Shown: piece after piece, positions 1 through 64,000 of the stretch
Position numbering within the stretch: the stretch's first letter is position 1
How the letters are laid out: each line of letters begins with the position of its first letter
Origin: Escherichia phage ECO340P2
Sequence record: OP172792
DNA length: 64,000 nt
Strand: one strand, 5' to 3'
The notes under the pieces: generated by a model
The model's input: the letters and a program-made list of their open reading frames with translations, nothing else
Database searches by the model: none
Told to the model about the DNA's origin: nothing
Made by a program: the position numbers and the translations under genes

Positions 1-34
1 TTTATTTACGTTTAAAAGAAGATGCTCAACATTC

Positions 35-47
35 CCGCCTGTGGCGG
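35..47. repeat. short GC hairpin CCGCC-tgt-GGCGG in non-coding left end
   Basis: inverted repeat read directly. Confidence 0.4.
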
Positions 48-171
48 TAACATTTCGCCCCCAAAAGTATTGACTTTTATTCTATTATGTGCATAGTGTG
101 CAATGTATCGGAATGATGATAATCATCCTCCCATTGCCCCCAATAATTATTGCCATGCTAATGATTTCATA

Positions 172-329
172 TTGTAACCATTACAATGATTATTGTTATT
201 GCGCTAATGCTATGATCTTGGTAATTACATATAATGCTAATAATAAGCCAGCGCAATGAGTGTAAGCGTCATTACGCTTGCAATCATTGCAAGCTACGCA
301 GTAACAAGAAATAACCATCACCGATGGTT
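172..329. repeat. cluster of perfect palindromes (TTGTAAccaTTACAA 172-186; AAGCGTcattACGCTT 264-279; GCTTGCAATcATTGCAAGC 276-294; AACCATCaccGATGGTT 313-329)
   Basis: inverted repeats read directly; region has no credible ORF. Confidence 0.6.
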
Positions 330-910
330 ATGATTGTTGGGGTGTAGTTGGCTTATTATTAGCTCGCTATGTGTCCGGCATAGCGTGCTAATGATGATCC
401 TGGGAATGATTCATTTTGTAATTATTTCATTCAGTCACTATTATGGCAATAGTTATTATTTTAATGGTTTCGTTTGTTATTGTTCGTTAGTTGGTTGTTT
501 TGTCGTGTTATCGTTATCTTGCTTACTATTTATCATGGTTTGATTGTTTGTCGTTATCAATCATCTTGCTATTATTCCTTTGATTATGATTAGTTTGCTT
601 ATTGTTTTAGGTTGTTTGTTGGTTAGTTGTTGCGAACTATTATCAACATTATAATTATGCGCTTATACTGCATAGATAATCATTGATAGATGATAATGGT
701 TATCATTGCACTAACCAGGAAGGAAAACAGTGTTTTTGATGGTTTGTTGTTGGTTGTTGATCGATTTTAACCGTTCTAAATAGCTCTCTAACAGCCTGTT
801 TCCCTGGGAGGTATGGTTATTCGTTTAATGGTTGATTAGCTCGATACCGCGATTTATTCAATTTTGTTCTGTGTCGGTTTTTCATAGGCGAAAGCTATCA
901 ACATTGTTCG

Positions 911-950
911 GGCAAAAAGAAAGGGCGCTTGGTGCGCCCCTTGTTTTGTT
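911..950 (-). terminator. intrinsic terminator (GGGCGCttggtGCGCCC + T-run) downstream of first early gene
   Basis: GC stem followed by TTTCTTTTT on minus strand. Confidence 0.6.
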
Positions 951-955
951 GTCGC

Positions 956-1375
956 TTATAACGCTTCATAGATTGAGTAGATCCGGTTTGCCAGGTCGTT
1001 ACGAAAGCGGAATTTTTCATCACGTTTGATCATCAGATCCTTAAAACCGCATTCTTTCAGTGCTTCATTAACTTTATGGCGGCAAACGTTCATATTATCC
1101 TGCGCGTCACCAATAAACTTATTGCTGTGATGCATTGCTTTGATCTCTTCCTCTAATACCAGGGCAACTACACGGATCGGATCAAGCTGATATGCGGTAA
1201 CATCCATGCGGCATTGTAGACGGCTTTTAACATCGTTTACCGGATATACTGCAACCTCTTCCCCGTCAACGTTCACAATAACCAATTTACCATCGATTTC
1301 GAAGCCTTTGGCGGCGCTACCGTGACAAAAAGCGTTATCGAAGGAGTAAGCTGGATTATTTGATTTAATGTTCAT
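956..1375 (-). CDS. hypothetical early protein
   Basis: ORF track 956..1459 trimmed to internal ATG at 1375 with AAAGGAT RBS; the upstream part overlaps its own promoter. Confidence 0.5.
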   Translation of the reverse strand: MNIKSNNPAYSFDNAFCHGSAAKGFEIDGKLVIVNVDGEEVAVYPVNDVKSRLQCRMDVTAYQLDPIRVVALVLEEEIKAMHHSNKFIGDAQDNMNVCRHKVNEALKECGFKDLMIKRDEKFRFRNDLANRIYSIYEAL

Positions 1376-1415
1376 AGTGTTATCCTTTGTTTCGTTGTTT
1401 GCTGCCAGTGAATTA

Positions 1416-1444
1416 AATATAATATAACGCCGATCCCCTGTCAA
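1416..1444 (-). promoter_or_regulatory. sigma70-like promoter TTGACA-N17-TATATT
   Basis: hexamers read on minus strand; -35 flanked by CCCCT/AGGGG inverted repeat. Confidence 0.55.
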
Positions 1445-1469
1445 TAGGGGATAGCGCATTATTTACATT

Positions 1470-1500
1470 TCTTTACGTTAAAGGGCGCTTAGTGCGCCCT
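1470..1500 (-). terminator. terminator-like hairpin GGGCGCttagtGCGCCC
   Basis: same hairpin family as 911-950 and 6544-6571; weak T-run. Confidence 0.4.
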
Positions 1501-1509
1501 TGTATAATC

Positions 1510-1878
1510 TTACTTTGTGCTGTTGTAAACGTTATCGCGTTCAACCATCACGGCAAGGCGGATCAGTTGATCAGTTGTATCGCGTAAATTGTCGGGCCAT
1601 GTTTTACTGTTCCAGCTATCCAGGTTTGATTGTATATAGGTTTCAATGGCTTGATCCATATTATCAAACAAGTTTTCCTCCAGGCTCTCGGCTGTTTCAC
1701 ACTGGAAAGCATTAGCGACACTATTAATCAATAAGCAAGCCAGTAAATCAGCATTACGCCAATTTTTACGGATAGTTTCATCTGTCAAATAACCAACGAG
1801 ATTAACCTTTGCGCCAGTGGTTGACGTTGCGATCACTTCTTGTGCTTTTTCAAGTGCTTTAATTGCTGATTTGCTCAT
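1510..1878 (-). CDS. hypothetical early protein
   Basis: ORF with AAGAGGAAAAG RBS. Confidence 0.55.
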   Translation of the reverse strand: MSKSAIKALEKAQEVIATSTTGAKVNLVGYLTDETIRKNWRNADLLACLLINSVANAFQCETAESLEENLFDNMDQAIETYIQSNLDSWNSKTWPDNLRDTTDQLIRLAVMVERDNVYNSTK

Positions 1879-1892
1879 CTTCTTTTCCTCTT

Positions 1893-1955
1893 TGTGGGCT
1901 TGCTGTATTGCTCGCCCTACGCAATAACTATAAGTTAACAGGAGAAATAAAGCAA
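1893..1955 (-). promoter_or_regulatory. early promoter (TTGCTT-N17-TATAGT) with degenerate leader hairpin
   Basis: promoter-like hexamers and cgtagggcg leader motif. Confidence 0.4.
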
Positions 1956-1956
1956 G

Positions 1957-2190
1957 CTATTTTTTATAAAATTTTTCTGCTGTGATATTCTTCCCAGTAG
2001 GCTTAACCACTTGCAAGATCTTATCATGTGCCGAACGTCCAAAAGAGTAAGATCCGTACACGGTAAACCAATAATCCCCGTTCGGTTGAACGGTTACGGC
2101 GGCGTACGGTGTACCTCTTTCATTATCCCCGATAAAGTGAGAAACATTACCGTTAACATTTGGTTTAGTGCTTTTAATTTGTTCGATCAT
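1957..2190 (-). CDS. hypothetical early protein
   Basis: ORF with TAGGAGT RBS. Confidence 0.55.
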   Translation of the reverse strand: MIEQIKSTKPNVNGNVSHFIGDNERGTPYAAVTVQPNGDYWFTVYGSYSFGRSAHDKILQVVKPTGKNITAEKFYKK

Positions 2191-2208
2191 GATATGACTC
2201 CTAAATCA

Positions 2209-2267
2209 GGCGGGAAACATTCCCGCCCTACGTGATAAATGATAATGTAAGCGTGATCCGGTGTCAA
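2209..2267 (-). promoter_or_regulatory. early promoter + leader hairpin unit (TTGACA-N17-TATCAT; hairpin GGCGGGAAacaTTCCCGCC 2209-2227)
   Basis: read on minus strand; member of repeated module. Confidence 0.6.
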
Positions 2268-2579
2268 TAGGTAGGATTGTAAAGATTTGATAGTTTATCT
2301 CTTTGATGTTTTGTTGTTTGATAGATGTTAGCTATCAATATATAGCGGGGTCGTCCGGTGATTATCTTCCCCTGCTCCCAGGTGCCGCCCGTTCAATAAG
2401 TATAACAAAAAACAGGACAAAAACAAGCCCTGTTTATTTATCTTAAAACCAGTTGCCAACCGTTTCCAATAGGTCACTGACTACCAGGACAACATTAATC
2501 AGCACATATTCAACCAGGAAGGGAATAAGCGCCAGCGTTGCTACTACGATCCCCATTGTGATGATTACCTTTCTCATGG

Positions 2580-2864
2580 TTAGCGGCTTATGTAGGCTTT
2601 ACCGTTTACGGTCATCGGTATGGCTTCAAGGTCGGGATCTTCTTTAAGGTCGCGTGCAAGCTCACCGCACCGGATACCCTCGAAGCCGTGATATTCTGTC
2701 TCGCCATCCTTGAAAGTTTTAGCGGCAAGGCATAGGCGGTAATTAACGCCGATCCGGTTTACTGCGTTAATGTCGGTTAGTGTGATAGATTCCGGCAACT
2801 CTTTAGCCACTACAGGCGCGTTAATACCAACAACCAGGGCAACTACTGCGATCATCTTTTTCAT
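2580..2864 (-). CDS. small secreted protein (signal peptide)
   Basis: N-terminal MKKMIAVVALVVGINAPVVA; RBS GGAAGAGGA. Confidence 0.55.
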   Translation of the reverse strand: MKKMIAVVALVVGINAPVVAKELPESITLTDINAVNRIGVNYRLCLAAKTFKDGETEYHGFEGIRCGELARDLKEDPDLEAIPMTVNGKAYISR

Positions 2865-2896
2865 GCTGTCTATCCTCTTCCTATTGCGTTTAATGG

Positions 2897-2910
2897 GGGC
2901 GTTACCGCCC
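2897..2910 (-). promoter_or_regulatory. leader hairpin GGGCGttacCGCCC (promoter overlaps upstream gene end)
   Basis: hairpin of the repeated family immediately upstream of RBS. Confidence 0.45.
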
Positions 2911-2920
2911 TGCTTATGGT

Positions 2921-3157
2921 TTATTGATTGATGTTATGATGAAAGTTATTTTCTTCAATAGCTTTTAAAATAAAAGCCGTGATCGCTTTCGTGTCTACTT
3001 GTTCGAACGTATCAGAATAACACCAATAATAATCATCCCCTACTTTAGGCGGGTAAACTTGGACAAGGAGATCGCCACCTGGTTGATCTATAAGCTCAAC
3101 ATGCAAGCCGGATGATTCGGCGGTTTTAACGGCGTGTAATACTGTTGCTATACTCAT
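2921..3157 (-). CDS. hypothetical early protein
   Basis: ORF with AAAGGGAAAG RBS. Confidence 0.55.
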   Translation of the reverse strand: MSIATVLHAVKTAESSGLHVELIDQPGGDLLVQVYPPKVGDDYYWCYSDTFEQVDTKAITAFILKAIEENNFHHNINQ

Positions 3158-3177
3158 AATCTTTCCCTTTCTGATGT

Positions 3178-3193
3178 GGGGCGTTGCCGCCCC
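3178..3193 (-). promoter_or_regulatory. leader hairpin GGGGCGttgcCGCCCC
   Basis: hairpin of repeated family. Confidence 0.45.
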
Positions 3194-3201
3194 TTTGTTG
3201 A

Positions 3202-3501
3202 TTAGATCGCTGTTTCCAGTAGTTCGGCTAACGTTTTACCGCCTGATAGTTGGTCTAATGTTTGCTCTTCTGGCAAGAAATTAGCGGACACTAAACCTAC
3301 TTGATCCCCTTTGTGCCAATTAGCCTGGCGGGTGATGCCATCCTTCAAAGATTTTATCGCCATAGTGCAACCATCGCCAAATGATTCATTTTTATGATCC
3401 ATCACTTCATAAGCGCCCAGCTTGCTACTGTTAGGTACCATTAACATAAATACATCACCAACAATCAGTTTTTCTACGGTAATAATAGCGATAGTTTCCA
3501 T
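3202..3501 (-). CDS. hypothetical early protein
   Basis: ORF with GAGGAAAG RBS. Confidence 0.55.
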   Translation of the reverse strand: METIAIITVEKLIVGDVFMLMVPNSSKLGAYEVMDHKNESFGDGCTMAIKSLKDGITRQANWHKGDQVGLVSANFLPEEQTLDQLSGGKTLAELLETAI

Positions 3502-3519
3502 TTTACTTTCCTCATTATC

Positions 3520-3576
3520 GGCGGCACCATTGCCGCCCTACGTGGTAAATATTAGCACACTGGCGATCTGTGTCAA
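3520..3576 (-). promoter_or_regulatory. early promoter + leader hairpin unit (TTGACA-N16-TAATAT; hairpin GGCGGCAccatTGCCGCC 3520-3537)
   Basis: canonical copy of the module. Confidence 0.65.
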
Positions 3577-3582
3577 TACTTT

Positions 3583-3969
3583 TTATTCAATATAAATCAA
3601 ATTATCTTCACCAATGTAAGCCGACACGTTCGGCATAAACTTAGCTGCATTGGTTAGGCGGTTGGCTGTGTTAGTGGTGTATATTTCAGGGCGATCCCAA
3701 AAGCCTACGCCGTGACCGTTACGGGTAAAATGTAAATCATTCCCGATCTGGTTGGCTGTTGCGCCGTCGCTCATTGCCTCAGAGATAGCGGCAAGATTAG
3801 CATTAATAAAGGCTGTTACATCCTGGGCGATCCGTTGATCTGCGCTAGGAGAAAAATCATAATCGTCTAAGTTATCAATAAAATTACCTTCATGATCCCT
3901 TGCTGATTCAGCAAAAATAAAGGCTTCTTTATAGCCGTTGATGATTTCAATAATGATTTCTGTTTTCAT
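3583..3969 (-). CDS. hypothetical early protein
   Basis: ORF; start overlaps stop of upstream gene (translational coupling). Confidence 0.55.
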   Translation of the reverse strand: MKTEIIIEIINGYKEAFIFAESARDHEGNFIDNLDDYDFSPSADQRIAQDVTAFINANLAAISEAMSDGATANQIGNDLHFTRNGHGVGFWDRPEIYTTNTANRLTNAAKFMPNVSAYIGEDNLIYIE

Positions 3970-4181
3970 GCTGTACGCTCGACAATAATAATAGTTTGCG
4001 GGATCTCGTTTTCTACTACTAACAAGGCTTTTTTCTGTGTGATAGATATTTTAACACGTTGTAAAGTAGCGGTAAAATCTTTCATTTCATTATGCGCGGA
4101 TTTAGTACAATGCCAGATCTCAGGCTTACCAACTTGTAAGCCGCGTAAAAATTCCGTTTTGCCTGTTTTGTTCGTGATCAT
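3966..4181 (-). CDS. hypothetical early protein
   Basis: ORF; ATG at 4181 with TAAGGTGA RBS (track uses GTG at 4190). Confidence 0.5.
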   Translation of the reverse strand: MITNKTGKTEFLRGLQVGKPEIWHCTKSAHNEMKDFTATLQRVKISITQKKALLVVENEIPQTIIIVERTA

Positions 4182-4191
4182 TTGTTTCACC

Positions 4192-4296
4192 TTAACCGAT
4201 ACCGTGGGAAGATAGGATCATATTAGCCATAGTTGCAACTACTCCAACCGATAACGCCAGGCCAACCACTGCAACCGTGAAAATTTTCTCTAACAT
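4192..4296 (-). CDS. small hydrophobic membrane peptide (34 aa)
   Basis: track ORF 4192..4395 trimmed; its upstream part runs through the leader hairpin and promoter; hydrophobic sequence. Confidence 0.4.
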   Translation of the reverse strand: MLEKIFTVAVVGLALSVGVVATMANMILSSHGIG

Positions 4297-4314
4297 GATT
4301 CTACCCTCATTAAT

Positions 4315-4377
4315 GGGCGTTGCACCATTGCCCCGCCCTACGTAATACACTTTACTAGATAACAAATTATTGTCAAG
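4315..4377 (-). promoter_or_regulatory. early promoter + irregular leader hairpin unit
   Basis: TGTCAA at 4372-4377 (minus-strand TTGACA); hairpin with enlarged loop containing caccattgcc. Confidence 0.5.
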
Positions 4378-4379
4378 CT

Positions 4380-4517
4380 TTATTTTACTTCCCAAACGGA
4401 AAATTCGCTGCCTGTTGGGATCATTTTTTTAATCTTGTTTGCTGCCGCTACCAGGTCAACGGCTTGTACTGTAATAATATAACCAATTGTCGAGGCTGTT
4501 GCGTTGAAAGTTTTCAT
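4380..4517 (-). CDS. hypothetical small early protein (45 aa)
   Basis: hand-translated ORF below track size cut-off, sits in a gap between genes. Confidence 0.4.
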   Translation of the reverse strand: MKTFNATASTIGYIITVQAVDLVAAANKIKKMIPTGSEFSVWEVK

Positions 4518-4536
4518 TATATTGCCCTTTAATACA

Positions 4537-4554
4537 GGCGGGATTAATCCCGCC
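4537..4554 (-). promoter_or_regulatory. leader hairpin GGCGGGAttaaTCCCGCC
   Basis: perfect palindrome 7 nt after stop of upstream gene. Confidence 0.45.
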
Positions 4555-4561
4555 TTTTTGA

Positions 4562-4732
4562 TTACTCTTCATTATCGCCGTTATAGTATTCAATGCCGTT
4601 TTCATCGGTTACGGTGATGTTAACGCCACCGATAGCAACACGATCACGGGCAAACGTCATAGCTTCATTTAAATCTTCAGACCAAAAAATATTGTGACCT
4701 TTGCGCGATACATAAAACATAGTCGGGATCAT
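4562..4732 (-). CDS. hypothetical small early protein (56 aa)
   Basis: track ORF 4562..4816 trimmed to ATG after leader hairpin. Confidence 0.5.
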   Translation of the reverse strand: MIPTMFYVSRKGHNIFWSEDLNEAMTFARDRVAIGGVNITVTDENGIEYYNGDNEE

Positions 4733-4755
4733 GATTTGTTTCTCTTCTGTTATGA

Positions 4756-4816
4756 GCGGTGGACCATTCCGCCGCCCTATGTGGTAAACTTTACTACGTT
4801 GTTTGCCTGCTGTCAA
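4756..4816 (-). promoter_or_regulatory. early promoter + leader hairpin unit (variant hairpin GGCGGtGGACCAttCCGCCGCC)
   Basis: TGTCAA at 4811-4816; hairpin variant. Confidence 0.5.
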
Positions 4817-4817
4817 A

Positions 4818-5102
4818 CTATTTTTTAATGTTTTGCCCTACAAAATCGATCACTTCCTTAAGCTGTCTCTCTGTCATGATCGTACCTGGTAACTCTTCTT
4901 TAATTTCTTCCGGTAAATAGATATTACCGCGCCAGGTTAACAAACAACCGTTTTGATCTTCGCAGATAGAATAAGAAAACATCCACTCGCAATCATTTTC
5001 AAGCTCCCAAAAACACAAAAAGTCTTCTTTCCCTAAGTTTTCAACGGTTAAACATAATCCGCGACGTGCTGCATAATTAGTTAGGCTTTTTGTGATTTTC
5101 AT
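4818..5102 (-). CDS. hypothetical early protein
   Basis: track ORF trimmed to ATG 5102 with AGAAGAGAGAAAAA RBS. Confidence 0.5.
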   Translation of the reverse strand: MKITKSLTNYAARRGLCLTVENLGKEDFLCFWELENDCEWMFSYSICEDQNGCLLTWRGNIYLPEEIKEELPGTIMTERQLKEVIDFVGQNIKK

Positions 5103-5123
5103 GATTTTTCTCTCTTCTTGTGA

Positions 5124-5179
5124 GCGGCACCATTGCCGCCCTACAAGATACATATTACCAGATTAAGCGGACTTGTCAA
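5124..5179 (-). promoter_or_regulatory. early promoter + leader hairpin unit (hairpin GCGGCAccatTGCCGC)
   Basis: TGTCAA 5174-5179. Confidence 0.6.
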
Positions 5180-5300
5180 ACTATTTTTTCTTTTTCTTTG
5201 CTTTCAATCGTCTAAGGTTACGGCTGGACTTATTGCGCAAGGCGCTTAGATCGTCGTACCCTTTCCATGCTTGCATATCTTTCGGATTCATGTTATCCCC

Positions 5301-5462
5301 TTACTTGTTAGCCGGATCATATACCAGGACCGCGCCGCTTGCTTTCACGCTTTCCGCTTCATAGTTGCGCAGATCGTTTTCTGTAAGATTGAGCGCGATC
5401 ACTTCCTCGATCTCAACGCCAGCGGCAAGGGCGATCTCTTTGATAATATCTGTTGTTTTCAT
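5301..5462 (-). CDS. hypothetical small early protein
   Basis: track ORF trimmed to ATG 5462 with AAGGTG RBS. Confidence 0.45.
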   Translation of the reverse strand: MKTTDIIKEIALAAGVEIEEVIALNLTENDLRNYEAESVKASGAVLVYDPANK

Positions 5463-5472
5463 GGTGTGCACC

Positions 5473-5592
5473 TTATAAGATGATTGATAAGATAGTGACA
5501 ACGAAAGCGATTATACTGATGGCAAATGTCATCTTTTTACCTTCGGATACTGCCGGATTTTCTACCGTGTATTCTACTGTGTACTTGCTCAT
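5473..5592 (-). CDS. small hydrophobic membrane peptide (39 aa)
   Basis: hand-translated ORF below track size cut-off; hydrophobic C-terminal half. Confidence 0.4.
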   Translation of the reverse strand: MSKYTVEYTVENPAVSEGKKMTFAISIIAFVVTILSIIL

Positions 5593-5614
5593 CGTGTAAT
5601 CCTCTCGTTTGCTT

Positions 5615-5677
5615 TGGGAACTATTCCCGCCGCCCTATGAATTAAATATACACTATCTCAAAATGATTGCAAGCCTT
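5615..5677 (-). promoter_or_regulatory. early promoter (TTGCAA-N16-TATATT) + leader hairpin GGGAActaTTCCC
   Basis: read on minus strand. Confidence 0.5.
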
Positions 5678-5690
5678 TTTCTAAATTATT

Positions 5691-5975
5691 TTATTCAGTA
5701 AACAAACCATCATTTACAACGGCGGCGATGATCTCCCGTGCCATTGATTCAGGGAAAGGGGCGCTATAGTCCTGGCTTGTCTCATCGGTATCGGTGATCC
5801 AATGATAAGCTAACGAGTAAAAGCCTTTACTAACTGTTTTCAGTGAGATGATGATCACTCGGTCAAGCTTATTGGTGAATGTTGCCGTTAATGTGTTACC
5901 CTCCTGCGTCATGTTGGACAAGTAAGCGAGATCATTAATCAGGGAAAACATTAGCACGGTGTTAGCTTTACTCAT
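5691..5975 (-). CDS. hypothetical early protein
   Basis: track ORF trimmed to ATG 5975 with GAGGA RBS. Confidence 0.5.
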   Translation of the reverse strand: MSKANTVLMFSLINDLAYLSNMTQEGNTLTATFTNKLDRVIIISLKTVSKGFYSLAYHWITDTDETSQDYSAPFPESMAREIIAAVVNDGLFTE

Positions 5976-6005
5976 GATTGCATCCTCAAAGGGGCGCGGC
6001 ACCAT

Positions 6006-6060
6006 TGCCGCCCTACACGATAACTATAACACAATGTAAAACAGGGTCAACCTTTATTTT
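6006..6060 (-). promoter_or_regulatory. early promoter (TTGACC-N16-TATAGT) + leader hairpin
   Basis: read on minus strand. Confidence 0.55.
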
Positions 6061-6253
6061 TCCACGGTGTCAGCTTGTTAATCATTGGTGATAAATAGCG
6101 TTTACCAACGTAAAACAGTACGCCAACTGATGCAACGGCGGCGACCTCATGCATAGCCGACGGGAAACGGGTATCATAATAAGATCCAATAATAGCAATA
6201 GCGGCAACGGCTGCAACGTCGATAATGATTTTCTCTTGTTTTGCGGTGATCAT
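6047..6253 (-). CDS. small membrane protein
   Basis: hydrophobic segment AAVAAIAIIGSYY; RBS AAAAGG. Confidence 0.5.
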   Translation of the reverse strand: MITAKQEKIIIDVAAVAAIAIIGSYYDTRFPSAMHEVAAVASVGVLFYVGKRYLSPMINKLTPWKNKG

Positions 6254-6275
6254 AGTATTTACCTTTTTGTATGGT

Positions 6276-6332
6276 GGGGAACTATTCCCCGCCTGATGTA
6301 ATACAGTTTAACAGGTCCGGTTATGGTGTCAA
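6276..6332 (-). promoter_or_regulatory. early promoter + leader hairpin unit (GGGGAActaTTCCCC)
   Basis: TGTCAA 6327-6332. Confidence 0.55.
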
Positions 6333-6338
6333 CCACTT

Positions 6339-6524
6339 TTAAAGATATTTTATGCTAATGACGTTTTCAGGTTTTACCTTGTTATGATGTGCATCAACAT
6401 AGATCAAACCATCGTCAGAAAAGCCCAGGATCACGCCCTGCGCGATAAAACCGTACTCGTCACGGTAACGCACGGCTATTTTTAATGTTGCGTTGTAGGC
6501 TGTTTTAAGCTCGTTTAAAGTCAT
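6339..6524 (-). CDS. hypothetical small early protein
   Basis: ORF with GAGGATAAACAAAA RBS. Confidence 0.5.
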   Translation of the reverse strand: MTLNELKTAYNATLKIAVRYRDEYGFIAQGVILGFSDDGLIYVDAHHNKVKPENVISIKYL

Positions 6525-6543
6525 TTTTGTTTATCCTCTACAT

Positions 6544-6571
6544 GTAAAAAGAAAGGGCGCTTGATGCGCCC
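6544..6571 (-). terminator. intrinsic terminator/attenuator (GGGCGCatcaaGCGCCC + TTTCTTTTT) between two co-directional early genes
   Basis: GC stem plus T-run on minus strand. Confidence 0.55.
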
Positions 6572-6579
6572 TTGTTATG

Positions 6580-6726
6580 TTAATCCTCTAAATCCATCCA
6601 ATTATATTTGTCACTCTTCCCGCGCTTTGTTTTATTACGCTTGTCACCTTTGCGGATCACTTCCTCGTTCCAGGCCTTGCGGATCTTGGAAGATTGAATT
6701 TTTTCTGCGCGATTAGATGTATTCAT
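6580..6726 (-). CDS. small basic protein (48 aa)
   Basis: hand-translated ORF; Lys/Arg-rich. Confidence 0.4.
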   Translation of the reverse strand: MNTSNRAEKIQSSKIRKAWNEEVIRKGDKRNKTKRGKSDKYNWMDLED

Positions 6727-6746
6727 TTTGTTTCCTCTTTATATGA

Positions 6747-6799
6747 GCGGCACCATTGCCGCTATATTGTTAATTTAAACTGTTTTGTAAAATTGTCAA
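6747..6799 (-). promoter_or_regulatory. early promoter (TTGACA-N16-TAAATT) + leader hairpin
   Basis: read on minus strand. Confidence 0.6.
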
Positions 6800-6805
6800 G
6801 GTTTA

Positions 6806-7159
6806 TCATTCATAAGAGCAAGCAAGGATCACGCCTGCAATATAAAGCCAATAATTTTCCCTTTCTCGTTGGATTTTATCATCGCTGCTATTCTCTTTAA
6901 TGTATCCCCAGGATGTTAACAGGCGATCAATTTCCCAATATTCGAAAGCGATATTGATATCTGATGGCAAACCTTGTAACCATGATGCAAGTGCTTTAAC
7001 AATACTATAATTAAAACGTGATTGGTTATCAGGGTACCAGTACTCGGAATTAAAACGGCGCATCAATTCCGCGATCTTCTCTTTTTCGGTTGTAATACCA
7101 TAATCATTAAAATCGATAGCGGCAAGGATGTACTCTTTAATTGCATTTTGTGCTTTCAT
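6806..7159 (-). CDS. hypothetical early protein
   Basis: ORF with AAAGAGAGAAAGACC RBS. Confidence 0.55.
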   Translation of the reverse strand: MKAQNAIKEYILAAIDFNDYGITTEKEKIAELMRRFNSEYWYPDNQSRFNYSIVKALASWLQGLPSDINIAFEYWEIDRLLTSWGYIKENSSDDKIQRERENYWLYIAGVILACSYE

Positions 7160-7178
7160 GGTCTTTCTCTCTTTTTGA

Positions 7179-7235
7179 GCGGGAACTATTCCCGCCCTAC
7201 GTGTAACAGTTTACTGAAAATTAAATCCGTGTCAA
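7179..7235 (-). promoter_or_regulatory. early promoter (TTGACA-N16-TAAACT) + leader hairpin GCGGGAActaTTCCCGC
   Basis: read on minus strand. Confidence 0.6.
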
Positions 7236-7238
7236 GCT

Positions 7239-7460
7239 TTATTTTGTTACTACCATTTGGTACCCTGTTTCAATGTTAGTAAATACTGTTATCCCGTCCT
7301 GGCGTTCACTCATTAGCATACAAGGCGCTAACATCCTTTCTACTGCCTTGCACTCATTGTAAACGGCGGTTATGTCTCCTGCGGCCTTGTCTTCTGTGGT
7401 GAATGTATCGTTTACGTAAACCTGACCAGCGACAACGGTGACAATAGCGAAAGTGATCAT
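7239..7460 (-). CDS. hypothetical small early protein
   Basis: ORF; shares RBS and first 5 codons (MITFA) with gene 7535..7702. Confidence 0.5.
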   Translation of the reverse strand: MITFAIVTVVAGQVYVNDTFTTEDKAAGDITAVYNECKAVERMLAPCMLMSERQDGITVFTNIETGYQMVVTK

Positions 7461-7493
7461 GGTGTTTCCTTGTTAGTAGTGGTTTCTCTTCTC

Positions 7494-7532
7494 TATAGCG
7501 CCCATTGTAAGGCGCTATAACGAAAAGTCAAC
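7494..7532 (-). promoter_or_regulatory. promoter TTGACT-N16-TACAAT embedded in a hairpin (TATAGCGCC/GGCGCTATA)
   Basis: -10 lies in the loop of a 9-bp inverted repeat. Confidence 0.45.
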
Positions 7533-7534
7533 GA

Positions 7535-7702
7535 TTATTTTTTAAGGCTTAAAGTACCTAACTTGTCAGCATGACGCAGACCAGGGAAGATCCATTTGCC
7601 TGACTCATCTTTCACCGGGGCTTTAAGCGTAGCGCCCAGGTTGGCGGCGTTAACTTTACGTGCAACGTTGCGAGCGGCTTCACGGGTAGCGAAAGTGATC
7701 AT
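7535..7702 (-). CDS. hypothetical small early protein (55 aa)
   Basis: hand-translated ORF below track size cut-off. Confidence 0.4.
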   Translation of the reverse strand: MITFATREAARNVARKVNAANLGATLKAPVKDESGKWIFPGLRHADKLGTLSLKK

Positions 7703-7726
7703 GGTGTTTTCCTCTTCTCTTTGTTA

Positions 7727-7788
7727 GGCGGTGGACCATTCCGCCGCCTTGATGTAATACAGTTTACTTTATTTTATTAAGATTGCAA
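7727..7788 (-). promoter_or_regulatory. early promoter (TTGCAA) + variant leader hairpin
   Basis: same hairpin variant as 4756-4776. Confidence 0.5.
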
Positions 7789-7794
7789 GCGGTT

Positions 7795-8010
7795 TTATGA
7801 AATAATTGTCAAAGTAAAATCATAAGACTGATTTAATTTATATTGTACTTTATTGCCGTAGTAGTCACCTTTACGTAAAGATCCGCGAATACCTATCACA
7901 TCCTTTACATCTTTAAGACTTTTTACGCCTGTAATGTCTTTATTGAAATACTCGTCATCTGAAAATAAAACTTGACTTGCATTTTTTAACAGTGTGCGGA
8001 TATTAGCCAT
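7795..8010 (-). CDS. hypothetical small early protein
   Basis: track ORF trimmed to ATG 8010. Confidence 0.5.
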   Translation of the reverse strand: MANIRTLLKNASQVLFSDDEYFNKDITGVKSLKDVKDVIGIRGSLRKGDYYGNKVQYKLNQSYDFTLTIIS

Positions 8011-8031
8011 CGTGATAATCTCTCTTCTTGT

Positions 8032-8089
8032 TGGCGGCACCATTGCCGCCCTACGTAATACAGTTTACTCTTTTTCTTTCCAGTGTCAA
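8032..8089 (-). promoter_or_regulatory. early promoter (TTGACA-N16-TAAACT) + leader hairpin GGCGGCAccatTGCCGCC
   Basis: canonical copy. Confidence 0.65.
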
Positions 8090-8098
8090 CAATCTTTT

Positions 8099-8326
8099 TC
8101 AGATTATTTCATCCAGGCATAACAGGCGATCAACGTTGAGATCGGTTAGGCTGATGGTTGGCACCTGGTAGGATTCGATGTACTCAACACTAGCCCATTG
8201 CCCGAAATTAGCGACCGCCCAGCTATTCAAGGAAGATTGCAGATCATCCCCTTTCTTCTCGGTGATAACTGCTACTGTCTGGAAGTTGCCAACGGTGCCG
8301 GATACGCGAACAATAATGATAGCCAT
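8099..8326 (-). CDS. hypothetical small early protein
   Basis: ORF with AGAAGAGAGAAA RBS. Confidence 0.55.
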   Translation of the reverse strand: MAIIIVRVSGTVGNFQTVAVITEKKGDDLQSSLNSWAVANFGQWASVEYIESYQVPTISLTDLNVDRLLCLDEII

Positions 8327-8350
8327 GATGATTTCTCTCTTCTGTTAGGC

Positions 8351-8405
8351 GGGGCGCTTGTCGCCCCTATGTGATACATTTTACACTAATTTAAAACGTT
8401 GTCAA
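8351..8405 (-). promoter_or_regulatory. early promoter + leader hairpin GGGGCGcttgtCGCCCC
   Basis: TGTCAA 8400-8405. Confidence 0.55.
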
Positions 8406-8414
8406 CTGCTTTTA

Positions 8415-8654
8415 TTACATTCCAACCATTGCGGCGCGGATACTGGATTTACTGAACTTGTAACCGTCTGGCGTTTTATCTTGTCCAGTTTGTTCCAGAA
8501 ATAACATCATATGACGGGCTGCATCATTACGATTAGTATTAGCGTCGATAAACTCTTTCGCCAACCGATATAATGACTCATCGTTATTAATCCAAAGGCT
8601 TACATTCCAATGAGTTTTATTTTTGTGACCTAAGAACATTTTTGATTTAGCCAT
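8415..8654 (-). CDS. hypothetical early protein
   Basis: track ORF trimmed to ATG 8654 downstream of leader hairpin. Confidence 0.5.
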   Translation of the reverse strand: MAKSKMFLGHKNKTHWNVSLWINNDESLYRLAKEFIDANTNRNDAARHMMLFLEQTGQDKTPDGYKFSKSSIRAAMVGM

Positions 8655-8688
8655 GATGTTAATCTCTTTTTCAGTGAGGCGGGAACTA

Positions 8689-8747
8689 TTCCCGCTCTCG
8701 ATGTAAAACATTTTACGCTTTTTCTTTCTGTTGTCAATGCTTTTTAT
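8689..8747 (-). promoter_or_regulatory. early promoter + leader hairpin GCGGGAActaTTCCCGC
   Basis: TGTCAA 8742-8747. Confidence 0.55.
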
Positions 8748-9109
8748 AAATCTTTTTTACGTTTAACATCGCTTGCATGACTGTATACAGTGATCCCATT
8801 GTCACGGCAAAAACGGGAAAGATATGTGCCGCGTGAAAACTCCTTGCCTTCAAGGTTGATAACCTTGCTAAATTCTTCCAGGGCGACGGTATCAAAATGA
8901 TCACCATAACCATATTGAAACGGAACGTTAACCACTTGAATCAATTTACCGCCGATCTCAACGTCAACCATTAAAGAAAAATATGTGTTACCGTAGGACT
9001 GTTGAAACCAGCGACGGGCGCTAATATGCACCGCCTCAATGCTGGATAGTTCAATTTTAGCAGTATTAGCCAAGGTAGCATAAGCGGAAACATTGATATT
9101 AATAGCCAT
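8744..9109 (-). CDS. hypothetical early protein
   Basis: ORF with AAAAGG RBS. Confidence 0.55.
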   Translation of the reverse strand: MAININVSAYATLANTAKIELSSIEAVHISARRWFQQSYGNTYFSLMVDVEIGGKLIQVVNVPFQYGYGDHFDTVALEEFSKVINLEGKEFSRGTYLSRFCRDNGITVYSHASDVKRKKDL

Positions 9110-9129
9110 GATGATAACCTTTTATTGTT

Positions 9130-9186
9130 GGCGGCACCATTGCCGCCCTACGTGATAAACTATACCAGAATTTTAAATAGTGTCAA
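9130..9186 (-). promoter_or_regulatory. early promoter + leader hairpin GGCGGCAccatTGCCGCC
   Basis: TGTCAA 9181-9186. Confidence 0.65.
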
Positions 9187-9192
9187 ATGTTT

Positions 9193-9555
9193 TTATTCGT
9201 AAATTTTGCCGCTTTCTACCCATACCGTAACACGGCGCATATTATCCCAAGTGTCTTGATCCAAGTTTAAGCCGTGCAACTCTTCGGTACTTCCCAGACC
9301 AGGTACCGCCTTGTTGTAAGTTGCATATAAGCGCCCTTGATACTCATACGCCAGGGTGAGATCCGTTTGAATCATCTTTTTAAGCATAGCGTTAAGCATC
9401 ATATTAGCGGCATGTTGATCACGTTTTAGCGGTAACATGTCAATAAGGGCGCGATAAGCTGAAATATGAATATCAACCGTTTCACGTGGTAAATTTTTCA
9501 TATCATCGCGGAAAGATACCAGATTAAACATGATAGTATTGATTTGCTTGCTCAT
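9193..9555 (-). CDS. hypothetical early protein
   Basis: ORF with AAAAAGGG RBS. Confidence 0.55.
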   Translation of the reverse strand: MSKQINTIMFNLVSFRDDMKNLPRETVDIHISAYRALIDMLPLKRDQHAANMMLNAMLKKMIQTDLTLAYEYQGRLYATYNKAVPGLGSTEELHGLNLDQDTWDNMRRVTVWVESGKIYE

Positions 9556-9566
9556 TGTGTTACCCT

Positions 9567-9627
9567 TTTTTGTTTTGGCGGGGAAGTATTCCGCCGCCCT
9601 ATGTGATACATCTTATCAGATTAAAAA
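9567..9627 (-). promoter_or_regulatory. early promoter (TTGACA-N16-TAAGAT) + leader hairpin
   Basis: read on minus strand. Confidence 0.6.
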
Positions 9628-9658
9628 ACGTTGTCAAGAATATTTTTAAAAATAATTT

Positions 9659-9940
9659 TTAGCTATATGATCCGCACCGCTCGCAATAGTGATCATCGTC
9701 GTCATCTGCCACCTGGCTGATAAAGTGATCAACCTTCATTTTCAGGTTATTATAATTGTTTTCAACTTCTTTTAATCTTTCTTGGTAGTATTCCAGGGCT
9801 TCAACATATGCCGCCTCAGCCGTTTTTTCACGCATAGCTAAATTCATGCCGCGCGTATCATCGTACAGCCAAAAACCATCAGTGCATTCACTCATTGAAA
9901 GCGTAGGGCTTAACTCTTTATGACTAATTACCTTGCTCAT
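9659..9940 (-). CDS. hypothetical early protein (C-terminal CxxC)
   Basis: track ORF trimmed to ATG 9940. Confidence 0.45.
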   Translation of the reverse strand: MSKVISHKELSPTLSMSECTDGFWLYDDTRGMNLAMREKTAEAAYVEALEYYQERLKEVENNYNNLKMKVDHFISQVADDDDDHYCERCGSYS

Positions 9941-9950
9941 AGTGTGCGCC

Positions 9951-10055
9951 TTATAGAAGGATTGAAATAACAATTGCTACAGTGATCCACACTGGAACGG
10001 CTAGAATGATAGCGTTAATCGTTCCAACCGTCAAGCTATTTTCTTTATTAATCAT
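9951..10055 (-). CDS. small hydrophobic membrane peptide (34 aa)
   Basis: hand-translated ORF directly after leader hairpin. Confidence 0.4.
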   Translation of the reverse strand: MINKENSLTVGTINAIILAVPVWITVAIVISILL

Positions 10056-10084
10056 TGTAAACCTTTTATATAATTTCACTATGA

Positions 10085-10141
10085 GCGGCACCATTGCCGC
10101 CCTACGTGGTAAATATTATGCTAGTGGCGGCGATATGTCAA
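10085..10141 (-). promoter_or_regulatory. early promoter (TTGACA-N17-TAATAT) + leader hairpin
   Basis: read on minus strand. Confidence 0.6.
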
Positions 10142-10695
10142 AGGCTATTTTCAAAGTTTTCTAGCGCGATCCTTTTTTCTTCCTCTGTCGGCTGATAATC
10201 AGGAAAAGCATCAATACACAACAACGGCGGGATCTCTTCGTACTCTTCCTCTTCCGTTGTCTCCTCGTCTTCCTCCTGGGCTATGGCTGCAATTTTGGCT
10301 AATTTTCTTTCAGCTTGAATCAGTTTACCATCAAGTACATTTTTTGCCATGTTGTAAGCGGTCCAGGTGATGCGCTTATTTTCCAGGGCTTCATCAAGCG
10401 CCGCTATCTTGCTGGGATATTCATCAAGGACACGAAAAGCCGGATCAACCTTGTACAAAGGATTATCTTTCGCGCCGTCGCTAGGATCTTCCGCACTGGA
10501 TAAATCAGCGTTACCATTTGCCAGCCAACCAGGGCGCACATGACGCGCTTTTACGTTGCCGTTACTACGTGCTAACCTGTTACCTATTTGCTCACCACTA
10601 TAGCCCGTTGATTCATCGACAAGATGATCGGGAATGATGCGCGGATCATCTGCCTCATGCTTTACCCAAGACTGGATCACATATTCACGCCCCAT
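10138..10695 (-). CDS. hypothetical early protein with acidic stretch
   Basis: ORF; ATG 10695 with AAGGTGG RBS; EEDEETTEEEEYEE run. Confidence 0.55.
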   Translation of the reverse strand: MGREYVIQSWVKHEADDPRIIPDHLVDESTGYSGEQIGNRLARSNGNVKARHVRPGWLANGNADLSSAEDPSDGAKDNPLYKVDPAFRVLDEYPSKIAALDEALENKRITWTAYNMAKNVLDGKLIQAERKLAKIAAIAQEEDEETTEEEEYEEIPPLLCIDAFPDYQPTEEEKRIALENFENSL

Positions 10696-10696
10696 A

Positions 10697-10954
10697 TTAA
10701 CCACCTTTTTTCAACAATTGACATACTTTAAAAAGACTTGCGGAATCCTTGCAAGGGTAGAAAGATGTACGATAGTCACGTACGCCAACCTTGCGGATCT
10801 CGATGTTCTCGCATGTTGTTTGATCAAAGATATTTATTTCATCACGCCCCCTTATATAAACATAGTGAGGATGGATCAAAGCATACTTAGCTAATCTGTA
10901 AAAAGCGTTATCTTTGAACGCGATCACGTGACCTTTTAACTTGATGTAAAACAT
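10697..10954 (-). CDS. hypothetical early protein
   Basis: ORF with TAAGGTGA RBS. Confidence 0.55.
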   Translation of the reverse strand: MFYIKLKGHVIAFKDNAFYRLAKYALIHPHYVYIRGRDEINIFDQTTCENIEIRKVGVRDYRTSFYPCKDSASLFKVCQLLKKGG

Positions 10955-10978
10955 TTTGTCACCTTACAAATAGCGGGA

Positions 10979-11034
10979 ACTATTCCCGCCTTATGCAACA
11001 TATTAGTAAATTATTCGCTAATGTCAAGCCTTAA
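10979..11034 (-). promoter_or_regulatory. early promoter + leader hairpin GCGGGAActaTTCCCGC
   Basis: TGTCAA 11029-11034. Confidence 0.55.
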
Positions 11035-11303
11035 AGCAAAAATGCTACATCTTGCGCTTTTAGTGTAGTGTCAACCATTTTCGGGCTTTTATAATCAACA
11101 AACCGCGCGGTTTTTTCAATAGCGAAACCTAAATAATCTTGCTTGTTGAAATTACATTCTTTCTTAAATGTTTCCCGCGCCACGGCGATCGCTGCGTCCA
11201 GGGATAAACGACCATCAATATTAATATTAGCGAAAGATCCGCCACCGCTCATAGGTTTACCAGTGGTGCCAGTTACAATCATTGTTGCGCTATATGATGC
11301 CAT
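11031..11303 (-). CDS. hypothetical early protein
   Basis: ORF with AGAAGAGAGAAAAA RBS. Confidence 0.55.
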   Translation of the reverse strand: MASYSATMIVTGTTGKPMSGGGSFANINIDGRLSLDAAIAVARETFKKECNFNKQDYLGFAIEKTARFVDYKSPKMVDTTLKAQDVAFLL

Positions 11304-11326
11304 GATTTTTCTCTCTTCTGTTAGGC

Positions 11327-11382
11327 GGGGCGCTTGTCGCCCCTATGTGATACATCTTATCAGGTTGTTGCCTGTTGTCAAT
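11327..11382 (-). promoter_or_regulatory. early promoter + leader hairpin GGGGCGcttgtCGCCCC
   Basis: TGTCAA 11377-11382. Confidence 0.55.
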
Positions 11383-11387
11383 ACTTT

Positions 11388-11585
11388 TTATTCAAGCCCT
11401 ACGATATGCAAAACACGGCGATCAGCAATAGCGTGCTGGTCTTCTGTTATAACGCACATTTCTACCAGTGAATCAAGAAAGGAAAGCACAGTAATATATT
11501 CGTCATCGGGTACACTCATTTCATTAGTACCGTTTACCATTACGTTGATTTGTCCTGCTTTCGCTACAATGTGCAATGTTGCCAT
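11388..11585 (-). CDS. hypothetical small early protein
   Basis: ORF with GGAG RBS. Confidence 0.5.
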   Translation of the reverse strand: MATLHIVAKAGQINVMVNGTNEMSVPDDEYITVLSFLDSLVEMCVITEDQHAIADRRVLHIVGLE

Positions 11586-11780
11586 GATCTTAACTCCAGG
11601 TGATAAATGATGTTTTTGTTTGTTGACGGTGGATTATGGAGATCCTCACCTTTGCCCGTCCTACATTGCACCCTCCTGTTGTTTATTGTCGTTGTGCCTC
11701 GCCCCCCTCGACAAGATGAATACTACGCTACCCCCTGGCGAACGTCAATCACTTTTCAATCTTTTTCATTTCTTTTTTGC

Positions 11781-11809
11781 TTGCTATCTATAAAGGAAAG
11801 GGCTATTAT
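11781..11809 (+). promoter_or_regulatory. sigma70-like promoter TTGCTA-N17-TATTAT
   Basis: hexamers read directly. Confidence 0.45.
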
Positions 11810-11856
11810 CTTTCTACCGCGCCAACCAGGGCGCACAACAAAGAAAGGGCGACACC

Positions 11857-12120
11857 ATGACTACTACATTACATCTTATGCACTCGTTAGGCTGGCAAGG
11901 CGGCACGGTGCACCAAGTAGCAAGCGCAACGGGCTTAAAGGTTGAAACCGTGCTTACCCTGGGCGATCATAAGGTGGAAGAGATAGACCATTTTGATCCG
12001 TTTGCTGATGGTTATTTGTGGGCGCTCAGTGGCGGCGGGGAAAGCAAGATCCCGCCAGGGGCGCGGGGCGATATGTATTTTTGGTTAGGTGTCCTCTCCT
12101 GGCAAGAAAACAAAAAATAA
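11857..12120 (+). CDS. hypothetical protein in GC-rich island (possible moron)
   Basis: 87-aa ORF with AAAGGG RBS; local GC clearly above flanking DNA. Confidence 0.35.
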   Translation: MTTTLHLMHSLGWQGGTVHQVASATGLKVETVLTLGDHKVEEIDHFDPFADGYLWALSGGGESKIPPGARGDMYFWLGVLSWQENKK

Positions 12121-12122
12121 TC

Positions 12123-12151
12123 TTGACAAGCCCAGGGATCGGGCTTATACT
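12123..12151 (+). promoter_or_regulatory. sigma70-like promoter TTGACA-N17-TATACT
   Basis: near-consensus hexamers; no credible ORF downstream. Confidence 0.55.
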
Positions 12152-12378
12152 GCTTTACATACAGAAGAGGAAGCGCCACCCCACGGCGTAAAGGCGGGGC
12201 TAACATACCAGGGCGCTGGTTGGAAGGTTGATCGCCGGGAGGCTGGACGCTATACATTTGTAAAGAAATGTAAAGACTAAAATAATTGCTTGCTTTCCAG
12301 GGTAGATCTGTTATTCTTATTACATGGCGAGGGGACACGGGAGCGCGAGACAAACACCACTCCTGCGCGTCATTCCCT

Positions 12379-12541
12379 AAATGAGAATGATTATCATTTA
12401 CCTTCTTAAATAAGAATCAATCTCATTTGAGTAGTTGAATGAGAATCATTCCTATTCGCAAAGTGAGAATAAGTCTCATTTACAACATTAAATGCGAATC
12501 AATCTCATTTGCATTTACATATGAGAATTGTTCTCATTCTC
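12379..12541. repeat. six palindromic iteron/operator-like sites (approx. AAATGAGAAT-N3-5-TCTCATTT)
   Basis: sites at about 12379, 12409, 12437, 12460, 12488, 12519; the last (ATGAGAAttgTTCTCAT) is a perfect palindrome. Confidence 0.6.
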
Positions 12542-12560
12542 ACCTGCATAAAAATTTTTG

Positions 12561-12600
12561 TAAACTTTAAATTTTGCTTTTGTACTTTCATTTTTGTAAA
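12561..12600. repeat. AT-rich 40-bp direct repeat, copy 1
   Basis: about 35/40 identity with 12700-12739. Confidence 0.55.
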
Positions 12601-12699
12601 AGCAAAAAAACTTTAAATACTGTGGGCGCGCAAAATTTTTAAAATTTTCCTTGACTTTTAAGTCTTATTCTTGTATGTAACATTTTAAGATAATTTTCC

Positions 12700-12739
12700 T
12701 AAACTTTAAATTTTGGTTTTCAACTTTCACTTTTGTAAA
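12700..12739. repeat. AT-rich 40-bp direct repeat, copy 2
   Basis: about 35/40 identity with 12561-12600. Confidence 0.55.
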
Positions 12740-12888
12740 TTCTTAAAAAGTTTAAATAATTTGAGGAATTTTTGAGATAACAGATAGTGAGAATTTGAGA
12801 TAACCTTTAATCTTGTTGGTAAACCTTCAGGAACCCATCTAGATCAAATCCTAGCGATGCAAACTGAAAAGATAAGTGTTCGTATAGG

Positions 12889-12933
12889 ACAAAATAATAG
12901 GCTCTCTACAGTGCTGTAGGAGCCTTATTTCTG
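12889..12933. terminator. bidirectional intrinsic terminator (AGGCTCtCTACAG-tg-CTGTAGGAGCCT flanked by T-runs)
   Basis: 12-bp stem with T-rich tracts on both strands; downstream of the leftward operon ending at 12990. Confidence 0.6.
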
Positions 12934-12989
12934 TGCTACAAAGTGACACCTTTGTTTTAAAAATGAAAAAAGTTAAAATATCACAAATA

Positions 12990-13523
12990 TCATCTTTGCG
13001 GTATTTTGTCTGGGAAAAGTATTTCTATCAGCTTGTTATGATATTTACCTAAAAGATTCTGCCCTTTCCAGGTGGCAGGGTTTAGCACCCCTGGTTCATA
13101 CATCCCCATTCCAATTCCGTATACCTTATCGTAAGGACTTGCTTCAACAAATGTTTTGTATTGATATAGACGTAAATCGGCATACAAGTCTGGATTCTGT
13201 ACATACTTCAAGCATAAGCCTCGCATTACAATACGCTCACGATTCTCTTCCCATACTTTGTTATCGAAGCCAGCTACTGCCCTACCCATACGTTTGTAAT
13301 AAGCTTGTATCTTCTCATCTTCTCGTTTTAAACTATGAGTCAGAATAGCCTGTGCAGTGCTGTGGTCATTAAAAAGCAAAGCTTTACGCCACATCATATA
13401 TTGTTCTACACAGTTAAATGTTTCATTGTATCCTAGCTCCGTCTCTGTAAATGGTGCAAGATACCAATTACTAAACACATCTTTATGTGAAAAGAAGAAT
13501 ACATATTCATCAGTTATTCTCAT
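12990..13523 (-). CDS. NADAR (YbiA-like, DUF1768) domain protein; putative ADP-ribosyl/N-glycoside hydrolase
   Basis: recalled YbiA-family pattern: FFFS..FSNWY..PF, EQYMMWRKALLF, YYKRMGRAV, C-terminal LGKYHNKL; AGGAGG RBS. Confidence 0.7.
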   Translation of the reverse strand: MRITDEYVFFFSHKDVFSNWYLAPFTETELGYNETFNCVEQYMMWRKALLFNDHSTAQAILTHSLKREDEKIQAYYKRMGRAVAGFDNKVWEENRERIVMRGLCLKYVQNPDLYADLRLYQYKTFVEASPYDKVYGIGMGMYEPGVLNPATWKGQNLLGKYHNKLIEILFPDKIPQR

Positions 13524-13698
13524 TTTTCATACCTCCTAAGACTTCAGCTTGCCCGTCTTGAAAAGCTTTCATCAGAACTATCTTAAGATTGACTTCCAAA
13601 CGTTCTTCATCCTTTCTATAACAATCCAACACTGCCTTAAGTTCATCATAGTGGTTCAGGATAGGTTTAAAGATTTCATGATCTGCTAAACGTGCCAT
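13510..13698 (-). CDS. hypothetical protein
   Basis: ORF in operon. Confidence 0.5.
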   Translation of the reverse strand: MARLADHEIFKPILNHYDELKAVLDCYRKDEERLEVNLKIVLMKAFQDGQAEVLGGMKNENN

Positions 13699-13711
13699 AG
13701 TTCCTCCTTTG

Positions 13712-14077
13712 TTAGTCCATCCACCAGTAGCCGTAAACCGCGTCTGCGTCGATGAGTTTGTGTTTGTTGTTCCGCATGTAGTCTAAGATAAGTAGACGTT
13801 TATTGTATCTGGAGAGATTATGACCCTCTTTTCCGCCATAGTCAAAATATTTTGCAAGATCTTTACATTCAAACAAAATTAGTTCAGGAGTTTCCTCACA
13901 CTGGTCTGTCTGGTACACTTGACGAATGATCATGTATACATCATCGTCTTCCGCTAAATGCTCTACTGGTCCACATCCAGCAGGAACAAATTCATAATCC
14001 CATCGAATCAGATGTGTCTCTACTGCTTCAAAGAAGTCCATTCTTTCGTTGCGCATAATTTGAACGTCAACTAACAT
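13712..14077 (-). CDS. hypothetical protein
   Basis: ORF in operon. Confidence 0.5.
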   Translation of the reverse strand: MLVDVQIMRNERMDFFEAVETHLIRWDYEFVPAGCGPVEHLAEDDDVYMIIRQVYQTDQCEETPELILFECKDLAKYFDYGGKEGHNLSRYNKRLLILDYMRNNKHKLIDADAVYGYWWMD

Positions 14078-15279
14078 GTTTCCTCCTGTAATGTTCCACC
14101 ATAAAGTTTATAAATATTTTGTATTGATGCCATGCAAGATAACTCCACTGTCTCTGTGTAGCCATCTGGCATAGAATATTTGCTCACTGCTTCCGTGTGA
14201 AGGACACGCTTACAACGCTTTTCTGCATCTTTGCATTGCTTCACAGTAGGGAAGTGCCACACTTGGCTCTGTTTCATAGTAAACACATTACGACTATTTT
14301 GTTCTTTGATACGGCGATTACTATTATTAGCAATACCAAACTTCAGTGCACAGATAATATCTTGCTCATCGTAAATATAATTAATGTAGGCTTGTTGTTG
14401 ATTCATACCTGCACAACCAGGGCAACCACACCCCTTATTTAACCAATTGTTAGCACTACACACATGTTTCCCATGATCCTTGCAACCATATTCAAAATCC
14501 CCAAGTATAGAAGCTTTCCCGATCCACCCCAACCACACGTACCCTCTACGTTCTACGTCACTTTTTGCTCTAAATGTCACCTCTTCTTCAGAATATTTGT
14601 AACTGGCAGAACAACGACAAGGGCGCATACCCTGTTTTAATGAACTACCTCTACCGATAAAATATCCCGTTCCTACCCCAGCTTTGGAAAACTCATCTAT
14701 AGCACAGATAGGGCAAAATACACTCCAAAGTATTTCGCTCCTCCCAGCTTTTTCCCCTGTATTAGTGAAGGTAGTGCCTTCGGGAAACACACCCGTACTC
14801 ATGAAATCTTGTATGTGCTGATCGTCTGAAAGCTTATTGTGTTTACCTATACCCTCTAAACGACAAACTGGACAACCTTGTTTATTATTCTTAAAGTTGT
14901 CTATGGTAGATGTGTTAAACTCGTGACCCCTATCACAACGTAAGATTACTCGTGTCTTTTTAGCTTTCAGCCATTCTCCGTAGATACCCAAGAAGCGCCA
15001 ACCTCTTTTTAACGCTTCTTCTTCACACTCTTTCTCTTGGTCCTCTCTGCTCTTCGTTCTCTTCTCCCTTTTTGTTAATTCACCACAAGAAGGGCAAGAC
15101 TTCCCACTTTTAAAGTTAGATATTTTACAAGTATCCCATACACCGTGCACAGGACATTCTATCAGGAGTTTAGTCTCACACCCTTTCCATTCTTTATGGC
15201 CTAAAATTTTATATCCTTTAGAGAGAGCTATGATCTCGCATTCTGCTTTATATTCTTCCCAACTTTTAGCTTTACTCAT
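14071..15279 (-). CDS. Cys-rich protein with three tandem zinc-ribbon-like repeats
   Basis: three repeats of C-x-x-HG-x-[WF]...NF...G-x-x-CP-x-C (CPVHGVW..CPSCG; CDRGHEF..CPVCR; CKDHGKH..CPGC). Confidence 0.55.
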   Translation of the reverse strand: MSKAKSWEEYKAECEIIALSKGYKILGHKEWKGCETKLLIECPVHGVWDTCKISNFKSGKSCPSCGELTKREKRTKSREDQEKECEEEALKRGWRFLGIYGEWLKAKKTRVILRCDRGHEFNTSTIDNFKNNKQGCPVCRLEGIGKHNKLSDDQHIQDFMSTGVFPEGTTFTNTGEKAGRSEILWSVFCPICAIDEFSKAGVGTGYFIGRGSSLKQGMRPCRCSASYKYSEEEVTFRAKSDVERRGYVWLGWIGKASILGDFEYGCKDHGKHVCSANNWLNKGCGCPGCAGMNQQQAYINYIYDEQDIICALKFGIANNSNRRIKEQNSRNVFTMKQSQVWHFPTVKQCKDAEKRCKRVLHTEAVSKYSMPDGYTETVELSCMASIQNIYKLYGGTLQEETC

Positions 15280-15320
15280 GATTTCATCCTATAAGAAATG
15301 CCCCTTGCGGGGCATCTTTA

Positions 15321-16460
15321 TTAGAACACGCTACCCAGTGTGGTGGAACGTTGTGTTACAGGCTCCAGCACCACTCGCAGAGTGTTTCCTGGCGTAGTGC
15401 TCATAACCAGAATCTTACCACCTTCAATCAGATCACAAGTTAGACCATCAGCCGTTGCACATAGATCAATATGTGGATCACCATCTTCATCTAGGATAAC
15501 ATAACTATTGGTTTCCATTGCTTCCACTTCATCATCTTTCAAGCTTTGTAGATAGATGTTCAGGGAACAAGCACCCGACAAAAACTTAGTAGGGGTAAAG
15601 TCGTGCCAGTTATTGATCCAATTCACCTTCAGGGTTTTGCCATTAGCTACGATAGAAGCCACATTCCATTTAGCATCGTTGCCTAAAGAAATACCCATCA
15701 TTTCAAGACATTCTTTAAAAGTCATTTTTGGATAGAAATTCAATTCTTCTACAATGCCTTGAATAACATCGAAAGACAACTCTGTGCTAACATCCCATAA
15801 ACGTTGGAAGTTATCTACGTGCTTTTTATTTACCAAGTTCTTATCTAAGTAATCTAACATAGTTTCACTAGACAGTTTATCGTAATTGAAACTGTAATAG
15901 ATACGACTAGGACGGTTTACAAAATATTCCGAGATATAACCACTATTTTTAGTGAGGATGTAAAGTTTATTCCCACTTCCTGTTCCATCCAACAAGGTCA
16001 ACAGTGCTTCCTGATCTTCTTTCTTAGCGTACACTTTATCAAATTCGTCAAATAAAACAACAGCACGATCTGTAATTTTACTCATAAATTCTAAGAAGCC
16101 AGCATCTGTGTAAGGCTGTGTAACCAAAATGGTTGGAATACCTAAACCTTCTGTGGACATTAGAGACATGCTAATTAGTTTAGCTAACATCGTCTTACCA
16201 CTGCCTTTTGTCCCTGTCAGTAACACTCCAGTATTTTTACCTTCTTTACTACGACGAGCAAATGTTTTAATAACATGTGCGGCGCGGTCTTTAGTTTCCC
16301 CATAAAGAGTGTTCGGAAGAGAGAAACTTTCACCACGCACTAAAGAGTAGTTACCGTGCGGATCGCAGTTGACAACCCAAACTCCAGCAGGAAGTTTATT
16401 AGCTTCAACGCCATATTCCTTATTTACAACAGCGACATCTCCAAAAATAGTGTATTTCAT
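15321..16460 (-). CDS. AAA-type ATPase
   Basis: Walker A LLTGTKGSGKTMLAKL and Walker B VVLFDEFDK. Confidence 0.7.
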   Translation of the reverse strand: MKYTIFGDVAVVNKEYGVEANKLPAGVWVVNCDPHGNYSLVRGESFSLPNTLYGETKDRAAHVIKTFARRSKEGKNTGVLLTGTKGSGKTMLAKLISMSLMSTEGLGIPTILVTQPYTDAGFLEFMSKITDRAVVLFDEFDKVYAKKEDQEALLTLLDGTGSGNKLYILTKNSGYISEYFVNRPSRIYYSFNYDKLSSETMLDYLDKNLVNKKHVDNFQRLWDVSTELSFDVIQGIVEELNFYPKMTFKECLEMMGISLGNDAKWNVASIVANGKTLKVNWINNWHDFTPTKFLSGACSLNIYLQSLKDDEVEAMETNSYVILDEDGDPHIDLCATADGLTCDLIEGGKILVMSTTPGNTLRVVLEPVTQRSTTLGSVF

Positions 16461-16816
16461 TAGAACGTTTCTCCTTTTAAAATAATTACTGTAAACTTTG
16501 CAGTTTTTTCACTCTTAATATTCTTGACTAATAAGTATTCTCCTCCAGGGGCATCTTTGTATTGTTTAATAGCTACTATTTCATTTTTGCAAGTAGCTAT
16601 AATCGAATAAAAAGGACGTTCCGTGTTATCTTCTTTTCCTGTATATGCCTCAACATCTTTGCACTCTTCTAGAACACCATTCCCAGGTGTATAGTAAAAC
16701 TTGTTGCCTGTGATCACAACATCTTTACCAATATCTGTTTTAACTGCTACAAATTTTTGAGCGTAAGTGGTGAAGCTTACGGTAGCCAGCAATGTGGCTA
16801 AGATTAGTTTTTTCAT
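16460..16816 (-). CDS. secreted protein (signal peptide)
   Basis: MKKLILATLLATVSFTTYA after trimming track ORF to ATG 16816. Confidence 0.55.
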   Translation of the reverse strand: MKKLILATLLATVSFTTYAQKFVAVKTDIGKDVVITGNKFYYTPGNGVLEECKDVEAYTGKEDNTERPFYSIIATCKNEIVAIKQYKDAPGGEYLLVKNIKSEKTAKFTVIILKGETF

Positions 16817-16827
16817 AAACTTCCCTC

Positions 16828-16992
16828 CTATTCCCACAACATACAAATCGCAGCGACAAACATATTAGCAATAGCCGCACCAAGAACTATAAACATCGCC
16901 AGTTCAGAACAATATTCACCAACCAGAGGGGATACTATTGCACAGAGTAATCCCAATGTCAAACACAAGTTGATGATGAAGTTTAAAATCAT
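16828..16992 (-). CDS. small membrane protein (54 aa)
   Basis: hand-translated hydrophobic ORF in gap. Confidence 0.4.
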   Translation of the reverse strand: MILNFIINLCLTLGLLCAIVSPLVGEYCSELAMFIVLGAAIANMFVAAICMLWE

Positions 16993-17001
16993 ACTCTCTC
17001 C

Positions 17002-17193
17002 TTACAACCAACCTTTTGCCTGATAGCCTTTAGAAAATCCATCTTCCCATTCTTCGAATTCCTTTTTGTGTGTCATTGGACAGTATGGATTTACTTTATT
17101 AAACATACCAAACTTGAATCCTGCTGTATACCCTTTCTTAAAAGCTGTTGATTCTAAAGAGATCATATTCTTTCTCCTCTTAGAACTCGACAA
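17002..17193 (-). CDS. hypothetical protein
   Basis: ORF in operon. Confidence 0.5.
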   Translation of the reverse strand: MSSSKRRKNMISLESTAFKKGYTAGFKFGMFNKVNPYCPMTHKKEFEEWEDGFSKGYQAKGWL

Positions 17194-17431
17194 TAGTTTT
17201 GTCTAAATGTTCTGCTTCGACTTGGGATAATGTTAACACCTGCACCAAACCTCTGTCAATACCAATTTTAATGACTTGCAAATAATCACCAAAAAGATCT
17301 GATAAAGAAATAGCATGTTCCGTAACTACAATAACTTCATTACCTTTAGTGTATTCTTTCCACACCCGACCACATTTATAAATGTAATCTTTCTGATCTT
17401 CAGTAATCATTTTAGGTTTGATACTTAACAT
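17180..17431 (-). CDS. hypothetical protein
   Basis: ORF in operon. Confidence 0.5.
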   Translation of the reverse strand: MLSIKPKMITEDQKDYIYKCGRVWKEYTKGNEVIVVTEHAISLSDLFGDYLQVIKIGIDRGLVQVLTLSQVEAEHLDKTIVEF

Positions 17432-17775
17432 TACATACTCCCGTATTCTGGTTCAATATTATGTTTACGACAAATAGTATCCCAACGTTCATTACCAAAA
17501 CCAAAACTTCTTCCATGTAGAGCGTTAAATGCGAAATGCTCTGCCAACCACAATACTACATCATCAGGATCTGTGTCAAGAGGAATTCTAAACTCTCGGT
17601 CATAACGCATACGCAGAATAAAATCCTTATCATCTTCAAGGAGATACATGTAACTTTTAGCCCGTGATGCCAAATCAAAGAAAGGAGGCTCATCTTTCCA
17701 AACGTGACGCTCAACTTCAACACCATGATCAACTACCAAAGTGGCAATTACATCTCTCATCTCTTTACTAAACAT
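17431..17775 (-). CDS. hypothetical protein
   Basis: ORF in operon. Confidence 0.5.
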   Translation of the reverse strand: MFSKEMRDVIATLVVDHGVEVERHVWKDEPPFFDLASRAKSYMYLLEDDKDFILRMRYDREFRIPLDTDPDDVVLWLAEHFAFNALHGRSFGFGNERWDTICRKHNIEPEYGSM

Positions 17776-17784
17776 ATTTCCTCC

Positions 17785-17973
17785 TCAACTAATCAGTTCG
17801 GCTGCTTTACACAGGTACACAACTAACGGATTCAAAGCAAAACCAATCCCAGCTAAAATCTTAACTTTATTACTTTCTGCTTGCATTAACGAAACAGCAA
17901 ACCCAACTACAGTAACAATCATGAATATCATTAAGAACATATAAGTGATTTCACCAGACATATTTAGCTCCAA
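17785..17973 (-). CDS. small membrane protein (two hydrophobic segments)
   Basis: hydrophobic helices; overlaps next gene start. Confidence 0.5.
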   Translation of the reverse strand: MELNMSGEITYMFLMIFMIVTVVGFAVSLMQAESNKVKILAGIGFALNPLVVYLCKAAELIS

Positions 17974-18323
17974 AGATTATCAAAATAGCGAGCAAATAAA
18001 AGACGACCTTGTAATCGTGCTTCTCGTTCCTCTTCAGTATACACGATTTCTGGATGACCACAATCAATAAATGCATTTTCCATAGCTTCCAGAATGTCCA
18101 ACCATTCCTTTTTCCCTTTGGCTTCTTCCTCATCTGTATATGGTGCACTTTTGTTTGGACATACATTGTGCATCACTTTGGTCGGAATCATGACAAACGT
18201 GCTTTTGTTTGCCTTCTCACGGAAGGCTTTAAGCCCTTTGTAAATCACCTCGCCCAAGGCTGCATCTAAATCCATGAGATCATTTTCTTCTATTTGAATT
18301 TCATCATGTACAATTTTCATCAC
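17964..18323 (-). CDS. hypothetical protein
   Basis: ORF in operon. Confidence 0.5.
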   Translation of the reverse strand: MMKIVHDEIQIEENDLMDLDAALGEVIYKGLKAFREKANKSTFVMIPTKVMHNVCPNKSAPYTDEEEAKGKKEWLDILEAMENAFIDCGHPEIVYTEEEREARLQGRLLFARYFDNLWS

Positions 18324-18604
18324 ACCTTCTCCCGCTCTGCGTCCAATTTCAACAAGAAGGCGGCATACTCTTCTGAACCTTGATGCAAGAACATACGATA
18401 AGAACTTACCAGTTTCTTCGTCGTTGTATAACGTTCCATTTCACCAACAACTCCAGTACCAAGAGTGTAGAGCACAACACCTTCGACTCCAACATGGGTT
18501 ACTACTTCAACCAAATCTGTGTTATCCCAATGGTAGTTAGGTGACACAATAAGATCGCCCACTGCCAGTTTAATGTTTGCTGCTTCGTCTTGTGAATAAT
18601 ACAT
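18320..18604 (-). CDS. hypothetical protein
   Basis: ORF in operon. Confidence 0.5.
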   Translation of the reverse strand: MYYSQDEAANIKLAVGDLIVSPNYHWDNTDLVEVVTHVGVEGVVLYTLGTGVVGEMERYTTTKKLVSSYRMFLHQGSEEYAAFLLKLDAEREKV

Positions 18605-18616
18605 TTGGTTCTCCTC

Positions 18617-18910
18617 TCACATTAAGACACGTTTTGTGTTGATGGGAGCATTATCAAACATGTTAAGAACATTGTCAAGCAGTTTTACTAATTCATTTGT
18701 AATTTGTTCTTTTGAACGGGAGGAAGTGAGCACTTTGCTTTCACCAACGATATGCATAACTTTTATAGGAGCATCTAAAATAATGTTGTGCTGACGATCC
18801 TCTTCAAAAGAAGCCAACCATTTCTCGTTGTTACCGTGTAAGGCTACAATCACACCAAAACCGTTAATTGTTTCAGAAATATTCTTAGTTGCTAAAGTAA
18901 TGTTCATCAT
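18617..18910 (-). CDS. hypothetical protein (first gene of leftward operon)
   Basis: ORF with AAGAGAGGTAG RBS. Confidence 0.55.
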   Translation of the reverse strand: MMNITLATKNISETINGFGVIVALHGNNEKWLASFEEDRQHNIILDAPIKVMHIVGESKVLTSSRSKEQITNELVKLLDNVLNMFDNAPINTKRVLM

Positions 18911-18935
18911 CTACCTCTCTTGTTAATGTTCATAC

Positions 18936-18963
18936 ATGATACCTGAAAATAATTTCAGATCAA
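18936..18963 (-). promoter_or_regulatory. leftward promoter TTGATC-N16-TATCAT
   Basis: hexamers on minus strand; back-to-back with rightward promoter. Confidence 0.5.
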
Positions 18964-18966
18964 GTA

Positions 18967-18994
18967 TTGACATGCTTTTTAGTCCTGTTAAGAT
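18967..18994 (+). promoter_or_regulatory. rightward promoter TTGACA-N16-TAAGAT
   Basis: hexamers read directly; 30 nt upstream of gene at 19025. Confidence 0.6.
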
Positions 18995-19024
18995 CAACTC
19001 ATACAAAACGAGAGGAGAAAACAA

Positions 19025-19459
19025 ATGCAAAACATCAAACTAACTTGGACCGAAGCTAAAGAAGCAATGAAGGAAGGTAGACGTGTTGAGCACAGCTATT
19101 TTTGCGGTGGCGAATGGTTTGAGATGCGAGATGGTGTTATTCTCGACGAACACGGTTATAACATGGAAACTTGGTTCAGAGGGGAAGCTTGGCAAGAAAA
19201 TGATTGGTCGGTAATTGAAAAAGAAGACAGTAAGGAAGAAGGGGTGTTGTCTAATGTAGAACGCGAGATGAGGGAAACAAAGATGCCTGCTTTGGATTTT
19301 GTATACCTGGAAGAACTTGTGGCAGCCTCTTTTGTAGCAGGGCATCTTTGGAAGACACCTGTTAGCCGACTGGAGAACCAAAATAACCCGTCTGCTCGTA
19401 ATCACAAGCTTTATAAGGGTAAAGGTCACAACAAATTAAAGAAAGGAAAGAAGAAATGA
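19025..19459 (+). CDS. DUF2829-like (Tad2-like) domain protein with Lys-rich C-terminus
   Basis: N-terminal KLTWTEAKEAMKEGRRV...W...EAWQENDWSVIE resembles DUF2829 pattern from memory. Confidence 0.5.
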   Translation: MQNIKLTWTEAKEAMKEGRRVEHSYFCGGEWFEMRDGVILDEHGYNMETWFRGEAWQENDWSVIEKEDSKEEGVLSNVEREMRETKMPALDFVYLEELVAASFVAGHLWKTPVSRLENQNNPSARNHKLYKGKGHNKLKKGKKK

Positions 19460-19602
19460 TCTACAAAAACAAGTTCACTGGTTGTCTCCGTAAATTTATC
19501 GATAAGAAAGGGTATGTTTCTCTTGACAACGGGGTTACATGGACAGAGAATGGCACTTCAGAACAGTTGATCAAAGCTTTGTCTTACTACGAGGAGGTTT
19601 AA
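19456..19602 (+). CDS. hypothetical small protein (48 aa)
   Basis: hand-translated ORF filling gap; ATGA overlap with upstream stop. Confidence 0.45.
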   Translation: MIYKNKFTGCLRKFIDKKGYVSLDNGVTWTENGTSEQLIKALSYYEEV

Positions 19603-19926
19603 ATGTCAAACAGTCTGTTTAGCGTGTCAATTGCACCACGTGTCAATATCCGTTGTCAGTTTGTTACTTTACCTGGTGTAACGCATATCGCATTAGAATA
19701 CGATCCCCGCTCACGAGACAACCCAATCACAGGGAAAATTGATTGTGCTTATGGGAACTTTGTTATGGATCACCAAACCCTCTTATGCTGTGTGCAACGC
19801 TTACAGGCAGGATCTTTATACATCTTTAAGAAAACGGTGTTCCAAGAGATTGCTCAAGCAGTTGAAAGTGGTATGGAGACTCTTAACGCTATGATTGAAG
19901 CAGCCAACAAGAAGGAGGTTTTATGA
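19603..19926 (+). CDS. hypothetical protein
   Basis: ORF with GGAGG RBS. Confidence 0.55.
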   Translation: MSNSLFSVSIAPRVNIRCQFVTLPGVTHIALEYDPRSRDNPITGKIDCAYGNFVMDHQTLLCCVQRLQAGSLYIFKKTVFQEIAQAVESGMETLNAMIEAANKKEVL

Positions 19927-20183
19927 CACTTTATCACGTAACTACAGAAGGCGACTGTGAAGGCCGCACTACAAAAGATTTGGGGTATGTTGAAGCAGAT
20001 TCACCTGAACATGCTATCAAATACCTGCATTCCATCGGGAAGTATGCGGGTTATGAGTATACTATCTATGAGGTTGAAATTATTAACCTTATACAAGTGG
20101 CAACTCCTATGGCAGAGTTGAAACATCTTAAGGCAAAAGTAAGACCTGGTATAGTGTCCGATTACAAAGGGGAAGTAAAGTGA
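19923..20183 (+). CDS. hypothetical protein
   Basis: ORF with AAGGAGG RBS. Confidence 0.55.
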   Translation: MTLYHVTTEGDCEGRTTKDLGYVEADSPEHAIKYLHSIGKYAGYEYTIYEVEIINLIQVATPMAELKHLKAKVRPGIVSDYKGEVK

Positions 20184-20392
20184 GTGGATGGATTAAAGTA
20201 TCTGGTACCGAGGATGTTCCTATCGGAGAGTGGCTTGTAATCATGGCAAACGGCAAGAAGGGATTCTGTGAAGTTAACAAAACACGCAATGGCACGATAG
20301 CTGTTATCAATGGTCATTTTTATTTTGACTTGGCACCTGTGATCGCATATCATGCACTACCAACATATGAAGAGGAGATTAACAATGGCTAA
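20180..20392 (+). CDS. hypothetical protein
   Basis: ORF, translationally coupled. Confidence 0.5.
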   Translation: MSGWIKVSGTEDVPIGEWLVIMANGKKGFCEVNKTRNGTIAVINGHFYFDLAPVIAYHALPTYEEEINNG

Positions 20393-20708
20393 CAAAGGAC
20401 CACATGTATATACTGCACTGGTAAAGCACTTGAACAAAGAACGTAACAGGATCATTGCAGATTATCGTAAATTTAAACGTAGTAGTCTAAATCGTAAATA
20501 CATGCCACATGCAGCTTTTGACGCTACACGTGCAGTATTTCGTGCAAAGATTGCGGAAATGGATAATCTGCTTAAGCTTGCACGATTATCTATTCATGCA
20601 TCCAAAGTAACAGGAGTCACTCACTTCTTTGACTTCGATACTAAAGCACTATATGCACCAGAAGCAGGTGAACAATTGATTTATCTGCTTACCAAAAATA
20701 AGTGTTGA
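20385..20708 (+). CDS. hypothetical basic protein
   Basis: track ORF trimmed to ATG 20385 with GGAG RBS. Confidence 0.5.
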   Translation: MANKGPHVYTALVKHLNKERNRIIADYRKFKRSSLNRKYMPHAAFDATRAVFRAKIAEMDNLLKLARLSIHASKVTGVTHFFDFDTKALYAPEAGEQLIYLLTKNKC

Positions 20709-20733
20709 CTTTTTTCAAAAAATATGCTACCCT
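20705..20733 (+). promoter_or_regulatory. possible promoter (TTGACT; -10 ambiguous)
   Basis: TTGACT at 20705; weak -10. Confidence 0.3.
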
Positions 20734-20780
20734 AACCCCGAAGGGTCGAGCGATAGCGAGTATAGATTATGTAATAGATT

Positions 20781-20860
20781 AATCTCTATCGTTAGATGTT
20801 CGAAGAACAGAGATTTAAGTACTTGTTCTTATCGGTAGATGATCGTAAGATCAAGAACAA
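20781..20860 (+). promoter_or_regulatory. two tandem stem-loops with near-identical loops in 5' UTR
   Basis: AATCTCT...AGAGATT (20781-20815) and TTGTTCTTATC...GATcAAGAACAA (20823-20860); loops share ATCG(T/G)TAGATG(T/A)TCG(A/T)AAG. Confidence 0.5.
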
Positions 20861-20877
20861 TAATAGGAGAGTGTGTT

Positions 20878-21075
20878 ATGTTAGTCAGTGGGACACTACC
20901 TGATTCTAACGGTAATCAGATCACTATTGATTGGTTTCCTGGTACGGGTACACTAGATCTAACTGCTGAATGGTCTGGTGATATTTATGGAGAAGGTGTA
21001 CTATCATTGTCTACAGAACAAATGATCATCCTTCGTGACTTCTTAATTAGTTTAGATCTAGGAGAAAACAAATGA
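20878..21075 (+). CDS. hypothetical protein
   Basis: track ORF trimmed to ATG 20878 with AGGAGAG RBS. Confidence 0.5.
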   Translation: MLVSGTLPDSNGNQITIDWFPGTGTLDLTAEWSGDIYGEGVLSLSTEQMIILRDFLISLDLGENK

Positions 21076-21341
21076 GTAAAACTTCTGTCGAGTTTATCGA
21101 GAAATCCCCTATTCCAAAGCTATACCGTTTAGCTGAAATTGAACCTATGTCTGTTTTCTACTACTACATTGCAGAAGTAGATGAACAAGAACGGGAATAC
21201 TATTTGGCTACAGACACAGGTGCAGTGTGCTTAACAGGCTCTCGTGCAGGAGAATACATTGTAAACAGTCGTTTTAATGAAGCAGACTCTTGTTGGGCTA
21301 AGGTTGAAACTAAGATTGTCATCAACATCACCAATCATTAA
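21072..21341 (+). CDS. hypothetical protein
   Basis: ORF with GGAGAAAA RBS. Confidence 0.55.
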   Translation: MSKTSVEFIEKSPIPKLYRLAEIEPMSVFYYYIAEVDEQEREYYLATDTGAVCLTGSRAGEYIVNSRFNEADSCWAKVETKIVINITNH

Positions 21342-21363
21342 GACTAATCTGACAAAGAGTTAC

Positions 21364-21393
21364 TTGACATGTGCAAAGCTCTTTGTGTAGAAT
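21364..21393 (+). promoter_or_regulatory. promoter TTGACA-N18-TAGAAT
   Basis: hexamers read directly; -35 flanked by CAAAGAG/CTCTTTG inverted repeat. Confidence 0.55.
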
Positions 21394-21423
21394 AAAGATT
21401 CACTTACTAAGGAGATTTTATAA

Positions 21424-21621
21424 ATGGCTACAAAGAAACAGAAAATGAAATGTCTTACTCTTACTGAACTGGGTCAAGCTTCCAACTGCATCACTGTTGG
21501 TAAGATTTATTCTACAGTTCTTGATAAAGACAACAACAGTTTTACTTTCAAAGATGATAACGGAAACCCTCAAGTTGGAATCTACCCTTCCTGTGCTTTT
21601 GGTACTTGGGAAAAAGTGTAA
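21424..21621 (+). CDS. hypothetical protein
   Basis: ORF with AAGGAG RBS. Confidence 0.55.
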   Translation: MATKKQKMKCLTLTELGQASNCITVGKIYSTVLDKDNNSFTFKDDNGNPQVGIYPSCAFGTWEKV

Positions 21622-21664
21622 CTAATTAGAGGGTATACTTGTAAACAAGATTAAGGAGGCATTT

Positions 21665-21838
21665 ATGGGAGATAAACAAAGTAACATCCGTTACGCGCTT
21701 TATGGAAGAATGGGTGCAGATTGTGAATGGATGCTTCTGTCGCAACGTATACCCTCTTACAAAGAGGCTCTTGAAAAAAGAGACTATTATAAACAAACAT
21801 GGCGTTTTGTCATTTGTAAACACTATTTGGAGGCGTGA
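21665..21838 (+). CDS. hypothetical small protein (57 aa)
   Basis: hand-translated ORF with AAGGAGG RBS. Confidence 0.45.
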   Translation: MGDKQSNIRYALYGRMGADCEWMLLSQRIPSYKEALEKRDYYKQTWRFVICKHYLEA

Positions 21839-22146
21839 TGAGCACATTATCATTAGCGGTTACGGTACATCAATATTATGAAGAGGCTGTGAAAGATTCA
21901 GAAAACCCTTCTACATTGGTGTTTGAAGATCGGACTGGTCTTAAATGGGTAGAATCTTGTGGTGAACTTTACTTTTGGTATCCACAAGGTTGCACAAGTA
22001 ATTCTAATTTGTACAGTTACGAATTGGAGTATCGTGCGCCTGTAGACGAAGATGATAATTATATCATGTATTACGTTAATAATGGTTGCGGTGAAATGTT
22101 TAATGTAGTATTCTCTAAAGCCTTGAAGTCCGACGAGGAGATGTGA
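21838..22146 (+). CDS. hypothetical protein
   Basis: ORF; ATG 21838 overlaps upstream stop. Confidence 0.5.
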   Translation: MSTLSLAVTVHQYYEEAVKDSENPSTLVFEDRTGLKWVESCGELYFWYPQGCTSNSNLYSYELEYRAPVDEDDNYIMYYVNNGCGEMFNVVFSKALKSDEEM

Positions 22147-22505
22147 TGAGAAAAGTGCTGCTTGCCTTGATGTTATTAGCCTCTGCTGGTGTTTTTGCTC
22201 GTGACGGCTTTAAGGTTGGGGCAGATCGCACTAAATTCTTCACATGGTTCGGAGGTGAAGCACTTTACCAAGATGGTAAAGATAAAATAAAATGTAAGTA
22301 TGTAGAAACATTAAAAGGTGTAGATGATTGGGGTGATGCTTATCAAGCAACAGGCTTCTCTTGTAAGAAACACCTTTACATTGTAGTAAAAGAGTTTCAA
22401 GATATAAATAAACAACTTTTTATTTTAGTAGATCCTAGTAAATTTGATGAACGGACAGCTTATGAAGTTGACATGTTCTTAGAATACAAGAAGGAGGAAA
22501 AATGA
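22143..22505 (+). CDS. secreted protein (signal peptide)
   Basis: MMRKVLLALMLLASAGVFA; GAGGAG RBS. Confidence 0.55.
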   Translation: MMRKVLLALMLLASAGVFARDGFKVGADRTKFFTWFGGEALYQDGKDKIKCKYVETLKGVDDWGDAYQATGFSCKKHLYIVVKEFQDINKQLFILVDPSKFDERTAYEVDMFLEYKKEEK

Positions 22506-22864
22506 GAGAAACGATTGTAGATGTTGTTATTAATGGTCAACGTTATGTGCCTGTGGTAGAGAAAGCTGAACCAGATGCTTTAGATGTTGTCTTTGAAGAT
22601 GATGATCTTGGTACTGTCACTGTGCGTGAATATTTCAGACGACTACTATCTACACTTTGGGAAGAAGAAGATAGTTTCAGTGGAAAGCGTCCTTTCGGTA
22701 ACTCTTGCTGGCAGTTCGATTTGATTATTGGTTTGATCGATGCTGGCTACCTGGAGGGTAAAGTTTATCGTGACGAAGATGGTGGCATAGAAGATACCGA
22801 CTATGATCGGGAAGAAGCAGATAAACTCATCCAAGGTCTGATCGCACGTATGTGTTTAGGTTAA
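22502..22864 (+). CDS. hypothetical acidic protein
   Basis: ORF with AAGGAGG RBS. Confidence 0.55.
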   Translation: MRETIVDVVINGQRYVPVVEKAEPDALDVVFEDDDLGTVTVREYFRRLLSTLWEEEDSFSGKRPFGNSCWQFDLIIGLIDAGYLEGKVYRDEDGGIEDTDYDREEADKLIQGLIARMCLG

Positions 22865-22865
22865 T

Positions 22866-23234
22866 ATGAAGGTATTAAACTTTTACCATTTAGGCAAAAC
22901 AATCCCAGAAGGTGCTATTTATATTGGTAGAGCAATGCCACACATGGGACTAAAAGCCTCCAAGTTTGCAAACCCTTTTAAGTTAAAAGATGATGAACCA
23001 CGAGGATCAACTATACAAAAGTATAAAGAGTGGTTGTGGGAGCAAATTCGTTGTGGTAAGATCACTCTTGAAGATTTATTAGAATTAGAAGGGAAAGATT
23101 TAGTTTGCTTCTGCTCACCTCAACCCTGTCATGGAGATGTATTGGTAGCAGCCGTGGCTTGGGCTAGAAAAGAGTGGGACAAAAGGCATCCTACTTATGT
23201 AGACAACTATTGGATTTGGGAGGAGAATTTTTGA
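22866..23234 (+). CDS. conserved hypothetical protein (possibly DUF4326-like, PCHGD motif)
   Basis: YHLGK...IYIGR...FANPF...CFCSPQPCHGDVL; family assignment from memory, uncertain. Confidence 0.4.
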   Translation: MKVLNFYHLGKTIPEGAIYIGRAMPHMGLKASKFANPFKLKDDEPRGSTIQKYKEWLWEQIRCGKITLEDLLELEGKDLVCFCSPQPCHGDVLVAAVAWARKEWDKRHPTYVDNYWIWEENF

Positions 23235-23584
23235 AAAATATTATTGATGTAGATGTGTTTGGTATCACAGCACTACAAGACAAACAAGCAACATTGTATT
23301 ATCATAAAAAAGAAGACCAAGCTTATATCTACATCGGGGCAGAAAAGTTTGGTGTCGGAGACATGGCTTTAAATGTCGAAGGAGATCTTCCTTTAGAACA
23401 AAAGTTGAAAGTTTTTCGTTTCACAGGAGATATTAAACTGGATGGCGTTATTGCAATCCTACAAGAAGAGCATTATTATATGGTAACTTTCGTTACTCCT
23501 GCTTTCTCTGGCCTTAATGGAGAAGAAGCTCTTAACGATGTTATTATCTTAAAGATTGGTAATGCTTTAAACGATGTAAATTAA
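23231..23584 (+). CDS. hypothetical protein
   Basis: ORF; probable TTG start after GGAGGAG RBS. Confidence 0.45.
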   Translation: MKNIIDVDVFGITALQDKQATLYYHKKEDQAYIYIGAEKFGVGDMALNVEGDLPLEQKLKVFRFTGDIKLDGVIAILQEEHYYMVTFVTPAFSGLNGEEALNDVIILKIGNALNDVN

Positions 23585-23598
23585 AGGAGGGAGTGAGT

Positions 23599-24108
23599 AT
23601 GTTCTTTGATGCAAATTCTCTTTTTGTATCTACAGCAGGGCAGTCTGCTGTTAATGCAGAATTTGAGGAAAGAGAAGAATGGATCGATAATCACAACTAT
23701 GATCCAAGTAATCTAAACTGGTGCAGTTTGGATGTTGGTAATCTTAGTCGAGATAATGCACTTAGAGCATACTACTCTGTATACACTGTTGACAATCTTT
23801 ACCAATACTACGTGTTTCGTAGTCTTATTGTTAATCTTAACTTAGCTGGACGTTTAAAGAACAATAAGGCATTCACATTAGGACATTATATTCCCTTCCG
23901 TAAAGGTGGTGTGCATTTTCCATGTAATTGGATTATTCAAACACGAAAAGAAAACAGTTTAGCAGGAGATACCATGCCAAGATTTAAAGATAAGTGGACA
24001 TGGGAAAAACAAATGGGATACATTAATGCACATTTGCCACCTAATCTAAAAGAACCTTACGCCAGCAGAGCTAAGGAAATGATGAGGATTGTCAAGAGTT
24101 TTTATTAA
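23599..24108 (+). CDS. hypothetical protein
   Basis: ORF with AAAGGAGGGAG RBS. Confidence 0.55.
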   Translation: MFFDANSLFVSTAGQSAVNAEFEEREEWIDNHNYDPSNLNWCSLDVGNLSRDNALRAYYSVYTVDNLYQYYVFRSLIVNLNLAGRLKNNKAFTLGHYIPFRKGGVHFPCNWIIQTRKENSLAGDTMPRFKDKWTWEKQMGYINAHLPPNLKEPYASRAKEMMRIVKSFY

Positions 24109-24122
24109 GAGAGGAGAAATAC

Positions 24123-25715
24123 GTGTCTACACAATTGAGTTTTACACCTACCGATGAACAATATGCTATTGAAAGCGGGTATAAAGAAAATCGTTTCGTT
24201 ACAATTCAAGCTAAATCTGGATCAGGTAAAACGTCAACACTGTATATGTTGGCTAATGGCACAAATGACAGTATTCTATACCTGGCATTTAATAAAAGTA
24301 TGGCAGAGGAAGCTCGACGTAAAATGCCGCCTAACGTTATGTGCCGAACACTACATTCAATCTGTTACCAACGTCTTCCACAAAACCTTCGACACAAGTT
24401 GTCTCGTCCAGAAGGTCAGTATGTTAACGTAGCTGGAACGGGTAGTGAGATTGCCAAGAAATTCAAGATTCAGAACTTGATCGATAAGAATGGTAAAGTG
24501 CTGCTGACTCGTGCAATGATCGGGTTAATGGTAAAACAAACTTTAGCTAAATATGAGTTTTCTGACGATGAACATATTGGACATAAACATTTTCCTAAAG
24601 TGCACATGTCAGACCTAAAACGTAAAAACATCAACGAACAAAAACTTATTAACGAAGTTGTTAAATATGCCAAGCAACTTTGGCGTGAGCGTATTGATCC
24701 TAAATCAGAAACCATTATGACTCATGATACCTATGTGAAACTCTTTGAATTGAGTAAAGAAGATTTAGGGTATGATATTATTTTCGGAGATGAATTCCAG
24801 GATGTTAACCCTGCATTTCTGTCTATCCTTCGCAATGCTAAATCGGCTAAACGTATTGTTGTTGTGGGTGATGAATTTCAGAGTATTTATCAGTTCCGTG
24901 GAAGCCAGAATATGATGAAGCAAACGGCTACATATGGGGTCGAGTTGCCTCTGACAGCTTGTTTTCGCTTTGGTCCTAAAGTTGCGGACATTGCCAATGC
25001 GATCCTTTCTGATCGCTCACCTCTGAAGCATCCGCTGGTAGGCAAAGGTTATGATACTGTCACCGGAAGTTTTCATTCTGATGTGGTAGATTATAGTAAA
25101 CCTTACACCATTATTTTCCGTAAGAATTTGACTTTGTTGCTCGAAGCTATGGACCGAATTGCTAACGGAGAAGAAATTATTATTAACGTAGATACCAAAG
25201 ACTTCATTTCTATGGTTGACAGTGTTAATGCTTTACGTAGAGGGGATTTGGACAAAGTTAAACATGAGACAGTTCTACCTTACACTTCTTGGGAAGAGTT
25301 TGTAGAGTGTGCAGAATCAGATCCTGATGCAAAACGACTTTTAAACATTGTTGTCTCTGGTAAAGCTAATAATATTGCATACACTTTACGTATGCATCGT
25401 AACTCGCCAACGGCTAAAGTTACTTTAACTACAGCCCATAAATCAAAAGGTTTGGAGTGGGATCAGGTTATTGTTGCAAATGACTTCCCTTCCAACTATG
25501 ATAAGAAGGGTGAGTGGGTAGGTCTTGAAGAGTCAGAACGAAATCTTCTGTATGTTGCACATACACGTTGTATTAAATGTCTGCAATGGAACCGGACTGT
25601 TCAAGAAATTTTAGACATGCATCGTTTAGGTAAGAGCACGGCTCCTGTATCCGAAGAAGATAAGCTTATAGCTGCCCTTGCTCGTAAGATTAATCAAATC
25701 AGAGAGGATCGTTAA
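24123..25715 (+). CDS. UvrD/Rep-family (superfamily 1) DNA helicase
   Basis: Walker A QAKSGSGKTST; GDEFQDVNP; VVVGDEFQSIYQFRG. Confidence 0.75.
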   Translation: MSTQLSFTPTDEQYAIESGYKENRFVTIQAKSGSGKTSTLYMLANGTNDSILYLAFNKSMAEEARRKMPPNVMCRTLHSICYQRLPQNLRHKLSRPEGQYVNVAGTGSEIAKKFKIQNLIDKNGKVLLTRAMIGLMVKQTLAKYEFSDDEHIGHKHFPKVHMSDLKRKNINEQKLINEVVKYAKQLWRERIDPKSETIMTHDTYVKLFELSKEDLGYDIIFGDEFQDVNPAFLSILRNAKSAKRIVVVGDEFQSIYQFRGSQNMMKQTATYGVELPLTACFRFGPKVADIANAILSDRSPLKHPLVGKGYDTVTGSFHSDVVDYSKPYTIIFRKNLTLLLEAMDRIANGEEIIINVDTKDFISMVDSVNALRRGDLDKVKHETVLPYTSWEEFVECAESDPDAKRLLNIVVSGKANNIAYTLRMHRNSPTAKVTLTTAHKSKGLEWDQVIVANDFPSNYDKKGEWVGLEESERNLLYVAHTRCIKCLQWNRTVQEILDMHRLGKSTAPVSEEDKLIAALARKINQIREDR

Positions 25716-25967
25716 ATGGCAGGGTATCACATAATAAACATTAAGAAACAACCTTATGGAAGCATAGAAAAGATTAAAGAGGAAGTAGAAGAACTTTTTG
25801 ATGCTGTTGAACAGGATTGTAAAATAATGCAACTTGTTGAATTATCAGATATCATAGGTGCTGTCGAGGGCGTTTTAGAACAACAGTTCCCAGATATGAC
25901 TTTACAAGATCTGATCATTATGTCAAACATTACTAAACGTGCTTTCCGCACAGGAGGGAGGTCATGA
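25716..25967 (+). CDS. possible MazG-like nucleotide pyrophosphohydrolase
   Basis: EEVEELFDA...ELSDIIGAVEGVLEQ resembles MazG EExGE/ExxD pattern; weak. Confidence 0.35.
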   Translation: MAGYHIINIKKQPYGSIEKIKEEVEELFDAVEQDCKIMQLVELSDIIGAVEGVLEQQFPDMTLQDLIIMSNITKRAFRTGGRS

Positions 25968-26518
25968 ACGTAGCTGTTATTGCTCAAGCTATTGATTACT
26001 ATGGGCGATTTGCGGAGATGTTGGAAGTCCCTTATCTTGTAGATGCGGATATCCTTGCATATACATTACCAGAAGGTAAAGAGGATCGACCCTTGGGGCA
26101 TCTTAATGGTAAGTTCTACGTAGCCAGTGCAGAGCAGTCTTTCCTCCAGATGGAGAAAGATGGGTTTGAATTTTCAACAGATCATCCTTATATGGCTCTA
26201 ACACCTTGCTACCGAACAGAGGAAGAATTGGATGATGTTCATTTTAACATTTTCTTAAAATTGGAAATTATTGAGTTTTATCCAGGAGCATCCGTCAAAG
26301 AATATGCTGAAACTATGCGCTATTTCTTTTGGACGTATTACAAAGTTCAAACTCAAATCATAGAGACAGATATTGGTCTTGACGTGGAAGATATGTATGG
26401 GTTAGAATTAGGTTCGTTTGGGATGAGAACTTCTCCACAAGGTCATCCATATTTATACGCCACTGGTATCGCAGAGCCTAGGGCATCTATTGCAATAAAA
26501 CGAGGAGGATTATTATGA
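25964..26518 (+). CDS. hypothetical protein
   Basis: ORF in operon. Confidence 0.5.
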   Translation: MNVAVIAQAIDYYGRFAEMLEVPYLVDADILAYTLPEGKEDRPLGHLNGKFYVASAEQSFLQMEKDGFEFSTDHPYMALTPCYRTEEELDDVHFNIFLKLEIIEFYPGASVKEYAETMRYFFWTYYKVQTQIIETDIGLDVEDMYGLELGSFGMRTSPQGHPYLYATGIAEPRASIAIKRGGLL

Positions 26519-27858
26519 ATGTATATGCACATAAGCAAGATTTGGTAACAGCGGCAAACAATCGTGGCTTGTTTGATAGTCTTTGCAAAGCTATTGAGAT
26601 TGCATATGGTTGGACCAAAGAGACAGATCCTAAACTTACAGGAAAGTATGCTCTTTTACACGGTTGCACAAATTTTCCATACATCTGTCACACAGTTGGG
26701 ACCGATGAATTTACTGGAGATCCGACAGTAGGAGATAATGAACTGCGTTTTACAGGAGATGCAATGCTAGATTTAATTCTTAAGAAAACTAAAATGCTAA
26801 AAATTGAAGATGTTTACACAGACACTAGTAACCTTTCCGAAGAAGAAATTGAAGAAATGATTACTACTTTCAATAATACAACAGGGAAGAGTTTTTGGAC
26901 TAAAAGCGACGCTTCCCGTCTTAAACGAGTAGACCCTGCTATTCCAGAAGACGGTAAGAAGTATCGAAAAGTTATCTTTTACGATAAAATGGCAGGTCTG
27001 GATGCTCTACATCTTGAGTGTGGAAGCCTTGTGCCTCCGACTGTTAGAGAACATGAGTTTGCAGTTGAGGTTGAAGCACAGGAGTTTAAAGATATGTTTT
27101 ATACTAAGCATGTAAGAAAAGTAGAAGATGTGGAACAACAAAAAGAGACTTTTGAACCAGAAGACACAGAGCCTACCTATATTCCTAATACAGGTATTCA
27201 ACCTTGTGAGGACTTTGTTCAAGTCCGTTACAAAAATGGTGTTTTAGAAGTATGCAAAGCCAACCACTTTGAATGGGAGAAATACGATAGTGAATGGCAA
27301 ATTGAAGAATATTTTGTTCTCCCAAGAACAGCAAAATACCAAGCCCATATTGGAGGTAGACGTCCTTGTGATGGTCCTGTTAATGTTCTTTTTCGAAATG
27401 GTGATAAAGGGAAAGGTTTGGCAGAGACATTTTATTGGAGCCACTCTGGAGATGGATCAGATATTGTAGGCTATATTAAACTTAACCCATCTCCACGTTA
27501 CCGCAAGCGTCGTCAGAAGCCGCCAGTAGGTAAGAAGAGTGTCGTTCGTGTCCTCTACACTACACAACAGACATACACATTTAAAAACGTTGTTGATGTG
27601 CAAGTAACCGAAGAGCGGGTTTATATCCAGTATGATCGTGAAGTTACAGAGGGTATCAAAGAATCGGTTACTACCGAAATTGAAAATAAACTTGTTATGG
27701 CGATCATTGTGGAAGAAAGTAAAGTAGAGAACGGTAGAGCCTATACTATTCGTGATAGCTTCTTACGTAATATCGACGGAACTTGGGATTATAATGGACA
27801 CGATGGGACCGCTGTAAAGAACGGTAAGATCATGGGAAGACAATTCCTCTCCAAATGA
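26515..27858 (+). CDS. hypothetical protein (447 aa)
   Basis: ORF with GAGGAGG RBS. Confidence 0.55.
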   Translation: MNVYAHKQDLVTAANNRGLFDSLCKAIEIAYGWTKETDPKLTGKYALLHGCTNFPYICHTVGTDEFTGDPTVGDNELRFTGDAMLDLILKKTKMLKIEDVYTDTSNLSEEEIEEMITTFNNTTGKSFWTKSDASRLKRVDPAIPEDGKKYRKVIFYDKMAGLDALHLECGSLVPPTVREHEFAVEVEAQEFKDMFYTKHVRKVEDVEQQKETFEPEDTEPTYIPNTGIQPCEDFVQVRYKNGVLEVCKANHFEWEKYDSEWQIEEYFVLPRTAKYQAHIGGRRPCDGPVNVLFRNGDKGKGLAETFYWSHSGDGSDIVGYIKLNPSPRYRKRRQKPPVGKKSVVRVLYTTQQTYTFKNVVDVQVTEERVYIQYDREVTEGIKESVTTEIENKLVMAIIVEESKVENGRAYTIRDSFLRNIDGTWDYNGHDGTAVKNGKIMGRQFLSK

Positions 27859-27866
27859 TAAAACTT

Positions 27867-27891
27867 AAAGGCGCACTTTGCGCCTTTTTTG
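27867..27891 (+). terminator. intrinsic terminator GGCGCActtTGCGCC + TTTTTT
   Basis: GC stem followed by T6. Confidence 0.7.
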
Positions 27892-27961
27892 ATTTCCCTC
27901 AAAGCTTTTTTCGGTTGGAAGAGGTAGAATAATAGTTCTACTCACAAAATAAGGATTAATA

Positions 27962-29776
27962 ATGAAAGATTTGTACCAAGATGTTTTTTCTTTTTTAGAT
28001 CGCACTTCAGAAACATACACTAGAGAGAATGCAAACAAACCTTCCCACCTCGTTAACACGCACAGGGATCTCTTGGCTGGGATTTTAAGCAAACATATGG
28101 CAATGACCCAGATACTGCCAAAAAGCTTGTCAGAATGGCATACAGAAGGTTTTGGACATATTCACGACTTGGATTATCTACTCTCCCCTCTTACAAACTG
28201 TTGTCTTGTTAATTATCAAGATATGTTAGAGAATGGTTTTAAGATCGGTGCTGCACAGATAGAAAAACCAAAATCTATTGGAGTAGCTACTACAGTGCTA
28301 ACTCAAATCATCCAAGCTGTTGCCTCCAGTCAGTACGGAGGTCAGACGTGTGCACACATTGACAAGGGTCTTAGCCCTTATGTTGAAGCTAGTTTCCTTA
28401 AAAACATGGAGATAACCAAACGTCGCTACGGTTGTTATGCAAGGAAAGAAGCCCTGGAAATGACCGAACAAGATGTATATGATGCTATGCAAACTCTCTT
28501 GTATCAGGTTAATACTTTAATGAGTGTTAATGGACAATCTCCTTTTATTACAATCAGCATGGGTCTGGACACTTCTGTTTTCGGCAGAATGATTACAGCT
28601 AACTATCTTAAAGTGCATAGTAACGGTCTAGGCAAAGATCATGTAACGCCTGTATTCCCTAAAGTTATTTTCTTTTTACAAGAAGGTGTTAACATGAAAC
28701 CTGGTGATCCTAATTACGACCTTAAGCAACAAGCTTTGGCATGTTGTGCTGATCGTATTTATCCAGATTTTATTTCTGTTCCTTTGAACAAAGAAGTTAC
28801 AGGATCAGCAGATGGTACCGTTACGAGTATGGGTTGTCGTTCCTTTTTGTCGTACTATGCCACCGAACAAGGAGAAAAATATGATGGACGATTCAACCTT
28901 GGAGTAGTTTCTATCAACTTGCCTCTGATTGCTGCGGAAGCGAGAAGTAAAGGAGAATCTTTCACCGATCTTCTTAATAAACATATGGAGATAGCCTACG
29001 ATGCTCACATGCTACGTGTAAACCGTATTAGACATACCAAAGCATCTGAAAACCCTATTCTTTTCATGGAAGGGGCTTTAGCTCGTTTAAATGCCAACGA
29101 TGAAATTGGTGTTTTGTTTGAAGGTGGTTATGCTTCTATTAGTATAGGTTATGTAGGTCTTGCCGAAGCTTTGGAAATCCTTTATCCAGAAGAAAAAGAT
29201 AAAAAGGAATTGGGTAAAAACATTCTGCAACATATGAAAGATGTGTGTGCTGTGTTTAAAGAACGATCTAAGCTGGCGTTTAGTCTCTATGGAACTCCAG
29301 CAGAATCCTTGTGCTATAAATTTGCAACAGCTTTAAATGAAAAATATCCAGGGCTGGTAGAAAGAGACTATCTTACTAATTCTTTTCATCAACCTGTGTG
29401 GTTGGTAACAAATCCTTTTGAAAAATGGGATTATGAAGCAGGTTTTGCACAGATTAGTAATGGTGGTAACATAAGTTATGTCGAAACACCAAACTTAAAG
29501 AATAACTTAGAAGCTTTGGAGACTTTAGTAGACTACGCTTATGAACATATTCACTACTTTGGTATTAATCAGCCCGTGGATCAATGCTTTAAATGTGGTT
29601 TTCATGGAGAATTTAAGGCAACGGCTAAAGGGTTTGAGTGTCCTGATTGTGGCAACCATGAAGAAGAAACTATTTCTGTAGTTAGACGTGTATCAGGGTA
29701 TCTTTCTGCCCCTAATTCACGACCTTACAATAAAGGTAAAATGCAGGAAGTTTTGCAAAGGGAGAAACATCTTTGA
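27962..29776 (+). CDS. nrdD: anaerobic ribonucleoside-triphosphate reductase
   Basis: C-terminal zinc ribbon CFKCG...CPDCG and glycyl-radical motif RRVSGY. Confidence 0.8.
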   Translation: MKDLYQDVFSFLDRTSETYTRENANKPSHLVNTHRDLLAGILSKHMAMTQILPKSLSEWHTEGFGHIHDLDYLLSPLTNCCLVNYQDMLENGFKIGAAQIEKPKSIGVATTVLTQIIQAVASSQYGGQTCAHIDKGLSPYVEASFLKNMEITKRRYGCYARKEALEMTEQDVYDAMQTLLYQVNTLMSVNGQSPFITISMGLDTSVFGRMITANYLKVHSNGLGKDHVTPVFPKVIFFLQEGVNMKPGDPNYDLKQQALACCADRIYPDFISVPLNKEVTGSADGTVTSMGCRSFLSYYATEQGEKYDGRFNLGVVSINLPLIAAEARSKGESFTDLLNKHMEIAYDAHMLRVNRIRHTKASENPILFMEGALARLNANDEIGVLFEGGYASISIGYVGLAEALEILYPEEKDKKELGKNILQHMKDVCAVFKERSKLAFSLYGTPAESLCYKFATALNEKYPGLVERDYLTNSFHQPVWLVTNPFEKWDYEAGFAQISNGGNISYVETPNLKNNLEALETLVDYAYEHIHYFGINQPVDQCFKCGFHGEFKATAKGFECPDCGNHEEETISVVRRVSGYLSAPNSRPYNKGKMQEVLQREKHL

Positions 29777-30243
29777 ATTTTGCGGGATACGAACCTGTAG
29801 ATCTTATTAATGGTGAGGGAGTTAGGTGCTCCCTCTGGGTTAGTGGTTGTAGCCACGGTTGTCGTGGCTGTTTTAACCAGAAAGCCTGGTCTTATTCTTA
29901 TGGGAAACCGTTCACTCACGAAAATGTAGAGCAAGTTTTAAAAGATTTGTCAAGACCGTTTGTAAAAGGTTTAACAATTTTAGGAGGAGAACCATTAGAT
30001 CCGCAGAATATTGACAATGTTCAAAACCTTATAGAAAAGGTTAGAGACGTCTATGGGTCAAGCAAAGATATAATGGTGTATACAGGATATACTTTTGAGG
30101 AAGTGCCTTTGTATATTAAAAATCTTGTTGACATTATTGTAGACGGAAAGTATGAAATAAACAATCCAACTACAAAACCTTTCAGAGGGTCAGATAATCA
30201 AAGATTATGGACCAAAACGGCAAGTGGTTGGCAATCAGATTAA
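29773..30243 (+). CDS. nrdG: anaerobic RNR activating protein (radical SAM)
   Basis: CSHGCRGC radical-SAM cysteine triad; directly downstream of nrdD; TTG start. Confidence 0.75.
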   Translation: MNFAGYEPVDLINGEGVRCSLWVSGCSHGCRGCFNQKAWSYSYGKPFTHENVEQVLKDLSRPFVKGLTILGGEPLDPQNIDNVQNLIEKVRDVYGSSKDIMVYTGYTFEEVPLYIKNLVDIIVDGKYEINNPTTKPFRGSDNQRLWTKTASGWQSD

Positions 30244-30256
30244 CTTAGGAGGTTTT

Positions 30257-30448
30257 ATGGTTACATACTTTGCTGTAGGAGATAAAGTAGGGACGGCAGG
30301 AGAACTTTTGAAGAACAGTGATCGGGACGTTAAGGACATTCTTGCAACCCTTGTAGATATTTTACAAAGAAAAGAGTTGCTTTCTGATCGAGATGTTGCT
30401 AAATTACTTGATATCGGAGGAGATGAACTTCAAAGACTTCCATTTTAA
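30257..30448 (+). CDS. hypothetical small protein
   Basis: track ORF trimmed to ATG 30257 with AGGAGG RBS. Confidence 0.5.
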   Translation: MVTYFAVGDKVGTAGELLKNSDRDVKDILATLVDILQRKELLSDRDVAKLLDIGGDELQRLPF

Positions 30449-30463
30449 GTGAGGAGATAAGTA

Positions 30464-31069
30464 ATGCAACATAGTGTAGTAGTTAACATGCCAAATAACG
30501 GGGATAAATCTTTTGGTATCCCTGCTAAAAAAGTGTGGAAAGCCCATTTTCATCTTACTTTATCTAACGTTAGTTCTGAAGAGTTGATGGAAGCAGCTAA
30601 GATCATTGGTGCCAAATGCACAACAATTGATTTACATCGGGATACAAAGTCTCAACGTGATCGTATGCTAACAAAGTATCAAAGCGATCTCGACACTACT
30701 TTAATGTTGCAGTGTGTAGAAAAACTTGAGAATGCAGGTTTCAATGTTGTTCGTTACAAACTGGAACGAATGTTTAAACATGTTGCCTGTGTTCTTTTCA
30801 TGGATCTAAGTAAAGAAAATTATGGAGAAGTTCACATTAAGACTTCAGCAAGTGATCCTGAAGTAGAAACAAACTTCTTCCGTATTTCTTCTAATGTTGA
30901 AGAAATTGACTACCGATTTTATAATGCTCGCTTATATTCCGCAGAAGATAAGTTGCGTTTCAATGAAGCATATGATATGCTCTTGAACAGCGGGATACAG
31001 ATAAAAGGCTACCACATAGAACAAGTTGTGGTAGACAGTAACTTAAATCTTGATGCATGGTGGGCCTAA
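30464..31069 (+). CDS. hypothetical protein (weak 2H-phosphoesterase-like HxTx motif)
   Basis: single HLTL motif near N-terminus; second motif not canonical. Confidence 0.45.
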   Translation: MQHSVVVNMPNNGDKSFGIPAKKVWKAHFHLTLSNVSSEELMEAAKIIGAKCTTIDLHRDTKSQRDRMLTKYQSDLDTTLMLQCVEKLENAGFNVVRYKLERMFKHVACVLFMDLSKENYGEVHIKTSASDPEVETNFFRISSNVEEIDYRFYNARLYSAEDKLRFNEAYDMLLNSGIQIKGYHIEQVVVDSNLNLDAWWA

Positions 31070-31070
31070 T

Positions 31071-31727
31071 ATGACAATAAAACATATCTCTTTTGATGTA
31101 TGGAACACTCTTATTTCTACCAATCAAAACTATGCAGATGCACGTACGCATACTATCGCCACTTATGGTAGAATGTCTGAACGTGCAGCCAAAGAAGCAT
31201 ACAAAGATGCCAAAGAAATCATGGATAATGCTGCACTAAATGGGTGTGCAGAGGGTGTAGCATATGCATGGAATATGTTGGGAAGAAAGATAGGTTTAAC
31301 CCCTGTAGAATCTGCACAAATGCGTTTTGAGTGTGAACAATGGTTTCTTAAATTTCCTCCACATATTGCCTTAGATTTGCCAGTTTGTTTGCTATATTTG
31401 TCTGGTAAATATGACCTTAGTATTAAAAGCAATACTAATTTTATATCTGGGGATATTTTGCGTCGTGCTTGTATGTTTGACAGTTGGAATTGTTTTGAAT
31501 TTATGCATTTTTCAGACGAACATCTGTTGTGTAAACCAGATCCTAGATTCTTTGTTAGGACAGCCACATATTCAAGCATTCCTTTGAGGGCTGAAGAGAT
31601 TTTACATGTTGGGGACAGCGAAGAATTTGATGGTAAATGTGTTGACATAGGGATTAACTTCTGTCATATTAAGAACCCTAACGACTTACTAGAGAAACTT
31701 AAAAGAGGAGAAATTGTAAATGCGTAA
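31071..31727 (+). CDS. HAD-superfamily hydrolase (phosphatase-like)
   Basis: HAD motifs: FDVWNTL (I), SIKSN (II), KPDP (III), VGDSEEFD (IV). Confidence 0.65.
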   Translation: MTIKHISFDVWNTLISTNQNYADARTHTIATYGRMSERAAKEAYKDAKEIMDNAALNGCAEGVAYAWNMLGRKIGLTPVESAQMRFECEQWFLKFPPHIALDLPVCLLYLSGKYDLSIKSNTNFISGDILRRACMFDSWNCFEFMHFSDEHLLCKPDPRFFVRTATYSSIPLRAEEILHVGDSEEFDGKCVDIGINFCHIKNPNDLLEKLKRGEIVNA

Positions 31728-32547
31728 TCAAACTCAAATTTTTGCAAACAAATTTGATGATCTGGAAACTGCTACTTTTGATATCAAAGACTATTCAAAA
31801 TTGAAATTTGGTAGTAACCAGGCTGCGCGTCGTATGGGTAAAGAATTGGCCCTTCAGTTTTTTGCTCAAGTAGCAATGAAACATATTGGGGAACAATTTG
31901 TTATCATCCCTTCTCCTTATAACCATGTGCATAATGCTGCAACAATGATGACAGATCATTTTATTAATTACTTTAATATGTTGCAAGCACAATATGATCA
32001 AGGTCGTTCAGCAGAACTGGATATTATTCATCGTAAAGTTAGCTATATCAACGATTATGGTTTCTTGGATAAAGCTAGTCGTAAGAAACTTATTGATGGG
32101 GATACATTCTACTGCAACAAAGAATTCTGGGGTGATAAGAAGCTTGTGTTCATTGATGATGTAAATATCACTGGAACTCATGAAGACAAACTGATTGAGA
32201 TCCTTGATGAAAATCAAGTTAAAAATGATGTTTACTTCTTGTATTTTGCAAAATATGAAGGTAATCAAGCAGATACCGAAGCTAAACTGAATTTTAACTA
32301 TATTAATACACCAGAAGCATTTGTTAAAATGATTAATGAAGAACGTGATGCACAGTGTCTTGTTCGTCCTATTAAGTATCTTATGGGTCAAAATCACGAA
32401 GACTTCAAAATCATTCTTAGCCAATTGCCACACTACTATGTAGAGCAGCTTTTCTTCGGATGTTTGGGAGAAGGTTACAACCGAATTGCAAAGTATGCTG
32501 AAAACTTTGAGTTCTTGGATCGTTACACAAAACAACATATTCTGTGA
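31720..32547 (+). CDS. type I phosphoribosyltransferase-fold protein
   Basis: PRPP-binding loop KLVFIDDVNITGTHEDK. Confidence 0.6.
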   Translation: MRNQTQIFANKFDDLETATFDIKDYSKLKFGSNQAARRMGKELALQFFAQVAMKHIGEQFVIIPSPYNHVHNAATMMTDHFINYFNMLQAQYDQGRSAELDIIHRKVSYINDYGFLDKASRKKLIDGDTFYCNKEFWGDKKLVFIDDVNITGTHEDKLIEILDENQVKNDVYFLYFAKYEGNQADTEAKLNFNYINTPEAFVKMINEERDAQCLVRPIKYLMGQNHEDFKIILSQLPHYYVEQLFFGCLGEGYNRIAKYAENFEFLDRYTKQHIL

Positions 32548-32560
32548 TAAGGATCTAAAA

Positions 32561-33046
32561 ATGCTTAAAATGAAAACAGGTAATCTTATTGATGCCGCTA
32601 AAGCAGGGGAAGTAACGGTTATTGCTCATTGTTGTAATTGTATGTGTAACATGGGGGCAGGTATTGCCCCACAAATAAAATATGCGTTTCCATATGCATA
32701 CGAAGCAGATTTAGCTACAGGAGCAGGAAACCAGAAAAAGCTTGGTTCTTTTAGTTTAGGAGAACCAGAAGATTATCCTAATCCTATGGTATACAACCTT
32801 TATGGACAATATCGTTATGGATATAATAGTAAAGGTCGTCAATTAGATTATGATGCACTGTATGATGCTCTTGCAGCTATGGCAATGGACTTACACAATT
32901 ACGATAAAGGAGATCAACCAGCACATAAGATTGGTCTACCTATGATAGGTGCAGGTCATGCTGGAGGTAATTGGGCTATCATTGAAGTCATGATCAAAGA
33001 AACTTTAGTAAAAGCTGGTCACGATGTGACTATTTATAAACTTTAA
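32561..33046 (+). CDS. macro-domain protein (TARG1/Poa1p/DarG-like)
   Basis: VIAHCCNCMCNMGAGIAPQIKYAF matches recalled TARG1-type macro signature (hC.s.d..MGaGIA..F). Confidence 0.65.
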   Translation: MLKMKTGNLIDAAKAGEVTVIAHCCNCMCNMGAGIAPQIKYAFPYAYEADLATGAGNQKKLGSFSLGEPEDYPNPMVYNLYGQYRYGYNSKGRQLDYDALYDALAAMAMDLHNYDKGDQPAHKIGLPMIGAGHAGGNWAIIEVMIKETLVKAGHDVTIYKL

Positions 33047-33058
33047 GAGGAGATTAGT

Positions 33059-33280
33059 ATGGGTGTTTTTGCAGGTATTGTTGCGGTGGTAGGGTTTTTT
33101 GTTATTGCTTTTATGCTTAGTTTGATCCCAGCTTGGTTACTGTTGCTGGCTTACAACTATGTTGCTGAAGTTATGGGTCATGCAGATATCACTGTTCCAG
33201 TAACCTTCTGGACCGTGGTTTGTGTTTCGTTTATTCTGGCTGTATTACGAGGAATCTTTTCCTCTAGTTCTTCTAAGTAA
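33059..33280 (+). CDS. small membrane protein
   Basis: two hydrophobic helices; GAGGAG RBS. Confidence 0.55.
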   Translation: MGVFAGIVAVVGFFVIAFMLSLIPAWLLLLAYNYVAEVMGHADITVPVTFWTVVCVSFILAVLRGIFSSSSSK

Positions 33281-33300
33281 ATTTAAAACAGATGGAGGGC

Positions 33301-33525
33301 ATGATGAAAGTAGCTGTAGTAGAAACGGATACAGACTATCATGGAGCTTATGTTGACACCAAGATAATGGAATTCCCTTCTATGTTGGAGGCTGAAACCT
33401 GGTGTGATACAAGGTCTAGTAAAGGAAGTGCTTATTTTATCGACAAAAGCTTAACCAAAGCTTTGAACGAAGAGGAAAAGCCTAAGAAAGAGCCAGAAAA
33501 TAATATCAGCTTATCTTGGTATTAA
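33301..33525 (+). CDS. hypothetical protein
   Basis: ORF with GGAGGG RBS. Confidence 0.5.
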   Translation: MMKVAVVETDTDYHGAYVDTKIMEFPSMLEAETWCDTRSSKGSAYFIDKSLTKALNEEEKPKKEPENNISLSWY

Positions 33526-33528
33526 CTG

Positions 33529-33587
33529 TTGACAAGCTTTTTAAAAAGAGTAAGATATATCACATGAAGCGGGGAATAGTTCCCCGC
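33529..33587 (+). promoter_or_regulatory. promoter TTGACA-N16-TAAGAT + leader hairpin GCGGGGAAtagTTCCCCGC (same module as early genes, plus strand)
   Basis: hexamers and hairpin read directly; 18 nt upstream of terC RBS. Confidence 0.6.
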
Positions 33588-33604
33588 AAAGAGAGGAGAA
33601 AAGA

Positions 33605-34579
33605 ATGCAACTTGGTTTCCCAATTATTGATGTAGTTGTTTTAGTTGGTATTTTAGCATTGTCTATTGGTATCGATTTCTTTGGTCATAAAGAAAATAAA
33701 GAAATTGGAATCAAATCTGCTTTGCTTTGGTCTGTTTTTTGGATTGCTTTAGCTTTAGGGTATTACGCATTCATTTGGGTAGAACATGGTAAAGAATTTG
33801 CCGCGCTTTTCCTAAGTGGTTATGTGTTGGAAAAGAGTCTTTCTGTAGATAACCTAATGGTGTTCATGGCAATTTTTGCAAGCTTTGGAATTAAAAGCAC
33901 ACATCTCCAACATAAGATCTTACTTTGGGGGATTGCAGGAGCCATTGTCTTCCGAGGTATTTTTGTTGCAGCAGGCACCGCTTTGTTTAACCTTCATTGG
34001 TCGGTCCAAGTGTTGTTTGGTCTGATTGTAGCTTGGTCTGCCGTTGCTATTATCAAAGGGGGTGACGAAGAAGAGGATATTGATTACTCTAAACATTGGG
34101 CTGTTCGTTTAGTAGGTAAAGTTCTGCCTATGCACAATGCACTGGATGGTGAAAAGTTCATTACTATTAAGAATAGTATTAAATATGCAACCCCTGCTCT
34201 TCTTTGTGTGTTTGTTATTGAGCTTACAGATATTGTCTTCTCTTTTGATTCAGTTCCGGCTGTGATTGGTGTGACACAAGAACCTCTGCTAGTTTATTCT
34301 GCAATGCTGATGGCTGTTCTTGGCCTACGTGCACTTTTCTTTGTGTTAAGTGTAGCTGTGAAATATTTGGTTCACTTAGAGAAAGCTGTTGCTGTGGTTC
34401 TGGTGTTTGTTGGTGCTAAACTTATGTATCACCCGTTCGGTGAAACACTTCATGCCAAGTGGTCATTCCTCCCGCATGATATCTCTCCTAACGTAAGTTT
34501 AATGATTGTTCTAGGCACATTAGCTCTTGGTGTTATTGCAAGCTTTATCTTTCCTGAAAAAGAAGAAGCCACTGTTTAA
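33605..34579 (+). CDS. terC: TerC-family integral membrane protein
   Basis: multiple TM helices; SLSVDNLMVF and ELTDIVFSFDSVPAVIGVT signatures. Confidence 0.8.
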   Translation: MQLGFPIIDVVVLVGILALSIGIDFFGHKENKEIGIKSALLWSVFWIALALGYYAFIWVEHGKEFAALFLSGYVLEKSLSVDNLMVFMAIFASFGIKSTHLQHKILLWGIAGAIVFRGIFVAAGTALFNLHWSVQVLFGLIVAWSAVAIIKGGDEEEDIDYSKHWAVRLVGKVLPMHNALDGEKFITIKNSIKYATPALLCVFVIELTDIVFSFDSVPAVIGVTQEPLLVYSAMLMAVLGLRALFFVLSVAVKYLVHLEKAVAVVLVFVGAKLMYHPFGETLHAKWSFLPHDISPNVSLMIVLGTLALGVIASFIFPEKEEATV

Positions 34580-34584
34580 TAGAT

Positions 34585-34610
34585 GAGCCTCCTTCGGGAG
34601 GCTATTTTAT
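34585..34610 (+). terminator. intrinsic terminator AGCCTCCttcgGGAGGCT + T-run
   Basis: 7-bp GC stem, tetraloop, ATTTTAT. Confidence 0.65.
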
Positions 34611-34621
34611 AGGAGAGACTT

Positions 34622-34972
34622 ATGAGTAATTTTGATGAAATTCAAGAACTTGTTTGGGATTTATGTGGTGATGTGGATTACGTTTCGGACTATCTTTCAA
34701 AAGTTTACCCTGGGGTAAGCGTTATGATTGTGACAAAAGATCCAATTAACTTACCTCCTAATGTGGTAGCTTGTTGTGGAAGTGGTTCAGGAGAAGTGGA
34801 GCCTGTATCTCGTTGGGAATTAACTAAAGCCGTTTCAAAACGAAACGGTGAAGTTTTGAATATTGATATCGAGCAAATATGGACTTCTCCAGCAGCCAAA
34901 TGGAATGATCCAAATGGTTGGGATTTGTTCTTTTGGGATAATGAAACTGATGATGAGGTATTTTTAAAATGA
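34622..34972 (+). CDS. hypothetical protein
   Basis: ORF with GGAGAG RBS. Confidence 0.55.
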   Translation: MSNFDEIQELVWDLCGDVDYVSDYLSKVYPGVSVMIVTKDPINLPPNVVACCGSGSGEVEPVSRWELTKAVSKRNGEVLNIDIEQIWTSPAAKWNDPNGWDLFFWDNETDDEVFLK

Positions 34973-35155
34973 AATACTTGTTGGTTGTGTTTGAAAATAT
35001 TTGTTTTGCAATAGGTTTGTTTGTTGTAATTTTTGTATTGACAAGCGTAATCAACGGCAGTAAAGTGAGTTTATACCGAGATGGAGAGCAGCTTTATTGC
35101 TTCTCTGGAGATTTCAAACACAGATGTATTAATAGTCAAAACGAGGAAAGCAAAT

Positions 35156-35593
35156 ATGAAAAAACTAGCCCTGATTTTAATTGGTTGTATCTTTTTAACA
35201 GCTTGCGAGGATGAAACAAATCCTGCACAATACCAACAACCTCCTCAACAATACGCTCAACAAGGATCTGACGGAGATACAACTATTATCAACAATGGTG
35301 GCGGCTCTAGTAGTAGCGGTGTTGGGGAGTTTGCTACAGGTATGTTGTTAGGGCATATGATGAGCGGTGGTAGTAATCGTGGTGGCGGAGATTATAACGA
35401 TAACAGAACGATTATTAATAAACATTATAACACACCTAAACCAAAGACTAATTTTTATGGTAAACCTAAACAAGAGACAAAAACTTATGAAAAGCCGAGA
35501 CAAACTTTTAAAACAAATAGTAGCTATACAACTCGTAAATCTTACAGTAGCCCTTTAAGTAAAAAGAGTTCATCTCGTAGCAAGCGACGTTAA
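35156..35593 (+). CDS. lipoprotein with Gly/Ser-rich and basic C-terminal regions
   Basis: MKKLALILIGCIFLTAC lipobox after trimming to ATG 35156. Confidence 0.6.
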   Translation: MKKLALILIGCIFLTACEDETNPAQYQQPPQQYAQQGSDGDTTIINNGGGSSSSGVGEFATGMLLGHMMSGGSNRGGGDYNDNRTIINKHYNTPKPKTNFYGKPKQETKTYEKPRQTFKTNSSYTTRKSYSSPLSKKSSSRSKRR

Positions 35594-35607
35594 TAAGGAG
35601 AAAAACA

Positions 35608-36201
35608 ATGACAATTTCTATTCGTACTTCCATCGTAGGTGTTAAAAGGTTGCCTAATGCTTTGCAAATCACACGTGCTTTGAGGGATACGTTCTCTGCT
35701 GTGGATGAGCATAAAATGCTTGATAATCTCTCAAATTGGCCCTATTTTCATTATTTTAAAAATGAAGATGACGAGTTTATAGATGCTGTTTCTTATGGTT
35801 ATGATTTCGGTAAGGAGGTTTCTCCTGAAGAATTTGTAGCTACGGTATTCCCAAATGGTTTTCCTACTCGCAGCAAACGTAAAAAAGGACCAAAAAACAA
35901 GAAACGTGCTATTAATAAAGCTACCATTTTCTTTACTGATGGGACACAGTATACGATTAAAGATTTTGAAGAAGTATCTTATACAGCAGGTGGAAATCTT
36001 TCTTTCTACACCATCAAAAAACAAAACGCTACGTTCAGCCATGTTTCTAACATGATTGAAATGTTAGTAGAAGATATTGAAAGCGTGGCTGTGTTAGGTA
36101 TGCATAAAAGCTTTTTAATTACAAATATTTCAGATTTCAGTGCACGTTTATCTAGCCCTGATTTTGAAGCCACGACCACGCATTTCACTTTTAAGGTGTA
36201 A
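35608..36201 (+). CDS. hypothetical protein
   Basis: ORF with AAGGAG RBS. Confidence 0.55.
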   Translation: MTISIRTSIVGVKRLPNALQITRALRDTFSAVDEHKMLDNLSNWPYFHYFKNEDDEFIDAVSYGYDFGKEVSPEEFVATVFPNGFPTRSKRKKGPKNKKRAINKATIFFTDGTQYTIKDFEEVSYTAGGNLSFYTIKKQNATFSHVSNMIEMLVEDIESVAVLGMHKSFLITNISDFSARLSSPDFEATTTHFTFKV

Positions 36202-36204
36202 GTT

Positions 36205-36795
36205 ATGTATACCGAGAGAGACTTGCAACTCTTGTGGTGGGAAGTGATGCAGGAAATAAAAGAAGATTTTCCTGTTTACTACAACATGTTACGTGAAGCA
36301 GGATATAAAGCTTGCGTTAGAAACAAAGTGAATAACTCTTTTGGTTGGTGCAACTACCGAGATAAAATTGTTGTTGTAAATTGGCACTTGCATAAGAACT
36401 CTACAAGAGATATGATCGTGGATACAATGAAGCATGAAATTGCTCATGCTATTGATGGTTGTATGGGTAAGTTTAGTAGGCACGGTGCTCATTGGCAAAA
36501 ACTGGCAGCAGAATTAGGGGCTAATCCTAAAGCCACTTCCAAAGAGCCGTTGAACCACGAATATAAATATGTTCTTGTTCTGGTAGATAGGTTTGCGACA
36601 AGGTGTGTTAGAGGTTATAATCGTAAACCTAATCGCATGTACCCAGGTAAGCAACCTAATATGTGGTTGAAATCAGATAAAGAAGGGACCGAAGGAAAAT
36701 TATGGTTGTATAAATGGGACGATTGGGTTAAAGTAGCTAAAGAGTACGGTGTTTCACCATATATAAGAGATGCAGAAGAGGAGAATGAAGAATGA
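36205..36795 (+). CDS. SprT-like zinc metallopeptidase-domain protein
   Basis: HEIAHAIDG (HExxH) followed by HGAHW. Confidence 0.55.
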   Translation: MYTERDLQLLWWEVMQEIKEDFPVYYNMLREAGYKACVRNKVNNSFGWCNYRDKIVVVNWHLHKNSTRDMIVDTMKHEIAHAIDGCMGKFSRHGAHWQKLAAELGANPKATSKEPLNHEYKYVLVLVDRFATRCVRGYNRKPNRMYPGKQPNMWLKSDKEGTEGKLWLYKWDDWVKVAKEYGVSPYIRDAEEENEE

Positions 36796-37904
36796 CAAGT
36801 CCATTTTTAAAAGCAGCTACTGGTGGTCAGAAGAAGTCTGAAATGAGTGTATTCGCTGCAACAACAGATGCAAGTAAATCTGTATTCGCGCCAAGCGTGT
36901 TAGATGCCAGTCCTGTTTATGCACCAGCCGCACCGCAAGAAGTCCCAGTTTTGCCTTCTATGACCCGACAAGAGATCGAAGAGATTGGGGCAGAGGCAGG
37001 AACAACCTTGCGTTCCTTGAATGCCGAGGTATTAAAACATCAACGTAGTAATCAAGGCGATCAGATGAGTGAACGACTCACAGCTTTGATTAAACAGGCA
37101 AAACAACTTGATCCAAACTCTATTAAACAAAGCAAGGGTATTACTAAACTCATTAAAAAGGTCATGGGTATGAAAGAAGACCTGTTCGGGGAGTTTGATA
37201 ATGTTAATAACCGTATTGAAGAGTTAGTAAAGAACCTTCAAATGGATATTCGCAAAGAAGAAGATTCCTTAGTATATCTTGAAAAACTACATCAAGCTAT
37301 TGGACAATATGCTGCAAGTTTGAACCGAGATATGCAGCTTCTAACAGCAACCTATGAAAAAGAAGAGCAAGCTTTGGCTGCTCTTCCAGAAGATGCAGTA
37401 GAACAGCGACAAGTGATCCGAGATACTTTGGATCTTCTGGAGATTCGTATTGCGGATTTAAAAGCATTGCGCCTACTGTGTGTCCAAATGGGACCACGTG
37501 TACAAGGTATGCAAAAAGTTTCTGCAAGCTTAATGCGATCTGCGCGTAACATAGTAAATAATGTTATCCCTGCTTACTCTGCTAACTTCTCAATGTATAT
37601 TGAGAGCTTACGTCAAATGAAAGCCGCAGAAACACAGAATAACGTTCTTGATGAATTTAACCTGGCAATTAAATTAGGTAGTGATTTGGCTACACAAAAT
37701 CAGATTGAAGCCGCAGCATTGGCTAACCGTCAAGTGTTAGATATTGATACTCTGCGACACGATCAGGAAAACTTAGTTAAAATGCTGGAAGAAACAAATC
37801 GCATCAATACAGAAGCCCGTGCTGCTCGTGTTGATTATATTAATGAAGTTCAATCTCTGGAAGACGGGATGGTAGCTGCTGTAAAACGAGGACTTGGTAA
37901 ATGA
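36792..37904 (+). CDS. helical protein, possibly TelA/KlaA-like toxic-anion-resistance family
   Basis: 370-aa largely helical protein within Ter-like cluster; family call from context and composition only. Confidence 0.35.
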   Translation: MTSPFLKAATGGQKKSEMSVFAATTDASKSVFAPSVLDASPVYAPAAPQEVPVLPSMTRQEIEEIGAEAGTTLRSLNAEVLKHQRSNQGDQMSERLTALIKQAKQLDPNSIKQSKGITKLIKKVMGMKEDLFGEFDNVNNRIEELVKNLQMDIRKEEDSLVYLEKLHQAIGQYAASLNRDMQLLTATYEKEEQALAALPEDAVEQRQVIRDTLDLLEIRIADLKALRLLCVQMGPRVQGMQKVSASLMRSARNIVNNVIPAYSANFSMYIESLRQMKAAETQNNVLDEFNLAIKLGSDLATQNQIEAAALANRQVLDIDTLRHDQENLVKMLEETNRINTEARAARVDYINEVQSLEDGMVAAVKRGLGK

Positions 37905-38095
37905 GAATCCGTGTTTATATGATTGATGATAGCTTTGGTGTCCGTTATGATGACGAAAAACGATTCGCGCCGATTAGCGGCATACATCCCCTAAGTGTTT
38001 TGGCAGCTTGTCGTGATAAATATCTCTATGAAGCTTGTAATCATTTTGGTTTTGAGCTTCTTTCAGATGTAGAGTTTAATGAGGAGGAAGGATGA
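37901..38095 (+). CDS. hypothetical small protein
   Basis: ORF, coupled. Confidence 0.5.
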   Translation: MRIRVYMIDDSFGVRYDDEKRFAPISGIHPLSVLAACRDKYLYEACNHFGFELLSDVEFNEEEG

Positions 38096-38265
38096 AAATA
38101 TTACGCGTGAATATTGAAACCGCTTGGTGCGGATGTAATGAGGTTGTGGATATTGAAATTGAAGATGATATGTCTAAAGAGGATATAGAAGATCTTGCAC
38201 ACGAAACCTTTCAGGACTATTGTAGCTATGGGTTCCATATTTTAGAGGAGGAAGAAGATGTATAA
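38092..38265 (+). CDS. hypothetical small acidic protein (57 aa)
   Basis: hand-translated ORF with GAGGAGGAAGG RBS. Confidence 0.45.
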   Translation: MKILRVNIETAWCGCNEVVDIEIEDDMSKEDIEDLAHETFQDYCSYGFHILEEEEDV

Positions 38266-38656
38266 TCCAACAGGTATTCTTTTAAAACTCACAGTAACAG
38301 ATCCTACTCTTTTCACCAAGTTAGTCAGTGGTGAAGTCTATGAAGTAATGAAAGATGACGACGGTTGGTGTTATCTTTGTGGCTACTACCTCTGTGATGC
38401 AGAAGAGTTAGAATCCATTACAACTAAAGGTTTTTATGAAGAACCAGGCTTCCGTGTGGAAACTACACAGAAACCTGATACCATTACGTTGACTCGACAG
38501 GAACTGATCACAATCATTGAAGATGCTTTTATTGATGGTTGGAATACACAAGATAATGATTGGGGTGGACCTGAAGCTTTTCTAGAACATCATAAAGCTT
38601 ACGGAGAATTTTGTGAAACCACTGTAGCTCTTGATAATCTGAAGGAGGGTTTGTAA
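38258..38656 (+). CDS. hypothetical protein
   Basis: ORF with GGAGGAAG RBS. Confidence 0.55.
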   Translation: MYNPTGILLKLTVTDPTLFTKLVSGEVYEVMKDDDGWCYLCGYYLCDAEELESITTKGFYEEPGFRVETTQKPDTITLTRQELITIIEDAFIDGWNTQDNDWGGPEAFLEHHKAYGEFCETTVALDNLKEGL

Positions 38657-39219
38657 TGGGTTGTTTTAGCTTTTTGTGTAAGGAATCGGGCAAAGCTGCC
38701 CTTTCTACTTCTTTCGACGGATCGCCTTGCTATCTCTTTCTTTTGAAAGATGGTGTTGTTATTGAAGAGATGTATGGCAACTACGATAGTTATGGTTGTG
38801 TTTTCTCTGGAAAGGAGGACGAAAATGGCGTTCGTGAACGGTTTGATTGGGTTATGGATTGGAGTAAGGTTTGTGATTTGATGCATTCCTCAAATCCAAG
38901 GGACGGTATCGCTATGGTGCTGGAAGAGTACTTTACAGGTGAAATCCCTACAGAACAATCTGACAGAGATCCTAACCAAGGTTGGGGTGATGGTGAAGAA
39001 GATCCAGATTGTTTTTTCAGCACAGAAAAGAATAAGTTTAAACGTGTTGACAACCCTTATCACAAAGTGCATAATACTCTCATTGAAACAGAAGATGACA
39101 AGATGGAAATTGAAGAAGATGATCCTCTTGTAACACTTCCTATAAGCGAGTTACAAAAGATTACTAAAGAAGCTTACGATTTGGGCTTCAAAATTGGTAG
39201 AGGAGGTATGCGTGTTTAG
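38656..39219 (+). CDS. hypothetical acidic protein
   Basis: ORF with GGAGGG RBS. Confidence 0.55.
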   Translation: MGCFSFLCKESGKAALSTSFDGSPCYLFLLKDGVVIEEMYGNYDSYGCVFSGKEDENGVRERFDWVMDWSKVCDLMHSSNPRDGIAMVLEEYFTGEIPTEQSDRDPNQGWGDGEEDPDCFFSTEKNKFKRVDNPYHKVHNTLIETEDDKMEIEEDDPLVTLPISELQKITKEAYDLGFKIGRGGMRV

Positions 39220-39484
39220 ATTCAATATTCAAGAAGAAAAGTATAAGGATTTACCTGTTCCTTTCGAAGATCTTGACGTAGGGGATACATTCATGTATTA
39301 TGCTGCCTATGAAGATGCAGGGTTGGATACTTACATTAATTTGGTGTTCATTAAAAGTTCTCCAAACAGCGCAATCTGCATCAGTGGATCGCAACGAGGT
39401 TATACACATTGTATCCCGCCAGATACAAATATGGTGGAAGTAGATTTAGAAGTTACCAATATCACACTTAAGAAGGAGAAATAA
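39194..39484 (+). CDS. hypothetical protein, paralog of 40506..40775
   Basis: shared DLDVGDTF motif and C-terminal ..VT(N/G)ITLK. Confidence 0.55.
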   Translation: MVEEVCVFRFNIQEEKYKDLPVPFEDLDVGDTFMYYAAYEDAGLDTYINLVFIKSSPNSAICISGSQRGYTHCIPPDTNMVEVDLEVTNITLKKEK

Positions 39485-39485
39485 T

Positions 39486-40280
39486 ATGTCCGAGAAAATC
39501 AGCCTGAAAAAACGTCAAGAAAACCTTGCTTTCTCTCTGAAAAAGAATAAGAACCTGAATGAAGGTAAGATTGTTCTTCGTGTAGCATGTGCTCTAGATA
39601 TTTCTGGTAGTATGCATGGTCTATATGCTCGTGGAGTAGTGAGTGATTTTGTAGGTAAACTGCTCCCTTTTGGTATGCTGTTCGACGATAATGAACAAAT
39701 TGATATGTGGGCCTTCAATACAAGTTCTCAAGAGCTTACTCCAGCAACAGCAGACGTTTACGATGATTATGTTGGTAAATGTATGCGTAATGTTCGTATC
39801 GGAGGTGGAACAAATTACGCCCCTGTAATGGCAGATATCTACGATGAGTATTTTGGCACTGTTACCAAATATATTACCACTAAACAAGTGGTACAAGAGG
39901 AGGCTCCAAAGAAAGGCTTCTTTAATCGTCTGCTTGGTAAAACTGAAACAGTATCTGTAGAGCGTGAAAAGGTTGTAGCTGTATCTGAACCAGGTGCTGA
40001 CGTTACCCCTGGTGTTGTATTCTTCCAGACGGATGGTGAGAATGGTGATCCTAGTGCTGTTCGTCGTCTTATTGAAGAGAATAAGAATAAACCTATTTAT
40101 TGGTTCATGGTTGGCGTCGGTAATGAGAAGTTTGGCTTCCTGAAAGAACTGGCAAATGCTTATGATAATGTTGGTTTTATTGGCATTAAAGATTTAGACT
40201 TGACAGATTCAGAGCTTTATGACAAACTCTTATCTGAAGAGTTCGGAGAGTGGGTTGTTAAAGTAGGTGCTAAAAAATGA
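39486..40280 (+). CDS. von Willebrand factor A (vWA) domain protein, TerY-like
   Basis: MIDAS motif ALDISGSMHG; N-terminal KISLKK shared with TerD gene. Confidence 0.65.
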   Translation: MSEKISLKKRQENLAFSLKKNKNLNEGKIVLRVACALDISGSMHGLYARGVVSDFVGKLLPFGMLFDDNEQIDMWAFNTSSQELTPATADVYDDYVGKCMRNVRIGGGTNYAPVMADIYDEYFGTVTKYITTKQVVQEEAPKKGFFNRLLGKTETVSVEREKVVAVSEPGADVTPGVVFFQTDGENGDPSAVRRLIEENKNKPIYWFMVGVGNEKFGFLKELANAYDNVGFIGIKDLDLTDSELYDKLLSEEFGEWVVKVGAKK

Positions 40281-40525
40281 TCGACGAGCTTGCCTCTCAA
40301 GTCGTAGAAAATTATTGGCGCGAGAGAGAAGCTTTCATTATGCGCAGTCTCAAAGAATATTTCATTGGGACTGTGCGGATGGAAGATATTGTAAGTAGAG
40401 TAGAGATTCATGTATGGCCTGATTATGAAGAATGGGTTGACAAAGAAAATGAAAATGCTATAATTCTTCGTATATACAAACCGGAGATAACATTAGGAGG
40501 AAGAAGTGTTAAACTTCGAAATTGA
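40277..40525 (+). CDS. hypothetical protein
   Basis: ORF, coupled. Confidence 0.5.
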   Translation: MIDELASQVVENYWREREAFIMRSLKEYFIGTVRMEDIVSRVEIHVWPDYEEWVDKENENAIILRIYKPEITLGGRSVKLRN

Positions 40526-40775
40526 TGAGCAAAAAATAAATAAACGATGCCTTACCATTAAAGATTTGGATGTAGGAGATACTTTCGTCTATGAAAATGC
40601 ATTTGACGAAAATGGTTTAGACCTTAGTGAAGTCATTGTTTATTTAAAAGTAGATGATGGGGAAAATGATTATTCTGCTGTAGAATTAAACCATCATGCA
40701 CAATTAGTAGCAATCCAAAACACATCTAAGCTTTTGGAAGTAGAATTGACTGTAACTGGTATTACACTTAAATAA
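40506..40775 (+). CDS. hypothetical protein, paralog of 39194..39484
   Basis: DLDVGDTF motif. Confidence 0.55.
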   Translation: MLNFEIDEQKINKRCLTIKDLDVGDTFVYENAFDENGLDLSEVIVYLKVDDGENDYSAVELNHHAQLVAIQNTSKLLEVELTVTGITLK

Positions 40776-40790
40776 TAGAGGAGACAAAAG

Positions 40791-41393
40791 ATGACTGATA
40801 AAATTTCCCTGAAAAAAGGCTCTAGCGAAAAAATTTCCCTGAAGAAAGTTGCTCCGGCTCTGAAAGAACTGCGCCTGGAATTCTCTTGGAAATCTGATTC
40901 TAAACTGGATCTGGATGTAAGTGCACTGGTTTGTCGTCATAATGCCGCTGGCAATCCTGAAATGCTGTCTGCACGTCATCTGGTTTGCTATGCTAACAAG
41001 TTTGATCCTGAACGTTCTACCTTTGCTGGTGACGATGTTCGTGATGGGACTGGCAGCATGGAGCAGATTGATATTACTCTGGCTAAAATCTCTCCCGATG
41101 CACAAGAGATTGCCTTTGTTCTGACCATTGATGATGATACAGGTCTGAAACGTTTTGGTCATGCTTCTGAAGGTATGCTTAAAATCTTCGACTCCGAGTG
41201 TAATGTGGAAATTCTGGATTTTGACTTCCTGGCTCCTGAAGTAGCTGGCAACACAATCTGCCACGTGGCTTCCTTGGTTCGTGAAGATGGTGAATGGAAG
41301 CTGAAAGCATATGGTGTAGGTAAAGCTGGTCTGGATATTTGTGATGTGGTGATGGCCTTCGGTGGTAAAAAAGAATGGTATGAATGTCCATAA
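40791..41393 (+). CDS. terD: TerD-domain stress protein
   Basis: KISLKKG...ISLKK, DLDVSAL, GDDVRDGTG, MLKIFDSE, C-terminal WK..A.G.G.AGL. Confidence 0.75.
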   Translation: MTDKISLKKGSSEKISLKKVAPALKELRLEFSWKSDSKLDLDVSALVCRHNAAGNPEMLSARHLVCYANKFDPERSTFAGDDVRDGTGSMEQIDITLAKISPDAQEIAFVLTIDDDTGLKRFGHASEGMLKIFDSECNVEILDFDFLAPEVAGNTICHVASLVREDGEWKLKAYGVGKAGLDICDVVMAFGGKKEWYECP

Positions 41394-41411
41394 TAATTAA
41401 CAAATGATTTT

Positions 41412-41435
41412 GAGGGGGGAGAAATCCCCCTCTTG
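41412..41435 (+). terminator. hairpin GAGGGGGgagaaatCCCCCTC after terD
   Basis: 7-bp G/C stem; weak T-run. Confidence 0.5.
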
Positions 41436-41461
41436 CAATAAAGCCTCTATCGTGTTATACT
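41433..41461 (+). promoter_or_regulatory. promoter TTGCAA-N17-TATACT
   Basis: hexamers read directly. Confidence 0.5.
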
Positions 41462-41493
41462 AGAAGTTCGTTAACTTAAAAAGGAGGCAAAAT

Positions 41494-42015
41494 TTGCTGA
41501 TAAAAAACTTTGTAACAGTTGCGTTACTATCCTTAACTGCTTTTACATTTACACCTGTTGTGGCGAAAGCCGAAGCTGCAAACGTAAAAACCGCTAAAGT
41601 AGTTCACAAATGTACAAAGCAATATAATGATAAAATTCTATTAGCTTGTGCAATTTACGCAGAAGGTCGCGGTCTGGGTAAAAAAGGAATGAATGCCGTT
41701 GGGAATGTGGTAATCAATAGAAGAAATGATGCCTACTTTCCTAACACAGTCAGAGGAGTCTTGTTCCAGAAAGGACAATTTTCATATGCGAAAACTTTTA
41801 ACGTAACAGAGAAAGATAAGTGGCAGGAAGCAAAAGCAATAGCGGAGCGTTTACTTTATTTAGAGAAACATTTTCCTGAATTGCGATCTGTTTTAGATGT
41901 TACTAAAGGTGCTCTATACTTCAAGAAACGGAATATAAGGACACACTGGGAACGCGATATGCGTCTTGTTTATCGAGATAAAGTGCATGGTTTCTATCTA
42001 CCAAAGGAGAGTTAA
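41494..42015 (+). CDS. secreted cell-wall hydrolase, SleB/CwlJ-like (Hydrolase_2)
   Basis: signal peptide; CAIYAEGRG...GNVVINR...VRGVLFQKGQFS; TTG start after AGGAGG. Confidence 0.6.
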   Translation: MLIKNFVTVALLSLTAFTFTPVVAKAEAANVKTAKVVHKCTKQYNDKILLACAIYAEGRGLGKKGMNAVGNVVINRRNDAYFPNTVRGVLFQKGQFSYAKTFNVTEKDKWQEAKAIAERLLYLEKHFPELRSVLDVTKGALYFKKRNIRTHWERDMRLVYRDKVHGFYLPKES

Positions 42016-42016
42016 A

Positions 42017-42301
42017 ATGCAAGAAGATAATACTGTTGTTGTAGCAAGTTACCTGGTTGTCGGTCTTACCGAAGAGGATGTATACTACACCCGTAAACAT
42101 TTGGAAGCATACGCTACTTTGTTTATGGAAGATGAAAAGGATGTAGATAAATATAGCATTGATATGATCAACGACAGTATTTATCCTTGTATGGTTCTTA
42201 AAGTAGATGCTGTGTTGTGGGAGCGTTTTGCAAGGACTCATGATGCTGTAGAATGCTCCGCAGTAATGTCTCAAAACAACATTTTAGGGGAGATTCACTG
42301 A
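42017..42301 (+). CDS. hypothetical protein
   Basis: track ORF trimmed to ATG 42017. Confidence 0.5.
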   Translation: MQEDNTVVVASYLVVGLTEEDVYYTRKHLEAYATLFMEDEKDVDKYSIDMINDSIYPCMVLKVDAVLWERFARTHDAVECSAVMSQNNILGEIH

Positions 42302-42531
42302 TGGGAGAAGTCATTGAAGTCAATTTTCGCACTAAACAAAAAGTGCAAAAGTATGTCGTTATTAAAAACATTTGCGTTGTCTGCTTCAATACAGTAATAT
42401 ACGACTCACGACGCGGAGAAAACGAAAATGAACCTTACATTGAAATTTCTAAGAACAAAGGTCAATGTATTTGTAAGAACTGTGCAGTAGCTATTAAGGA
42501 GGTTGTAAATGAAAACGCTTGGGACCAATGA
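42301..42531 (+). CDS. hypothetical Cys-containing small protein
   Basis: CVVC...CKNC pairs; ATG 42301. Confidence 0.5.
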   Translation: MGEVIEVNFRTKQKVQKYVVIKNICVVCFNTVIYDSRRGENENEPYIEISKNKGQCICKNCAVAIKEVVNENAWDQ

Positions 42532-42700
42532 AACTGGCGAGATCTCTCTTCAAGAAGTGACAAACGACAAACTGATTAAACTACGAGATGTAGCTCGTGA
42601 CCATCTTCAAGAATCTTTTAAAGAATATATGGAAGCACGAGATCGTGTAATCCAGATCCAACAGGAAATGATTAAACGTGGGATTGTAGCCGACAGTTAA
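42509..42700 (+). CDS. hypothetical small protein
   Basis: ORF with GGAGG RBS. Confidence 0.5.
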   Translation: MKTLGTNETGEISLQEVTNDKLIKLRDVARDHLQESFKEYMEARDRVIQIQQEMIKRGIVADS

Positions 42701-42718
42701 TATAACGGAGGGGGGAGA

Positions 42719-43282
42719 ATGATTTATTATATTACTCCCTATCTGACAGGAAATATCGGCAAGGCTATTAATGAAGCCATTGCCGTTCTTCCAGATGATA
42801 GTTGGGTGTGTTTAAGAGATACTGATACAATGTTCCTTCTGCCTGATCAACCATCTATGTTGGAAGATCTTGTTATGTCAAACCCACCTTTTGATGTAAT
42901 AGGTGCAACTTGTAATAGACTAGGTAGTGGTTATCAGCTTTTCTCTAACCAAATTAATGATGACCCAGACATTCTAAACCATATAGAATATGCTAAAATT
43001 GCACGGGAATATCATAAAACAAACGTTGAAGAAGTTCCTTTTGGAACACCTTTAGCTGGTTTCTTTTTGCTTTTTAGAAAATCATTGTGGAATGAGATTC
43101 CTTTCGAAGAAAAATCTATCCAATTTGACTTAATTTTCTCTCGCACTTTACATGAAAAAGGAAAGAGGTTAGGATTGATGCGGGGAATGTATCTGTTCCA
43201 CATTTATAGGTTAGGTCAAACAAATCCTCAACGGTCTATAAACCATTTATTACACTGTCACGATCACAGTAAAACTATTTAG
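42719..43282 (+). CDS. possible glycosyltransferase (DxD-like DTD motif)
   Basis: LRDTDTMF motif; adjacent to other GT genes; weak. Confidence 0.35.
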   Translation: MIYYITPYLTGNIGKAINEAIAVLPDDSWVCLRDTDTMFLLPDQPSMLEDLVMSNPPFDVIGATCNRLGSGYQLFSNQINDDPDILNHIEYAKIAREYHKTNVEEVPFGTPLAGFFLLFRKSLWNEIPFEEKSIQFDLIFSRTLHEKGKRLGLMRGMYLFHIYRLGQTNPQRSINHLLHCHDHSKTI

Positions 43283-43290
43283 GAGAGAAA

Positions 43291-43974
43291 ATGGAAAATA
43301 TTAAAATCGGAGTAGGTGTTATCACTGTAGGTGTCCGTCCACTTAAAGATTACCTTGTAACAGATCCACGTGCAGATTTTCGAGTATTCAACGATCCAGA
43401 TCGTAAAGGTGTAGCTTATGCCAGGAATGAACTTATGCACCAGTTCTATGAAGAAGGTTATGATTATTGGTTTATTTTTGACGATGATTGTTACCCAGTT
43501 ATGGAGGGATGGGAAACATATTTTGTAGACCAAGCTATTTCTGGAAGATGGGATTTCTTTGGTATGCCGGAGTATTTCAAAGATAAAGTTGTCGGAAGCA
43601 AAGGAGAAGTTATTCTCTGGGAACTTGCAATGTGTCAATTTGCAATGTATTCTCGTGCCGTTGTTGAGAAGATGGGTTATTTCCGCCCTTACACTCACGG
43701 TTATGGTTTTGAAGATGCCGAATGGGGACACCGTTTGAAAGCTGCTGGTTTGAATCATGGTATTCAGGCAACACCTTGTCCACTTCGCATTATGGCTTAT
43801 ATTCACCCAGACGATGTTTTTGGAAACAATCCTATGCCTTTTGCTAATCTGACTAAAGAAGAGAAAGAAGCCGCTATTGGGATTAACTGGGAAGAATATA
43901 AAGCGTCTTTAGAGGATATTAAAAATGGGAAAATCCGACTTTCCTATGAGGAGGCAATGGCACATGTCAAATAA
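43291..43974 (+). CDS. GT-A fold (family 2-like) glycosyltransferase
   Basis: FIFDDDCYP and GYGFEDAEWGHRL. Confidence 0.55.
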   Translation: MENIKIGVGVITVGVRPLKDYLVTDPRADFRVFNDPDRKGVAYARNELMHQFYEEGYDYWFIFDDDCYPVMEGWETYFVDQAISGRWDFFGMPEYFKDKVVGSKGEVILWELAMCQFAMYSRAVVEKMGYFRPYTHGYGFEDAEWGHRLKAAGLNHGIQATPCPLRIMAYIHPDDVFGNNPMPFANLTKEEKEAAIGINWEEYKASLEDIKNGKIRLSYEEAMAHVK

Positions 43975-44911
43975 AAAATGGTCTAAACTAAAAATTGATG
44001 CAAAACCTCACAGCGGTTGTGATTATCATCGTATTGTTATGCCATTTGACAACAATAATTTTCAACCTAAAAAAGATATTGTTGTGTTTAACCGTATTCA
44101 CTCTAAAGGAGCAGAATACGTTCTGTCTTTGAAACGTCAAGGTGTTAAGATTGTTGTAGATTTAGATGATTTCTACCAACTTAATCCAGAACACTATTTA
44201 GCAAGTTTATATGAGTCAAACACCCATGCTATTGTAGCTATGGTTAAGCTTGCAGATGTGGTTATTGTGACTACGGAATACTTGGCATATAAAATCCGAC
44301 ATTTAAATAGAAATGTTGTTGTGATCCGAAATGCACTTCCTTTTGATAGTGGACAGTTCACTTTGTCAAATGATCGTTCGTCCGGTACCCCTGTTGTATG
44401 GGCTGGCGGCGCTAGTCATGAACCTGATTTACGACTGGTTTCTAATACTTTTGATGATGAACTTCTTACTATTGCAGGATATGAAGCTTCACAGAGCATC
44501 ACAGGGCAAGAATGGATTAAGATCCGTAGAAATTTACCAAATGCTAAATATAAAGCTGCCGTAAAAGATTTAGATAATTACATGAGTGTTTATGAGAGTC
44601 ATGCTATTGCTATAGCTCCTTTGGTAGATAATGATTTTAATAATTGTAAAAGTAATCTCAAAATCCTGGAAGCTGGAGCAAAAGGTATTCCGATTGTTTG
44701 TTCTAAGGTGTTACCTTATTTTAACCCTGTAGATGCTCGCGCTGTTGCTTATGCAGAGAATAAAGCAGAGTGGCATTACGAAATTGTTAAGCTTCTTCGC
44801 AATCCAAACTATCGGGAAGATCGTGGTTTGTTCTTGGCGGAACATGTTCGAACACATTATAATCTGGCAGATGCAAACGAGTTGCGACGCCAGGTTATTG
44901 AAAGTTTGTAG
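43964..44911 (+). CDS. GT-B fold glycosyltransferase (paralog 1)
   Basis: NCKSNLKILEAGAKGIPIVCS resembles GT4 E..G.P motif; paralogous to next gene. Confidence 0.55.
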   Translation: MSNKKWSKLKIDAKPHSGCDYHRIVMPFDNNNFQPKKDIVVFNRIHSKGAEYVLSLKRQGVKIVVDLDDFYQLNPEHYLASLYESNTHAIVAMVKLADVVIVTTEYLAYKIRHLNRNVVVIRNALPFDSGQFTLSNDRSSGTPVVWAGGASHEPDLRLVSNTFDDELLTIAGYEASQSITGQEWIKIRRNLPNAKYKAAVKDLDNYMSVYESHAIAIAPLVDNDFNNCKSNLKILEAGAKGIPIVCSKVLPYFNPVDARAVAYAENKAEWHYEIVKLLRNPNYREDRGLFLAEHVRTHYNLADANELRRQVIESL

Positions 44912-44918
44912 GTGAAGT

Positions 44919-45863
44919 ATGGGACAAATAATTCTTGACAATCGTAACGGAATCAATTATAGTGTCTGCGATTTCCATAGGGTAGTGCTGCCTTACTCAA
45001 GGCAGTTCTCTTCACAACCTAAACACAACGTTTTCGTTTTTAACGGAGTGCCAACAAAAGGTAAAGAGGGCTTTTTAGCCCTTAAAAACCTAGGCTTTAA
45101 AATGGTTATGGATTTGGATGACTCTTTAGTTATTCCAAAAGGACACATGTTAGAAGGTATTTTTGAATCAGGTATTCGTGAACATTTAAAATGGTTTTTA
45201 GAGCACAGTGACCTTGTTACAACTACGACACCTGCCTTGCAAGTTGAACTTTCACAATACAATGATAATGTGCACATAATCCCTAATGGACTTCCTTACG
45301 ATGAAGGTCAATTTGTGTTGACCCGTGATCGCTACTCCAAATCTCCTTTGGTCTGGGCTGGAAGTGAAACACATAAACAAGATTTGGCTATCTTGCCTGA
45401 TTTTGGTAAAGATCTTACAATATGTGGTTTTCGTAGGGATTCTGAAGTTTTAAGTAGTCGTGAATGGTCTGTAATCAGAGAAAATGTAGCACCAACTTGT
45501 GTTTATGAAGGTGTAAGACCATATTCCAACTACATGGAATCTTACGATGGTCATCAAATCAGTCTTGCACCATTAATCGATAACGTGTTTAATAATGCAA
45601 AAAGCAATCTTAAAATTCTTGAGGCAGGTGCTAAAGGTTTACCTTTAATCTGTTCTCCTCGTGAGAACTATCATACACAAGAGTTTAAAGATTTGTTATT
45701 CTTTGCTGAAACACCTTCCGAGTGGAAAGATATTACGGAATACTTATTAAGTGCTCCCGATGTTTGCATGGAGAAAGGATTAGCATTAGCTAAGTATGTC
45801 AGGACTCATTATCACATTGATGTGTTGAATGAGCGTCGTAGACTTTTATTTGAGGAGCTATAA
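44919..45863 (+). CDS. GT-B fold glycosyltransferase (paralog 2)
   Basis: NAKSNLKILEAGAKGLPLICS; N-terminal CDFHRVVLPY parallels CDYHRIVMPF. Confidence 0.55.
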   Translation: MGQIILDNRNGINYSVCDFHRVVLPYSRQFSSQPKHNVFVFNGVPTKGKEGFLALKNLGFKMVMDLDDSLVIPKGHMLEGIFESGIREHLKWFLEHSDLVTTTTPALQVELSQYNDNVHIIPNGLPYDEGQFVLTRDRYSKSPLVWAGSETHKQDLAILPDFGKDLTICGFRRDSEVLSSREWSVIRENVAPTCVYEGVRPYSNYMESYDGHQISLAPLIDNVFNNAKSNLKILEAGAKGLPLICSPRENYHTQEFKDLLFFAETPSEWKDITEYLLSAPDVCMEKGLALAKYVRTHYHIDVLNERRRLLFEEL

Positions 45864-46141
45864 TGATTAACACTTTTGATTTTGAATACACCACTCGTAA
45901 TGGGAAAACTTTAGTCGTGGAGGTGGATTACTATTATGAAGAACCTAATCCACTTTCTCGTGAAAGCGATTGGGACTACCACGGAGGGCTTTTAATTGAC
46001 GGTATTCGTTTTTATGAAGGATCTACAGAAGTTTTTGAAAAAGATTTAAATGTAACTGTGGCAGAAATTGCTTTTCAATTTAGAAAGCACATGGAAGAAC
46101 TAGAAGCAGAATATATGATGGAGACTAACGAACCATTTTAA
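45863..46141 (+). CDS. hypothetical protein
   Basis: ORF, coupled. Confidence 0.5.
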   Translation: MINTFDFEYTTRNGKTLVVEVDYYYEEPNPLSRESDWDYHGGLLIDGIRFYEGSTEVFEKDLNVTVAEIAFQFRKHMEELEAEYMMETNEPF

Positions 46142-46153
46142 CAGGAGAACAAA

Positions 46154-47932
46154 GTGTCGCACATTATAACTAAATATGGATTTGATGTTGATCTTAGCAA
46201 GGAAGGACATACAGGTTGTCCGCGCTGCATGAAAAATGGCAAGGATCGCTCTCGTAATAACCTGATGGTTTATGGATTAGATTCTAATGGAGAGCATAAA
46301 GGTGCTAAGTGCTTTGCGTGTGAATACACTATTCCTAGCGTAGAATGGTTACGAGAAAATGGTGAAGTTTTAGAAGAAGAGGAGGAGATTGTGGGTTCGG
46401 AATTTAATAAACAGATTCATCGTAAAATTGTTCAAGAAACATCAACCAACCCACGTGGTTATCGAGGCATTAAAGAAAAAGTTTCATCTTTCTATGGTGT
46501 TCGTTATGAATACCGTCAGGAAGGGGATCAGATGGTAGTAGAAAGCTGTTTATATCCAACTACTATCGGTAAAGAATTGGTTGGTTTCAAGCGTCGTATT
46601 CATCCTAAAGACTTCAGTAAGCCTATTGGTCAAGTAGGTAAAGATGTAGATCTTTTTGGACAAATTCGTTTTGCAGACCGTTCTCATACTGTTGTAATTA
46701 CAGGTGGTGAACACGATGCTCTGGCAGCTTATCAAATGCTGTCTGAAAACTTGGATAGTAAATATGAGCTTCCAGCAGTAGTAAGTGGCACAACTGGTGA
46801 AACCAGTATGTATAAACAAGTTCAGGCACAATATCCTTTCTTTGAAAAATTTAAGAAAATTATTGTTTGCATGGATAATGACAAAGCAGGTAATGAAGCA
46901 TTTGAAAATATTGTTAAGGTGCTGCCTCGTAACAAAGTATACCGTATGCAGATGGACCTTAAAGATGCCAATCAGTATCTGGAAGAAGGTCGTGCAAAAG
47001 ATTTCGTAAAAGCTTTTTGGAGTGCTCGTCTGTACACACCAGCAGGTGTTTATGCTTCCAACGTCTTGTATGAAGCTGCATTAGAATGCTTGGAATCCAA
47101 GATGATTACCTTGCCTCCTTTTATGCGTGTTGCTGCAAATATGCTGGGTGGTGGTTTAGTAGAAGAAGAGATTACAGTTATCCTGGCAAAGACTAGTATC
47201 GGTAAAACTTTGATGGTGAATGAGATCACCAAACATATTATCGTTGCGCACCCAGAACATACCCTAGGTATTCTGTCCTTGGAAGCAACTTATAAGAAAT
47301 ATTCTCGTAACCTGTTGTCCTCTTTCCTACACATTCCTCTACACAGGAAAACACCTGAAGAGAAATTTCAAATCTTGGAAGAGAATAAAGAAAAAATCCT
47401 AGATTTTTACGAAAGAGAAGATGGATCACCACGTTTTTATGTGTGTGATGATCGTGGAGCAGATGTGGAGTCTATCAAAGAAAAAGTTTTGGAGATGATC
47501 ATCTATTTTGGAGTAACAATTCTTGTTATCGACCCTTATTCTGATTTGCTTTCTGGTATGGATGTTCAAGCCCAGGAAGAGTTAGCAACATGGTTGAAGC
47601 GTATCATGAAAGAATATGCTATAACTATTATCGTCATCTCACACGTTAAGAAATCAGCTAATGGTGGCAATGAACACTTAACAGAAGACGATGCAATGGG
47701 TAGTAGTTTCTTGGCTAAAGGTGCTGGTATTACATTGGCTTTGGAACGAGATAAAGCTGCTGAAGACCCTGTAGAACGCAATACAACTCATTGCTTTATC
47801 CTAAAAAACCGTGAGTTCTCGGAAACTGGTCCGGCAGGGCAGTTTTACTATGACATTAGAACTGCAACTCTGCACGACAAAGAGCAGTATTTCAACAATC
47901 CTGCTAATTTGCCTACGGATAGCAACTACTAA
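46154..47932 (+). CDS. primase-helicase (Zn-ribbon + Toprim-like + DnaB-like helicase)
   Basis: N-terminal CPRC...CFAC; VVITGGEHDALAAY; Walker A KTSIGKT. Confidence 0.7.
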   Translation: MSHIITKYGFDVDLSKEGHTGCPRCMKNGKDRSRNNLMVYGLDSNGEHKGAKCFACEYTIPSVEWLRENGEVLEEEEEIVGSEFNKQIHRKIVQETSTNPRGYRGIKEKVSSFYGVRYEYRQEGDQMVVESCLYPTTIGKELVGFKRRIHPKDFSKPIGQVGKDVDLFGQIRFADRSHTVVITGGEHDALAAYQMLSENLDSKYELPAVVSGTTGETSMYKQVQAQYPFFEKFKKIIVCMDNDKAGNEAFENIVKVLPRNKVYRMQMDLKDANQYLEEGRAKDFVKAFWSARLYTPAGVYASNVLYEAALECLESKMITLPPFMRVAANMLGGGLVEEEITVILAKTSIGKTLMVNEITKHIIVAHPEHTLGILSLEATYKKYSRNLLSSFLHIPLHRKTPEEKFQILEENKEKILDFYEREDGSPRFYVCDDRGADVESIKEKVLEMIIYFGVTILVIDPYSDLLSGMDVQAQEELATWLKRIMKEYAITIIVISHVKKSANGGNEHLTEDDAMGSSFLAKGAGITLALERDKAAEDPVERNTTHCFILKNREFSETGPAGQFYYDIRTATLHDKEQYFNNPANLPTDSNY

Positions 47933-47950
47933 GGGCTTCGGCCCTTTTAT
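47931..47950 (+). terminator. intrinsic terminator AAGGGCttcgGCCCTT + TTTATT
   Basis: GC stem, tetraloop, T-run. Confidence 0.65.
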
Positions 47951-47951
47951 T

Positions 47952-47980
47952 AAAATACCTGTTGACAACTGTGCGGAAGG
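47952..47980 (+). promoter_or_regulatory. promoter TTGACA-N17-TATACT
   Basis: near-consensus hexamers. Confidence 0.6.
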
Positions 47981-48023
47981 GATTTATACTTGTCTCATCA
48001 ACCAAACAAGAGGAGAAGTAAAA

Positions 48024-48455
48024 ATGCGTATGACAATCGATCTGAATGCAAAAGTTAAAGCTGCTGGTGCTCTGGGTGCTGGTGTTATTAAACATAAACA
48101 AGCGTTGGCGTTTGCCATCCCACATATGATTGTTGAGGATCATCCTGAAGAGTTTGCTGTAAAAGTTGTTGAGAACAATGTCTCTGTTATTGAACATATC
48201 CCAACTGGACGTTCTTACCGTGTTGTTTCTTCTAAAGGTTTCCGTTTCGATGTAAGCCCTTCTTTCACAAAAGGGGCTGGTCGTAGTAAAGTAGGTATTC
48301 TTTCTTACAAATATTACATCAATAAAGTTGCAGATGGTGTTGCATTCTGTCGTGTAAGTGAGGGTAAAGTAGATATCATCTTTAAAAATACCAAAAACAT
48401 GGTTATTTCTGATGATGGTAAAGTTGACCTCACTATTGAGTTCGCTAACAACTAA
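48024..48455 (+). CDS. hypothetical protein
   Basis: track ORF 47811..48455 trimmed to ATG 48024 downstream of promoter, AGAGGAGAAG RBS. Confidence 0.55.
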   Translation: MRMTIDLNAKVKAAGALGAGVIKHKQALAFAIPHMIVEDHPEEFAVKVVENNVSVIEHIPTGRSYRVVSSKGFRFDVSPSFTKGAGRSKVGILSYKYYINKVADGVAFCRVSEGKVDIIFKNTKNMVISDDGKVDLTIEFANN

Positions 48456-48464
48456 GGAGGACTA

Positions 48465-49259
48465 TTGAGCAAGTTGAACACACTTGATCAATATTACACT
48501 AACCCCGCTTATGCGGGGTTCTTATGTGATAAGATCAAAGAAATTTTTGGAGAGGAAGCTAACTACGTAGAACCATCTGCGGGAGAAGGAGCTTTCTCTT
48601 CTTGTTTTAAAAACATAACTTCTTTTGATATTGACCCTAAGTTTGAAGATTGTATTGAGGCAGATTTTTTAGCCCAATCTGTTGAGTCTGTTGGTAGTGT
48701 AACTGCTTTTGTCGGTAATCCTCCATTTGGAAAAAATGCTAGTCTTGCCATTAAATTCTTTAACCATTGTGCTGAAATGCTAGATAACGAAGGTGGTATT
48801 TGTTTTATCTTGCCTCGCACATTTCAAAAAATCTTTTTTGCACACAAACTAAATCCCCACATGCATCTTCTTTACGAAGAAGAATGTCCAAAAGGATCTT
48901 TTATTCTTCATGGAGAACCTTGGGATGTTCCTTGTGTATTCCAGATATGGATTAAACGCAACGAGAAGCGTTCTCCCGTTGTTTTAGGAGAAAATCGACT
49001 ATTTGTATTAGGCAACAGTAAAGACTACGACATAGCCGTTAGGAGAGCGGGAGCAAGTGCAGGTAAAGTGTTATCAGAAGAAGATTCTTTATCTGAAGCG
49101 TCTACCTATTTTTTAAAAGCCTTGACTTCTGATCTTAAAACGCGTATCATTGAGGCTTACCCGTTACTTAAAGCTGAAGCTAGTAAAACTGCGGGAGTAA
49201 GAAGTTTAAGTTTAAAAGAACTTCAGTGGGTTCTGGAGAACATTAGAAAGGAGGAATAG
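48465..49259 (+). CDS. DNA N6-adenine methyltransferase (orphan)
   Basis: QYYTNP, EPSAGEGAF (motif I), VGNPPFGK (motif IV); TTG start; no adjacent endonuclease. Confidence 0.7.
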   Translation: MSKLNTLDQYYTNPAYAGFLCDKIKEIFGEEANYVEPSAGEGAFSSCFKNITSFDIDPKFEDCIEADFLAQSVESVGSVTAFVGNPPFGKNASLAIKFFNHCAEMLDNEGGICFILPRTFQKIFFAHKLNPHMHLLYEEECPKGSFILHGEPWDVPCVFQIWIKRNEKRSPVVLGENRLFVLGNSKDYDIAVRRAGASAGKVLSEEDSLSEASTYFLKALTSDLKTRIIEAYPLLKAEASKTAGVRSLSLKELQWVLENIRKEE

Positions 49260-52200
49260 TGAGTAAGTTTACATGGGATATTGAAGCAAACGGATTGTTG
49301 AATAATGACACTATTGATTATTTGGCTAGTCCTTATCGTCTCAAAGACACATTTCAAATGCACTGTATTGTCTTAGAGAACCATGAAACAGGAGAAATAG
49401 TAGCTTTCCACGATGGCCCTAAATACATTTTTGATGGGCGTCCTTATGAAGAATCAGATGGTAAATACACGTATGTTCTTAAAGAGTATGTGGCGCAAGA
49501 TTACACACATTTTCAACTAAAAGATTTCCCAGACTTTATTAATCATGAAGGTTATTTTCAAGACAAGCCGGAATATCTGGTTGAAATGGCTGTGGCACAT
49601 AACGGTATCAACTACGACTGGTTGGCTACAAAACTGTTTTACGGATTGGATTACAGTGTTAAATATAATACATGGGGTAAAAGCAAGGTAAAACTTATTG
49701 ACTCCTTGATTTTGAGTAAAGTGTTGAACCCAGATCGAAAGATTGAGGGCAAATCAGGACATAGCTTGGCAGCACTTTCTCGAAAGGCAGGTGGTGATGT
49801 AAAAATAGATTTCCGTAAAGAGATTCCAGAAGAAGATCGATTTAAGACTTTTGCTGCGGATATGCTTTATTACTGTATCTATGACAACAAAGCCAATACG
49901 AGCGTATATAATTACCTTATGGAAGAATGGGGTGATTATGATAAATGGGAAGGTCCGTTTGAACTTGAACAACGTGTAGCAGACATTATTACACGCCAGG
50001 AACACCGTGGGTTTGCTTTTAACATGAAGCAAGCAGAAGAGAACCTTGCTTTTTTGGATGCCGAAATGGAGCGTCTTCGTTTACTCGTTGAGCCTATTTT
50101 GCCACCTAAGCCAGCAACAAAAGGTTATCTTAAGGCTTTTATCCCACCTAAGTTGCAAATTAAAAAGAACTTAGAACCAACTAACCATATGATCAATTTT
50201 GCTAAGAAACATGATGGTCATTTGGAAGAGAGAGATGGGGACTGGTGGTTAGTTATGTTGGGGAAAGAGTGGAAACTGCCAGTTGCAGCAGACGAACCTT
50301 TATGTGATCCTCATATCCCTGCAACATTGAATGATACAACCCATATTAAAAACTGGCTTGTAGGTTTAGGTTGGGTACCATCAGAATATAAAGATAAAGA
50401 CTTGACTCTTAAATCTGGCACCAAGATTAAAAAGAGTGAGGAAGAACTTCAGAAAGGTATTCGAGCTTACGTTGAGCAAACTCTATCTTCTAATTTTTGT
50501 CAGGATCGTTGTGATCACCTTGAGTGCACACCGGAAACCTTAGAAAGGAAAATTCAAGAGCGTATAGCAAAAGGTAAAGGTCGCGGTCTTAAAGTGTTGA
50601 CTAACCCATGTTTTACCAAAGGTCAGGAAAAAGAAATTTGTCCTAACCTGCAAGCTTTGGGTGAGAAATTTCCTTATGCTACACAGATTGTAGAATACTT
50701 AACGTATAAACATCGTAGGAACTCTATTTTAGGTGGTGGTGCTGATTGGGAAGAAGACGAAGAAGATCAAGAATACGATAAAGGTTTCTTAGCCGCAGTA
50801 AGGGCGGATGGTCGTATTCCTACCCCAGCCGCTACATGTGATGCTGCAACCTCTCGTATGAAGCATAGGTCTGTCGCTAATATTCCTCGTGTTACATCTT
50901 TGTTTGGATGGGAGATGCGTAACCTGTTTGGTGTGGAGGTTCCTAAATACTTCCAGATCGGCTACGACTTCGACTCTTTGGAAGCAAAAATTGAATCACA
51001 CTACTGTGTGCCGATGGATGCTCAAGCTTTGACTCGTAAAGGTTGGGTAGGATATCACGACCTGAAGGAAGGGGATGAGATTTTAGGGTACAATGCTGAA
51101 ACAGGTCTGAAAGAATGGACTAAAGTAAAAGGTAAGGTCTTCTATAAAAATAGTAAGACGTTTGAGATTAAAGGGAAATCACACACTTACCGTGCAACAG
51201 CAGATCACCGTTGGTATGTTAATACCCGTAGTAAAGGGAATACTTATGTGCCTAAAGTCAGAACAACTGCCGAGCTTTGCACAGGAGATAACATTATTTG
51301 TAATGCTCCATTTAATATGGAACAAGATCAGGTAAATAGTTTAACTTCTGTTCAACAAGGTAAATGGGATGTTCCGTGGGTAGAACGTGTAGTTAATATG
51401 TCTCATGCCGAGCGTGTAGCTTTCTTGGAAGGTTTCTTGATTGCAGATGGTTACTGGCACGAACATAAACAAAAACCTGTTTGGCGTTGGGCGCAGAACC
51501 CAGGTGAACTTTTTGAAGCAGCTTTAACTGCCTCGTACCTGGTGCATGGAGGCAATATCTCTGTAGCTTTCAATACAAAAGAGCAGAAAGTAAAAGTGGC
51601 AACATTGACTAACCGCTCTCACATTCCTGTTCAAAGTTTGACTATTGAAGAGTGGGGTGTAGAGGATGTTTGGTGTCCACAAACAGAACTTGGTACGTGG
51701 GTCATGCGTCAGAAAGACTGCATTACCATCACAGGAAACTGTTGGCGGTACGAGCCGGAGCCACACGAGTATTGTAACGCTCTGTTGTTAGAGAAACCTA
51801 ATGATGTTCACACAATGATGGCAAAACGTATCACTGAAACTATCGGACGTAAATTTGAACGTAGTCCTGCTAAATCTGTTAAGTATGGTATTACCTATGG
51901 TGCACAAGCCGACAAGGTTGCTAAAACAATTGGTAGCGATAAGTTTACAGGTCAATTAGTGTTTGATGCTTTCTGGGAAGCTGCATTCCCATTGGCGCGT
52001 CTTAAAGAACGTTTAAACGATTTCTGGGTTAAGACTGGTAAACAATATGTTTTGGGTATTGACGGTCGTAAGGTTCCTACTCGTTCTGCTCACGCGATTC
52101 TTAACTCTCTGTTCCAAAGTGGTGGGGTTATCTGTGCTAAACGTGCAATGGTTATTTATGACGACATGATCGAAGAAGAAGGACTAAGTGTTGACTTCTT

Positions 52201-52591
52201 TAAAGATGACTGGAAGAATAAAGACTTCGTGCAACAAATGATTGCATATCACGATGAAGCCCAGCTTGAAGTTTCTCGTAACCTTGTAGAATTTAAATGG
52301 TTTTCACCTGAATCATTAGGTTGGAAGAAAGTAGACGATCCTGAAGAACAAAAGAAAATTGATAAAGAATGCCTTGCTAAAGTTGAAGAATGGAAGCATA
52401 ATAAGGAAAAAGAGACGGGACAAATTTGGGCTAACATTCATGAATCTCCCAAAGGTGGATGGTTTACAGCCTATAGTCGGGCAGGTGAACTTGCTGCCTT
52501 AGCTGTTACTAAGGCTGGAGAATTTTACAATCTTAATGTTCAGCTTACTGCCGGATATGATGTGGGTAATTCTTGGGCGTCCTGTCACTGA
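49259..52591 (+). CDS. family A DNA polymerase with 3'-5' exonuclease domain, interrupted by putative intein
   Basis: Exo I FTWDIEANGL; motif A-like GYDFDSLEAKI; motif B-like RSPAKSVKYGITYGAQ; 245-aa insertion between them; GTG start. Confidence 0.75.
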   Translation: MSKFTWDIEANGLLNNDTIDYLASPYRLKDTFQMHCIVLENHETGEIVAFHDGPKYIFDGRPYEESDGKYTYVLKEYVAQDYTHFQLKDFPDFINHEGYFQDKPEYLVEMAVAHNGINYDWLATKLFYGLDYSVKYNTWGKSKVKLIDSLILSKVLNPDRKIEGKSGHSLAALSRKAGGDVKIDFRKEIPEEDRFKTFAADMLYYCIYDNKANTSVYNYLMEEWGDYDKWEGPFELEQRVADIITRQEHRGFAFNMKQAEENLAFLDAEMERLRLLVEPILPPKPATKGYLKAFIPPKLQIKKNLEPTNHMINFAKKHDGHLEERDGDWWLVMLGKEWKLPVAADEPLCDPHIPATLNDTTHIKNWLVGLGWVPSEYKDKDLTLKSGTKIKKSEEELQKGIRAYVEQTLSSNFCQDRCDHLECTPETLERKIQERIAKGKGRGLKVLTNPCFTKGQEKEICPNLQALGEKFPYATQIVEYLTYKHRRNSILGGGADWEEDEEDQEYDKGFLAAVRADGRIPTPAATCDAATSRMKHRSVANIPRVTSLFGWEMRNLFGVEVPKYFQIGYDFDSLEAKIESHYCVPMDAQALTRKGWVGYHDLKEGDEILGYNAETGLKEWTKVKGKVFYKNSKTFEIKGKSHTYRATADHRWYVNTRSKGNTYVPKVRTTAELCTGDNIICNAPFNMEQDQVNSLTSVQQGKWDVPWVERVVNMSHAERVAFLEGFLIADGYWHEHKQKPVWRWAQNPGELFEAALTASYLVHGGNISVAFNTKEQKVKVATLTNRSHIPVQSLTIEEWGVEDVWCPQTELGTWVMRQKDCITITGNCWRYEPEPHEYCNALLLEKPNDVHTMMAKRITETIGRKFERSPAKSVKYGITYGAQADKVAKTIGSDKFTGQLVFDAFWEAAFPLARLKERLNDFWVKTGKQYVLGIDGRKVPTRSAHAILNSLFQSGGVICAKRAMVIYDDMIEEEGLSVDFFKDDWKNKDFVQQMIAYHDEAQLEVSRNLVEFKWFSPESLGWKKVDDPEEQKKIDKECLAKVEEWKHNKEKETGQIWANIHESPKGGWFTAYSRAGELAALAVTKAGEFYNLNVQLTAGYDVGNSWASCH
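51005..51739 (+). mobile_element. putative intein (245 aa) with LAGLIDADG-like motif inside the polymerase
   Basis: begins with Cys after motif A, TADH block, LEGFLIADGYW, ends ..ITGN followed by Cys; removal restores normal A-to-B spacing. Confidence 0.5.
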
Positions 52592-52609
52592 TCTAACATA
52601 TTGTTTTAT

Positions 52610-52630
52610 AAGGGGCTTCTGCCCCTTTAT
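52610..52630 (+). terminator. intrinsic terminator GGGGCttctGCCCC + TTTAT
   Basis: GC stem, tetraloop. Confidence 0.6.
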
Positions 52631-52640
52631 AGGAGGAGAT

Positions 52641-52832
52641 ATGCATTACGATTTAGATTGTCTTGGTATGCCTTACCTACCAGATGAATTCGAAGGTGAA
52701 GAAGAACGTGAATGGGACGATGGGGATATCCGTTGTTGGTCTTGTGGTAAAGATATGTCTTATGAACAACATATGCACAATGATGGTTTCTGCATACATT
52801 GTTATAATGAAATTGATCTGGAGGAAGATTAA
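52641..52832 (+). CDS. small zinc-ribbon protein
   Basis: CWSCG...CIHC; trimmed to ATG 52641 after GGAGGAG. Confidence 0.5.
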   Translation: MHYDLDCLGMPYLPDEFEGEEEREWDDGDIRCWSCGKDMSYEQHMHNDGFCIHCYNEIDLEED

Positions 52833-52999
52833 TGGGAAATGGTATCATGATTTGCTATAAAATTGTGCGTATTGTCGGAGACGAAGTTACCACTCGGTAT
52901 TTTATGATAGAGTCTCAAGCCGATGAGGTTTACAATGACTGGCTTGAAAAAGGTGGATACGATTTTGTATCTAAAGAAACTTTCCGTTTAGAAGTATAA
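52832..52999 (+). CDS. hypothetical small protein (55 aa)
   Basis: hand-translated ORF with GGAGGAAG RBS. Confidence 0.45.
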   Translation: MGNGIMICYKIVRIVGDEVTTRYFMIESQADEVYNDWLEKGGYDFVSKETFRLEV

Positions 53000-53009
53000 G
53001 GAGAAAACA

Positions 53010-53228
53010 ATGCGTAAATTAGTGAGCTTTAATGTTTCAATTCTTGTTGATGAACAAAATGAAGATGTTATTAAAGGTCTTGCAAATAAGATTGCAGGTG
53101 GAATGACGGAAGCTGAAGTGTGGGAAGAATGTGCTCGACTTTATGAGGAAGGTGTTATTGAGGTCTTAGGGGATGAGATTAATATGGACGATGTTGTAAA
53201 AGTAACTGTGGAGCGTATCAATGACTAA
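53010..53228 (+). CDS. hypothetical small protein
   Basis: ORF with AAGGAG RBS. Confidence 0.5.
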   Translation: MRKLVSFNVSILVDEQNEDVIKGLANKIAGGMTEAEVWEECARLYEEGVIEVLGDEINMDDVVKVTVERIND

Positions 53229-53814
53229 ATCAAAACAAATCAATATTGCCAAAGAAATTCTTACCATATTAAAGATCGCTGATCCTAATTCTGTCTTGGC
53301 TGGCGGTGCTGTTCGTGATTGGCGTATTCTTGATATTGCTGGACGTGATCTGGATTTCTATACATCCCTTCCTGCACATCGGACTGAAGAACAAATACAA
53401 GGATTAATTGCATCTGCTTTAATGGGAACCAATATTCGTAAACTAGGAAACAAAGAGGCTTCTGACAATTATGAAGGTGTTACTGGTCTTAAACACGTTT
53501 TTGAGTTTGAACGTGATGGTCAGCTTTGCAACCTTATGATTATGGAACCAAGCGTAATGACAACCTTTCTAAATGAGTTCGATCTGTCCATCTGCCAGGC
53601 TGCATTTGATGGGAAGGACTGTTATTATTCTAAAGATTTTGAAACAACCTTGGAAACAGGGATCTGCTTCTTGCACAAAGATGTTAGAGAAGATGCCAAA
53701 CATGTTATTAAAATTGCTACACGTTTCCCATATCTTCGTTTTGTGAAAGAGGTTAAGGTTCCACGTCCACCTCAAGTAGATACCAGATTGGAAGAAGATG
53801 ATATTCCTTGGTAA
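53221..53814 (+). CDS. minimal nucleotidyltransferase of CCA-adding/poly(A) polymerase head-domain type
   Basis: LAGGAVRDWRILDIAGRDLDFY matches GGxVRD...D.D signature; only 197 aa. Confidence 0.5.
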   Translation: MTKSKQINIAKEILTILKIADPNSVLAGGAVRDWRILDIAGRDLDFYTSLPAHRTEEQIQGLIASALMGTNIRKLGNKEASDNYEGVTGLKHVFEFERDGQLCNLMIMEPSVMTTFLNEFDLSICQAAFDGKDCYYSKDFETTLETGICFLHKDVREDAKHVIKIATRFPYLRFVKEVKVPRPPQVDTRLEEDDIPW

Positions 53815-53821
53815 TTAAAGC

Positions 53822-53851
53822 TTGACAATATTAAACATTTTATGATAGGAT
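53822..53851 (+). promoter_or_regulatory. promoter TTGACA-N18-TAGGAT
   Basis: hexamers read directly; ATG of next gene about 9 nt after -10. Confidence 0.45.
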
Positions 53852-53859
53852 AGCATTCA

Positions 53860-54252
53860 ATGACTGAACGTTCTAAGATAGCTGTTGAAACTGTTTATGG
53901 AAACTATACCAGTTTGACACTAGTTGAGAAAAATGTTGTAGGTCTTGACAACTCTTTTTATTTTCAAATTTTGGTTATTCAAGGTGGAAACAAGAAGCTA
54001 ACTGCTCGTGTCGAAACATCTGAAATAATTGAAACCACTGTTACAAACAAAGAATTCATTTCACTGCAAGATACAATCCGAAACGTTATAGACGAAGAAG
54101 GCAAAGCTGCCACAATTAAACTCGGAGGTTTCCCAGTGCAAATAGTTCATTTTCCTAATGGTGAAATTGGAGTTGGAATAGGTAAAGGTAAATACCTGTT
54201 AGAGCAAGATGATATGGAAAGACTCCGCTCTTTCTGTGCAAAATTAATGTAA
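53860..54252 (+). CDS. hypothetical protein
   Basis: ORF; no obvious RBS. Confidence 0.5.
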   Translation: MTERSKIAVETVYGNYTSLTLVEKNVVGLDNSFYFQILVIQGGNKKLTARVETSEIIETTVTNKEFISLQDTIRNVIDEEGKAATIKLGGFPVQIVHFPNGEIGVGIGKGKYLLEQDDMERLRSFCAKLM

Positions 54253-54268
54253 TGTAGAGGAGATAATA

Positions 54269-55201
54269 ATGTCCGTAATTAATACTGAAACTGATCGTAA
54301 AGGCAAAACCGTAACTTATGCAACTGGTATCGTAGACTACGTTAAACTGGATAAATTCGCTGAACCTAAAACTTTCCATTGGGAAGGAAAAACGATTGTT
54401 TCAACTCACCGAGCTTCTCTTGTTCTGAAAGAGAAAGGTGCTAAACCAGATGAGAAAGGTGTTTGGATTTCTCTTGGTGACATTGAACTGAAAGAAGGTT
54501 ATGAAAACCTGCAAGTCAAAGAAGGTGATAATTGGATCACTATTGAAAAAGGTGTAGAAGTAAGTATTGATATTGATCGCGTTGATAATAAAGGCGGTAA
54601 AACTTACTACAATACTAAAAAATCTCGTATTACAGTATTGTCTACCGAGGGTGTTCAGAAGTCTAACAAATCTTCTGGCAATAAAGGTTCCAACGATGCT
54701 GCTCCTAAGCAATCCTATAAAAAACGTGATACTGTAGGTCTGGAAACTGGTCACGCAGTAAATGGTGCACTGGAACTGATTCGTAATGGTGTTAAAGGCG
54801 ATGCTTTCGATATCGCTGGGGTTGTTCAATCTGCAACTGTCACGCTGAAATCGGAAATTGCTGAATCTCGTGGCGTTGATATTAATGATTATGATCTTGG
54901 GGCATCTGTTGGTCACGCTATCCTCAATGCTTGTAAAGACCATACCATTAAGACTGTATCTGTAGAAGATTTGATTGACTCTGCTCGTAAAGTTCTAGCT
55001 TTGTCTGATAAAGTTGCTGCTGCCATTCGTGGTTCCGTAGAACAACCTAAGAAAGAAGAGAAGAAAGAAGTTAAAAAGCCTGAACCACAACCAGAACCAA
55101 CTCCAAGCAATCAAGAAGAACCTCCAATGGACTTCGATGATGATATTCCATTTGCTCCTATTGGACTGCAATATGGTCGAAACTTCCTGCATTGCTTCTA
55201 A
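54269..55201 (+). CDS. SSB-like protein with acidic DDDIPF motif
   Basis: C-terminal region PMDFDDDIPF resembles SSB acidic tail, followed by 15 more residues. Confidence 0.45.
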   Translation: MSVINTETDRKGKTVTYATGIVDYVKLDKFAEPKTFHWEGKTIVSTHRASLVLKEKGAKPDEKGVWISLGDIELKEGYENLQVKEGDNWITIEKGVEVSIDIDRVDNKGGKTYYNTKKSRITVLSTEGVQKSNKSSGNKGSNDAAPKQSYKKRDTVGLETGHAVNGALELIRNGVKGDAFDIAGVVQSATVTLKSEIAESRGVDINDYDLGASVGHAILNACKDHTIKTVSVEDLIDSARKVLALSDKVAAAIRGSVEQPKKEEKKEVKKPEPQPEPTPSNQEEPPMDFDDDIPFAPIGLQYGRNFLHCF

Positions 55202-55235
55202 GGTTTGTTTCAAGTGCGTGAGGTTGAATGCTGAA

Positions 55236-55267
55236 TAAAAGAAAGGAGCCAAATGGCTCCTTTTCTT
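55236..55267. terminator. bidirectional terminator GGAGCCaaatGGCTCC between convergent operons
   Basis: 6-bp stem with T-runs on both strands. Confidence 0.7.
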
Positions 55268-57938
55268 ATTTATAACCCGAAGGAATATTATTATAATCAG
55301 AAAGTTTTGTGCAATACCTGAATAGGTAACTATTAGCTACTCCGCCTAATGTATTTGTTAATGTTGTTCCTGTTCCTGTAAGATTTGTGCATCCACTAAA
55401 GAAAGAAGATAATGCTCCACGTTTACCACAAACAGTTAACCCTGGGTTGTCATTAAAGATTTTATTAAAATCTGTAAGTGCTAAACAACCTTGGAATGTA
55501 GCTGTTAAAGAGGTCACTTTCGTTGGAATATTATCAAACATTCCTGCTGGAACTTCTGCAAGAGAGGTGCAATCTTTAAAGGTGTAAGAATATCTTGTAA
55601 CTTTTGATAGATTCTTAAATAAATCTGAAGGAATAGATGTTAAAGATGTACAACCTTCAAACGTGCTTGACATTGTTGTCATTGAAGGAAATAAAGCATC
55701 ACTGAATAATCCTTCAGGGATAGCTGTCAAACTTGTGCAGCCAGAGAAGATACCGCTTATAGATGTTCCGGTGTAAGATGTGTTACTAAAACAATCAGAA
55801 GTTATTCGTCTTAAGTTAGCACAACCTTTTAAGAATTGTGAGGCTGGGCTTGTAGAATAACCAATTCTGTTGCCGCCCCATAATTCTAAAAGATTTGGAT
55901 TTGCTTCCATAGACACATCAACACTATTCACTACTGAAGCACTTGCAAATTCAATAGCCAGTCTATATTCTCCTGCTGGATAACTATCCACTGTAGAGAA
56001 AGCTTTATTTCTAAATATTACTTTATTTGAAGGTATTACAACGTCATCCACTTTAACTACAAAGTTAGCTGGTGTGACAGTACCCGATAAAATTGGGAAC
56101 GTAATTGCCCCATCTGCCGAGTGGTTGAAATATCCGTTTAGAACCGTTAAACTACTACTCGGAGATGGAGCTAACTCCTTTCCCGCAACAGCATTCACCG
56201 TTAAATAAGAACTATCGGAAGCGGTAACAACACCTTGATACGTAGCTGTGCAACCAATCCTACAACCACCATCACCAACACCAGTTATTACACCAGTTGT
56301 AGGATCTACTGTAGCAACACTAGAATCTGTAGTTGTATATTCAACAACCATGCCAGGTAAGCTTGCTGCCCCTGTTGGCGTTATTTCTGCTACCATTGTT
56401 TGTGTTGTTCCTACATCCATCGCAGATAAGCTAGGGGTGTAAACACTCAATGTTGAAGCATATCCTCCAGAGGTATCTGATAAAGTTGTTCCTTCAGCGT
56501 TTAAGGCTGTCATACCTGCATCAAAACCACCTTCTGCATGGAAAGTCATTAAACCAGTAGATGATATTGTCATGTTTGCAGGGGCAGAAGAAGTGTATTT
56601 AATATTGAAAAGTTTACCTCCTTCTGGGCTAACAGAATGTGTCAACTGTTTAGTTCCACCTACAATACAAACTCCTAAAGAATCTGTAGTTAAGCTAGTT
56701 GCCAGCACATCTCCCGTAATCACAGAGCTTGCTATCGGTGTGAATTTATTATAATTTAGACCACTGTTGAACAGATACGAGGCTTTCCCATCTTTCCAAA
56801 TACCGGAATAATACATATCCCCGTTATAAACGAAAAAGGTTCCTTGATAACCTAATTGGTTAGTAATATCCATATTCAGCGTATGAACGCTTGTGAGCTT
56901 GTTTATATCCCAAGAACCCACTCCTTCAGGTTTAACTGGTTTTCCCACTTGGAGTGGATCTCCGCTCGCAGAATCATACCCCAAACCTAAGTTTGCAGTG
57001 TAGTTCTTACCAATAGCCCACAAGGAATTGTTGATCCCAACGAAAAAAGAGTGGCGGCTTGGTGGAAATTTCCATGTTGAGAAACCTGCTGCAAAGGTAT
57101 CCAGTTTAGTGTAGGTTGTTTCTGTATTAGACCTGACATATAAGTAGTTTACCGTGCCCGTACCACCAGAGGTGTCTCCTACAACTATTGTCTGGGAAAC
57201 TGTATTGATGTAATCTTTGACATACACTGTTTCAGTAGTGGATATCGTGGCATTGACAAAAGCGGTTGTTGTGTTATTATTACCTGCTAAACCTTTACTA
57301 GCTCCACAAACACGCAAGGTTCCCACATTGTTGACATAAGAGCATTGGTTGTAACCTGCATCAAAAGCAACTGCTGAACTTGTTATCTGACGAGGAGTAG
57401 AAACTTCGTTAGTAGTGCTTGCACCTAAACTACCTACTGTGTTTTGACCCGATCCATAAAGAACACCGCTATTCATTAACCAGAGAGTATTGTTATACCC
57501 TCCTTTAACCTCTTTAAGATTGGCTAAAGAAATAGTCCCTGTTATTACAGATGGAAAGCTGGTCCAAGTAGTTACACATGCATCCGTACCACCTGCTGCT
57601 ATAGATCCTACCAACCCTGCTGTCAATCCTGAATATTGCCATCCCCCACTGTTAGTTTTAATAACAAAACAACGATCTGCGGTAAACACATCCGCTACTA
57701 CAGTAGAAGCTAAGTGGAAATTATTGAATCGTGCACTACGAGTTCCATCTGCAATCTCACCAAAGAGGTTTGCGCCTTGAGTAAACAATCTACCATCATT
57801 AAGCAAAATTGCTAAACTGTTGTTAGAATTACCAGCGTTATCTGGGTAATCTAAAGTGATTACTTTTTTAACAATACCTGCTGGCAGAGGAACGACACCA
57901 GTGCTGGTCATAATAGTAAATATTGGAATTGGAAACAT
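55266..57938 (-). CDS. tail fibre / receptor-binding protein with C-terminal BspA-type leucine-rich repeats
   Basis: repeats F.GCTSLT.IP..LF near C-terminus; Gly/Thr/Ser-rich body. Confidence 0.5.
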   Translation of the reverse strand: MFPIPIFTIMTSTGVVPLPAGIVKKVITLDYPDNAGNSNNSLAILLNDGRLFTQGANLFGEIADGTRSARFNNFHLASTVVADVFTADRCFVIKTNSGGWQYSGLTAGLVGSIAAGGTDACVTTWTSFPSVITGTISLANLKEVKGGYNNTLWLMNSGVLYGSGQNTVGSLGASTTNEVSTPRQITSSAVAFDAGYNQCSYVNNVGTLRVCGASKGLAGNNNTTTAFVNATISTTETVYVKDYINTVSQTIVVGDTSGGTGTVNYLYVRSNTETTYTKLDTFAAGFSTWKFPPSRHSFFVGINNSLWAIGKNYTANLGLGYDSASGDPLQVGKPVKPEGVGSWDINKLTSVHTLNMDITNQLGYQGTFFVYNGDMYYSGIWKDGKASYLFNSGLNYNKFTPIASSVITGDVLATSLTTDSLGVCIVGGTKQLTHSVSPEGGKLFNIKYTSSAPANMTISSTGLMTFHAEGGFDAGMTALNAEGTTLSDTSGGYASTLSVYTPSLSAMDVGTTQTMVAEITPTGAASLPGMVVEYTTTDSSVATVDPTTGVITGVGDGGCRIGCTATYQGVVTASDSSYLTVNAVAGKELAPSPSSSLTVLNGYFNHSADGAITFPILSGTVTPANFVVKVDDVVIPSNKVIFRNKAFSTVDSYPAGEYRLAIEFASASVVNSVDVSMEANPNLLELWGGNRIGYSTSPASQFLKGCANLRRITSDCFSNTSYTGTSISGIFSGCTSLTAIPEGLFSDALFPSMTTMSSTFEGCTSLTSIPSDLFKNLSKVTRYSYTFKDCTSLAEVPAGMFDNIPTKVTSLTATFQGCLALTDFNKIFNDNPGLTVCGKRGALSSFFSGCTNLTGTGTTLTNTLGGVANSYLFRYCTKLSDYNNIPSGYK

Positions 57939-57949
57939 TTAAACCCTCC

Positions 57950-57975
57950 ATAAAAAGAAAGCCCCTTTCGGGGCT
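57950..57975 (-). terminator. intrinsic terminator GCCCCgaaaGGGGC + TTTCTTTTT
   Basis: GC stem plus T-run on minus strand. Confidence 0.7.
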
Positions 57976-57979
57976 TCTG

Positions 57980-60004
57980 TTATCGTGTTACAACAACCAT
58001 GTCCACGACATTACCCACACCAGGATACGTTAATTGCAAAATTGTTACTGCGTTAGCAGTAGTTGCTATTTCTGTATCATTCAGTGCTCCATAAGACGCA
58101 TCTAGTGTAACCGTGTGTCCCGTTGTATCTTGAATCAAATAAATCATTGCTGAAAACGCTTTAGGCTTTGTAGAGCCAGTGACACCAGGCCATGCTCCAA
58201 CTGTCAGAGCGTCAGTTACTGTAACAACATACATATTGGAAGTTCCAGAAGGAGTCCAAGATGCTCCAGAGTTGGCAGTAGTTGTTTCAAGTTCCATGAA
58301 ACCTGCTGTAACTTTAGTTGGTGTTATAGCTTCTGTAGGATCTGATCCTGATATTTCGATCCAGTTTCCATCAGAACGACCATACGTCAAGCCATCTTGA
58401 GGGGCTTCTGGTATACTAGGAAGAGTGCCTATAAGTATCCACGTAGAAGAATCTGTTTTCTTAAACACTGCTCCAGTGTTAGTATTGAAGGCGTAATCAT
58501 TGATAACACCGTCTCCTGCGACTGGATTAGTTGTTGCTACAAACCACTGTGCGCCGTCCTTACCGTTGGTCCCATCAGTACCATTGGTTCCGTTTGTTCC
58601 AGGATCACCCTTATCTCCTTTATCCCCTTTTTCACCTTTGTCACCTTTAATACTTCCCATGTCAACAAAAGATGCGGAATTAGTGTCTTGATCGTAGGTA
58701 TAGATGTAAAGATTACTAGTGTCTTCAGTTAAATAGGCATCACCATAGTTATTATAAACAGGGAGAGCTTCACTGTTCGGAACATGACCTTTAGCTGTAA
58801 TTGATGTTCCTCCAAGACTGCCAACATTCATCCATTCCGTAGCATCTTGAATCCAAACATACAAATCATTATTAATTTTATATGCATCACCTACTTCTCC
58901 AGTAGGAGGAAGTTCAGCTTCACTGTTCAGAACCCCGATAATCTCTAAGCCTGATCCTGTTGCACCCACTGGTCCTTGTGGACCTAGTTCACCTTGTGGA
59001 CCTCGCTCTCCTTGATCACCCTTGTCTCCTTTTGGACCTTTAAGTGAGGCAATAAAATCTACTTCTGTCCCTTCATTACCAGCATCCAGCCAACTTTGAT
59101 ATGCAGATTTCCCTTCATCTCCATCTGTTCCATCAAGACCGTCTTTACCTGCCTCACCTTGTGGACCTTGAGGACCAACAATATTACCCATGTTGACCCA
59201 AGCTGTCCCATTAGAGACATAAAGATTACCATTGATAGAATAAGCTTGGCTTACGTTTTCAGAGTTAGGTTGTGGTAAGTTACTTGTAGAAGGCAAATCC
59301 CCACGATAATCAAAACCGTTGGCGTTAACACCAGGTGCTCCCTGTGGCCCTGTAGGACCAACATCACCTTTATCACCTTTTATAGAGGTAAGAAAATCAT
59401 AAACAGATCCTGTATTACCATCTGCCAACCATACCTCGTAAGCTGATTTACCTTCTGGCCCAAGAGAAGAAATAAGTTTCCAAACAGAACCATCCCAAGC
59501 GTAGATTACATCACCTACGATATAACCATCCCCTGCAACGTTACCTGTGGATGGTAGTTCACTAGTGCTTGCTAATGATCCTTTAATATTAAGTTGAGCA
59601 CCAGTATCCCCTTTCAAAGAAGCAAGCCATTGTGCTTCTGTTCCAACAAAACCATTATCAAGTGCGATCTGATAAGCCGATTTACCAGCTTCAGGTATTG
59701 TTTCCGACAGATCATCAATTTGTTGCTGCATTGCCGTAAACTTGGCATTGATAATTGCTATATCATCAGCGGTCCCAACACTTTGCCATGCAAGGGAAGA
59801 AATACCACCTGTGGTGGCTGGCGTAGAGTTTGCTGGAACTACTTTAGGAAAAGTTCCTTTCCATTGGTAATAATTCCCTTCTGCTGCTAACAGCAAAACT
59901 TCACGGGAATTACGTAATGTAAAACCTGCCTCAAAGCTGCGACGTTTTCGATAAGTAGCTTCTACCAGATCGGCTATCGCACTATTAGGTCTTGTTAAAT
60001 TCAT
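57980..60004 (-). CDS. collagen-like tail fibre protein
   Basis: multiple G-X-Y runs (GDKGDQGERGPQGELGPQGPVGATG) and repeated KSAY(E/Q)..WL..G modules. Confidence 0.6.
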   Translation of the reverse strand: MNLTRPNSAIADLVEATYRKRRSFEAGFTLRNSREVLLLAAEGNYYQWKGTFPKVVPANSTPATTGGISSLAWQSVGTADDIAIINAKFTAMQQQIDDLSETIPEAGKSAYQIALDNGFVGTEAQWLASLKGDTGAQLNIKGSLASTSELPSTGNVAGDGYIVGDVIYAWDGSVWKLISSLGPEGKSAYEVWLADGNTGSVYDFLTSIKGDKGDVGPTGPQGAPGVNANGFDYRGDLPSTSNLPQPNSENVSQAYSINGNLYVSNGTAWVNMGNIVGPQGPQGEAGKDGLDGTDGDEGKSAYQSWLDAGNEGTEVDFIASLKGPKGDKGDQGERGPQGELGPQGPVGATGSGLEIIGVLNSEAELPPTGEVGDAYKINNDLYVWIQDATEWMNVGSLGGTSITAKGHVPNSEALPVYNNYGDAYLTEDTSNLYIYTYDQDTNSASFVDMGSIKGDKGEKGDKGDKGDPGTNGTNGTDGTNGKDGAQWFVATTNPVAGDGVINDYAFNTNTGAVFKKTDSSTWILIGTLPSIPEAPQDGLTYGRSDGNWIEISGSDPTEAITPTKVTAGFMELETTTANSGASWTPSGTSNMYVVTVTDALTVGAWPGVTGSTKPKAFSAMIYLIQDTTGHTVTLDASYGALNDTEIATTANAVTILQLTYPGVGNVVDMVVVTR

Positions 60005-60040
60005 TTATCTCTCCTATCATTAGACCATTCTATTGGAAGA

Positions 60041-60060
60041 AGAGGGGGGATTCCCCCTCT
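60041..60060 (-). terminator. possible terminator hairpin GAGGGGGGAttCCCCCTC
   Basis: GC stem; weak T-run. Confidence 0.4.
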
Positions 60061-60066
60061 ATTCCA

Positions 60067-63000
60067 TTAGGTTGTTGGCACATCTACTACTGGCGTTGGG
60101 CGAATAACCGCAGTATTACCTACAGAAACATTACTGGAATCATTAGGTATGGTTTTAATTCTAACTCCAGCACTTGTAGGCGTTACAATGGGATCTGCAA
60201 TGTCTATTTTAACTGGGTTAGTCCACGTATCATTATCTTGATAAGGTGCACGAGTAATAACTGTGTCCAAATCTGCTCCACCTACGCCAGCACCAGGAAT
60301 ACGGATACGTGTCCCTGCTGACAGAGGGTAATGATACAACCAAGAAGCATTTGTTGCTGTCCCGTTAGGAGTCAAGTTCTGTGTCAGGAAGGTATCTCCT
60401 GCTTGTGTAGCTCGAATACCGAAAGCTGGGATATCTGGAATATATGCCCCACTTGTTGTTACAAGGAAGAACGTATTATCCGCCTTGACTATCATATCAC
60501 CTTTGTCAAACTCTTTCCCTGTTGGGAAATGCATTCCATCAATGTTTCGACTAGGATTAGGCTCTAAGTAATAAACTTTGCCCGTTGTCCCTACAATAGC
60601 TCCAATACCACCTGCGATATTGGTATACATATTAGCTTCAACATTACAGTTGACACGATGAATATCCGAGTAACGGCAACGGCTCCACTGTGGACGACCA
60701 GTAACCATCGTCTTGCCATCTGGGTAACAGTTTACGTTAACCATTTCAAGAACAGATTTTTCTCTACGGAAGAATCCATCATAAAATGTCCCTGGACCAG
60801 ATTCAGGTTGACCAACACAATCGAAGATATTACAGGTGATGTTAGACATTGAAAGCCAAGAAGCTATACCGAACAACTGCAATGCAGCGCAACGAATATT
60901 TTCAAAGCTAACTCTGTTTTCATAACCTGGCCCAGCGGAAACTCCCGCAAAAACACGCCCAGTTTTGGTGTGAATGTTACGAACAGAATAGTTAAAGCAT
61001 GGGTTTGAAGGTCTACCCTGTGCCGGAACTACCGGATTACCCTCTTCGTCCAGAACTGCGTTAGTTCCCCACTCCAAATAAATCATACGGATATTACTTG
61101 CAAGTGTGCTACCGTCTGTTTTAGGCTCTCCATAAACACCGTCAATCGTAAAATCTTTACTTCCATACATTACAACTGCGCCAGTTGCCAAACCTGTCCC
61201 AACAGATACAGTCTGGTCTGGATCGCCATGAATGTTTTCGATAGAGATATTACGACCAACTTCTACGTGGACAATCTGACGACAACGTTTTGCAAAAACG
61301 TTACGAATTGTAATATTCTTGCAATATTGATCATCAGGGATTCCGTAACCATATGGTCCTTTACCAGCTACACCGATACCGATACCCCAGTTGGACAGAG
61401 GAATAGGAGCGTTAGTCCCATCGATATTAGACAGGTAAATATTCTCAATCACACAACCATCGTCATAATGTTTATTGATGACGTTCAGTTCTATTGCATC
61501 ACCTTGCATGTCCATGAAGGTAAGGTTACGGAAGACACCACGTGTTACTGGTTCCCCTGTTCCTTGTTGAAGGATGCCGTACAACCCGTTTTTAAAAGTA
61601 CAGTTATCAATTTCAAAAGTACCTGATATTGGGTTGCCTTGGAATACCAAGCTACCAACTTGACCTGGGCGAGGAGCACCGTCCCACAAACAATCGAACA
61701 TGCGCACAGCACCACCCCAATACATAACACGAGAGTTACGGAAAGTTGTGCCTTCTACTGTAGCATTCTGCACACGATAGTCGCGTTGACCACGGAACAC
61801 ACCACCACGCAAAGTGATATCTTGAATATCAAAAGAGCTTGTCGTGAAAGTCATATCGCAACCGTAAGCATCGAGAATCTTACTTTTCGAAGCTTTTGCT
61901 GCTAACAGTGCCGCCTGGAAAGCTGCTTCTGGTGTGGTATAGGTAGTTGTATTGTTAGCAAATTCGGACAAGTAAACAACATCGAATAAATCGTTGTATG
62001 TTCCACCACGAGGGGTTAACAGTCCTTCTGTATTAGTTAAAACCCATGCATTTGGACCTAATCCACCGCTTGTCTCCAATGTATCGGAGGCCAAAATACT
62101 TTTTGGTAAACTTCCAGCCCAACGATAACGACCAGCACCACGTCCAATCGTCTGATTTTTAGCTGTCAGAGTTACGTTGTTACCAAAGCTTGTAGGCAAA
62201 TGAACAAACTGTCCACGTTCAACAGCTAGTGCAGAAAGATCTACAGACCCCCCAGAATAAGTCATTACTCCAGAAACAGACAAGGATGTTAAAGTTCCTG
62301 TGATGTTAGGAGGTAATGTGTAGGAAGACTGTGCTACTGGATCATACAGAGCTTTAATCCCTGTTAACGATTGACCTGCTGTTGCGTAAGCCACCTCATC
62401 ATCTAACAAACCATATTTACGAGCAATAGTTTGCAGAGGGACTTTATCCATGCTTTCTGTTAGTTCTTCCGTTTTTGTTTCTAAACTAACAAGACGGTTC
62501 TCTAGATTAGGATCTGTATCTGCTGAAGCTACGATTTTACCAATATAAGCAAAAAGCTTGTTTGGCAGTCCTGTTGCAGGATCGTGTCCCAAAGGTTCAG
62601 ATAAGATGATCTTACTATCTTCTATACGGAAAGCTTCCCCCAGAACCTGAATAACACCATTGATCGTAACAATAGCACTATCAAAGATGTAAGGAGGACT
62701 AATTACTGTTTCATAACCAGTTGCACCAGAATATACCCAAGGGGTGACTTCTGTTGCCAATTGTTCTGTCTTCAGTCCCCACAATACCCAGTTGTTATCT
62801 CCTACTGGAGTCCCTTGCATAGGGATAGGGTTAACCAATGTAGCGTTAGGAGCATAGTAATAACCGCTCAATACTCCATTCTGGAAATAACGAAGTTGGT
62901 TAAAAACCGTTTCATTTGTGCCTTGCGCCCAATCCAATGGGCTTTTAAAGAAAAAGTTATCAACAAGGGCTTTTCTCAGGGTTGGTATCAATCCTGATTC

Positions 63001-63120
63001 TGTCTCAATACTTTCTGTCGCACTTCCATTAATAACATCATGAAGTTGATTGGACGAGAAAATAACCAGATCTACGCCCTGTTCAAGAGACGTTGCTGGA
63101 TACGTTGGGAATGTTGCCAT
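60067..63120 (-). CDS. tail fibre/tailspike protein, probable right-handed beta-helix
   Basis: 1017 aa; Asn/Gly/Thr-rich repeats such as NITIRNVFAKRCRQIVHVEVGRNISIENIH. Confidence 0.5.
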   Translation of the reverse strand: MATFPTYPATSLEQGVDLVIFSSNQLHDVINGSATESIETESGLIPTLRKALVDNFFFKSPLDWAQGTNETVFNQLRYFQNGVLSGYYYAPNATLVNPIPMQGTPVGDNNWVLWGLKTEQLATEVTPWVYSGATGYETVISPPYIFDSAIVTINGVIQVLGEAFRIEDSKIILSEPLGHDPATGLPNKLFAYIGKIVASADTDPNLENRLVSLETKTEELTESMDKVPLQTIARKYGLLDDEVAYATAGQSLTGIKALYDPVAQSSYTLPPNITGTLTSLSVSGVMTYSGGSVDLSALAVERGQFVHLPTSFGNNVTLTAKNQTIGRGAGRYRWAGSLPKSILASDTLETSGGLGPNAWVLTNTEGLLTPRGGTYNDLFDVVYLSEFANNTTTYTTPEAAFQAALLAAKASKSKILDAYGCDMTFTTSSFDIQDITLRGGVFRGQRDYRVQNATVEGTTFRNSRVMYWGGAVRMFDCLWDGAPRPGQVGSLVFQGNPISGTFEIDNCTFKNGLYGILQQGTGEPVTRGVFRNLTFMDMQGDAIELNVINKHYDDGCVIENIYLSNIDGTNAPIPLSNWGIGIGVAGKGPYGYGIPDDQYCKNITIRNVFAKRCRQIVHVEVGRNISIENIHGDPDQTVSVGTGLATGAVVMYGSKDFTIDGVYGEPKTDGSTLASNIRMIYLEWGTNAVLDEEGNPVVPAQGRPSNPCFNYSVRNIHTKTGRVFAGVSAGPGYENRVSFENIRCAALQLFGIASWLSMSNITCNIFDCVGQPESGPGTFYDGFFRREKSVLEMVNVNCYPDGKTMVTGRPQWSRCRYSDIHRVNCNVEANMYTNIAGGIGAIVGTTGKVYYLEPNPSRNIDGMHFPTGKEFDKGDMIVKADNTFFLVTTSGAYIPDIPAFGIRATQAGDTFLTQNLTPNGTATNASWLYHYPLSAGTRIRIPGAGVGGADLDTVITRAPYQDNDTWTNPVKIDIADPIVTPTSAGVRIKTIPNDSSNVSVGNTAVIRPTPVVDVPTT

Positions 63121-63123
63121 TAA

Positions 63124-63459
63124 TTACCCCTTATTCTGTGTACGTTTAACTATGTCATCTAGCATCATTTGGATAGTCGCATTCTTGAGGTCCATAATCT
63201 TTTCAATTTTTTGCTCAAGAGTGTTATTATTTGCCATTAATGTAGAGTTAATTTGATTTAGCATCTGGGTAAGTTCGGCTTTAGTTGCATAAGTTGATTC
63301 AACAAAGACCAACTTCTTCTCTAGCTCTCGACTTTTCTCCTCCATTTCCTCAAGATCAGAGCCGAATTTATCCATTTTTTGTTTGAAAAAGAACCAGATG
63401 ACTCCGATTAAAGGGATTATTGCATCCTTTGCAAGTCCCCATGCTTCTTGAAATTCCAT
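63124..63459 (-). CDS. membrane-anchored coiled-coil protein
   Basis: N-terminal TM segment then charged helical region. Confidence 0.5.
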   Translation of the reverse strand: MEFQEAWGLAKDAIIPLIGVIWFFFKQKMDKFGSDLEEMEEKSRELEKKLVFVESTYATKAELTQMLNQINSTLMANNNTLEQKIEKIMDLKNATIQMMLDDIVKRTQNKG

Positions 63460-63468
63460 AATGATCCC

Positions 63469-63960
63469 TTATTCCGTTGGTAATGTAGGCCAATCTATAG
63501 TGTAAGGATAGTCTTTTTGAAGCGGAACACGGTTTAGTTTAACCACATAAACTTGAAGATTTTTAAGATAAGCTAATTCATCTTCAGTAGCCATTTCTAA
63601 ATCTTTAGCATACTGTAAAGGTGTTATAAGTGCTACCGCTGTTTCTTGTAAAGAGCGAATTTTTGCACTAGCTTGTGTCATCAACTCTTCACGGGAATAC
63701 TCTTTATCCTTAAGAGTCAAAGTTTCTAAATCCAGAACCTTGTTTCTAATATCCTCAAAAGTGTCTATATTAAAGTCCACTTGTGCTATAGAAAGATCTT
63801 CAGGGCAAAGTAATGTAGGATCAGTGTTCCAAAACACAATACGATTTTGATCGTCAAAAACGACTTTCATTTTATCGTTATTGAATTCTGTGCTACGTAA
63901 ATCATACCAATCGTAACCTTGATCGCAACGAAGAAAAAGAATGTTCTCTACTTCTACCAA
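63469..63960 (-). CDS. hypothetical protein
   Basis: ORF upstream of tail-fibre genes. Confidence 0.5.
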   Translation of the reverse strand: MVEVENILFLRCDQGYDWYDLRSTEFNNDKMKVVFDDQNRIVFWNTDPTLLCPEDLSIAQVDFNIDTFEDIRNKVLDLETLTLKDKEYSREELMTQASAKIRSLQETAVALITPLQYAKDLEMATEDELAYLKNLQVYVVKLNRVPLQKDYPYTIDWPTLPTE

Positions 63961-64000
63961 TTCTTTTAGTTCGGGATCTTCGGGAATATATCTTTTAAAA

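Follow-up and report, generated by a model that had tools for sequence, protein, structure and literature searches.

Among the described macrodomain proteins related to the one treated here, the cellular SCO6735 of Streptomyces coelicolor provides the biochemistry: it strips DarT-made ADP-ribose off thymidine faster than DarG or TARG1 and rescues both E. coli and Streptomyces from DarT toxicity (PMC9411070). Its residue Gln85 is essential, the variants Q85A and Q85E being inactive, while its mobile loop, which is five residues longer than that of DarG and TARG1, is thought to clamp single-stranded DNA; the exchange K89E abolishes the activity on DNA but leads to a gain of activity on protein (PMC9411070). 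The genetics comes from bacteriophage T4, in which tk.4 was found by HIDEN-SEQ to be the only gene whose disruption was selected against on a host carrying DarTG2, and a clean tk.4 knockout confirmed that T4 needs the gene on such hosts, leading to the name adfM; this evidence, presented in a preprint, is genetic in nature and the enzymatic activity of Tk.4 was deduced (10.1101/2025.11.20.689424). The same name has been given to gp104 of the chimallivirus PhiKZ, which removes DarT2-made ADP-ribose from DNA (PMC13309987). Phage NADAR proteins (AdfN), on the other hand, reverse guanine ADP-ribosylation made by DarT1 and not the marks set by DarT2 (PMC11825919). About 41% of myoviruses encode macrodomains (PMC9503650), and which substrates macrodomains accept is notoriously hard to tell from their sequences (Iyer et al. 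2022, PMC9503650).

The window that we analyzed comprises 64,000 nucleotides of Escherichia phage ECO340P2 (OP172792), a phAPEC8-like myovirus (Phapecoctavirus, Stephanstirmvirinae). An open reading frame on the plus strand (32561-33046) starts with ATG at 32561, encodes 161 amino acids and ends with the stop codon TAA at 33044-33046; a Shine-Dalgarno-like AAGGA (32549-32553, plus strand) resides seven nucleotides 5' of the ATG, as read directly from the sequence, and the same start codon is annotated in related phages (ESCO5 gp189). A preliminary description had claimed a macro-domain signature of the TARG1/Poa1p/DarG type in this frame. The signature, VIAHCCNCMCNMGAGIAPQIKYAF, corresponds to residues 20-43 (32618-32689, plus strand) and includes His23, Asn26 and the first glycine loop G32-A-G34. 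It is a match far beyond chance, as is evident from the score of the protein against PHROG 335 (E=5e-53), from 277 homologs at E<=1e-5 in a database search, from the 2,297 phage records with homologs found by tblastn, among them T4-like, Felix O1-like, PaoP5-like and rV5-like phages, and from purifying selection on the gene. In sister genomes the gene is labelled "phosphatase", "macro domain-containing protein" or "hypothetical protein". Phages AV126, Schickermooser, ESCO13 and ESCO5 share 94-97% identity with the surrounding 5.2 kb. Under the name 'MAG: Proteobacteria bacterium', a contig (JAEZZU010000022.1, our L014) has been deposited that is 99% identical to ECO340P2 and is thus a phage contig binned into a metagenome-assembled genome. 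Several records named 'Campylobacter phage' (B15, A150 and C3; records MG065650.1, MG065639.1 and MG065656.1) hold Stephanstirmvirinae-like coliphage genomes, and their labelling is doubtful.

The class assignment is borne out by several independent comparisons. Phmmer searches against PDB sequences retrieved SCO6735 (5E3B, 3e-12), BT1257 (2FG1/2AFC, 4e-8), the macrodomain of DarG from Thermus aquaticus (4e-5), human TARG1 (2e-3) and yeast Poa1p (4e-3, aligned over residues 18-48 only). DarG models match as well (PADLOC DarG, 1.2e-9; NCBIfam antitoxin_DarG, 1e-8) but with their N-terminal macro part only, the coverage being positions 1-144 of 329 and 2-147 of 338 and the score 34.9 bits as compared to an equivalog cut-off of 250. 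A macro-domain profile search, which the preliminary description had named as a check, gave a divided answer: PHROG 335 and the DarG models are clearly positive, whereas the generic Pfam Macro profile (PF01661) is narrowly missed with 21.1 bits against a gathering threshold of 22 (E=3e-4, profile positions 2-112 of 118), although a precomputed PF01661 match is present in many homologs. This score is the only weak point of the assignment, and the doubt is removed by structure prediction and fold search. The AlphaFold2 model, calculated from an alignment of 54 homologs from which the T4 sequence had been left out, is confident (pLDDT 93.2, pTM 0.90), is predicted to adopt the three-layer alpha/beta/alpha macro fold, and agrees with the outcome of the fold search. 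In sequence and structure the closest neighbors are TARG1, DarG, Poa1p and SCO6735 and not the MacroD, PARG or viral nsP3 classes. It is therefore near certain that the protein is an ADP-ribose-binding hydrolase of the ALC1/TARG1/DarG-like class.

Within this class, the active site features a characteristic set of residues. Asn26, the equivalent of DarG N22 and SCO6735 N27, is invariant in all of 120 homologs. The catalytic lysine of DarG (K80) and TARG1 (K84) is replaced by Gln83 (codon CAA, 32807-32809, plus strand), which is kept in 119 of the 120 and corresponds to Gln85 of SCO6735; T4 Tk.4 also carries Gln there. The position of TARG1 Asp125 is taken by Ala134, as is the case in 118 homologs and likewise in SCO6735 and BT1257. 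According to the alignments, the Lys84/Asp125 dyad of TARG1 is thus absent from the phage protein. Further conserved positions in the same 120 homologs are His23, G32-x-G34, Asn79, Tyr81, G130-x-G132, G135-G136 and Trp138, and the two glycine loops lining the ADP-ribose cleft, G32-A-G34 and G130-A-G132, are invariant or at least 90% conserved. The second, diphosphate-binding loop lies in residues 130-138 (GAGHAGGNW, 32948-32974, plus strand), with Ala134 inside. The preliminary description had held that loss of the catalytic residues on alignment with TARG1 and DarG would speak against its reading. Two of them are indeed exchanged, K84/K80 for Gln83 and D125 for Ala134, and Asn26 is kept. Such a comparison with TARG1 and DarG is, however, not valid for a subclass of the SCO6735 type because SCO6735 and T4 Tk.4 share the glutamine and because it is essential in SCO6735. 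The near-invariance of Asn26, Gln83 and Ala134 across the 120 homologs indicates that the phage protein is not a degenerate copy. Rather than being strictly TARG1- or DarG-like, it is SCO6735/Tk.4-like.

This is also indicated by the extended mobile loop (residues 84-94, YRYGYNSKGRQ; 32810-32842, plus strand), identified by alignment. It has the length and the SKG motif of the loops of SCO6735 and BT1257 and is longer than those of DarG, TARG1 and T4 Tk.4. Model confidence is lowest (mean pLDDT 73) in the block of residues 81-90, into which most of the loop falls.

Judged from the sequence comparisons, T4 Tk.4 is the closest characterized relative. The T4 homolog, the identity of which was checked in NC_000866, is tk.4 (T4p110, "contains A1pp phosphatase motif"). 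The two proteins share 39% identity (BLASTP, E=2e-21), and a profile of the family aligns with Tk.4 with a probability of 99.9% (hhalign, E=1.9e-32). In either case a lytic E. coli myovirus produces a stand-alone macrodomain of about 155-161 residues without a toxin partner; both proteins have Gln in place of the catalytic Lys, score near-equally against the DarG models and come from phages with a NADAR gene. They differ in that Tk.4 is devoid of the extended mobile loop (about six residues shorter by MAFFT, nine by BLASTP), has IGKG where the second glycine loop of ECO340P2 has HAGG, and is encoded in the vs/tk region instead of a HAD-PRTase-TerC environment. A phenotype is known for Tk.4 only. 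PhiKZ gp104 is likewise an orphan phage macrodomain following the same concept and probably acting on the same substrate, but it has kept the catalytic lysine (K78) and is imported into a phage nucleus, a structure that ECO340P2 does not have. It scores 82 bits with the DarG from T. aquaticus and 21 bits with our phage protein (hhalign probability 94.7%). On the basis of the lysine retained in gp104 and these bit scores, set against the Gln-type proteins of T4 and ECO340P2, phage anti-DarT2 macrodomains fall into two independent lineages, a Lys-type that is DarG2-like (PhiKZ) and a Gln-type that is SCO6735-like (T4 and the phage studied here).

Comparison with cellular systems completes the picture. 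SCO6735 (5E3B) and BT1257 of Bacteroides (2FG1/2AFC) belong to the same Gln-type ALC1-like subclass, with the Gln and Ala variant and the long loop, but are cellular proteins with about 27-30% identity to the phage protein. In SCO6735, a lysine (K34) is found where the phage protein has Ala33, the loop lysines are replaced by an R85/K91/R93 pattern in the phage, and the biological context is the DNA-damage response and antibiotic production, not counter-defence. From the DarG2 proteins of T. aquaticus, M. tuberculosis and T. africanus the phage protein is set apart by the exchange of K80 for Gln83 and by its size of 161 residues as opposed to about 330-376, as it lacks the C-terminal DarT-binding domain. 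A darT gene was not found beside the macrodomain gene, and no neighboring ORF gave a DarT-family Pfam match. TARG1/OARD1 differs by its Lys84/Asp125 dyad. Poa1p, a small-molecule phosphatase, matches over a short stretch of sequence, yet it is an equally close structural neighbor of the phage protein.

The macrodomain gene stands out from its surroundings when compared with ESCO5, which carries the allele common in Phapecoctavirus. The encoded proteins are 81% identical while the neighbors reach 95-99%, and in blocks of 30 nucleotides the DNA identity drops to 30-83% in an internal tract (32660-32960, plus strand) while the gene ends and the flanking genes remain at 87-100%. For the macrodomain gene, dS is 1.08 and dN/dS 0.11; for the flanking genes the values are 0.10-0.21 and 0.03-0.26, respectively. 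Since the divergence is confined to the internal tract and the gene ends are nearly identical, this indicates that the internal segment has been replaced by recombination with a diverged allele and that purifying selection continues. Positive selection was considered as a cause of the low identity and is ruled out by the dS of 1.08 as opposed to 0.10-0.21 in the flanks and by the dN/dS of 0.11. The allele of ECO340P2 is found (at 99% identity or more) in eight phage records and an allele with 80-90% identity in 59, and metagenomic relatives exhibit a graded allele series on contigs of roughly 150 kb.

The gene neighborhood, all on the plus strand, consists of genes for a hypothetical protein (30464-31069), a HAD hydrolase (31071-31727) and a ComF-like PRTase_3 (31720-32547; PF15610, 8e-42) upstream, and for a membrane protein of 73 residues (33059-33280), a 77-residue ORF matching no family (33292-33525), TerC (33605-34579), a SprT-like metalloprotease (36205-36795), TelA (36792-37904) and a vWA-TerF-like protein (39486-40280) downstream. 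We take this gene set to resemble Ter-associated systems that Anantharaman, Iyer and Aravind described in 2012 and that include a predicted module for nucleoside-like metabolites. By tblastn, the phage records with HAD are exactly those with PRTase_3, 156 in number (a single-protein PRTase_3 scan of viral contigs returned one close relative only), and the two genes lay side by side wherever they were inspected. Their genes overlap, and the hosts of the phages include Rhizobium, Caulobacter, Brevundimonas and Xanthomonas (jumbo phages). Among 68 bacterial PRTase_3 loci, 61 have HAD directly upstream, TelA occurs close by in 11, TerC does so in six (about 17 with either), and in five (L072-L074, L077 and L078) HAD and PRTase_3 are fused into one ORF. 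A macrodomain gene was present neither within 10 kb on either side of PRTase_3 in any of the 68 bacterial loci nor, as a homolog within 6 kb of the HAD-PRTase_3 pair, in the four loci from Rhizobium, Brevundimonas, Xanthomonas and Caulobacter phages. A general coupling of the macrodomain gene to the adjacent PRTase_3/HAD pair is thus ruled out, as no macrodomain gene accompanies the pair outside of the Stephanstirmvirinae. Due to this absence from distant phage and bacterial loci, we conclude that the gene is an independent one, which the Stephanstirmvirinae carry between PRTase_3 and TerC.

Some minor features of the region may be added. In a Rhizobium phage, an NMN adenylyltransferase/Nudix gene follows the HAD-PRTase_3 pair at a distance of about 250 bp. 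A scan for promoters yielded 21 sigma-70-like sites as compared to 25.4 in shuffled controls and hence no evidence on transcription units; a promoter-like TTGACA-16-TAAGAT is situated upstream of terC (33529-33556). Immediately 3' of the terC stop codon, a strong terminator-like hairpin, AGCCTCC-TTCG-GGAGGCT (34586-34603, plus strand), is followed by ATTTTAT. The 77-residue ORF at 33292-33525 is absent from ESCO5 and the best-matching phage records, which align in two pieces with 95% query coverage, and constitutes a small indel between the membrane protein gene and terC.

In our opinion, the best reading, to which we assign a probability of roughly 0.6, is that of an orphan DNA de-ADP-ribosylase of the AdfM type that reverses DarT2 marks. 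The open reading frame, its fold and class, the active-site variant and the homology to Tk.4/AdfM and SCO6735 are established here, and from them we infer that DNA with ADP-ribosylated thymidine (dT-ADPr) is the substrate and that the protein counters DarTG2 in this phage, in analogy to the genetics of Tk.4/AdfM and the biochemistry of SCO6735. A lytic phAPEC8-like coliphage would thus produce a toxin-less, DarG2-like, AdfM-type enzyme consisting of a single macrodomain, which would bind the ADP-ribose that host toxins of the DarT2 family place on thymidine of single-stranded DNA. Hydrolysis of the bond between base and ribose would free ADP-ribose and render the phage DNA replicable again. 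For catalysis, the SCO6735 route would apply and not the Lys/Asp route of TARG1: Gln83 and Asn26 would bring the substrate and a network of water molecules into position, both glycine loops (G32-x-G34 and G130-x-G132) would hold the diphosphate and the distal ribose, and the single-stranded DNA would be clamped by the mobile loop, which is extended and basic (R85, K91, R93). A literature search on DarTG2 tests of Stephanstirmvirinae phages returned nothing. Points against this reading are the identities of only 39% to Tk.4 and about 30% to SCO6735, the action of SCO6735 and TARG1 on protein-linked ADP-ribose as well, and the phosphatase function of the structurally close Poa1p. On inspection Tk.4 and the phage protein are not interchangeable, as Tk.4 is without the extended loop and has GKG in place of AGG.

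Other functions have to be weighed against the anti-DarT2 role. The protein may be a broad eraser of ADP-ribosylation other than that made by DarT2, be it Glu/Asp-linked on protein or on RNA as set by CmdT-type ARTs, or it may tune ADP-ribosylation that a phage enzyme makes. Such enzymes share the fold class, SCO6735 and TARG1 hydrolyze protein-linked ADP-ribose besides DNA marks (PMC9411070), and a defence system that ADP-ribosylates mRNA exists (PMC11618068). We still regard this function as unlikely: the only in vivo phenotype for the phage Gln-type clade, that of tk.4, is specific for DarTG2 (10.1101/2025.11.20.689424), no ADP-ribosyltransferase is annotated in the ESCO5 genome regions examined, and the K89E exchange in SCO6735 ties the extended basic mobile loop to DNA and not to protein activity. 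Hydrolysis of a small molecule is a doubtful assignment too, whether the protein is taken for an ADP-ribose-1''-phosphate phosphatase resembling Poa1p, for a deacetylase of O-acetyl-ADP-ribose, or for an enzyme that feeds NAD salvage by degrading toxic metabolites or immune signals based on ADPR. The label 'phosphatase' in sister genomes is a legacy domain name with no assay behind it, Poa1p is the class member least similar in sequence (E=4e-3, with an alignment restricted to residues 18-48), the Gln/Ala variant and the long loop fit SCO6735 and BT1257 instead of Poa1p, and no NAD-salvage genes flank the macrodomain gene in the window.

That the protein acts mainly without catalysis, either as a reader of ADP-ribose or by binding DarT stoichiometrically and blocking it with no hydrolysis involved, is conceivable in view of the missing canonical Lys and Asp, the more so as the catalytically dead Q85A variant of SCO6735 still inhibits DarT through interaction (PMC9411070) and as the exchange of the internal tract could have changed a surface used for binding. 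The residues for SCO6735 catalysis (Gln, Asn and the glycine loops) are nevertheless near-invariant in the 120 homologs, which would be unexpected for a pure binder, and the C-terminal DarT-binding domain of DarG is missing, making this a very improbable explanation. A participation in a Ter-like module (HAD, PRTase_3, TerC, TelA, vWA-TerF) that processes a phosphoribosylated 'nucleoside-like' metabolite could be read from the tight packing on the same strand, with junctions of 8-13 nucleotides, and from the gene order kept in Phapecoctavirus and in the phi92-like Justusliebigvirus. This function we consider the least credible of all: no macrodomain gene lies near HAD-PRTase_3 in the four distant phage and 68 bacterial loci, nearly all of the 2,297 phage records with macrodomain homologs are without the module, and terC directly follows the HAD-PRTase gene in some bacteria, so that the macrodomain gene looks like an insertion. 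Finally, two speculations taken together deserve only slight credence: either the swapped tract at 32660-32960 is the toxin-contact surface, the alleles neutralizing different DarT2 variants by binding as well as hydrolysis, or the macrodomain has, in the Stephanstirmvirinae, become part of the Ter-like island (HAD, PRTase_3, TerC, SprT-like, TelA, vWA-TerF-like), where it would act on a phosphoribosylated small molecule instead of DNA.

Elsewhere in the window, on the minus strand, a NADAR-domain protein of 177 residues is encoded (12990-13523; PF08719, 1.2e-35; PDB 8BAU, 4e-14). With this gene and the macrodomain gene in one phage, ECO340P2 is equipped with both ADP-ribose-eraser folds and thereby matches the double arsenal of T4 (AdfN and AdfM). 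If the anti-DarT2 reading is true, phAPEC8-like coliphages carry a ready-made counter to DarTG2 and, with the NADAR gene, probably counter DarTG1 as well. These phages are often proposed for therapy and biocontrol, and it would become easier to predict their host range among E. coli that carry DarTG, for example EPEC. It is also possible that the Lys-type and Gln-type AdfM lineages differ in mechanism and substrate breadth. The gene is otherwise ordinary, given that phage macrodomains are common, that the family is already annotated and that a counter-defence role has already been published for homologs. It is a real but ordinary additional member of a recently characterized family of phage counter-defence proteins.

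Other members of the macrodomain family are either orphans (Hymenobacter) or reside in phage islands for NAD and ADP-ribose metabolism. Two published systems, those of the CmdTAC paper (PMC11618068) and the AcrIF11 paper, were considered and have no bearing on this macrodomain family. NAD reconstitution of the NARP3 kind was likewise dismissed for the gene in ECO340P2, as the NARP3 paper has no macro component and as the window contains no homologs of NAMPT, Prs and SIR2 from a phage island on Logan contig ERR3662987_63 (L012). There, positions 1-10450 encode NUDIX, Glu_synthase, NAMPT, NADAR, a 179-residue ORF, Macro, HAD_SAK_2, SIR2 and a PRPP-synthetase-like protein (Prs). The Macro protein is a homolog of the ECO340P2 macrodomain, with NADAR located one gene away, and the order Macro, HAD_SAK_2 (in two copies), SIR2 is repeated on a further contig (L013).

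Follow-up and report, generated by a model that had tools for sequence, protein, structure and literature searches.

A predicted promoter-hairpin cassette of the early-module family upstream of terC in phAPEC8-like Escherichia phages

Escherichia coli mRNAs are stabilized by 5' stem-loops, as in the ompA 5' UTR and the T7 gene 10 leader, a stabilization that is reportedly the subject of work from the Belasco laboratory, and strict 5'-terminal protection usually tolerates just a few unpaired nucleotides. The bacterial gene alx is controlled by a long yybP-ykoY Mn2+ riboswitch/pH-responsive PRE leader. In lambdoid phages the unit composed of promoter, gene and terminator is known as a moron (Hendrix/Juhala). 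The PeSLs (promoter-early stem-loops) are cassettes of the T4-like phages RB49/phi1, PST/T4 and nt-1/KVP40, whose stem-loop lies upstream of, between, or over the -35 and -10 boxes and has been shown to terminate transcription, and whose copies are reported to recombine to give mini-circles in these phages (Arbiol et al., 2010, PMC2839356; Comeau et al., 2014, PMC4122927).

The DNA analyzed here, referred to as the window, is a stretch of 64,000 nucleotides from Escherichia phage ECO340P2 (record OP172792). A sequence-only reading of it had described a promoter, leader, hairpin and RBS directly upstream of a terC gene, resembling the modules that precede early genes on the opposite strand. Every element of that description is present at 33529-33604 on the + strand.

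The terC site and the early-module family

The features of the terC locus, all on the + strand, are the following.

33281-33528, +, window-specific insertion of 245 bp with a 77-aa ORFan (CDS 33292-33525), abutting the terC promoter
33529-33534, +, -35 hexamer TTGACA of the terC promoter, a consensus match, from the sequence
33551-33556, +, -10 hexamer TAAGAT of the terC promoter, from the sequence; also used by early modules 11381 and 9637
33557-33568, +, conserved leader or initial transcribed sequence ATATCACATGAA; the early consensus is GTATCACRTAGG
33569-33587, +, GC-rich leader hairpin GCGGGGAAtagTTCCCCGC, with a perfect 8-bp stem GCGGGGAA/TTCCCCGC and loop TAG
33592-33598, +, purine-rich RBS AGAGGAG, 6 nt 5' of the ATG, from the sequence
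33605-34579, +, terC CDS with ATG at 33605, 324 aa, Alx-subfamily TerC membrane protein
34586-34610, +, 3' hairpin AGCCTCCttcgGGAGGCT with a UUCG loop and an ATTTTAT tail, a terminator or 3'-end stabilizer closing the terC cassette

The two hexamers of the terC promoter are separated by a spacer of 16 nt, between 33534 and 33551. By the start-site rules of sigma-70, which prefers a purine 6-8 nt past the -10 hexamer with a pyrimidine before that purine, the terC transcription start is predicted at A33562 or A33564. The phage leader is ~40 nt long and contains one hairpin, for which the calculated RNA fold is -13.1 kcal/mol (z = -3.97). In the folds the stretch 3' of this hairpin is mostly unpaired, with the GGAG of the terC RBS pairing weakly with downstream coding sequence, and the ESCO13 record carries an annotated RBS at the position equivalent to 33592-33598. 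The ORF at 33605-34579 matches Pfam TerC (3.4e-40) and scores 317 bits against the NCBIfam Alx subfamily TIGR03718, for which the cutoff is 246. An Rfam search over the whole window gave no match at the gathering threshold, and a search of 33400-33720 at E <= 10 returned only noise and no riboswitch family; these results rule out a yybP-ykoY riboswitch or a known RNA family at the terC leader.

The hairpin at 33569-33587 was also considered as a canonical Rho-independent terminator, and this is ruled out because the U tract is absent: the tail of the hairpin is AAAGAGAG, with 0 T in 8 nt. The 8-nt tail holds on average 1.8 T in leader hairpins vs 5.2 in terminator-like hairpins of the same window, and a terminator scan of the window did not list the terC leader hairpin. 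One module hairpin, at 10973-10989, has a T-rich tail, and its orthologue in phage Schickermooser is annotated as a terminator. The hairpin at the other end of the gene starts 7 nt past the terC stop and has a fold of -20.3 kcal/mol (z = -3.96). It is annotated as a terminator by ARNold in Schickermooser and is kept with compensatory changes in relatives, in several of which the U tract is weak. The RBS of the next gene lies directly 3' of it, with no intervening promoter. Composed of promoter, 5' hairpin, gene and 3' hairpin, terC looks like a self-contained cassette in a co-directional block.

The sequence-only reading had placed this promoter inside a long rightward operon, immediately before terC, and had taken it to link the Ter-like cluster to early expression. 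The promoter does adjoin terC within a co-directional + strand block, but the block is not one operon because it contains several other terminator-like hairpins. The Ter-type neighborhood, as read from the Schickermooser annotation and a Pfam scan, comprises PRTase_3, a HAD hydrolase, a weak macro-like protein, TerC, an SprT-like protein, TelA, vWA-TerF and TerD. The link to early expression is overstated for this cluster as a whole: the terminator-like UUCG hairpin 3' of terC indicates that the promoter most directly serves terC alone, and the TerD side has a separate perfect promoter of its own, TTGACA-N16-TATAAT at 40437-40464, without a leader hairpin.

On the minus strand, a hairpin scan and a promoter scan of the window reveal a dense run of cassettes at ~2.2-11.4 kb, in which an A-rich stretch is followed in order by TTGACA, a spacer, TAnnnT, a start region, a GC-rich hairpin, a purine-rich RBS and an ATG. 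The spacer is 16 nt in 13 of 15 early modules. The start region, (G)TATCACRTAG(G), lies directly 3' of the -10 hexamer and is conserved over ~10 nt; the gap between the -10 hexamer and the hairpin is 8-14 nt, mostly 10-12, and is 12 nt at terC. The hairpins are GC-rich, have 6-9 bp and belong to a few recurring classes (GCGGCAatggTGCCGC, GCGGGAAtagTTCCCGC, GGGGCGacaagCGCCCC). Most module stems open with GCGG and close with CCGC, the loops are of 3-5 nt, and loop and stem sequences vary among the modules of one genome. From the hairpin to the ATG the distance is ~17-29 nt, and the purine-rich RBS lies within it. The TATCAC of the start region was compared with the lambda operator; it matches a half-site, the symmetric partner is absent, and the candidate was rejected.

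An nhmmer profile was seeded with 15 minus-strand modules, and the terC site was excluded from the seed. The window holds ~20 copies of the module, and the profile recovers 19 sites on the minus strand, 4 of them absent from the seed.

11301-11391, -, early module with hairpin GGGGCGacaagCGCCCC (profile E = 1.7e-14; seed)
10954-11033, -, early module with GCGGGAAtagTTCCCGC and a T-rich tail (scans and profile)
10073-10151, -, early module with GCGGCAatggTGCCGC (scans and profile)
9553-9647, -, early module with bulged hairpin GGCGGCGGAAtacTTCCCCGCC (scans and profile)
9107-9196, -, early module (scans and profile, E = 5.2e-20)
8652-8748, -, early module (scans and profile)
8324-8415, -, early module (scans and profile)
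8008-8098, -, early module (scans and profile)
7700-7797, -, early module outside the seed (profile E = 1.9e-7)
7157-7244, -, early module (scans and profile)
6732-6809, -, early module (scans and profile)
6251-6341, -, early module, hairpin with an internal C.A mismatch (scans and profile)
5975-6061, -, early module (scans and profile)
5605-5680, -, early module outside the seed, containing GGGAATAGTTCCC (profile E = 4.7e-5)
5100-5189, -, early module (scans and profile)
4731-4826, -, early module outside the seed (profile E = 6e-11)
4294-4386, -, early module outside the seed (profile E = 1.1e-12)
3503-3586, -, early module (scans and profile)
2188-2275, -, early module (scans and profile)

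The same terC-free profile matches the + strand of the window at 33520-33597 with 33.8 bits (E = 1.4e-9, profile positions 4-80 of 93). This is its sole significant + strand match in the window, the next having E = 0.09. The pattern TTGACA-N15-19-TAAGAT occurs 4 times in the window vs 0.09 expected. The pattern TAnnnTnTATCACRT (6 occurrences vs 0.13 expected) and the 13-nt hairpin core GGGAATAGTTCCC (6 vs 0 expected) are each found in five early modules and, as the sixth case, at terC, where the leader is identical to the early leader at 9 of 12 positions. The pattern counts and the profile E value thus bear out the earlier description, in which the terC site matches the early-gene modules in architecture and almost entirely in leader. 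With its promoter, its start region, a hairpin followed by an A/G-rich rather than a T tract, and its profile match, the 76-nt segment at terC is by sequence comparison a true member of the phage's family of compact cassettes.

Conservation, exchange and covariation among relatives

A 4-kb query around the terC site matched 72 phage records. The best matches, 94-97% identical, come from Escherichia phages such as vB_EcoM_01, Schickermooser and ESCO13, which belong to Phapecoctavirus, a genus of phAPEC8-like myoviruses in the subfamily Stephanstirmvirinae; the window is assigned to this genus. Because the host is E. coli, the TTGACA/TAnnnT promoters are read as sigma-70 promoters. For a whole-genome census the same terC-free profile was run over the complete Schickermooser genome of 151,194 bp. 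It finds 24 sites amid the small early ORFans of 137.8-148.7 kb, every one on the same strand, and exactly one site on the opposite strand, at terC (E = 2e-9). The single occurrence on the opposite strand, which had been claimed for the window and is found there as the only significant + strand match, is therefore valid for a whole genome as well. A looser promoter-plus-hairpin arrangement lies beside thyX at 40036 in Schickermooser; its leader is different and its profile match is not significant.

Conservation was sampled in Phapecoctavirus (Schickermooser, ESCO13, tuntematon and phiWec190), in Justusliebigvirus (alia and Serratia phage KKP_3264), in the Klebsiella-phage lineage of phi1_175008 and in four IMG/VR contigs. 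In every Stephanstirmvirinae phage sampled, terC is preceded by a consensus promoter and a hairpin and followed by the UUCG-loop hairpin, an arrangement shared by Phapecoctavirus, Justusliebigvirus and a Klebsiella-phage lineage. All 72 close records contain the gene with its flanks, as do the remaining Stephanstirmvirinae of the sample. TerC genes of more distant phages (Grimontviridae, Ounavirinae, Schitoviridae) are without the promoter module. The association of module and terC across the lineages of the subfamily indicates that it is old within the subfamily and is not a recent hop in this genome. No part of the terC locus is better conserved in tuntematon and phiWec190 than the promoter and leader. 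The ~10-nt region between the -10 hexamer and the hairpin is common to terC and to modules in Justusliebigvirus and Klebsiella phages, and the terC leader of the Klebsiella lineage differs (TGTCAAG). Extra terC-leader variants were sought in IMG/VR, where a protein-seeded scan gave 4 loci and a DNA-pattern scan gave 64 loci that are nearly all chance, the 3 true terC-leader loci among them being already known. An exact TerC protein look-up in transcript-like contigs found no record.

The module had also been called portable. The ~20 copies, the swaps of hairpin class, an ORFan insertion and an allele swap favor this description, but the terC copy itself gives no sign of recent transposition. 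The ORFan insertion at 33281-33528 lies between the stop of the upstream gene and the terC promoter spacer, in which its right-hand edge appears to fall. It is absent from all related records, and in the window it replaces the A-rich stretch that relatives have 5' of the terC -35 hexamer (caacaaaataagtg). The sole homologues of the ORFan, with 44-46% identity, are in another region of Klebsiella Stephanstirmvirinae phages. In tuntematon the terC body is only 60-70% identical to that of the window, and the promoter, the leader, the first ~100 nt and the terminator are 93-100% identical, so that a terC allele is swapped between conserved flanks. Hairpin classes differ between orthologous early modules of the window and Schickermooser, and in the Klebsiella phage an early gene is preceded by a terC-type stem (GCGGGGAgcggTTCCCCGC). 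These observations of exchange support portability, although simple recombination at any shared 90-bp repeat could also explain them.

Covariation was examined in six distinct orthologous terC leaders, which were used for pair counting because a MAFFT alignment of all modules set stems of different lengths out of register; that alignment was not used for this purpose. By lineage the terC stems are GCGGGGAA/TTCCCCGC, GCGGGGAG/TTCCCCGC and GCGGAGGA/TCCTCCGC, with the further variants AAGGGAGAG/CTCTCCCTT, AAGAGGGAG/CTCCCTCTT and AAGAGGGGG/CTCCCTCTT. RNAalifold returns for the six leaders one 7-bp helix, with both partners altered in 5 of 7 pairs and no pair disrupted. Pair counting finds 42 of 42 cells paired (100%) over the six lineages, and the observed covariation score is reached by 0 of 500 shuffles. 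When the 3' arm was slid by 1-3 columns as a control, 52-71% of the cells were paired, with at most one compensatory pair. The two cells that are not Watson-Crick are both G.U when read on the sense strand. Sense-strand G.U pairs are present in phiWec190/L005 and Klebsiella phage phi1_175008, and they recur in early-module stems. By these comparisons the genera sampled all retain the structure of the terC hairpin.

The strand on which the helix acts was addressed by counting G.U against A.C mismatches, which gives 9 vs 2 distinct cases that are non-independent and include one C.A counter-example. Because most of the G.U cases share one motif, the asymmetry is not independent evidence, and as evidence at the RNA level it is suggestive only. 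The helix itself would form equally in DNA or antisense RNA. A lineage-by-lineage match of terC and early leaders, which would indicate a trans factor, was also considered; it is weakened because the Klebsiella phage has early leaders of both the CACATAGG type and the TCAAGG type.

Possible roles of the leader hairpin

The reading that we favor, with confidence slightly above even, is that terC is transcribed by way of host sigma-70 from infection onward and that the 5'-proximal hairpin stabilizes or insulates its mRNA. We infer promoter activity, the start site and a stabilizing role at terC, as well as early timing, the last from the sigma-70 consensus only. Host sigma-70 RNA polymerase would read the terC promoter without phage factors and fire on entry, and terC would be transcribed from the start of infection on top of upstream read-through. 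With a start at ~33562-33564, the equivalent start in early modules being the R of CACRTAG, the hairpin would form 3-7 nt from the mRNA 5' end, leaving a predicted unpaired segment of 5-7 nt at terC and ~3-4 nt in early modules. In this position it may impede decay that depends on the 5' end (access or scanning by RppH and RNase E) and may keep the RBS in a defined, open context. The 5' hairpin and the UUCG hairpin past the stop would then bracket a discrete, stable terC message of ~1.05 kb.

Loops and stems that differ among the modules of one genome point to a generic structural role, and the combination of free stem sequence, kept pairing, a fixed distance from the start and an open RBS fits a generic 5'-proximal stabilizer or insulator. 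Several points argue against a stabilizer. The predicted unpaired segment of 5-7 nt at terC exceeds the length that is usually protective, the helix could form as well in DNA or antisense RNA, the conserved start region of ~10 nt is unaccounted for by a pure stabilizer model, and the hairpin at 10973-10989 has a T-rich tail and an orthologue annotated as a terminator.

The first alternative, which we regard as unlikely, is a PeSL-type element, in which the stem-loop would attenuate or terminate upstream transcription, the promoter would restart it, and the ~90-bp unit would be chiefly a homology patch for shuffling. The PeSLs of RB49/phi1, in which sigma-70 early promoters are joined to stem-loops, lie beside ORFans and mediate indels (PMC2839356; PMC4122927), and the phAPEC8-like cassettes offer an ORFan inserted exactly at the terC promoter, the terC allele of tuntematon swapped between conserved flanks, hairpin-class swaps between orthologous modules, a module (7531-7494) with its hairpin around the -10 hexamer as in PeSLs, and the one leader hairpin with a T-rich tail and a terminator annotation in Schickermooser. 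The terC hairpin, however, lies 3' of the -10 hexamer and of the predicted start, and it would therefore act equally on its own transcripts and on read-through. The lack of T in its tail, together with the family mean of 1.8 set against 5.2 in terminator-like hairpins, also speaks against termination, and shuffling near modules may reflect shared homology alone, with no selected function needed.

Ranked after the PeSL-type element, and likewise improbable, is a hairpin that acts as a translational insulator, blocking the pairing of upstream RNA, including read-through RNA, with the RBS and so providing uniform, high initiation for each small gene. The confinement of the hairpin-to-ATG distance to ~17-29 nt with a purine-rich unpaired tract between them is consistent with such a role, as is the presence of the hairpin whether the mRNA starts at its own promoter or upstream. 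The spacing between the -10 hexamer and the hairpin varies no more than this (mostly 10-12 nt), which argues for a role tied to the 5' end; moreover, insulation is compatible with the stabilizer model and does not exclude it.

About as doubtful is the possibility that the start region and hairpin are a tag for a phage-encoded regulator, either a DNA operator that overlaps +1 and serves to shut early genes off or an RNA site bound by an antiterminator, a nuclease or a translational repressor, with terC belonging to one co-regulated early regulon. The ~10 nt between the -10 hexamer and the hairpin are about as conserved as the promoter parts (GTATCACRTAGG) and are common to terC and to Justusliebigvirus and Klebsiella-phage modules, most stems start with GCGG and finish with CCGC, and the layout is loosely like boxA plus boxB of lambdoid nut sites. 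A specific hairpin binder is argued against by loops and stems that are too variable, since within one genome the loops, of 3-5 nt, differ freely in sequence and size, as do the stems in sequence, and some terC lineages have wholly different stems, for example AAGAGGGAG/CTCCCTCTT. The TGTCAAG leader of terC in the Klebsiella lineage and the presence of ~20 separately promoted copies, unlike the two nut sites of lambdoid phages, also weigh against a tag. It is with low probability that we entertain an early regulon read by a phage factor, with terC the sole gene outside the early region deliberately enrolled in the immediate-early programme. The factor might protect tagged mRNAs against decay induced by the phage, silence them at the switch from early to middle expression, or alter RNA polymerase, and if this were true, membrane or metal homeostasis by TerC would be needed in the first minutes of infection.

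Finally, a chance resemblance or decaying relic without function at terC, on whose side stands only that loose sigma-70-like matches in the region are not commoner than in shuffled sequence (37 vs 35.4), is extremely improbable and effectively refuted by the profile E value of 1.4e-9 and the covariation, as well as by cross-genus conservation with compensatory changes and by the stronger conservation of promoter and leader than of any other part of the locus in tuntematon and phiWec190.

No earlier description of the modules and no transcriptomes were found in the literature for phAPEC8, phi92 or rV5-type phages. In the rV5 paper, sigma-70 promoters and terminators are listed but leader hairpins are not, and in the GenBank records considered here only RBSs or ARNold terminators are annotated. 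The terC module is apparently an undescribed regulatory feature of a known phage group, a modest regulatory detail that overturns nothing known. If the cassette works as proposed under the favored reading of early host transcription and a stabilizing or insulating hairpin, it would supply a reading rule for Stephanstirmvirinae, with ~20 or more hairpin-capped early transcription units per genome driven by host RNA polymerase, and terC would be the one gene outside the early region wired for immediate, autonomous expression. That wiring, if true, would be a lead on why large virulent phages carry Ter/Alx genes. The idea of PeSLs as cassettes for both expression and gene shuffling would reach beyond T4-like phages, with the hairpin within the mRNA, and the 76-nt unit with its natural series of compensatory stems would be a handy part for studies of 5' hairpins on E. 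coli mRNA.

Comparison with described systems

Among systems described in bacteria and their phages, the ompA 5' UTR and the T7 gene 10 leader resemble the phage leader in having a short, stable GC hairpin near the predicted 5' end, followed by an open RBS, and the free variation of stem sequence with pairing kept is likewise that of a 5' stabilizer. The predicted single-stranded 5' segment of 3-7 nt differs in being at or beyond the usual protective length. Bacterial alx has the same gene family downstream (Alx-subfamily TerC), but the phage terC leader, at ~40 nt with one hairpin, has no riboswitch match; in the phage gene a strong constitutive promoter has apparently taken the place of metal or pH sensing. 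Like the modules, lambdoid nut sites place a short hairpin after a conserved linear motif immediately past early promoters, and they differ from the ~20 phAPEC8-like copies, each of which has its own promoter and variable loops and stems. No boxA-like CGCTCTT was found in the terC leader.

The likeness to a moron is that terC, an accessory membrane gene, has a sigma-70 promoter of its own and a terminator-like hairpin, as judged by sequence only. Sporadic insertion, which marks a moron, is not what is seen here, since terC with its flanks is conserved across the subfamily; the phage is moreover virulent, so that prophage expression is not at issue.

The likeness to PeSLs is broader. Both are repeated intergenic cassettes of ~90-100 bp with an AT-rich upstream part, a near-consensus sigma-70 promoter, a G/C-rich stem-loop, and an SD and start codon, and both are crowded among small ORFans of the early region and are associated with indels or replacements between close relatives. 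At the phAPEC8-like cassettes, too, the near-consensus promoter is combined with SD and ATG, ORFans are flanked, and the breakpoints of indels and replacements coincide with the cassettes. The differences are that the phAPEC8-like hairpin lies 3' of the -10 hexamer, in the transcribed leader, without a U tract; that the virus lineage is Stephanstirmvirinae and not T4-like; and that a conserved metabolic or membrane gene on the other strand, away from the early region, has one copy. The PeSL arrangement of a stem-loop upstream of or within the promoter is not found at terC, and only module 7531-7494 has such a geometry. Because the defining geometry and the assigned function differ, the terC module is not filed as a PeSL; it is a variant of the same kind of composite cassette.

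Insertion, apparent allele exchange and 3′ hairpin at the terC locus

Window 33281-33528: ORFan insertion, coding sequence 33292-33525 (77 aa)
MN850618.1 38943-40714: mosaic terC locus of Escherichia phage tuntematon (L015), compared with window 33468-34660
Window 34586-34610: hairpin after terC, with equivalents in the related loci L003-L006, L012 and L015-L018

The ORFan lies between the stop codon of the upstream gene and the terC promoter, whose A-rich, UP-like stretch has been replaced by the insertion. The insertion is missing from all 72 related phage records, and the sole homologues of its product, which gave no Pfam match, are encoded at another locus in Klebsiella phages of the Stephanstirmvirinae (44-46% identity). 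In tuntematon, the promoter, leader, first ∼100 nt and terminator of terC are 93-100% identical to the window, against only 60-70% for the gene body, a pattern that suggests one allele was exchanged for another while the flanks were conserved.

The loop of the hairpin following terC is UUCG in the window and at the related loci, except for a single UCCG, and the stems carry compensatory changes (AGCCTCC/GGAGGCT, AACCTCC/GGAGGTT and AAGCCCC/GGGGCTT). Several relatives have only a weak U tract here, so this hairpin may be a 3′-end stabiliser as much as a terminator.

Among the database matches, MG065650.1 and MG065639.1 (H21, H35, H46) are labelled "Campylobacter phage B15" and "Campylobacter phage A150". 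Both are ∼94% identical over the terC locus to E. coli phages of Phapecoctavirus and Justusliebigvirus, and their host labels look doubtful.

The surrounding Ter-type cluster

Window about 31050-41393: Ter-type accessory cluster, corresponding to gp208-gp227 of the related phage Schickermooser

The cluster comprises HAD hydrolase, PRTase_3, macro-like, TerC/Alx, SprT-like, TelA, vWA-TerF and TerD members, a full set in a virulent phage, and is adjoined by anaerobic ribonucleotide reductase genes.

Promoters and hairpins elsewhere

Window 18967-18994 (+): near-perfect sigma-70 promoter, TTGACA-N16-TAAGAT, at the start of the plus-strand block
Window 40437-40464 (+): near-perfect sigma-70 promoter, TTGACA-N16-TATAAT
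Schickermooser 138526-138544: "terminator" annotated by ARNold, an early-module leader hairpin orthologous to window 10973-10989
Window 7531-7494 (−): promoter TTGACT-N-TACAAT with hairpin

The leader hairpin is absent at both plus-strand promoters, the second of which lies within an ORF (40277-40525) and is followed downstream by a small ORF and by TerD (40791-41393). The Schickermooser hairpin carries a T-rich tail (ATTTGT), and at least one early-module hairpin may double as a terminator. At the minus-strand promoter a 9-bp hairpin (TATAGCGCC/GGCGCTATA) holds the −10 element in its loop, an arrangement that is classical for the promoter-early stem-loop (PeSL) cassettes of T4-like phages and is not shared by the other modules.

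What the first reader, a model, noticed from the sequence alone, without database searches (positions are those of the whole stretch)
33605..41393. Phage-borne Ter-like module: TerC + TelA-like + vWA (TerY-like) + TerD in one operon
A TerC membrane protein (33605-34579), a helical TelA-like candidate (36792-37904), a vWA/MIDAS protein (39486-40280) and a clear TerD-domain protein (40791-41393) are co-oriented in the same rightward operon with a lipoprotein and a SprT-like metallopeptidase, immediately downstream of a HAD + PRTase pair. This is the gene set of bacterial tellurite-resistance-type stress loci, which are also linked to phage resistance and a predicted nucleoside-like metabolite. 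Finding it inside a virulent phage replication operon, driven by the phage early promoter-hairpin module, suggests the phage brings its own Ter-like system, for membrane or metal homeostasis during infection or for counter-defence.
Basis: partly seen in the sequence, partly recalled or inferred. Interest (0 to 1): 0.8.

Follow-up and report, generated by a model that had tools for sequence, protein, structure and literature searches.

The report
Known phage-borne Ter stress module
The window comes from a phAPEC8-like E. coli phage, and it does carry its own tellurite-resistance-type (Ter) gene set, but this set is conserved across the phage subfamily, partly annotated since 2012 and already described in other phages, while its role during infection is still untested.

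Summary
Pfam recovers TerC (3e-40), TelA (7e-33), a TerF-type vWA (1e-37), TerD (9e-28) and SprT-like (4e-9) at the stated coordinates. Upstream lie a Ter-associated PRTase_3 (8e-42), an atypical HAD and a macro domain.

The window is a Phapecoctavirus (94-96% nt identity to phAPEC8/ESCO13). The block is present in all 131 related phage records. GenBank entries already label TerC, TelA and TerD. Phage Ter systems with PRTase+HAD are described by Iyer et al. 2021, and for phiPsa374 and phiKp34. So it is real and functional-looking, but not new.

Corrections:
- The vWA is TerF-type, not TerY.
- "One operon" is unproven. terC has its own conserved sigma70-like promoter and a terminator-like hairpin, and another consensus promoter precedes terD.
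- TerD has a degenerate Ca2+ loop.
- TerB, TerA/Z, ATP-grasp and lyase genes are absent.

New details:
- TerC (88%) and TerD (85%) are more conserved than the primase-helicase (79%).
- The HAD-PRTase_3 pair lies beside or inside Ter cores in four other phage contigs.
- In T4-like jumbo phages the pair occurs without Ter genes, next to another MIDAS protein.

Best guess: an early-expressed envelope and ion-state remodelling complex that excludes superinfecting phages or colicins (inferred, about 0.35).

The parts
31071..31727 (+). HAD-superfamily hydrolase with atypical motif I (D-x-W-x-T); 5' partner of the PRTase
   Evidence: Pfam Hydrolase 5.8e-4; phrog_14393 'hydrolase' 5e-120. Motifs I-IV are invariant in 5 phage lineages. 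It lies directly 5' of PRTase_3 in 7 of 8 contexts examined (not in L018).
31720..32547 (+). PRTase_3 (ComF-like type I phosphoribosyltransferase), the Ter-associated 'biosynthetic' enzyme
   Evidence: Pfam PF15610 8.1e-42, full length. PRPP loop VFIDDVNITGTHE is invariant. AF2 pLDDT 92 with a type I PRTase core; best PDB matches are HG(X)PRT, ComF and PyrR, TM 0.38-0.47.
32570..33046 (+). Macro-domain protein (DarG-like macro); membership in the module uncertain
   Evidence: Pfam Macro 4.6e-4, below cut-off; phrog_335 1e-53; PADLOC DarG 1.9e-9; NCBIfam DarG 1e-8. Conserved at this position in KP2025 and Paula.
33529..33587 (+). Sigma70-like promoter (TTGACA-16-TAAGAT, 33529-33556) and 5'-UTR hairpin (33569-33587) in front of terC
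   Evidence: The hexamers are conserved while the spacer varies in ESCO13, phAPEC8 and KP2025. phAPEC8 annotates a 'putative host dependent promoter' at the same spot.
33605..34579 (+). TerC/Alx-subfamily integral membrane protein
   Evidence: Pfam TerC 3.4e-40. NCBIfam TIGR03718 TerC/Alx 317 bits, cut-off 246. About 50% identity to bacterial TerC/Alx. 88% identity to KP2025.
34586..34610 (+). Terminator-like hairpin (AGCCTCC-TTCG-GGAGGCT) plus ATTTTAT directly after terC
   Evidence: 25/25 identical in ESCO13 and phAPEC8.
35156..35593 (+). Predicted lipoprotein (lipobox LTAC; conserved GGGSSSSGVGEFATGMLLGHM motif)
   Evidence: Translation. Homologues in Paula at 36% and KP2025 at 37%. No Pfam family.
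35608..36201 (+). Conserved protein of unknown function (phrog_27550)
   Evidence: C-terminal half is 41% identical to the Paula 283-aa ORF and 38% to KP2025.
36205..36795 (+). SprT-like Zn metallopeptidase (HEIAH); its stop overlaps the telA start
   Evidence: Pfam SprT-like 4.2e-9. 49% identity to KP2025 'SprT-like family'. Absent from Justusliebigvirus, so it is an accessory gene.
36792..37904 (+). TelA (toxic anion resistance protein family)
   Evidence: Pfam TelA 7.2e-33, profile 13-327/332. Found in 219 phage records.
39194..39484 (+). Small protein, phrog_11278 paralogue A, directly 5' of the vWA gene
39486..40280 (+). vWA protein of the TerF C-terminal type with an intact MIDAS site
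   Evidence: Pfam vWA-TerF-like 1.3e-37. DxSxS, T and D of the MIDAS motif are invariant in 7 phage lineages.
40437..40464 (+). Perfect consensus sigma70 promoter (TTGACA-16-TATAAT with TG) upstream of phrog_11278-B and terD
   Evidence: 28/28 identical in ESCO13 and phAPEC8. KP2025 has TTGACA-16-TAGAAT between vWA and terD.
40506..40775 (+). Small protein, phrog_11278 paralogue B, directly 5' of terD
40791..41393 (+). TerD-domain protein with a degenerate acidic Ca2+ loop
   Evidence: Pfam TerD 9.2e-28. PDB 2kxt 3e-15 and 3ibz 3e-14. Loop is GDDVRDGTGSMEQ versus canonical GDNRTGEGDGDDE. 85% identity to KP2025.
41412..41432 (+). GC-rich hairpin after terD, immediately before the promoter-like site of the SleB-like hydrolase gene

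Best explanation
Identity (shown, confidence about 0.95). This is the conserved Ter module of the phage subfamily Stephanstirmvirinae; the window is a Phapecoctavirus. It has two parts:
- A four-protein core: a TerC/Alx-type inner-membrane protein, TelA, a TerF-type vWA/MIDAS protein and TerD.
- A HAD-PRTase_3 enzyme pair.
Lineage-specific envelope accessories sit among these genes: two small membrane proteins, a lipoprotein and a SprT-like peptidase.

Mechanism (inferred, confidence about 0.35).
- Host RNA polymerase transcribes terC and terD early, from their own sigma70-like promoters.
- TerC inserts in the inner membrane. TelA, the MIDAS protein and TerD assemble beneath it into a metal-dependent complex.
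- The complex changes envelope and divalent-cation (Mn2+/Ca2+/Zn2+) state.
- The PRTase and HAD make a small nucleotide- or nucleoside-like ligand from PRPP that acts on this complex.
- The net effect is that the already infected cell becomes refractory to secondary insults, above all superinfecting phages and colicins. This mirrors the phage-inhibition and colicin-resistance phenotypes of plasmid ter loci.
For: Homology and conservation:
- Pfam and NCBIfam assignments.
- MIDAS residues are invariant across 7 phage lineages. The PRPP loop is invariant across 40 PRTase_3 homologues.
- Searches with the 11-kb block, TelA and PRTase_3 each return 131 records at 60% identity or more. Order is conserved in Justusliebigvirus and the Klebsiella phage KP2025.
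- TerC (88%) and TerD (85%) are more conserved than the primase-helicase (79%).

Recurrence elsewhere:
- The same four-gene core recurs compactly in unrelated phages: CcrBL9 and phiPsa374.
- HAD-PRTase_3 lies directly beside or inside Ter cores in L011, L012 and L017, and within 7 kb in L018.

Expression signals:
- Promoter hexamers are conserved while spacers vary. phAPEC8 annotates a host-dependent promoter at the terC site.

Functional analogy from papers:
- Insertions in plasmid R478 terC, terD and terZ reduce or abolish phage inhibition and colicin resistance (Whelan 1995, as summarised in PMC12054061).
- A Klebsiella terC deletion gives larger plaques (PMC12054061).
- Iyer et al. 2021 propose that phage Ter systems serve competition with superinfecting phages (PMC7824862, section 3.4.10).
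Against: - No experiment on any phage ter gene was found. PMC9796965 states that their functions during infection are unknown.
- PADLOC has no model matching any of the four core proteins.
- The TerC is of the Alx subfamily, whose characterised members export Mn2+ (PMC10197570) or metalate secreted enzymes (PMC10550928). That favours the metal-homeostasis rival.
- The Stephanstirmvirinae TerD has lost three acidic residues of the canonical Ca2+ loop.
- The HAD lacks the general-acid Asp at D+2, so 'nucleotidase' is not secure.
- HAD-PRTase_3 also occurs without Ter genes, in RNA-repair neighbourhoods of T4-like jumbo phages.
- TerB and the other terZABCDEF genes are absent.
Confidence: 0.4

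Rival explanations
1. Metal homeostasis or metalation. The phage TerC/Alx exports Mn2+ (or Zn2+/Ca2+), or loads metal onto Sec-exported proteins. TerD, vWA (MIDAS) and TelA act as metal-binding regulators or scaffolds. Together they keep the cytoplasm and periplasm of the infected cell suited to phage enzymes, such as the ribonucleotide reductases just upstream and the exported SleB-like hydrolase and lipoprotein in the same block.
For: - TerC reaches the curated cut-off of TIGR03718 'TerC/Alx family metal homeostasis membrane protein' (317 bits against 246) and is about 50% identical to such bacterial proteins.
- Alx is a Mn2+ exporter (PMC10197570). TerC proteins metalate exoenzymes during Sec export, and MeeF is the TerC of the yceCDEFGH TerD/TelA operon (PMC10550928).
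- TerC confers Zn and Mn resistance in Klebsiella (PMC12054061) and exports Mn in Vibrio (PMC13274385).
- The MIDAS site is invariant.
- Neighbours are RNR genes and an exported hydrolase with a signal peptide.
Against: - There is no yybP-ykoY Mn riboswitch or any other Rfam hit in the block.
- This reading does not explain the HAD-PRTase_3 link.
- It does not explain why four proteins are co-inherited in many phages when the host already has Alx-type proteins.
- The TerD Ca2+ loop is degenerate in this lineage.
Confidence: 0.3
2. Counter-defence or envelope maintenance. The TelA/vWA/TerD/TerC complex stabilises the inner membrane against host abortive-infection effectors that depolarise or perforate it, or against premature lysis. 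This keeps the cell productive until the phage's own lysis programme fires.
For: - Early sigma70-type promoters.
- All accessory genes in the block are envelope-directed: two small membrane proteins, a lipoprotein and a secreted hydrolase.
- Strong purifying selection on TerC and TerD.
- Ter loci are described as a membrane-linked stress response (PMC8386662, PMC7824862).
Against: - There is no direct evidence of any kind.
- No similarity to known anti-defence proteins was found.
- Bacterial Ter acts against phages, not for them (PMC12054061).
Confidence: 0.15
3. The HAD-PRTase_3 pair (and the macro domain) is not part of the Ter system. It is an autonomous nucleotide-salvage or RNA-repair-linked pair that merely sits in the same early block. 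The Ter core here would then lack a biosynthetic arm.
For: - In T4-like jumbo contigs (XaC1/L014, L015, L016) the pair occurs without any Ter gene. It sits among RNA ligase, CCA-adding enzyme, PTH2, 2H-SAK and Band_7 genes.
- In the window it is separated from terC by the macro gene, two small ORFs and a promoter.
- Macro homologues are noted in rV5, FelixO1 and PVP-SE1 (note).
Against: - The pair is immediately adjacent to vWA-TerF in L011 and L012, and sandwiched between TerC and TerD in L017.
- 5 of 8 sampled contexts have Ter genes within 10 kb.
- Even the Ter-less contexts place it next to a MIDAS-motif protein.
- Iyer et al. count PRTase+HAD as the Ter signal-synthesis arm (PMC7824862).
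Confidence: 0.3
4. The genes are unrelated hitch-hiking 'morons' with no joint function in the phage.
For: Several intervening ORFs are lineage-specific and variable.
Against: - The same four families co-occur in at least six unrelated phage contexts.
- The block is present in all 131 related records.
- Catalytic and MIDAS motifs are invariant.
- TerC and TerD are more conserved than the primase-helicase.
Confidence: 0.03

Closest known systems
Phage-encoded Ter systems described by Iyer, Anantharaman, Krishnan, Burroughs & Aravind 2021 (PMC7824862, section 3.4.10): Acinetobacter phage vB_AbaM_ME3 (with PRTase+HAD) and Caulobacter jumbo phages (TerD, TerC, TerF, TelA)
   Same: Same four core families plus the PRTase+HAD arm, carried by virulent tailed phages. 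The paper explicitly adds 'certain other related smaller tailed phages'. I confirmed the Caulobacter core TelA-vWA-TerC-TerD.
   Different: Here the phage is a 150-kb non-jumbo Stephanstirmvirinae member. The core is spread over about 8 kb with lineage-specific inserts. TerD has a degenerate acidic loop, and a macro domain and a SprT-like peptidase are interleaved.
Ter clusters of Pseudomonas phage phiPsa374 (PMC9796965) and Klebsiella phage phiKp34 (PMC8386662)
   Same: terC, terD, terF-vWA and telA in a virulent phage. The authors note that the set is incomplete relative to terZABCDEF and that its function in infection is unknown. Homology to the window proteins is 23-26%.
   Different: phiPsa374 has a compact cluster with the canonical TerD Ca2+ loop and no PRTase_3 hit. 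Its neighbours are NAMPT and PRPP synthetase.
Bacterial and plasmid terZABCDEF (IncHI2 R478, E. coli O157, Klebsiella)
   Same: TerC, TerD-domain and TerF-type vWA families. [quoted passage not shown]
   Different: No TerB, TerA, TerZ or TerE, and no TerD-vWA fusion (TerF). TelA is present here but belongs to a separate locus (telAB/kilA) in plasmids. The phage proteins are distant: TerD matches 2kxt at only E=3e-15, and TerC is about 50% identical at most.
Bacillus subtilis yceCDEFGH operon (TerD paralogues, MeeF/YceF TerC, YceH TelA)
   Same: Same TerD + TerC + TelA core. MeeF is shown to metalate exported enzymes (PMC10550928).
   Different: According to my own knowledge of that operon, it has no vWA-TerF and no PRTase/HAD. 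It is a chromosomal stress operon, not a viral one.
E. coli Alx (TerC/Alx subfamily Mn2+ exporter)
   Same: The phage TerC meets the curated TIGR03718 subfamily cut-off.
   Different: There is no Mn riboswitch leader. Instead it is driven by a constitutive-looking sigma70 promoter with a short hairpin, and it is accompanied by TelA, vWA and TerD.

Membership tests
Ter system sensu Anantharaman/Iyer/Aravind (as summarised in PMC7824862) | TerC-family integral membrane protein | tested here: met
   PF03741 3.4e-40; TIGR03718 317 bits, above cut-off 246.
Ter system sensu Anantharaman/Iyer/Aravind (as summarised in PMC7824862) | TerD-domain ligand- or Ca2+-binding protein | tested here: met
   PF02342 9.2e-28; PDB 2kxt 3e-15.
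Ter system sensu Anantharaman/Iyer/Aravind (as summarised in PMC7824862) | Canonical acidic Ca2+-binding loop of TerD (GDN-TG-G-GDDE) | tested here: not met
   The window has GDDVRDGTGSMEQ. Three acidic positions are replaced (D to T, S and M). The canonical loop is kept in 2kxt/3ibz and in four other phage TerDs. Whether metal binding is lost cannot be told from sequence.
Ter system sensu Anantharaman/Iyer/Aravind (as summarised in PMC7824862) | TelA sub-membrane helical protein | tested here: met
   PF05816 7.2e-33 over 13-327/332.
Ter system sensu Anantharaman/Iyer/Aravind (as summarised in PMC7824862) | TerF-type vWA domain with MIDAS site | tested here: met
   PF10138 1.3e-37. D38-x-S40-x-S42, T109 and D183 are invariant.
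Ter system sensu Anantharaman/Iyer/Aravind (as summarised in PMC7824862) | Signal-biosynthesis arm: PRTase plus HAD phosphoesterase | tested here: met
   PF15610 8.1e-42. The HAD motifs are conserved, though motif I is D-x-W-x-T. The pair is adjacent to Ter cores in L011, L012 and L017. The product and the link to Ter are inferred, not shown.
Ter system sensu Anantharaman/Iyer/Aravind (as summarised in PMC7824862) | Further biosynthetic enzymes (ATP-grasp, C-C lyase) and TerB | tested here: not met
   No such Pfam hit among 30 ORFs scanned between 29.7 and 42 kb. The list of these components rests on my memory of Anantharaman et al. 2012, which could not be read.
Classical terZABCDEF tellurite-resistance operon | Gene set TerZ, TerA, TerB, TerC, TerD, TerE, TerF in one operon | tested here: not met
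   Only TerC, one TerD and a stand-alone TerF-type vWA are present.
Classical terZABCDEF tellurite-resistance operon | Confers tellurite resistance, phage inhibition and colicin resistance | not testable with these tools
   Needs expression in E. coli with MIC and plating assays.
Stephanstirmvirinae (phAPEC8/phi92-like) conserved early gene block | Nucleotide identity and synteny with published genomes | tested here: met
   94-96% identity over 96-98% of 11 kb to 61 records. Same order in ESCO13, phAPEC8 and DE16, Paula and KP2025.
Known anti-phage defence systems (PADLOC-DB v2) | Match of core proteins to a defence-system model | tested here: not met
   TerC, TelA, vWA, TerD, PRTase and HAD gave no hit. 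Only the macro domain (DarG, 1.9e-9) and the 201-aa ORF ('AbiEi', 8e-13) matched.

The most novel reading that the evidence does not exclude
The HAD-PRTase_3 pair makes a dedicated small nucleotide- or nucleoside-like ligand whose receptor is a MIDAS/vWA protein. In Ter-bearing phages this couples to TerD, TelA and TerC, giving a self-contained, phage-encoded signalling-and-effector system that seals the infected cell against rival phages. In T4-like jumbo phages the same pair is re-wired to a different MIDAS protein (DUF2828/DUF7788) in an RNA-repair setting. The degenerate Ca2+ loop of the Stephanstirmvirinae TerD would mark a switch from metal binding to ligand binding.
Probability: 0.15. 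Interest if true: 0.65.

Novelty: already known. Interest (0 to 1): 0.3.

Why it matters
Ter loci are among the most widespread bacterial stress, phage-resistance and virulence-linked gene sets, yet they still have no accepted mechanism. A compact version that is strictly conserved in a virulent coliphage offers a tractable system for asking what the TerC-TelA-vWA-TerD complex and the PRTase/HAD product do. Several of these phages were isolated on E. coli K-12 MG1655, which lacks its own TerD and TelA according to my own knowledge. Practically, these phages are used as therapy and biocontrol candidates. Their 'tellurite resistance' annotations are sometimes flagged as resistance genes (PMC4690881, PMC3728262), so knowing that this is a phage-intrinsic early module rather than a transferable resistance cassette is useful. 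As a discovery, however, the finding adds little beyond existing annotation and the 2021 comparative analysis.

Tried and rejected

2. I looked for a Mn2+ (yybP-ykoY) riboswitch in the terC leader, because the TerC is of the Alx type. There is no Rfam hit at E of 1 or less across 29.5-42.5 kb, and the leader is only about 50 nt.

3. I tested the idea that phi92-type phages carry two TerD paralogues, as RAST-based reports suggest. The second ORF (Paula 11867-12469, and the KP2025 627-bp ORF) is only 11-17% identical and does not align as TerD.

4. I asked whether the unannotated 311-402-aa proteins in the L011 and L012 Ter clusters are divergent TelA. BLASTP was not significant, so this is left open.

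5. I asked whether the DUF7788 MIDAS protein is homologous to the TerF-type vWA. Only the DxSGS motif aligns, with hhalign probability 0.6%.

6. I tried to assign a substrate to the PRTase from structure. Only the generic type I core matches (HGPRT, ComF, PyrR at TM 0.38-0.47), so no assignment is possible.

7. PDB sequence searches for TelA, TerC and PRTase_3 found nothing.

8. Anantharaman et al. 2012 and Burroughs & Aravind 2016 could not be retrieved.

9. Literature searches for experiments on phage ter genes found none.

Full report
**What is there**

The region lies in a long rightward gene block. The block runs from the anaerobic ribonucleotide reductase genes nrdD/nrdG (27962-30243) to the primase-helicase and DNA polymerase.

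- TerC, 33605-34579, E=3.4e-40.
- TelA, 36792-37904, E=7.2e-33, nearly full-length.
- vWA-TerF-like, 39486-40280, E=1.3e-37.
- TerD, 40791-41393, E=9.2e-28.
- SprT-like, 36205-36795, E=4.2e-9.

Upstream lie three more genes:
- PRTase_3, 31720-32547, E=8.1e-42.
- A weakly scoring HAD hydrolase, 31071-31727.
- A macro domain, about 32570-33046.

A SleB-type cell-wall hydrolase with a signal peptide follows at 41494-42015, and then four glycosyltransferases. The remaining ORFs have no Pfam family. They include two small membrane proteins, a lipoprotein with lipobox LTAC, and two paralogous small proteins (phrog_11278) placed directly 5' of the vWA and TerD genes.

**Where it comes from**

The 11-kb stretch is 94-96% identical to Phapecoctavirus genomes, including phAPEC8, ESCO13, Schickermooser and many others. 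Searches with the DNA block, the TelA protein and the PRTase protein each return 131 phage records at 60% identity or more. The block therefore appears to be a fixed feature of the subfamily Stephanstirmvirinae and its Klebsiella and Citrobacter relatives.

Gene order is the same in Justusliebigvirus (phi92/Paula) and in Klebsiella phage KP2025. Between the window and KP2025, TerC is 88% identical and TerD 85%. That is higher than the primase-helicase (79%) and every other gene in the shared 19 kb, which argues for strong purifying selection.

**Functional motifs**

- The vWA MIDAS residues (DxSxS, T, D) are invariant in seven phage lineages.
- The PRPP-binding loop VFIDDVNITGTHE is invariant in 40 PRTase_3 homologues.
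- The AF2 model of the PRTase (pLDDT 92) has a type I PRTase core plus a private C-terminal helical domain. Its nearest solved folds are 6-oxopurine PRTases, ComF and PyrR at TM 0.38-0.47, so no substrate can be assigned.
- The TerC meets the curated cut-off for the TerC/Alx metal-homeostasis subfamily. It is about 50% identical to bacterial members, so it is not a recent capture from the host.

Two deviations stand out:
- The TerD acidic loop reads GDDVRDGTGSMEQ instead of the canonical GDNRTGEGDGDDE. The canonical loop is retained by Klebsiella TerD (2kxt) and by TerDs of four other phage lineages.
- HAD motif I is D-x-W-x-T in all five lineages examined, so it lacks the usual general-acid Asp.

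**Transcription signals**

'One operon' is an over-reading.

- A sigma70-like promoter (TTGACA-16-TAAGAT, 33529-33556) with a short 5'-UTR hairpin precedes terC. Its hexamers are conserved while the spacer varies in ESCO13, phAPEC8 and KP2025. phAPEC8's depositors annotated a host-dependent promoter at the same spot.
- terC is followed by a conserved UUCG-loop hairpin plus a T-rich tail.
- A perfect consensus promoter (40437-40464) lies upstream of the phrog_11278-B and terD pair. KP2025 has its own TTGACA-16-TAGAAT between vWA and terD.

These are consensus matches, not mapped transcripts. They do suggest early, host-polymerase-driven and separately boosted expression of terC and terD. No riboswitch or other Rfam element is present.

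**Is the HAD-PRTase pair part of the system?**

I looked at eight genomic contexts of PRTase_3 homologues at 45-65% identity.

- In L011 and L012 the order is TerC - unknown - TerD - helical unknown - vWA-TerF - HAD - PRTase_3.
- In L017 the pair sits between TerC and TerD, with TelA-vWA upstream.
- In L018, a 143-kb phage laid out much like the window, the PRTase lies 3 kb beyond TelA and a SleB-type hydrolase.
- In three T4-like jumbo contexts (XaC1/L014, L015, L016) the pair has no Ter neighbours. There it sits beside a DUF2828/DUF7788 protein carrying a DxSGS MIDAS motif, among RNA-ligase, CCA-adding enzyme, PTH2, 2H-SAK and Band_7 genes.

So the pair is a mobile two-gene unit. It is linked to Ter genes in 5 of 8 samples, and it has a vWA/MIDAS-type protein nearby in every sample. 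The link to Ter is well supported, but it is not exclusive.

**What is already known**

- phi92 (2012) and phAPEC8 (2012) records, and later RefSeq annotation, already name TerC, 'tellurite resistance' (TelA) and TerD/TerE. The vWA and PRTase genes are mostly annotated as 'hypothetical'.
- Iyer et al. 2021 describe phage Ter systems. They report a near-complete one with PRTase and HAD in Acinetobacter phage ME3, and abbreviated TerD/TerC/TerF/TelA operons in Caulobacter jumbo phages. They mention 'certain other related smaller tailed phages' and propose a role in competition with superinfecting phages.
- The same four genes are reported for phiKp34 and phiPsa374, whose authors state that the functions during infection are unknown. 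I confirmed the compact cores in CcrBL9 and phiPsa374.
- I found no experimental test of any phage ter gene.

**Mechanism**

Shown:
- The family memberships.
- Intact MIDAS and PRPP motifs.
- Conservation, synteny and recurrent co-occurrence across phages.
- Promoter-like signals.

Inferred:
- The four proteins act together at the inner membrane.
- The PRTase/HAD product acts on them.
- The outcome is exclusion of secondary phages and colicins.

The last inference rests on analogy. Plasmid ter loci show phage-inhibition and colicin-resistance phenotypes, and a Klebsiella terC deletion gives larger plaques.

The main rival is metal homeostasis or metalation. It draws on the Alx-subfamily membership and on experimental work on Alx, MeeF/MeeY and Vibrio TerC. 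A counter-defence or envelope-maintenance role cannot be excluded. I put superinfection exclusion at about 0.35, metal homeostasis at about 0.3 and counter-defence at about 0.15. These roles are not mutually exclusive.

**Verdict**

The module is a known, annotated and conserved feature of this phage group, and the concept is published. The novelty class is therefore 'already known' and interest is modest (0.3).

The residual value lies in these details:
- The TerF-type, not TerY-type, vWA.
- Separate promoters for terC and terD.
- The degenerate TerD loop and the atypical HAD.
- The dual Ter and RNA-repair contexts of the HAD-PRTase_3 pair.
- The tractable E. coli K-12 host, which makes the unsolved question of Ter function approachable.

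Noticed in passing
window 39194-39484 and 40506-40775: Two paralogous small ORFs (phrog_11278, 34% identical) sit immediately 5' of the vWA gene and of terD. Justusliebigvirus has one copy and Klebsiella phage KP2025 has none. Function unknown, no Pfam family.
   Followed up: partly
L014 9333-12527; L015 9345-12562; L016 7152-10825: In T4-like jumbo phage contigs the HAD-PRTase_3 pair occurs without Ter genes. It is always beside a DUF2828/DUF7788 protein with a DxSGS MIDAS motif, within an RNA-repair neighbourhood (RNA ligase, CCA-adding enzyme, PTH2, 2H-SAK, Band_7).
   Followed up: partly
window 31071-31727: HAD motif I is D-x-W-x-T (Trp at D+2) and is invariant in five phage lineages. The classical general-acid Asp of HAD phosphatases is missing, so the 'nucleotidase' role is uncertain.
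   Followed up: partly
window 40791-41393 (residues about 80-93): The TerD acidic Ca2+-binding loop is degenerate in Stephanstirmvirinae (GDDVRDGTGSMEQ). It is canonical in four other phage lineages and in PDB 2kxt and 3ibz.
   Followed up: partly
window 30464-31069: A 201-aa ORF just upstream of the HAD gene matches PADLOC models named 'AbiEi' (8e-13). It has invariant HxHxT and ExHxK motifs and folds (pLDDT 83) as two ferredoxin-like repeats with no specific structural match. It is conserved in KP2025 (75%) but replaced by other genes in phi92-like phages.
   Followed up: yes
window 32570-33046; L008 10565-11071: The macro-domain protein resembles the DarG antitoxin macro domain (1.9e-9 and 1e-8). 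A 39% identical homologue lies 2.5 kb from telA in phiPsa374. It could reverse ADP-ribosylation, for example DarT-type defence, independently of Ter.
   Followed up: partly
L003/L008 (phiPsa374), L006/L009 (CcrBL9), L012 13029-14612: NAD-salvage genes lie near Ter cores in three other phage contexts: NAMPT plus PRPP synthetase, NadM-Nudix, and a PnuC-like NMN transporter plus AAA_28. This may simply reflect clustering of nucleotide-metabolism genes.
   Followed up: no
window 33281-33604: Relative to ESCO13 and phAPEC8, the window has an insertion of about 245 nt carrying a 77-aa ORF (33292-33525). It sits between the small membrane protein gene and the terC promoter.
   Followed up: partly
window 41494-42015 and 42719-45863: A SleB-type cell-wall hydrolase with a Sec signal peptide directly follows terD; the same Hydrolase_2 family follows TelA in L018. 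Four glycosyltransferase genes come next, two of them paralogues at 40% identity.
   Followed up: no
phage records MG065656.1, MG065645.1, OP562383.1: Records labelled 'Campylobacter phage C3/A145' and 'Acinetobacter phage vB_AbaM_ABPW7' are Stephanstirmvirinae coliphage-like by sequence (78.5% and 94% identity). Their host labels look doubtful.
   Followed up: no
L002 11867-12469; L007 6243-6869: The ORF after terD in phi92-like and KP2025 phages has no homologue in the window and does not align as a TerD (11-17% identity), so these phages have only one TerD. RAST labelled two phi92 genes (gp172 and gp173) as TerD; gp173 is in fact the vWA protein.
   Followed up: yes
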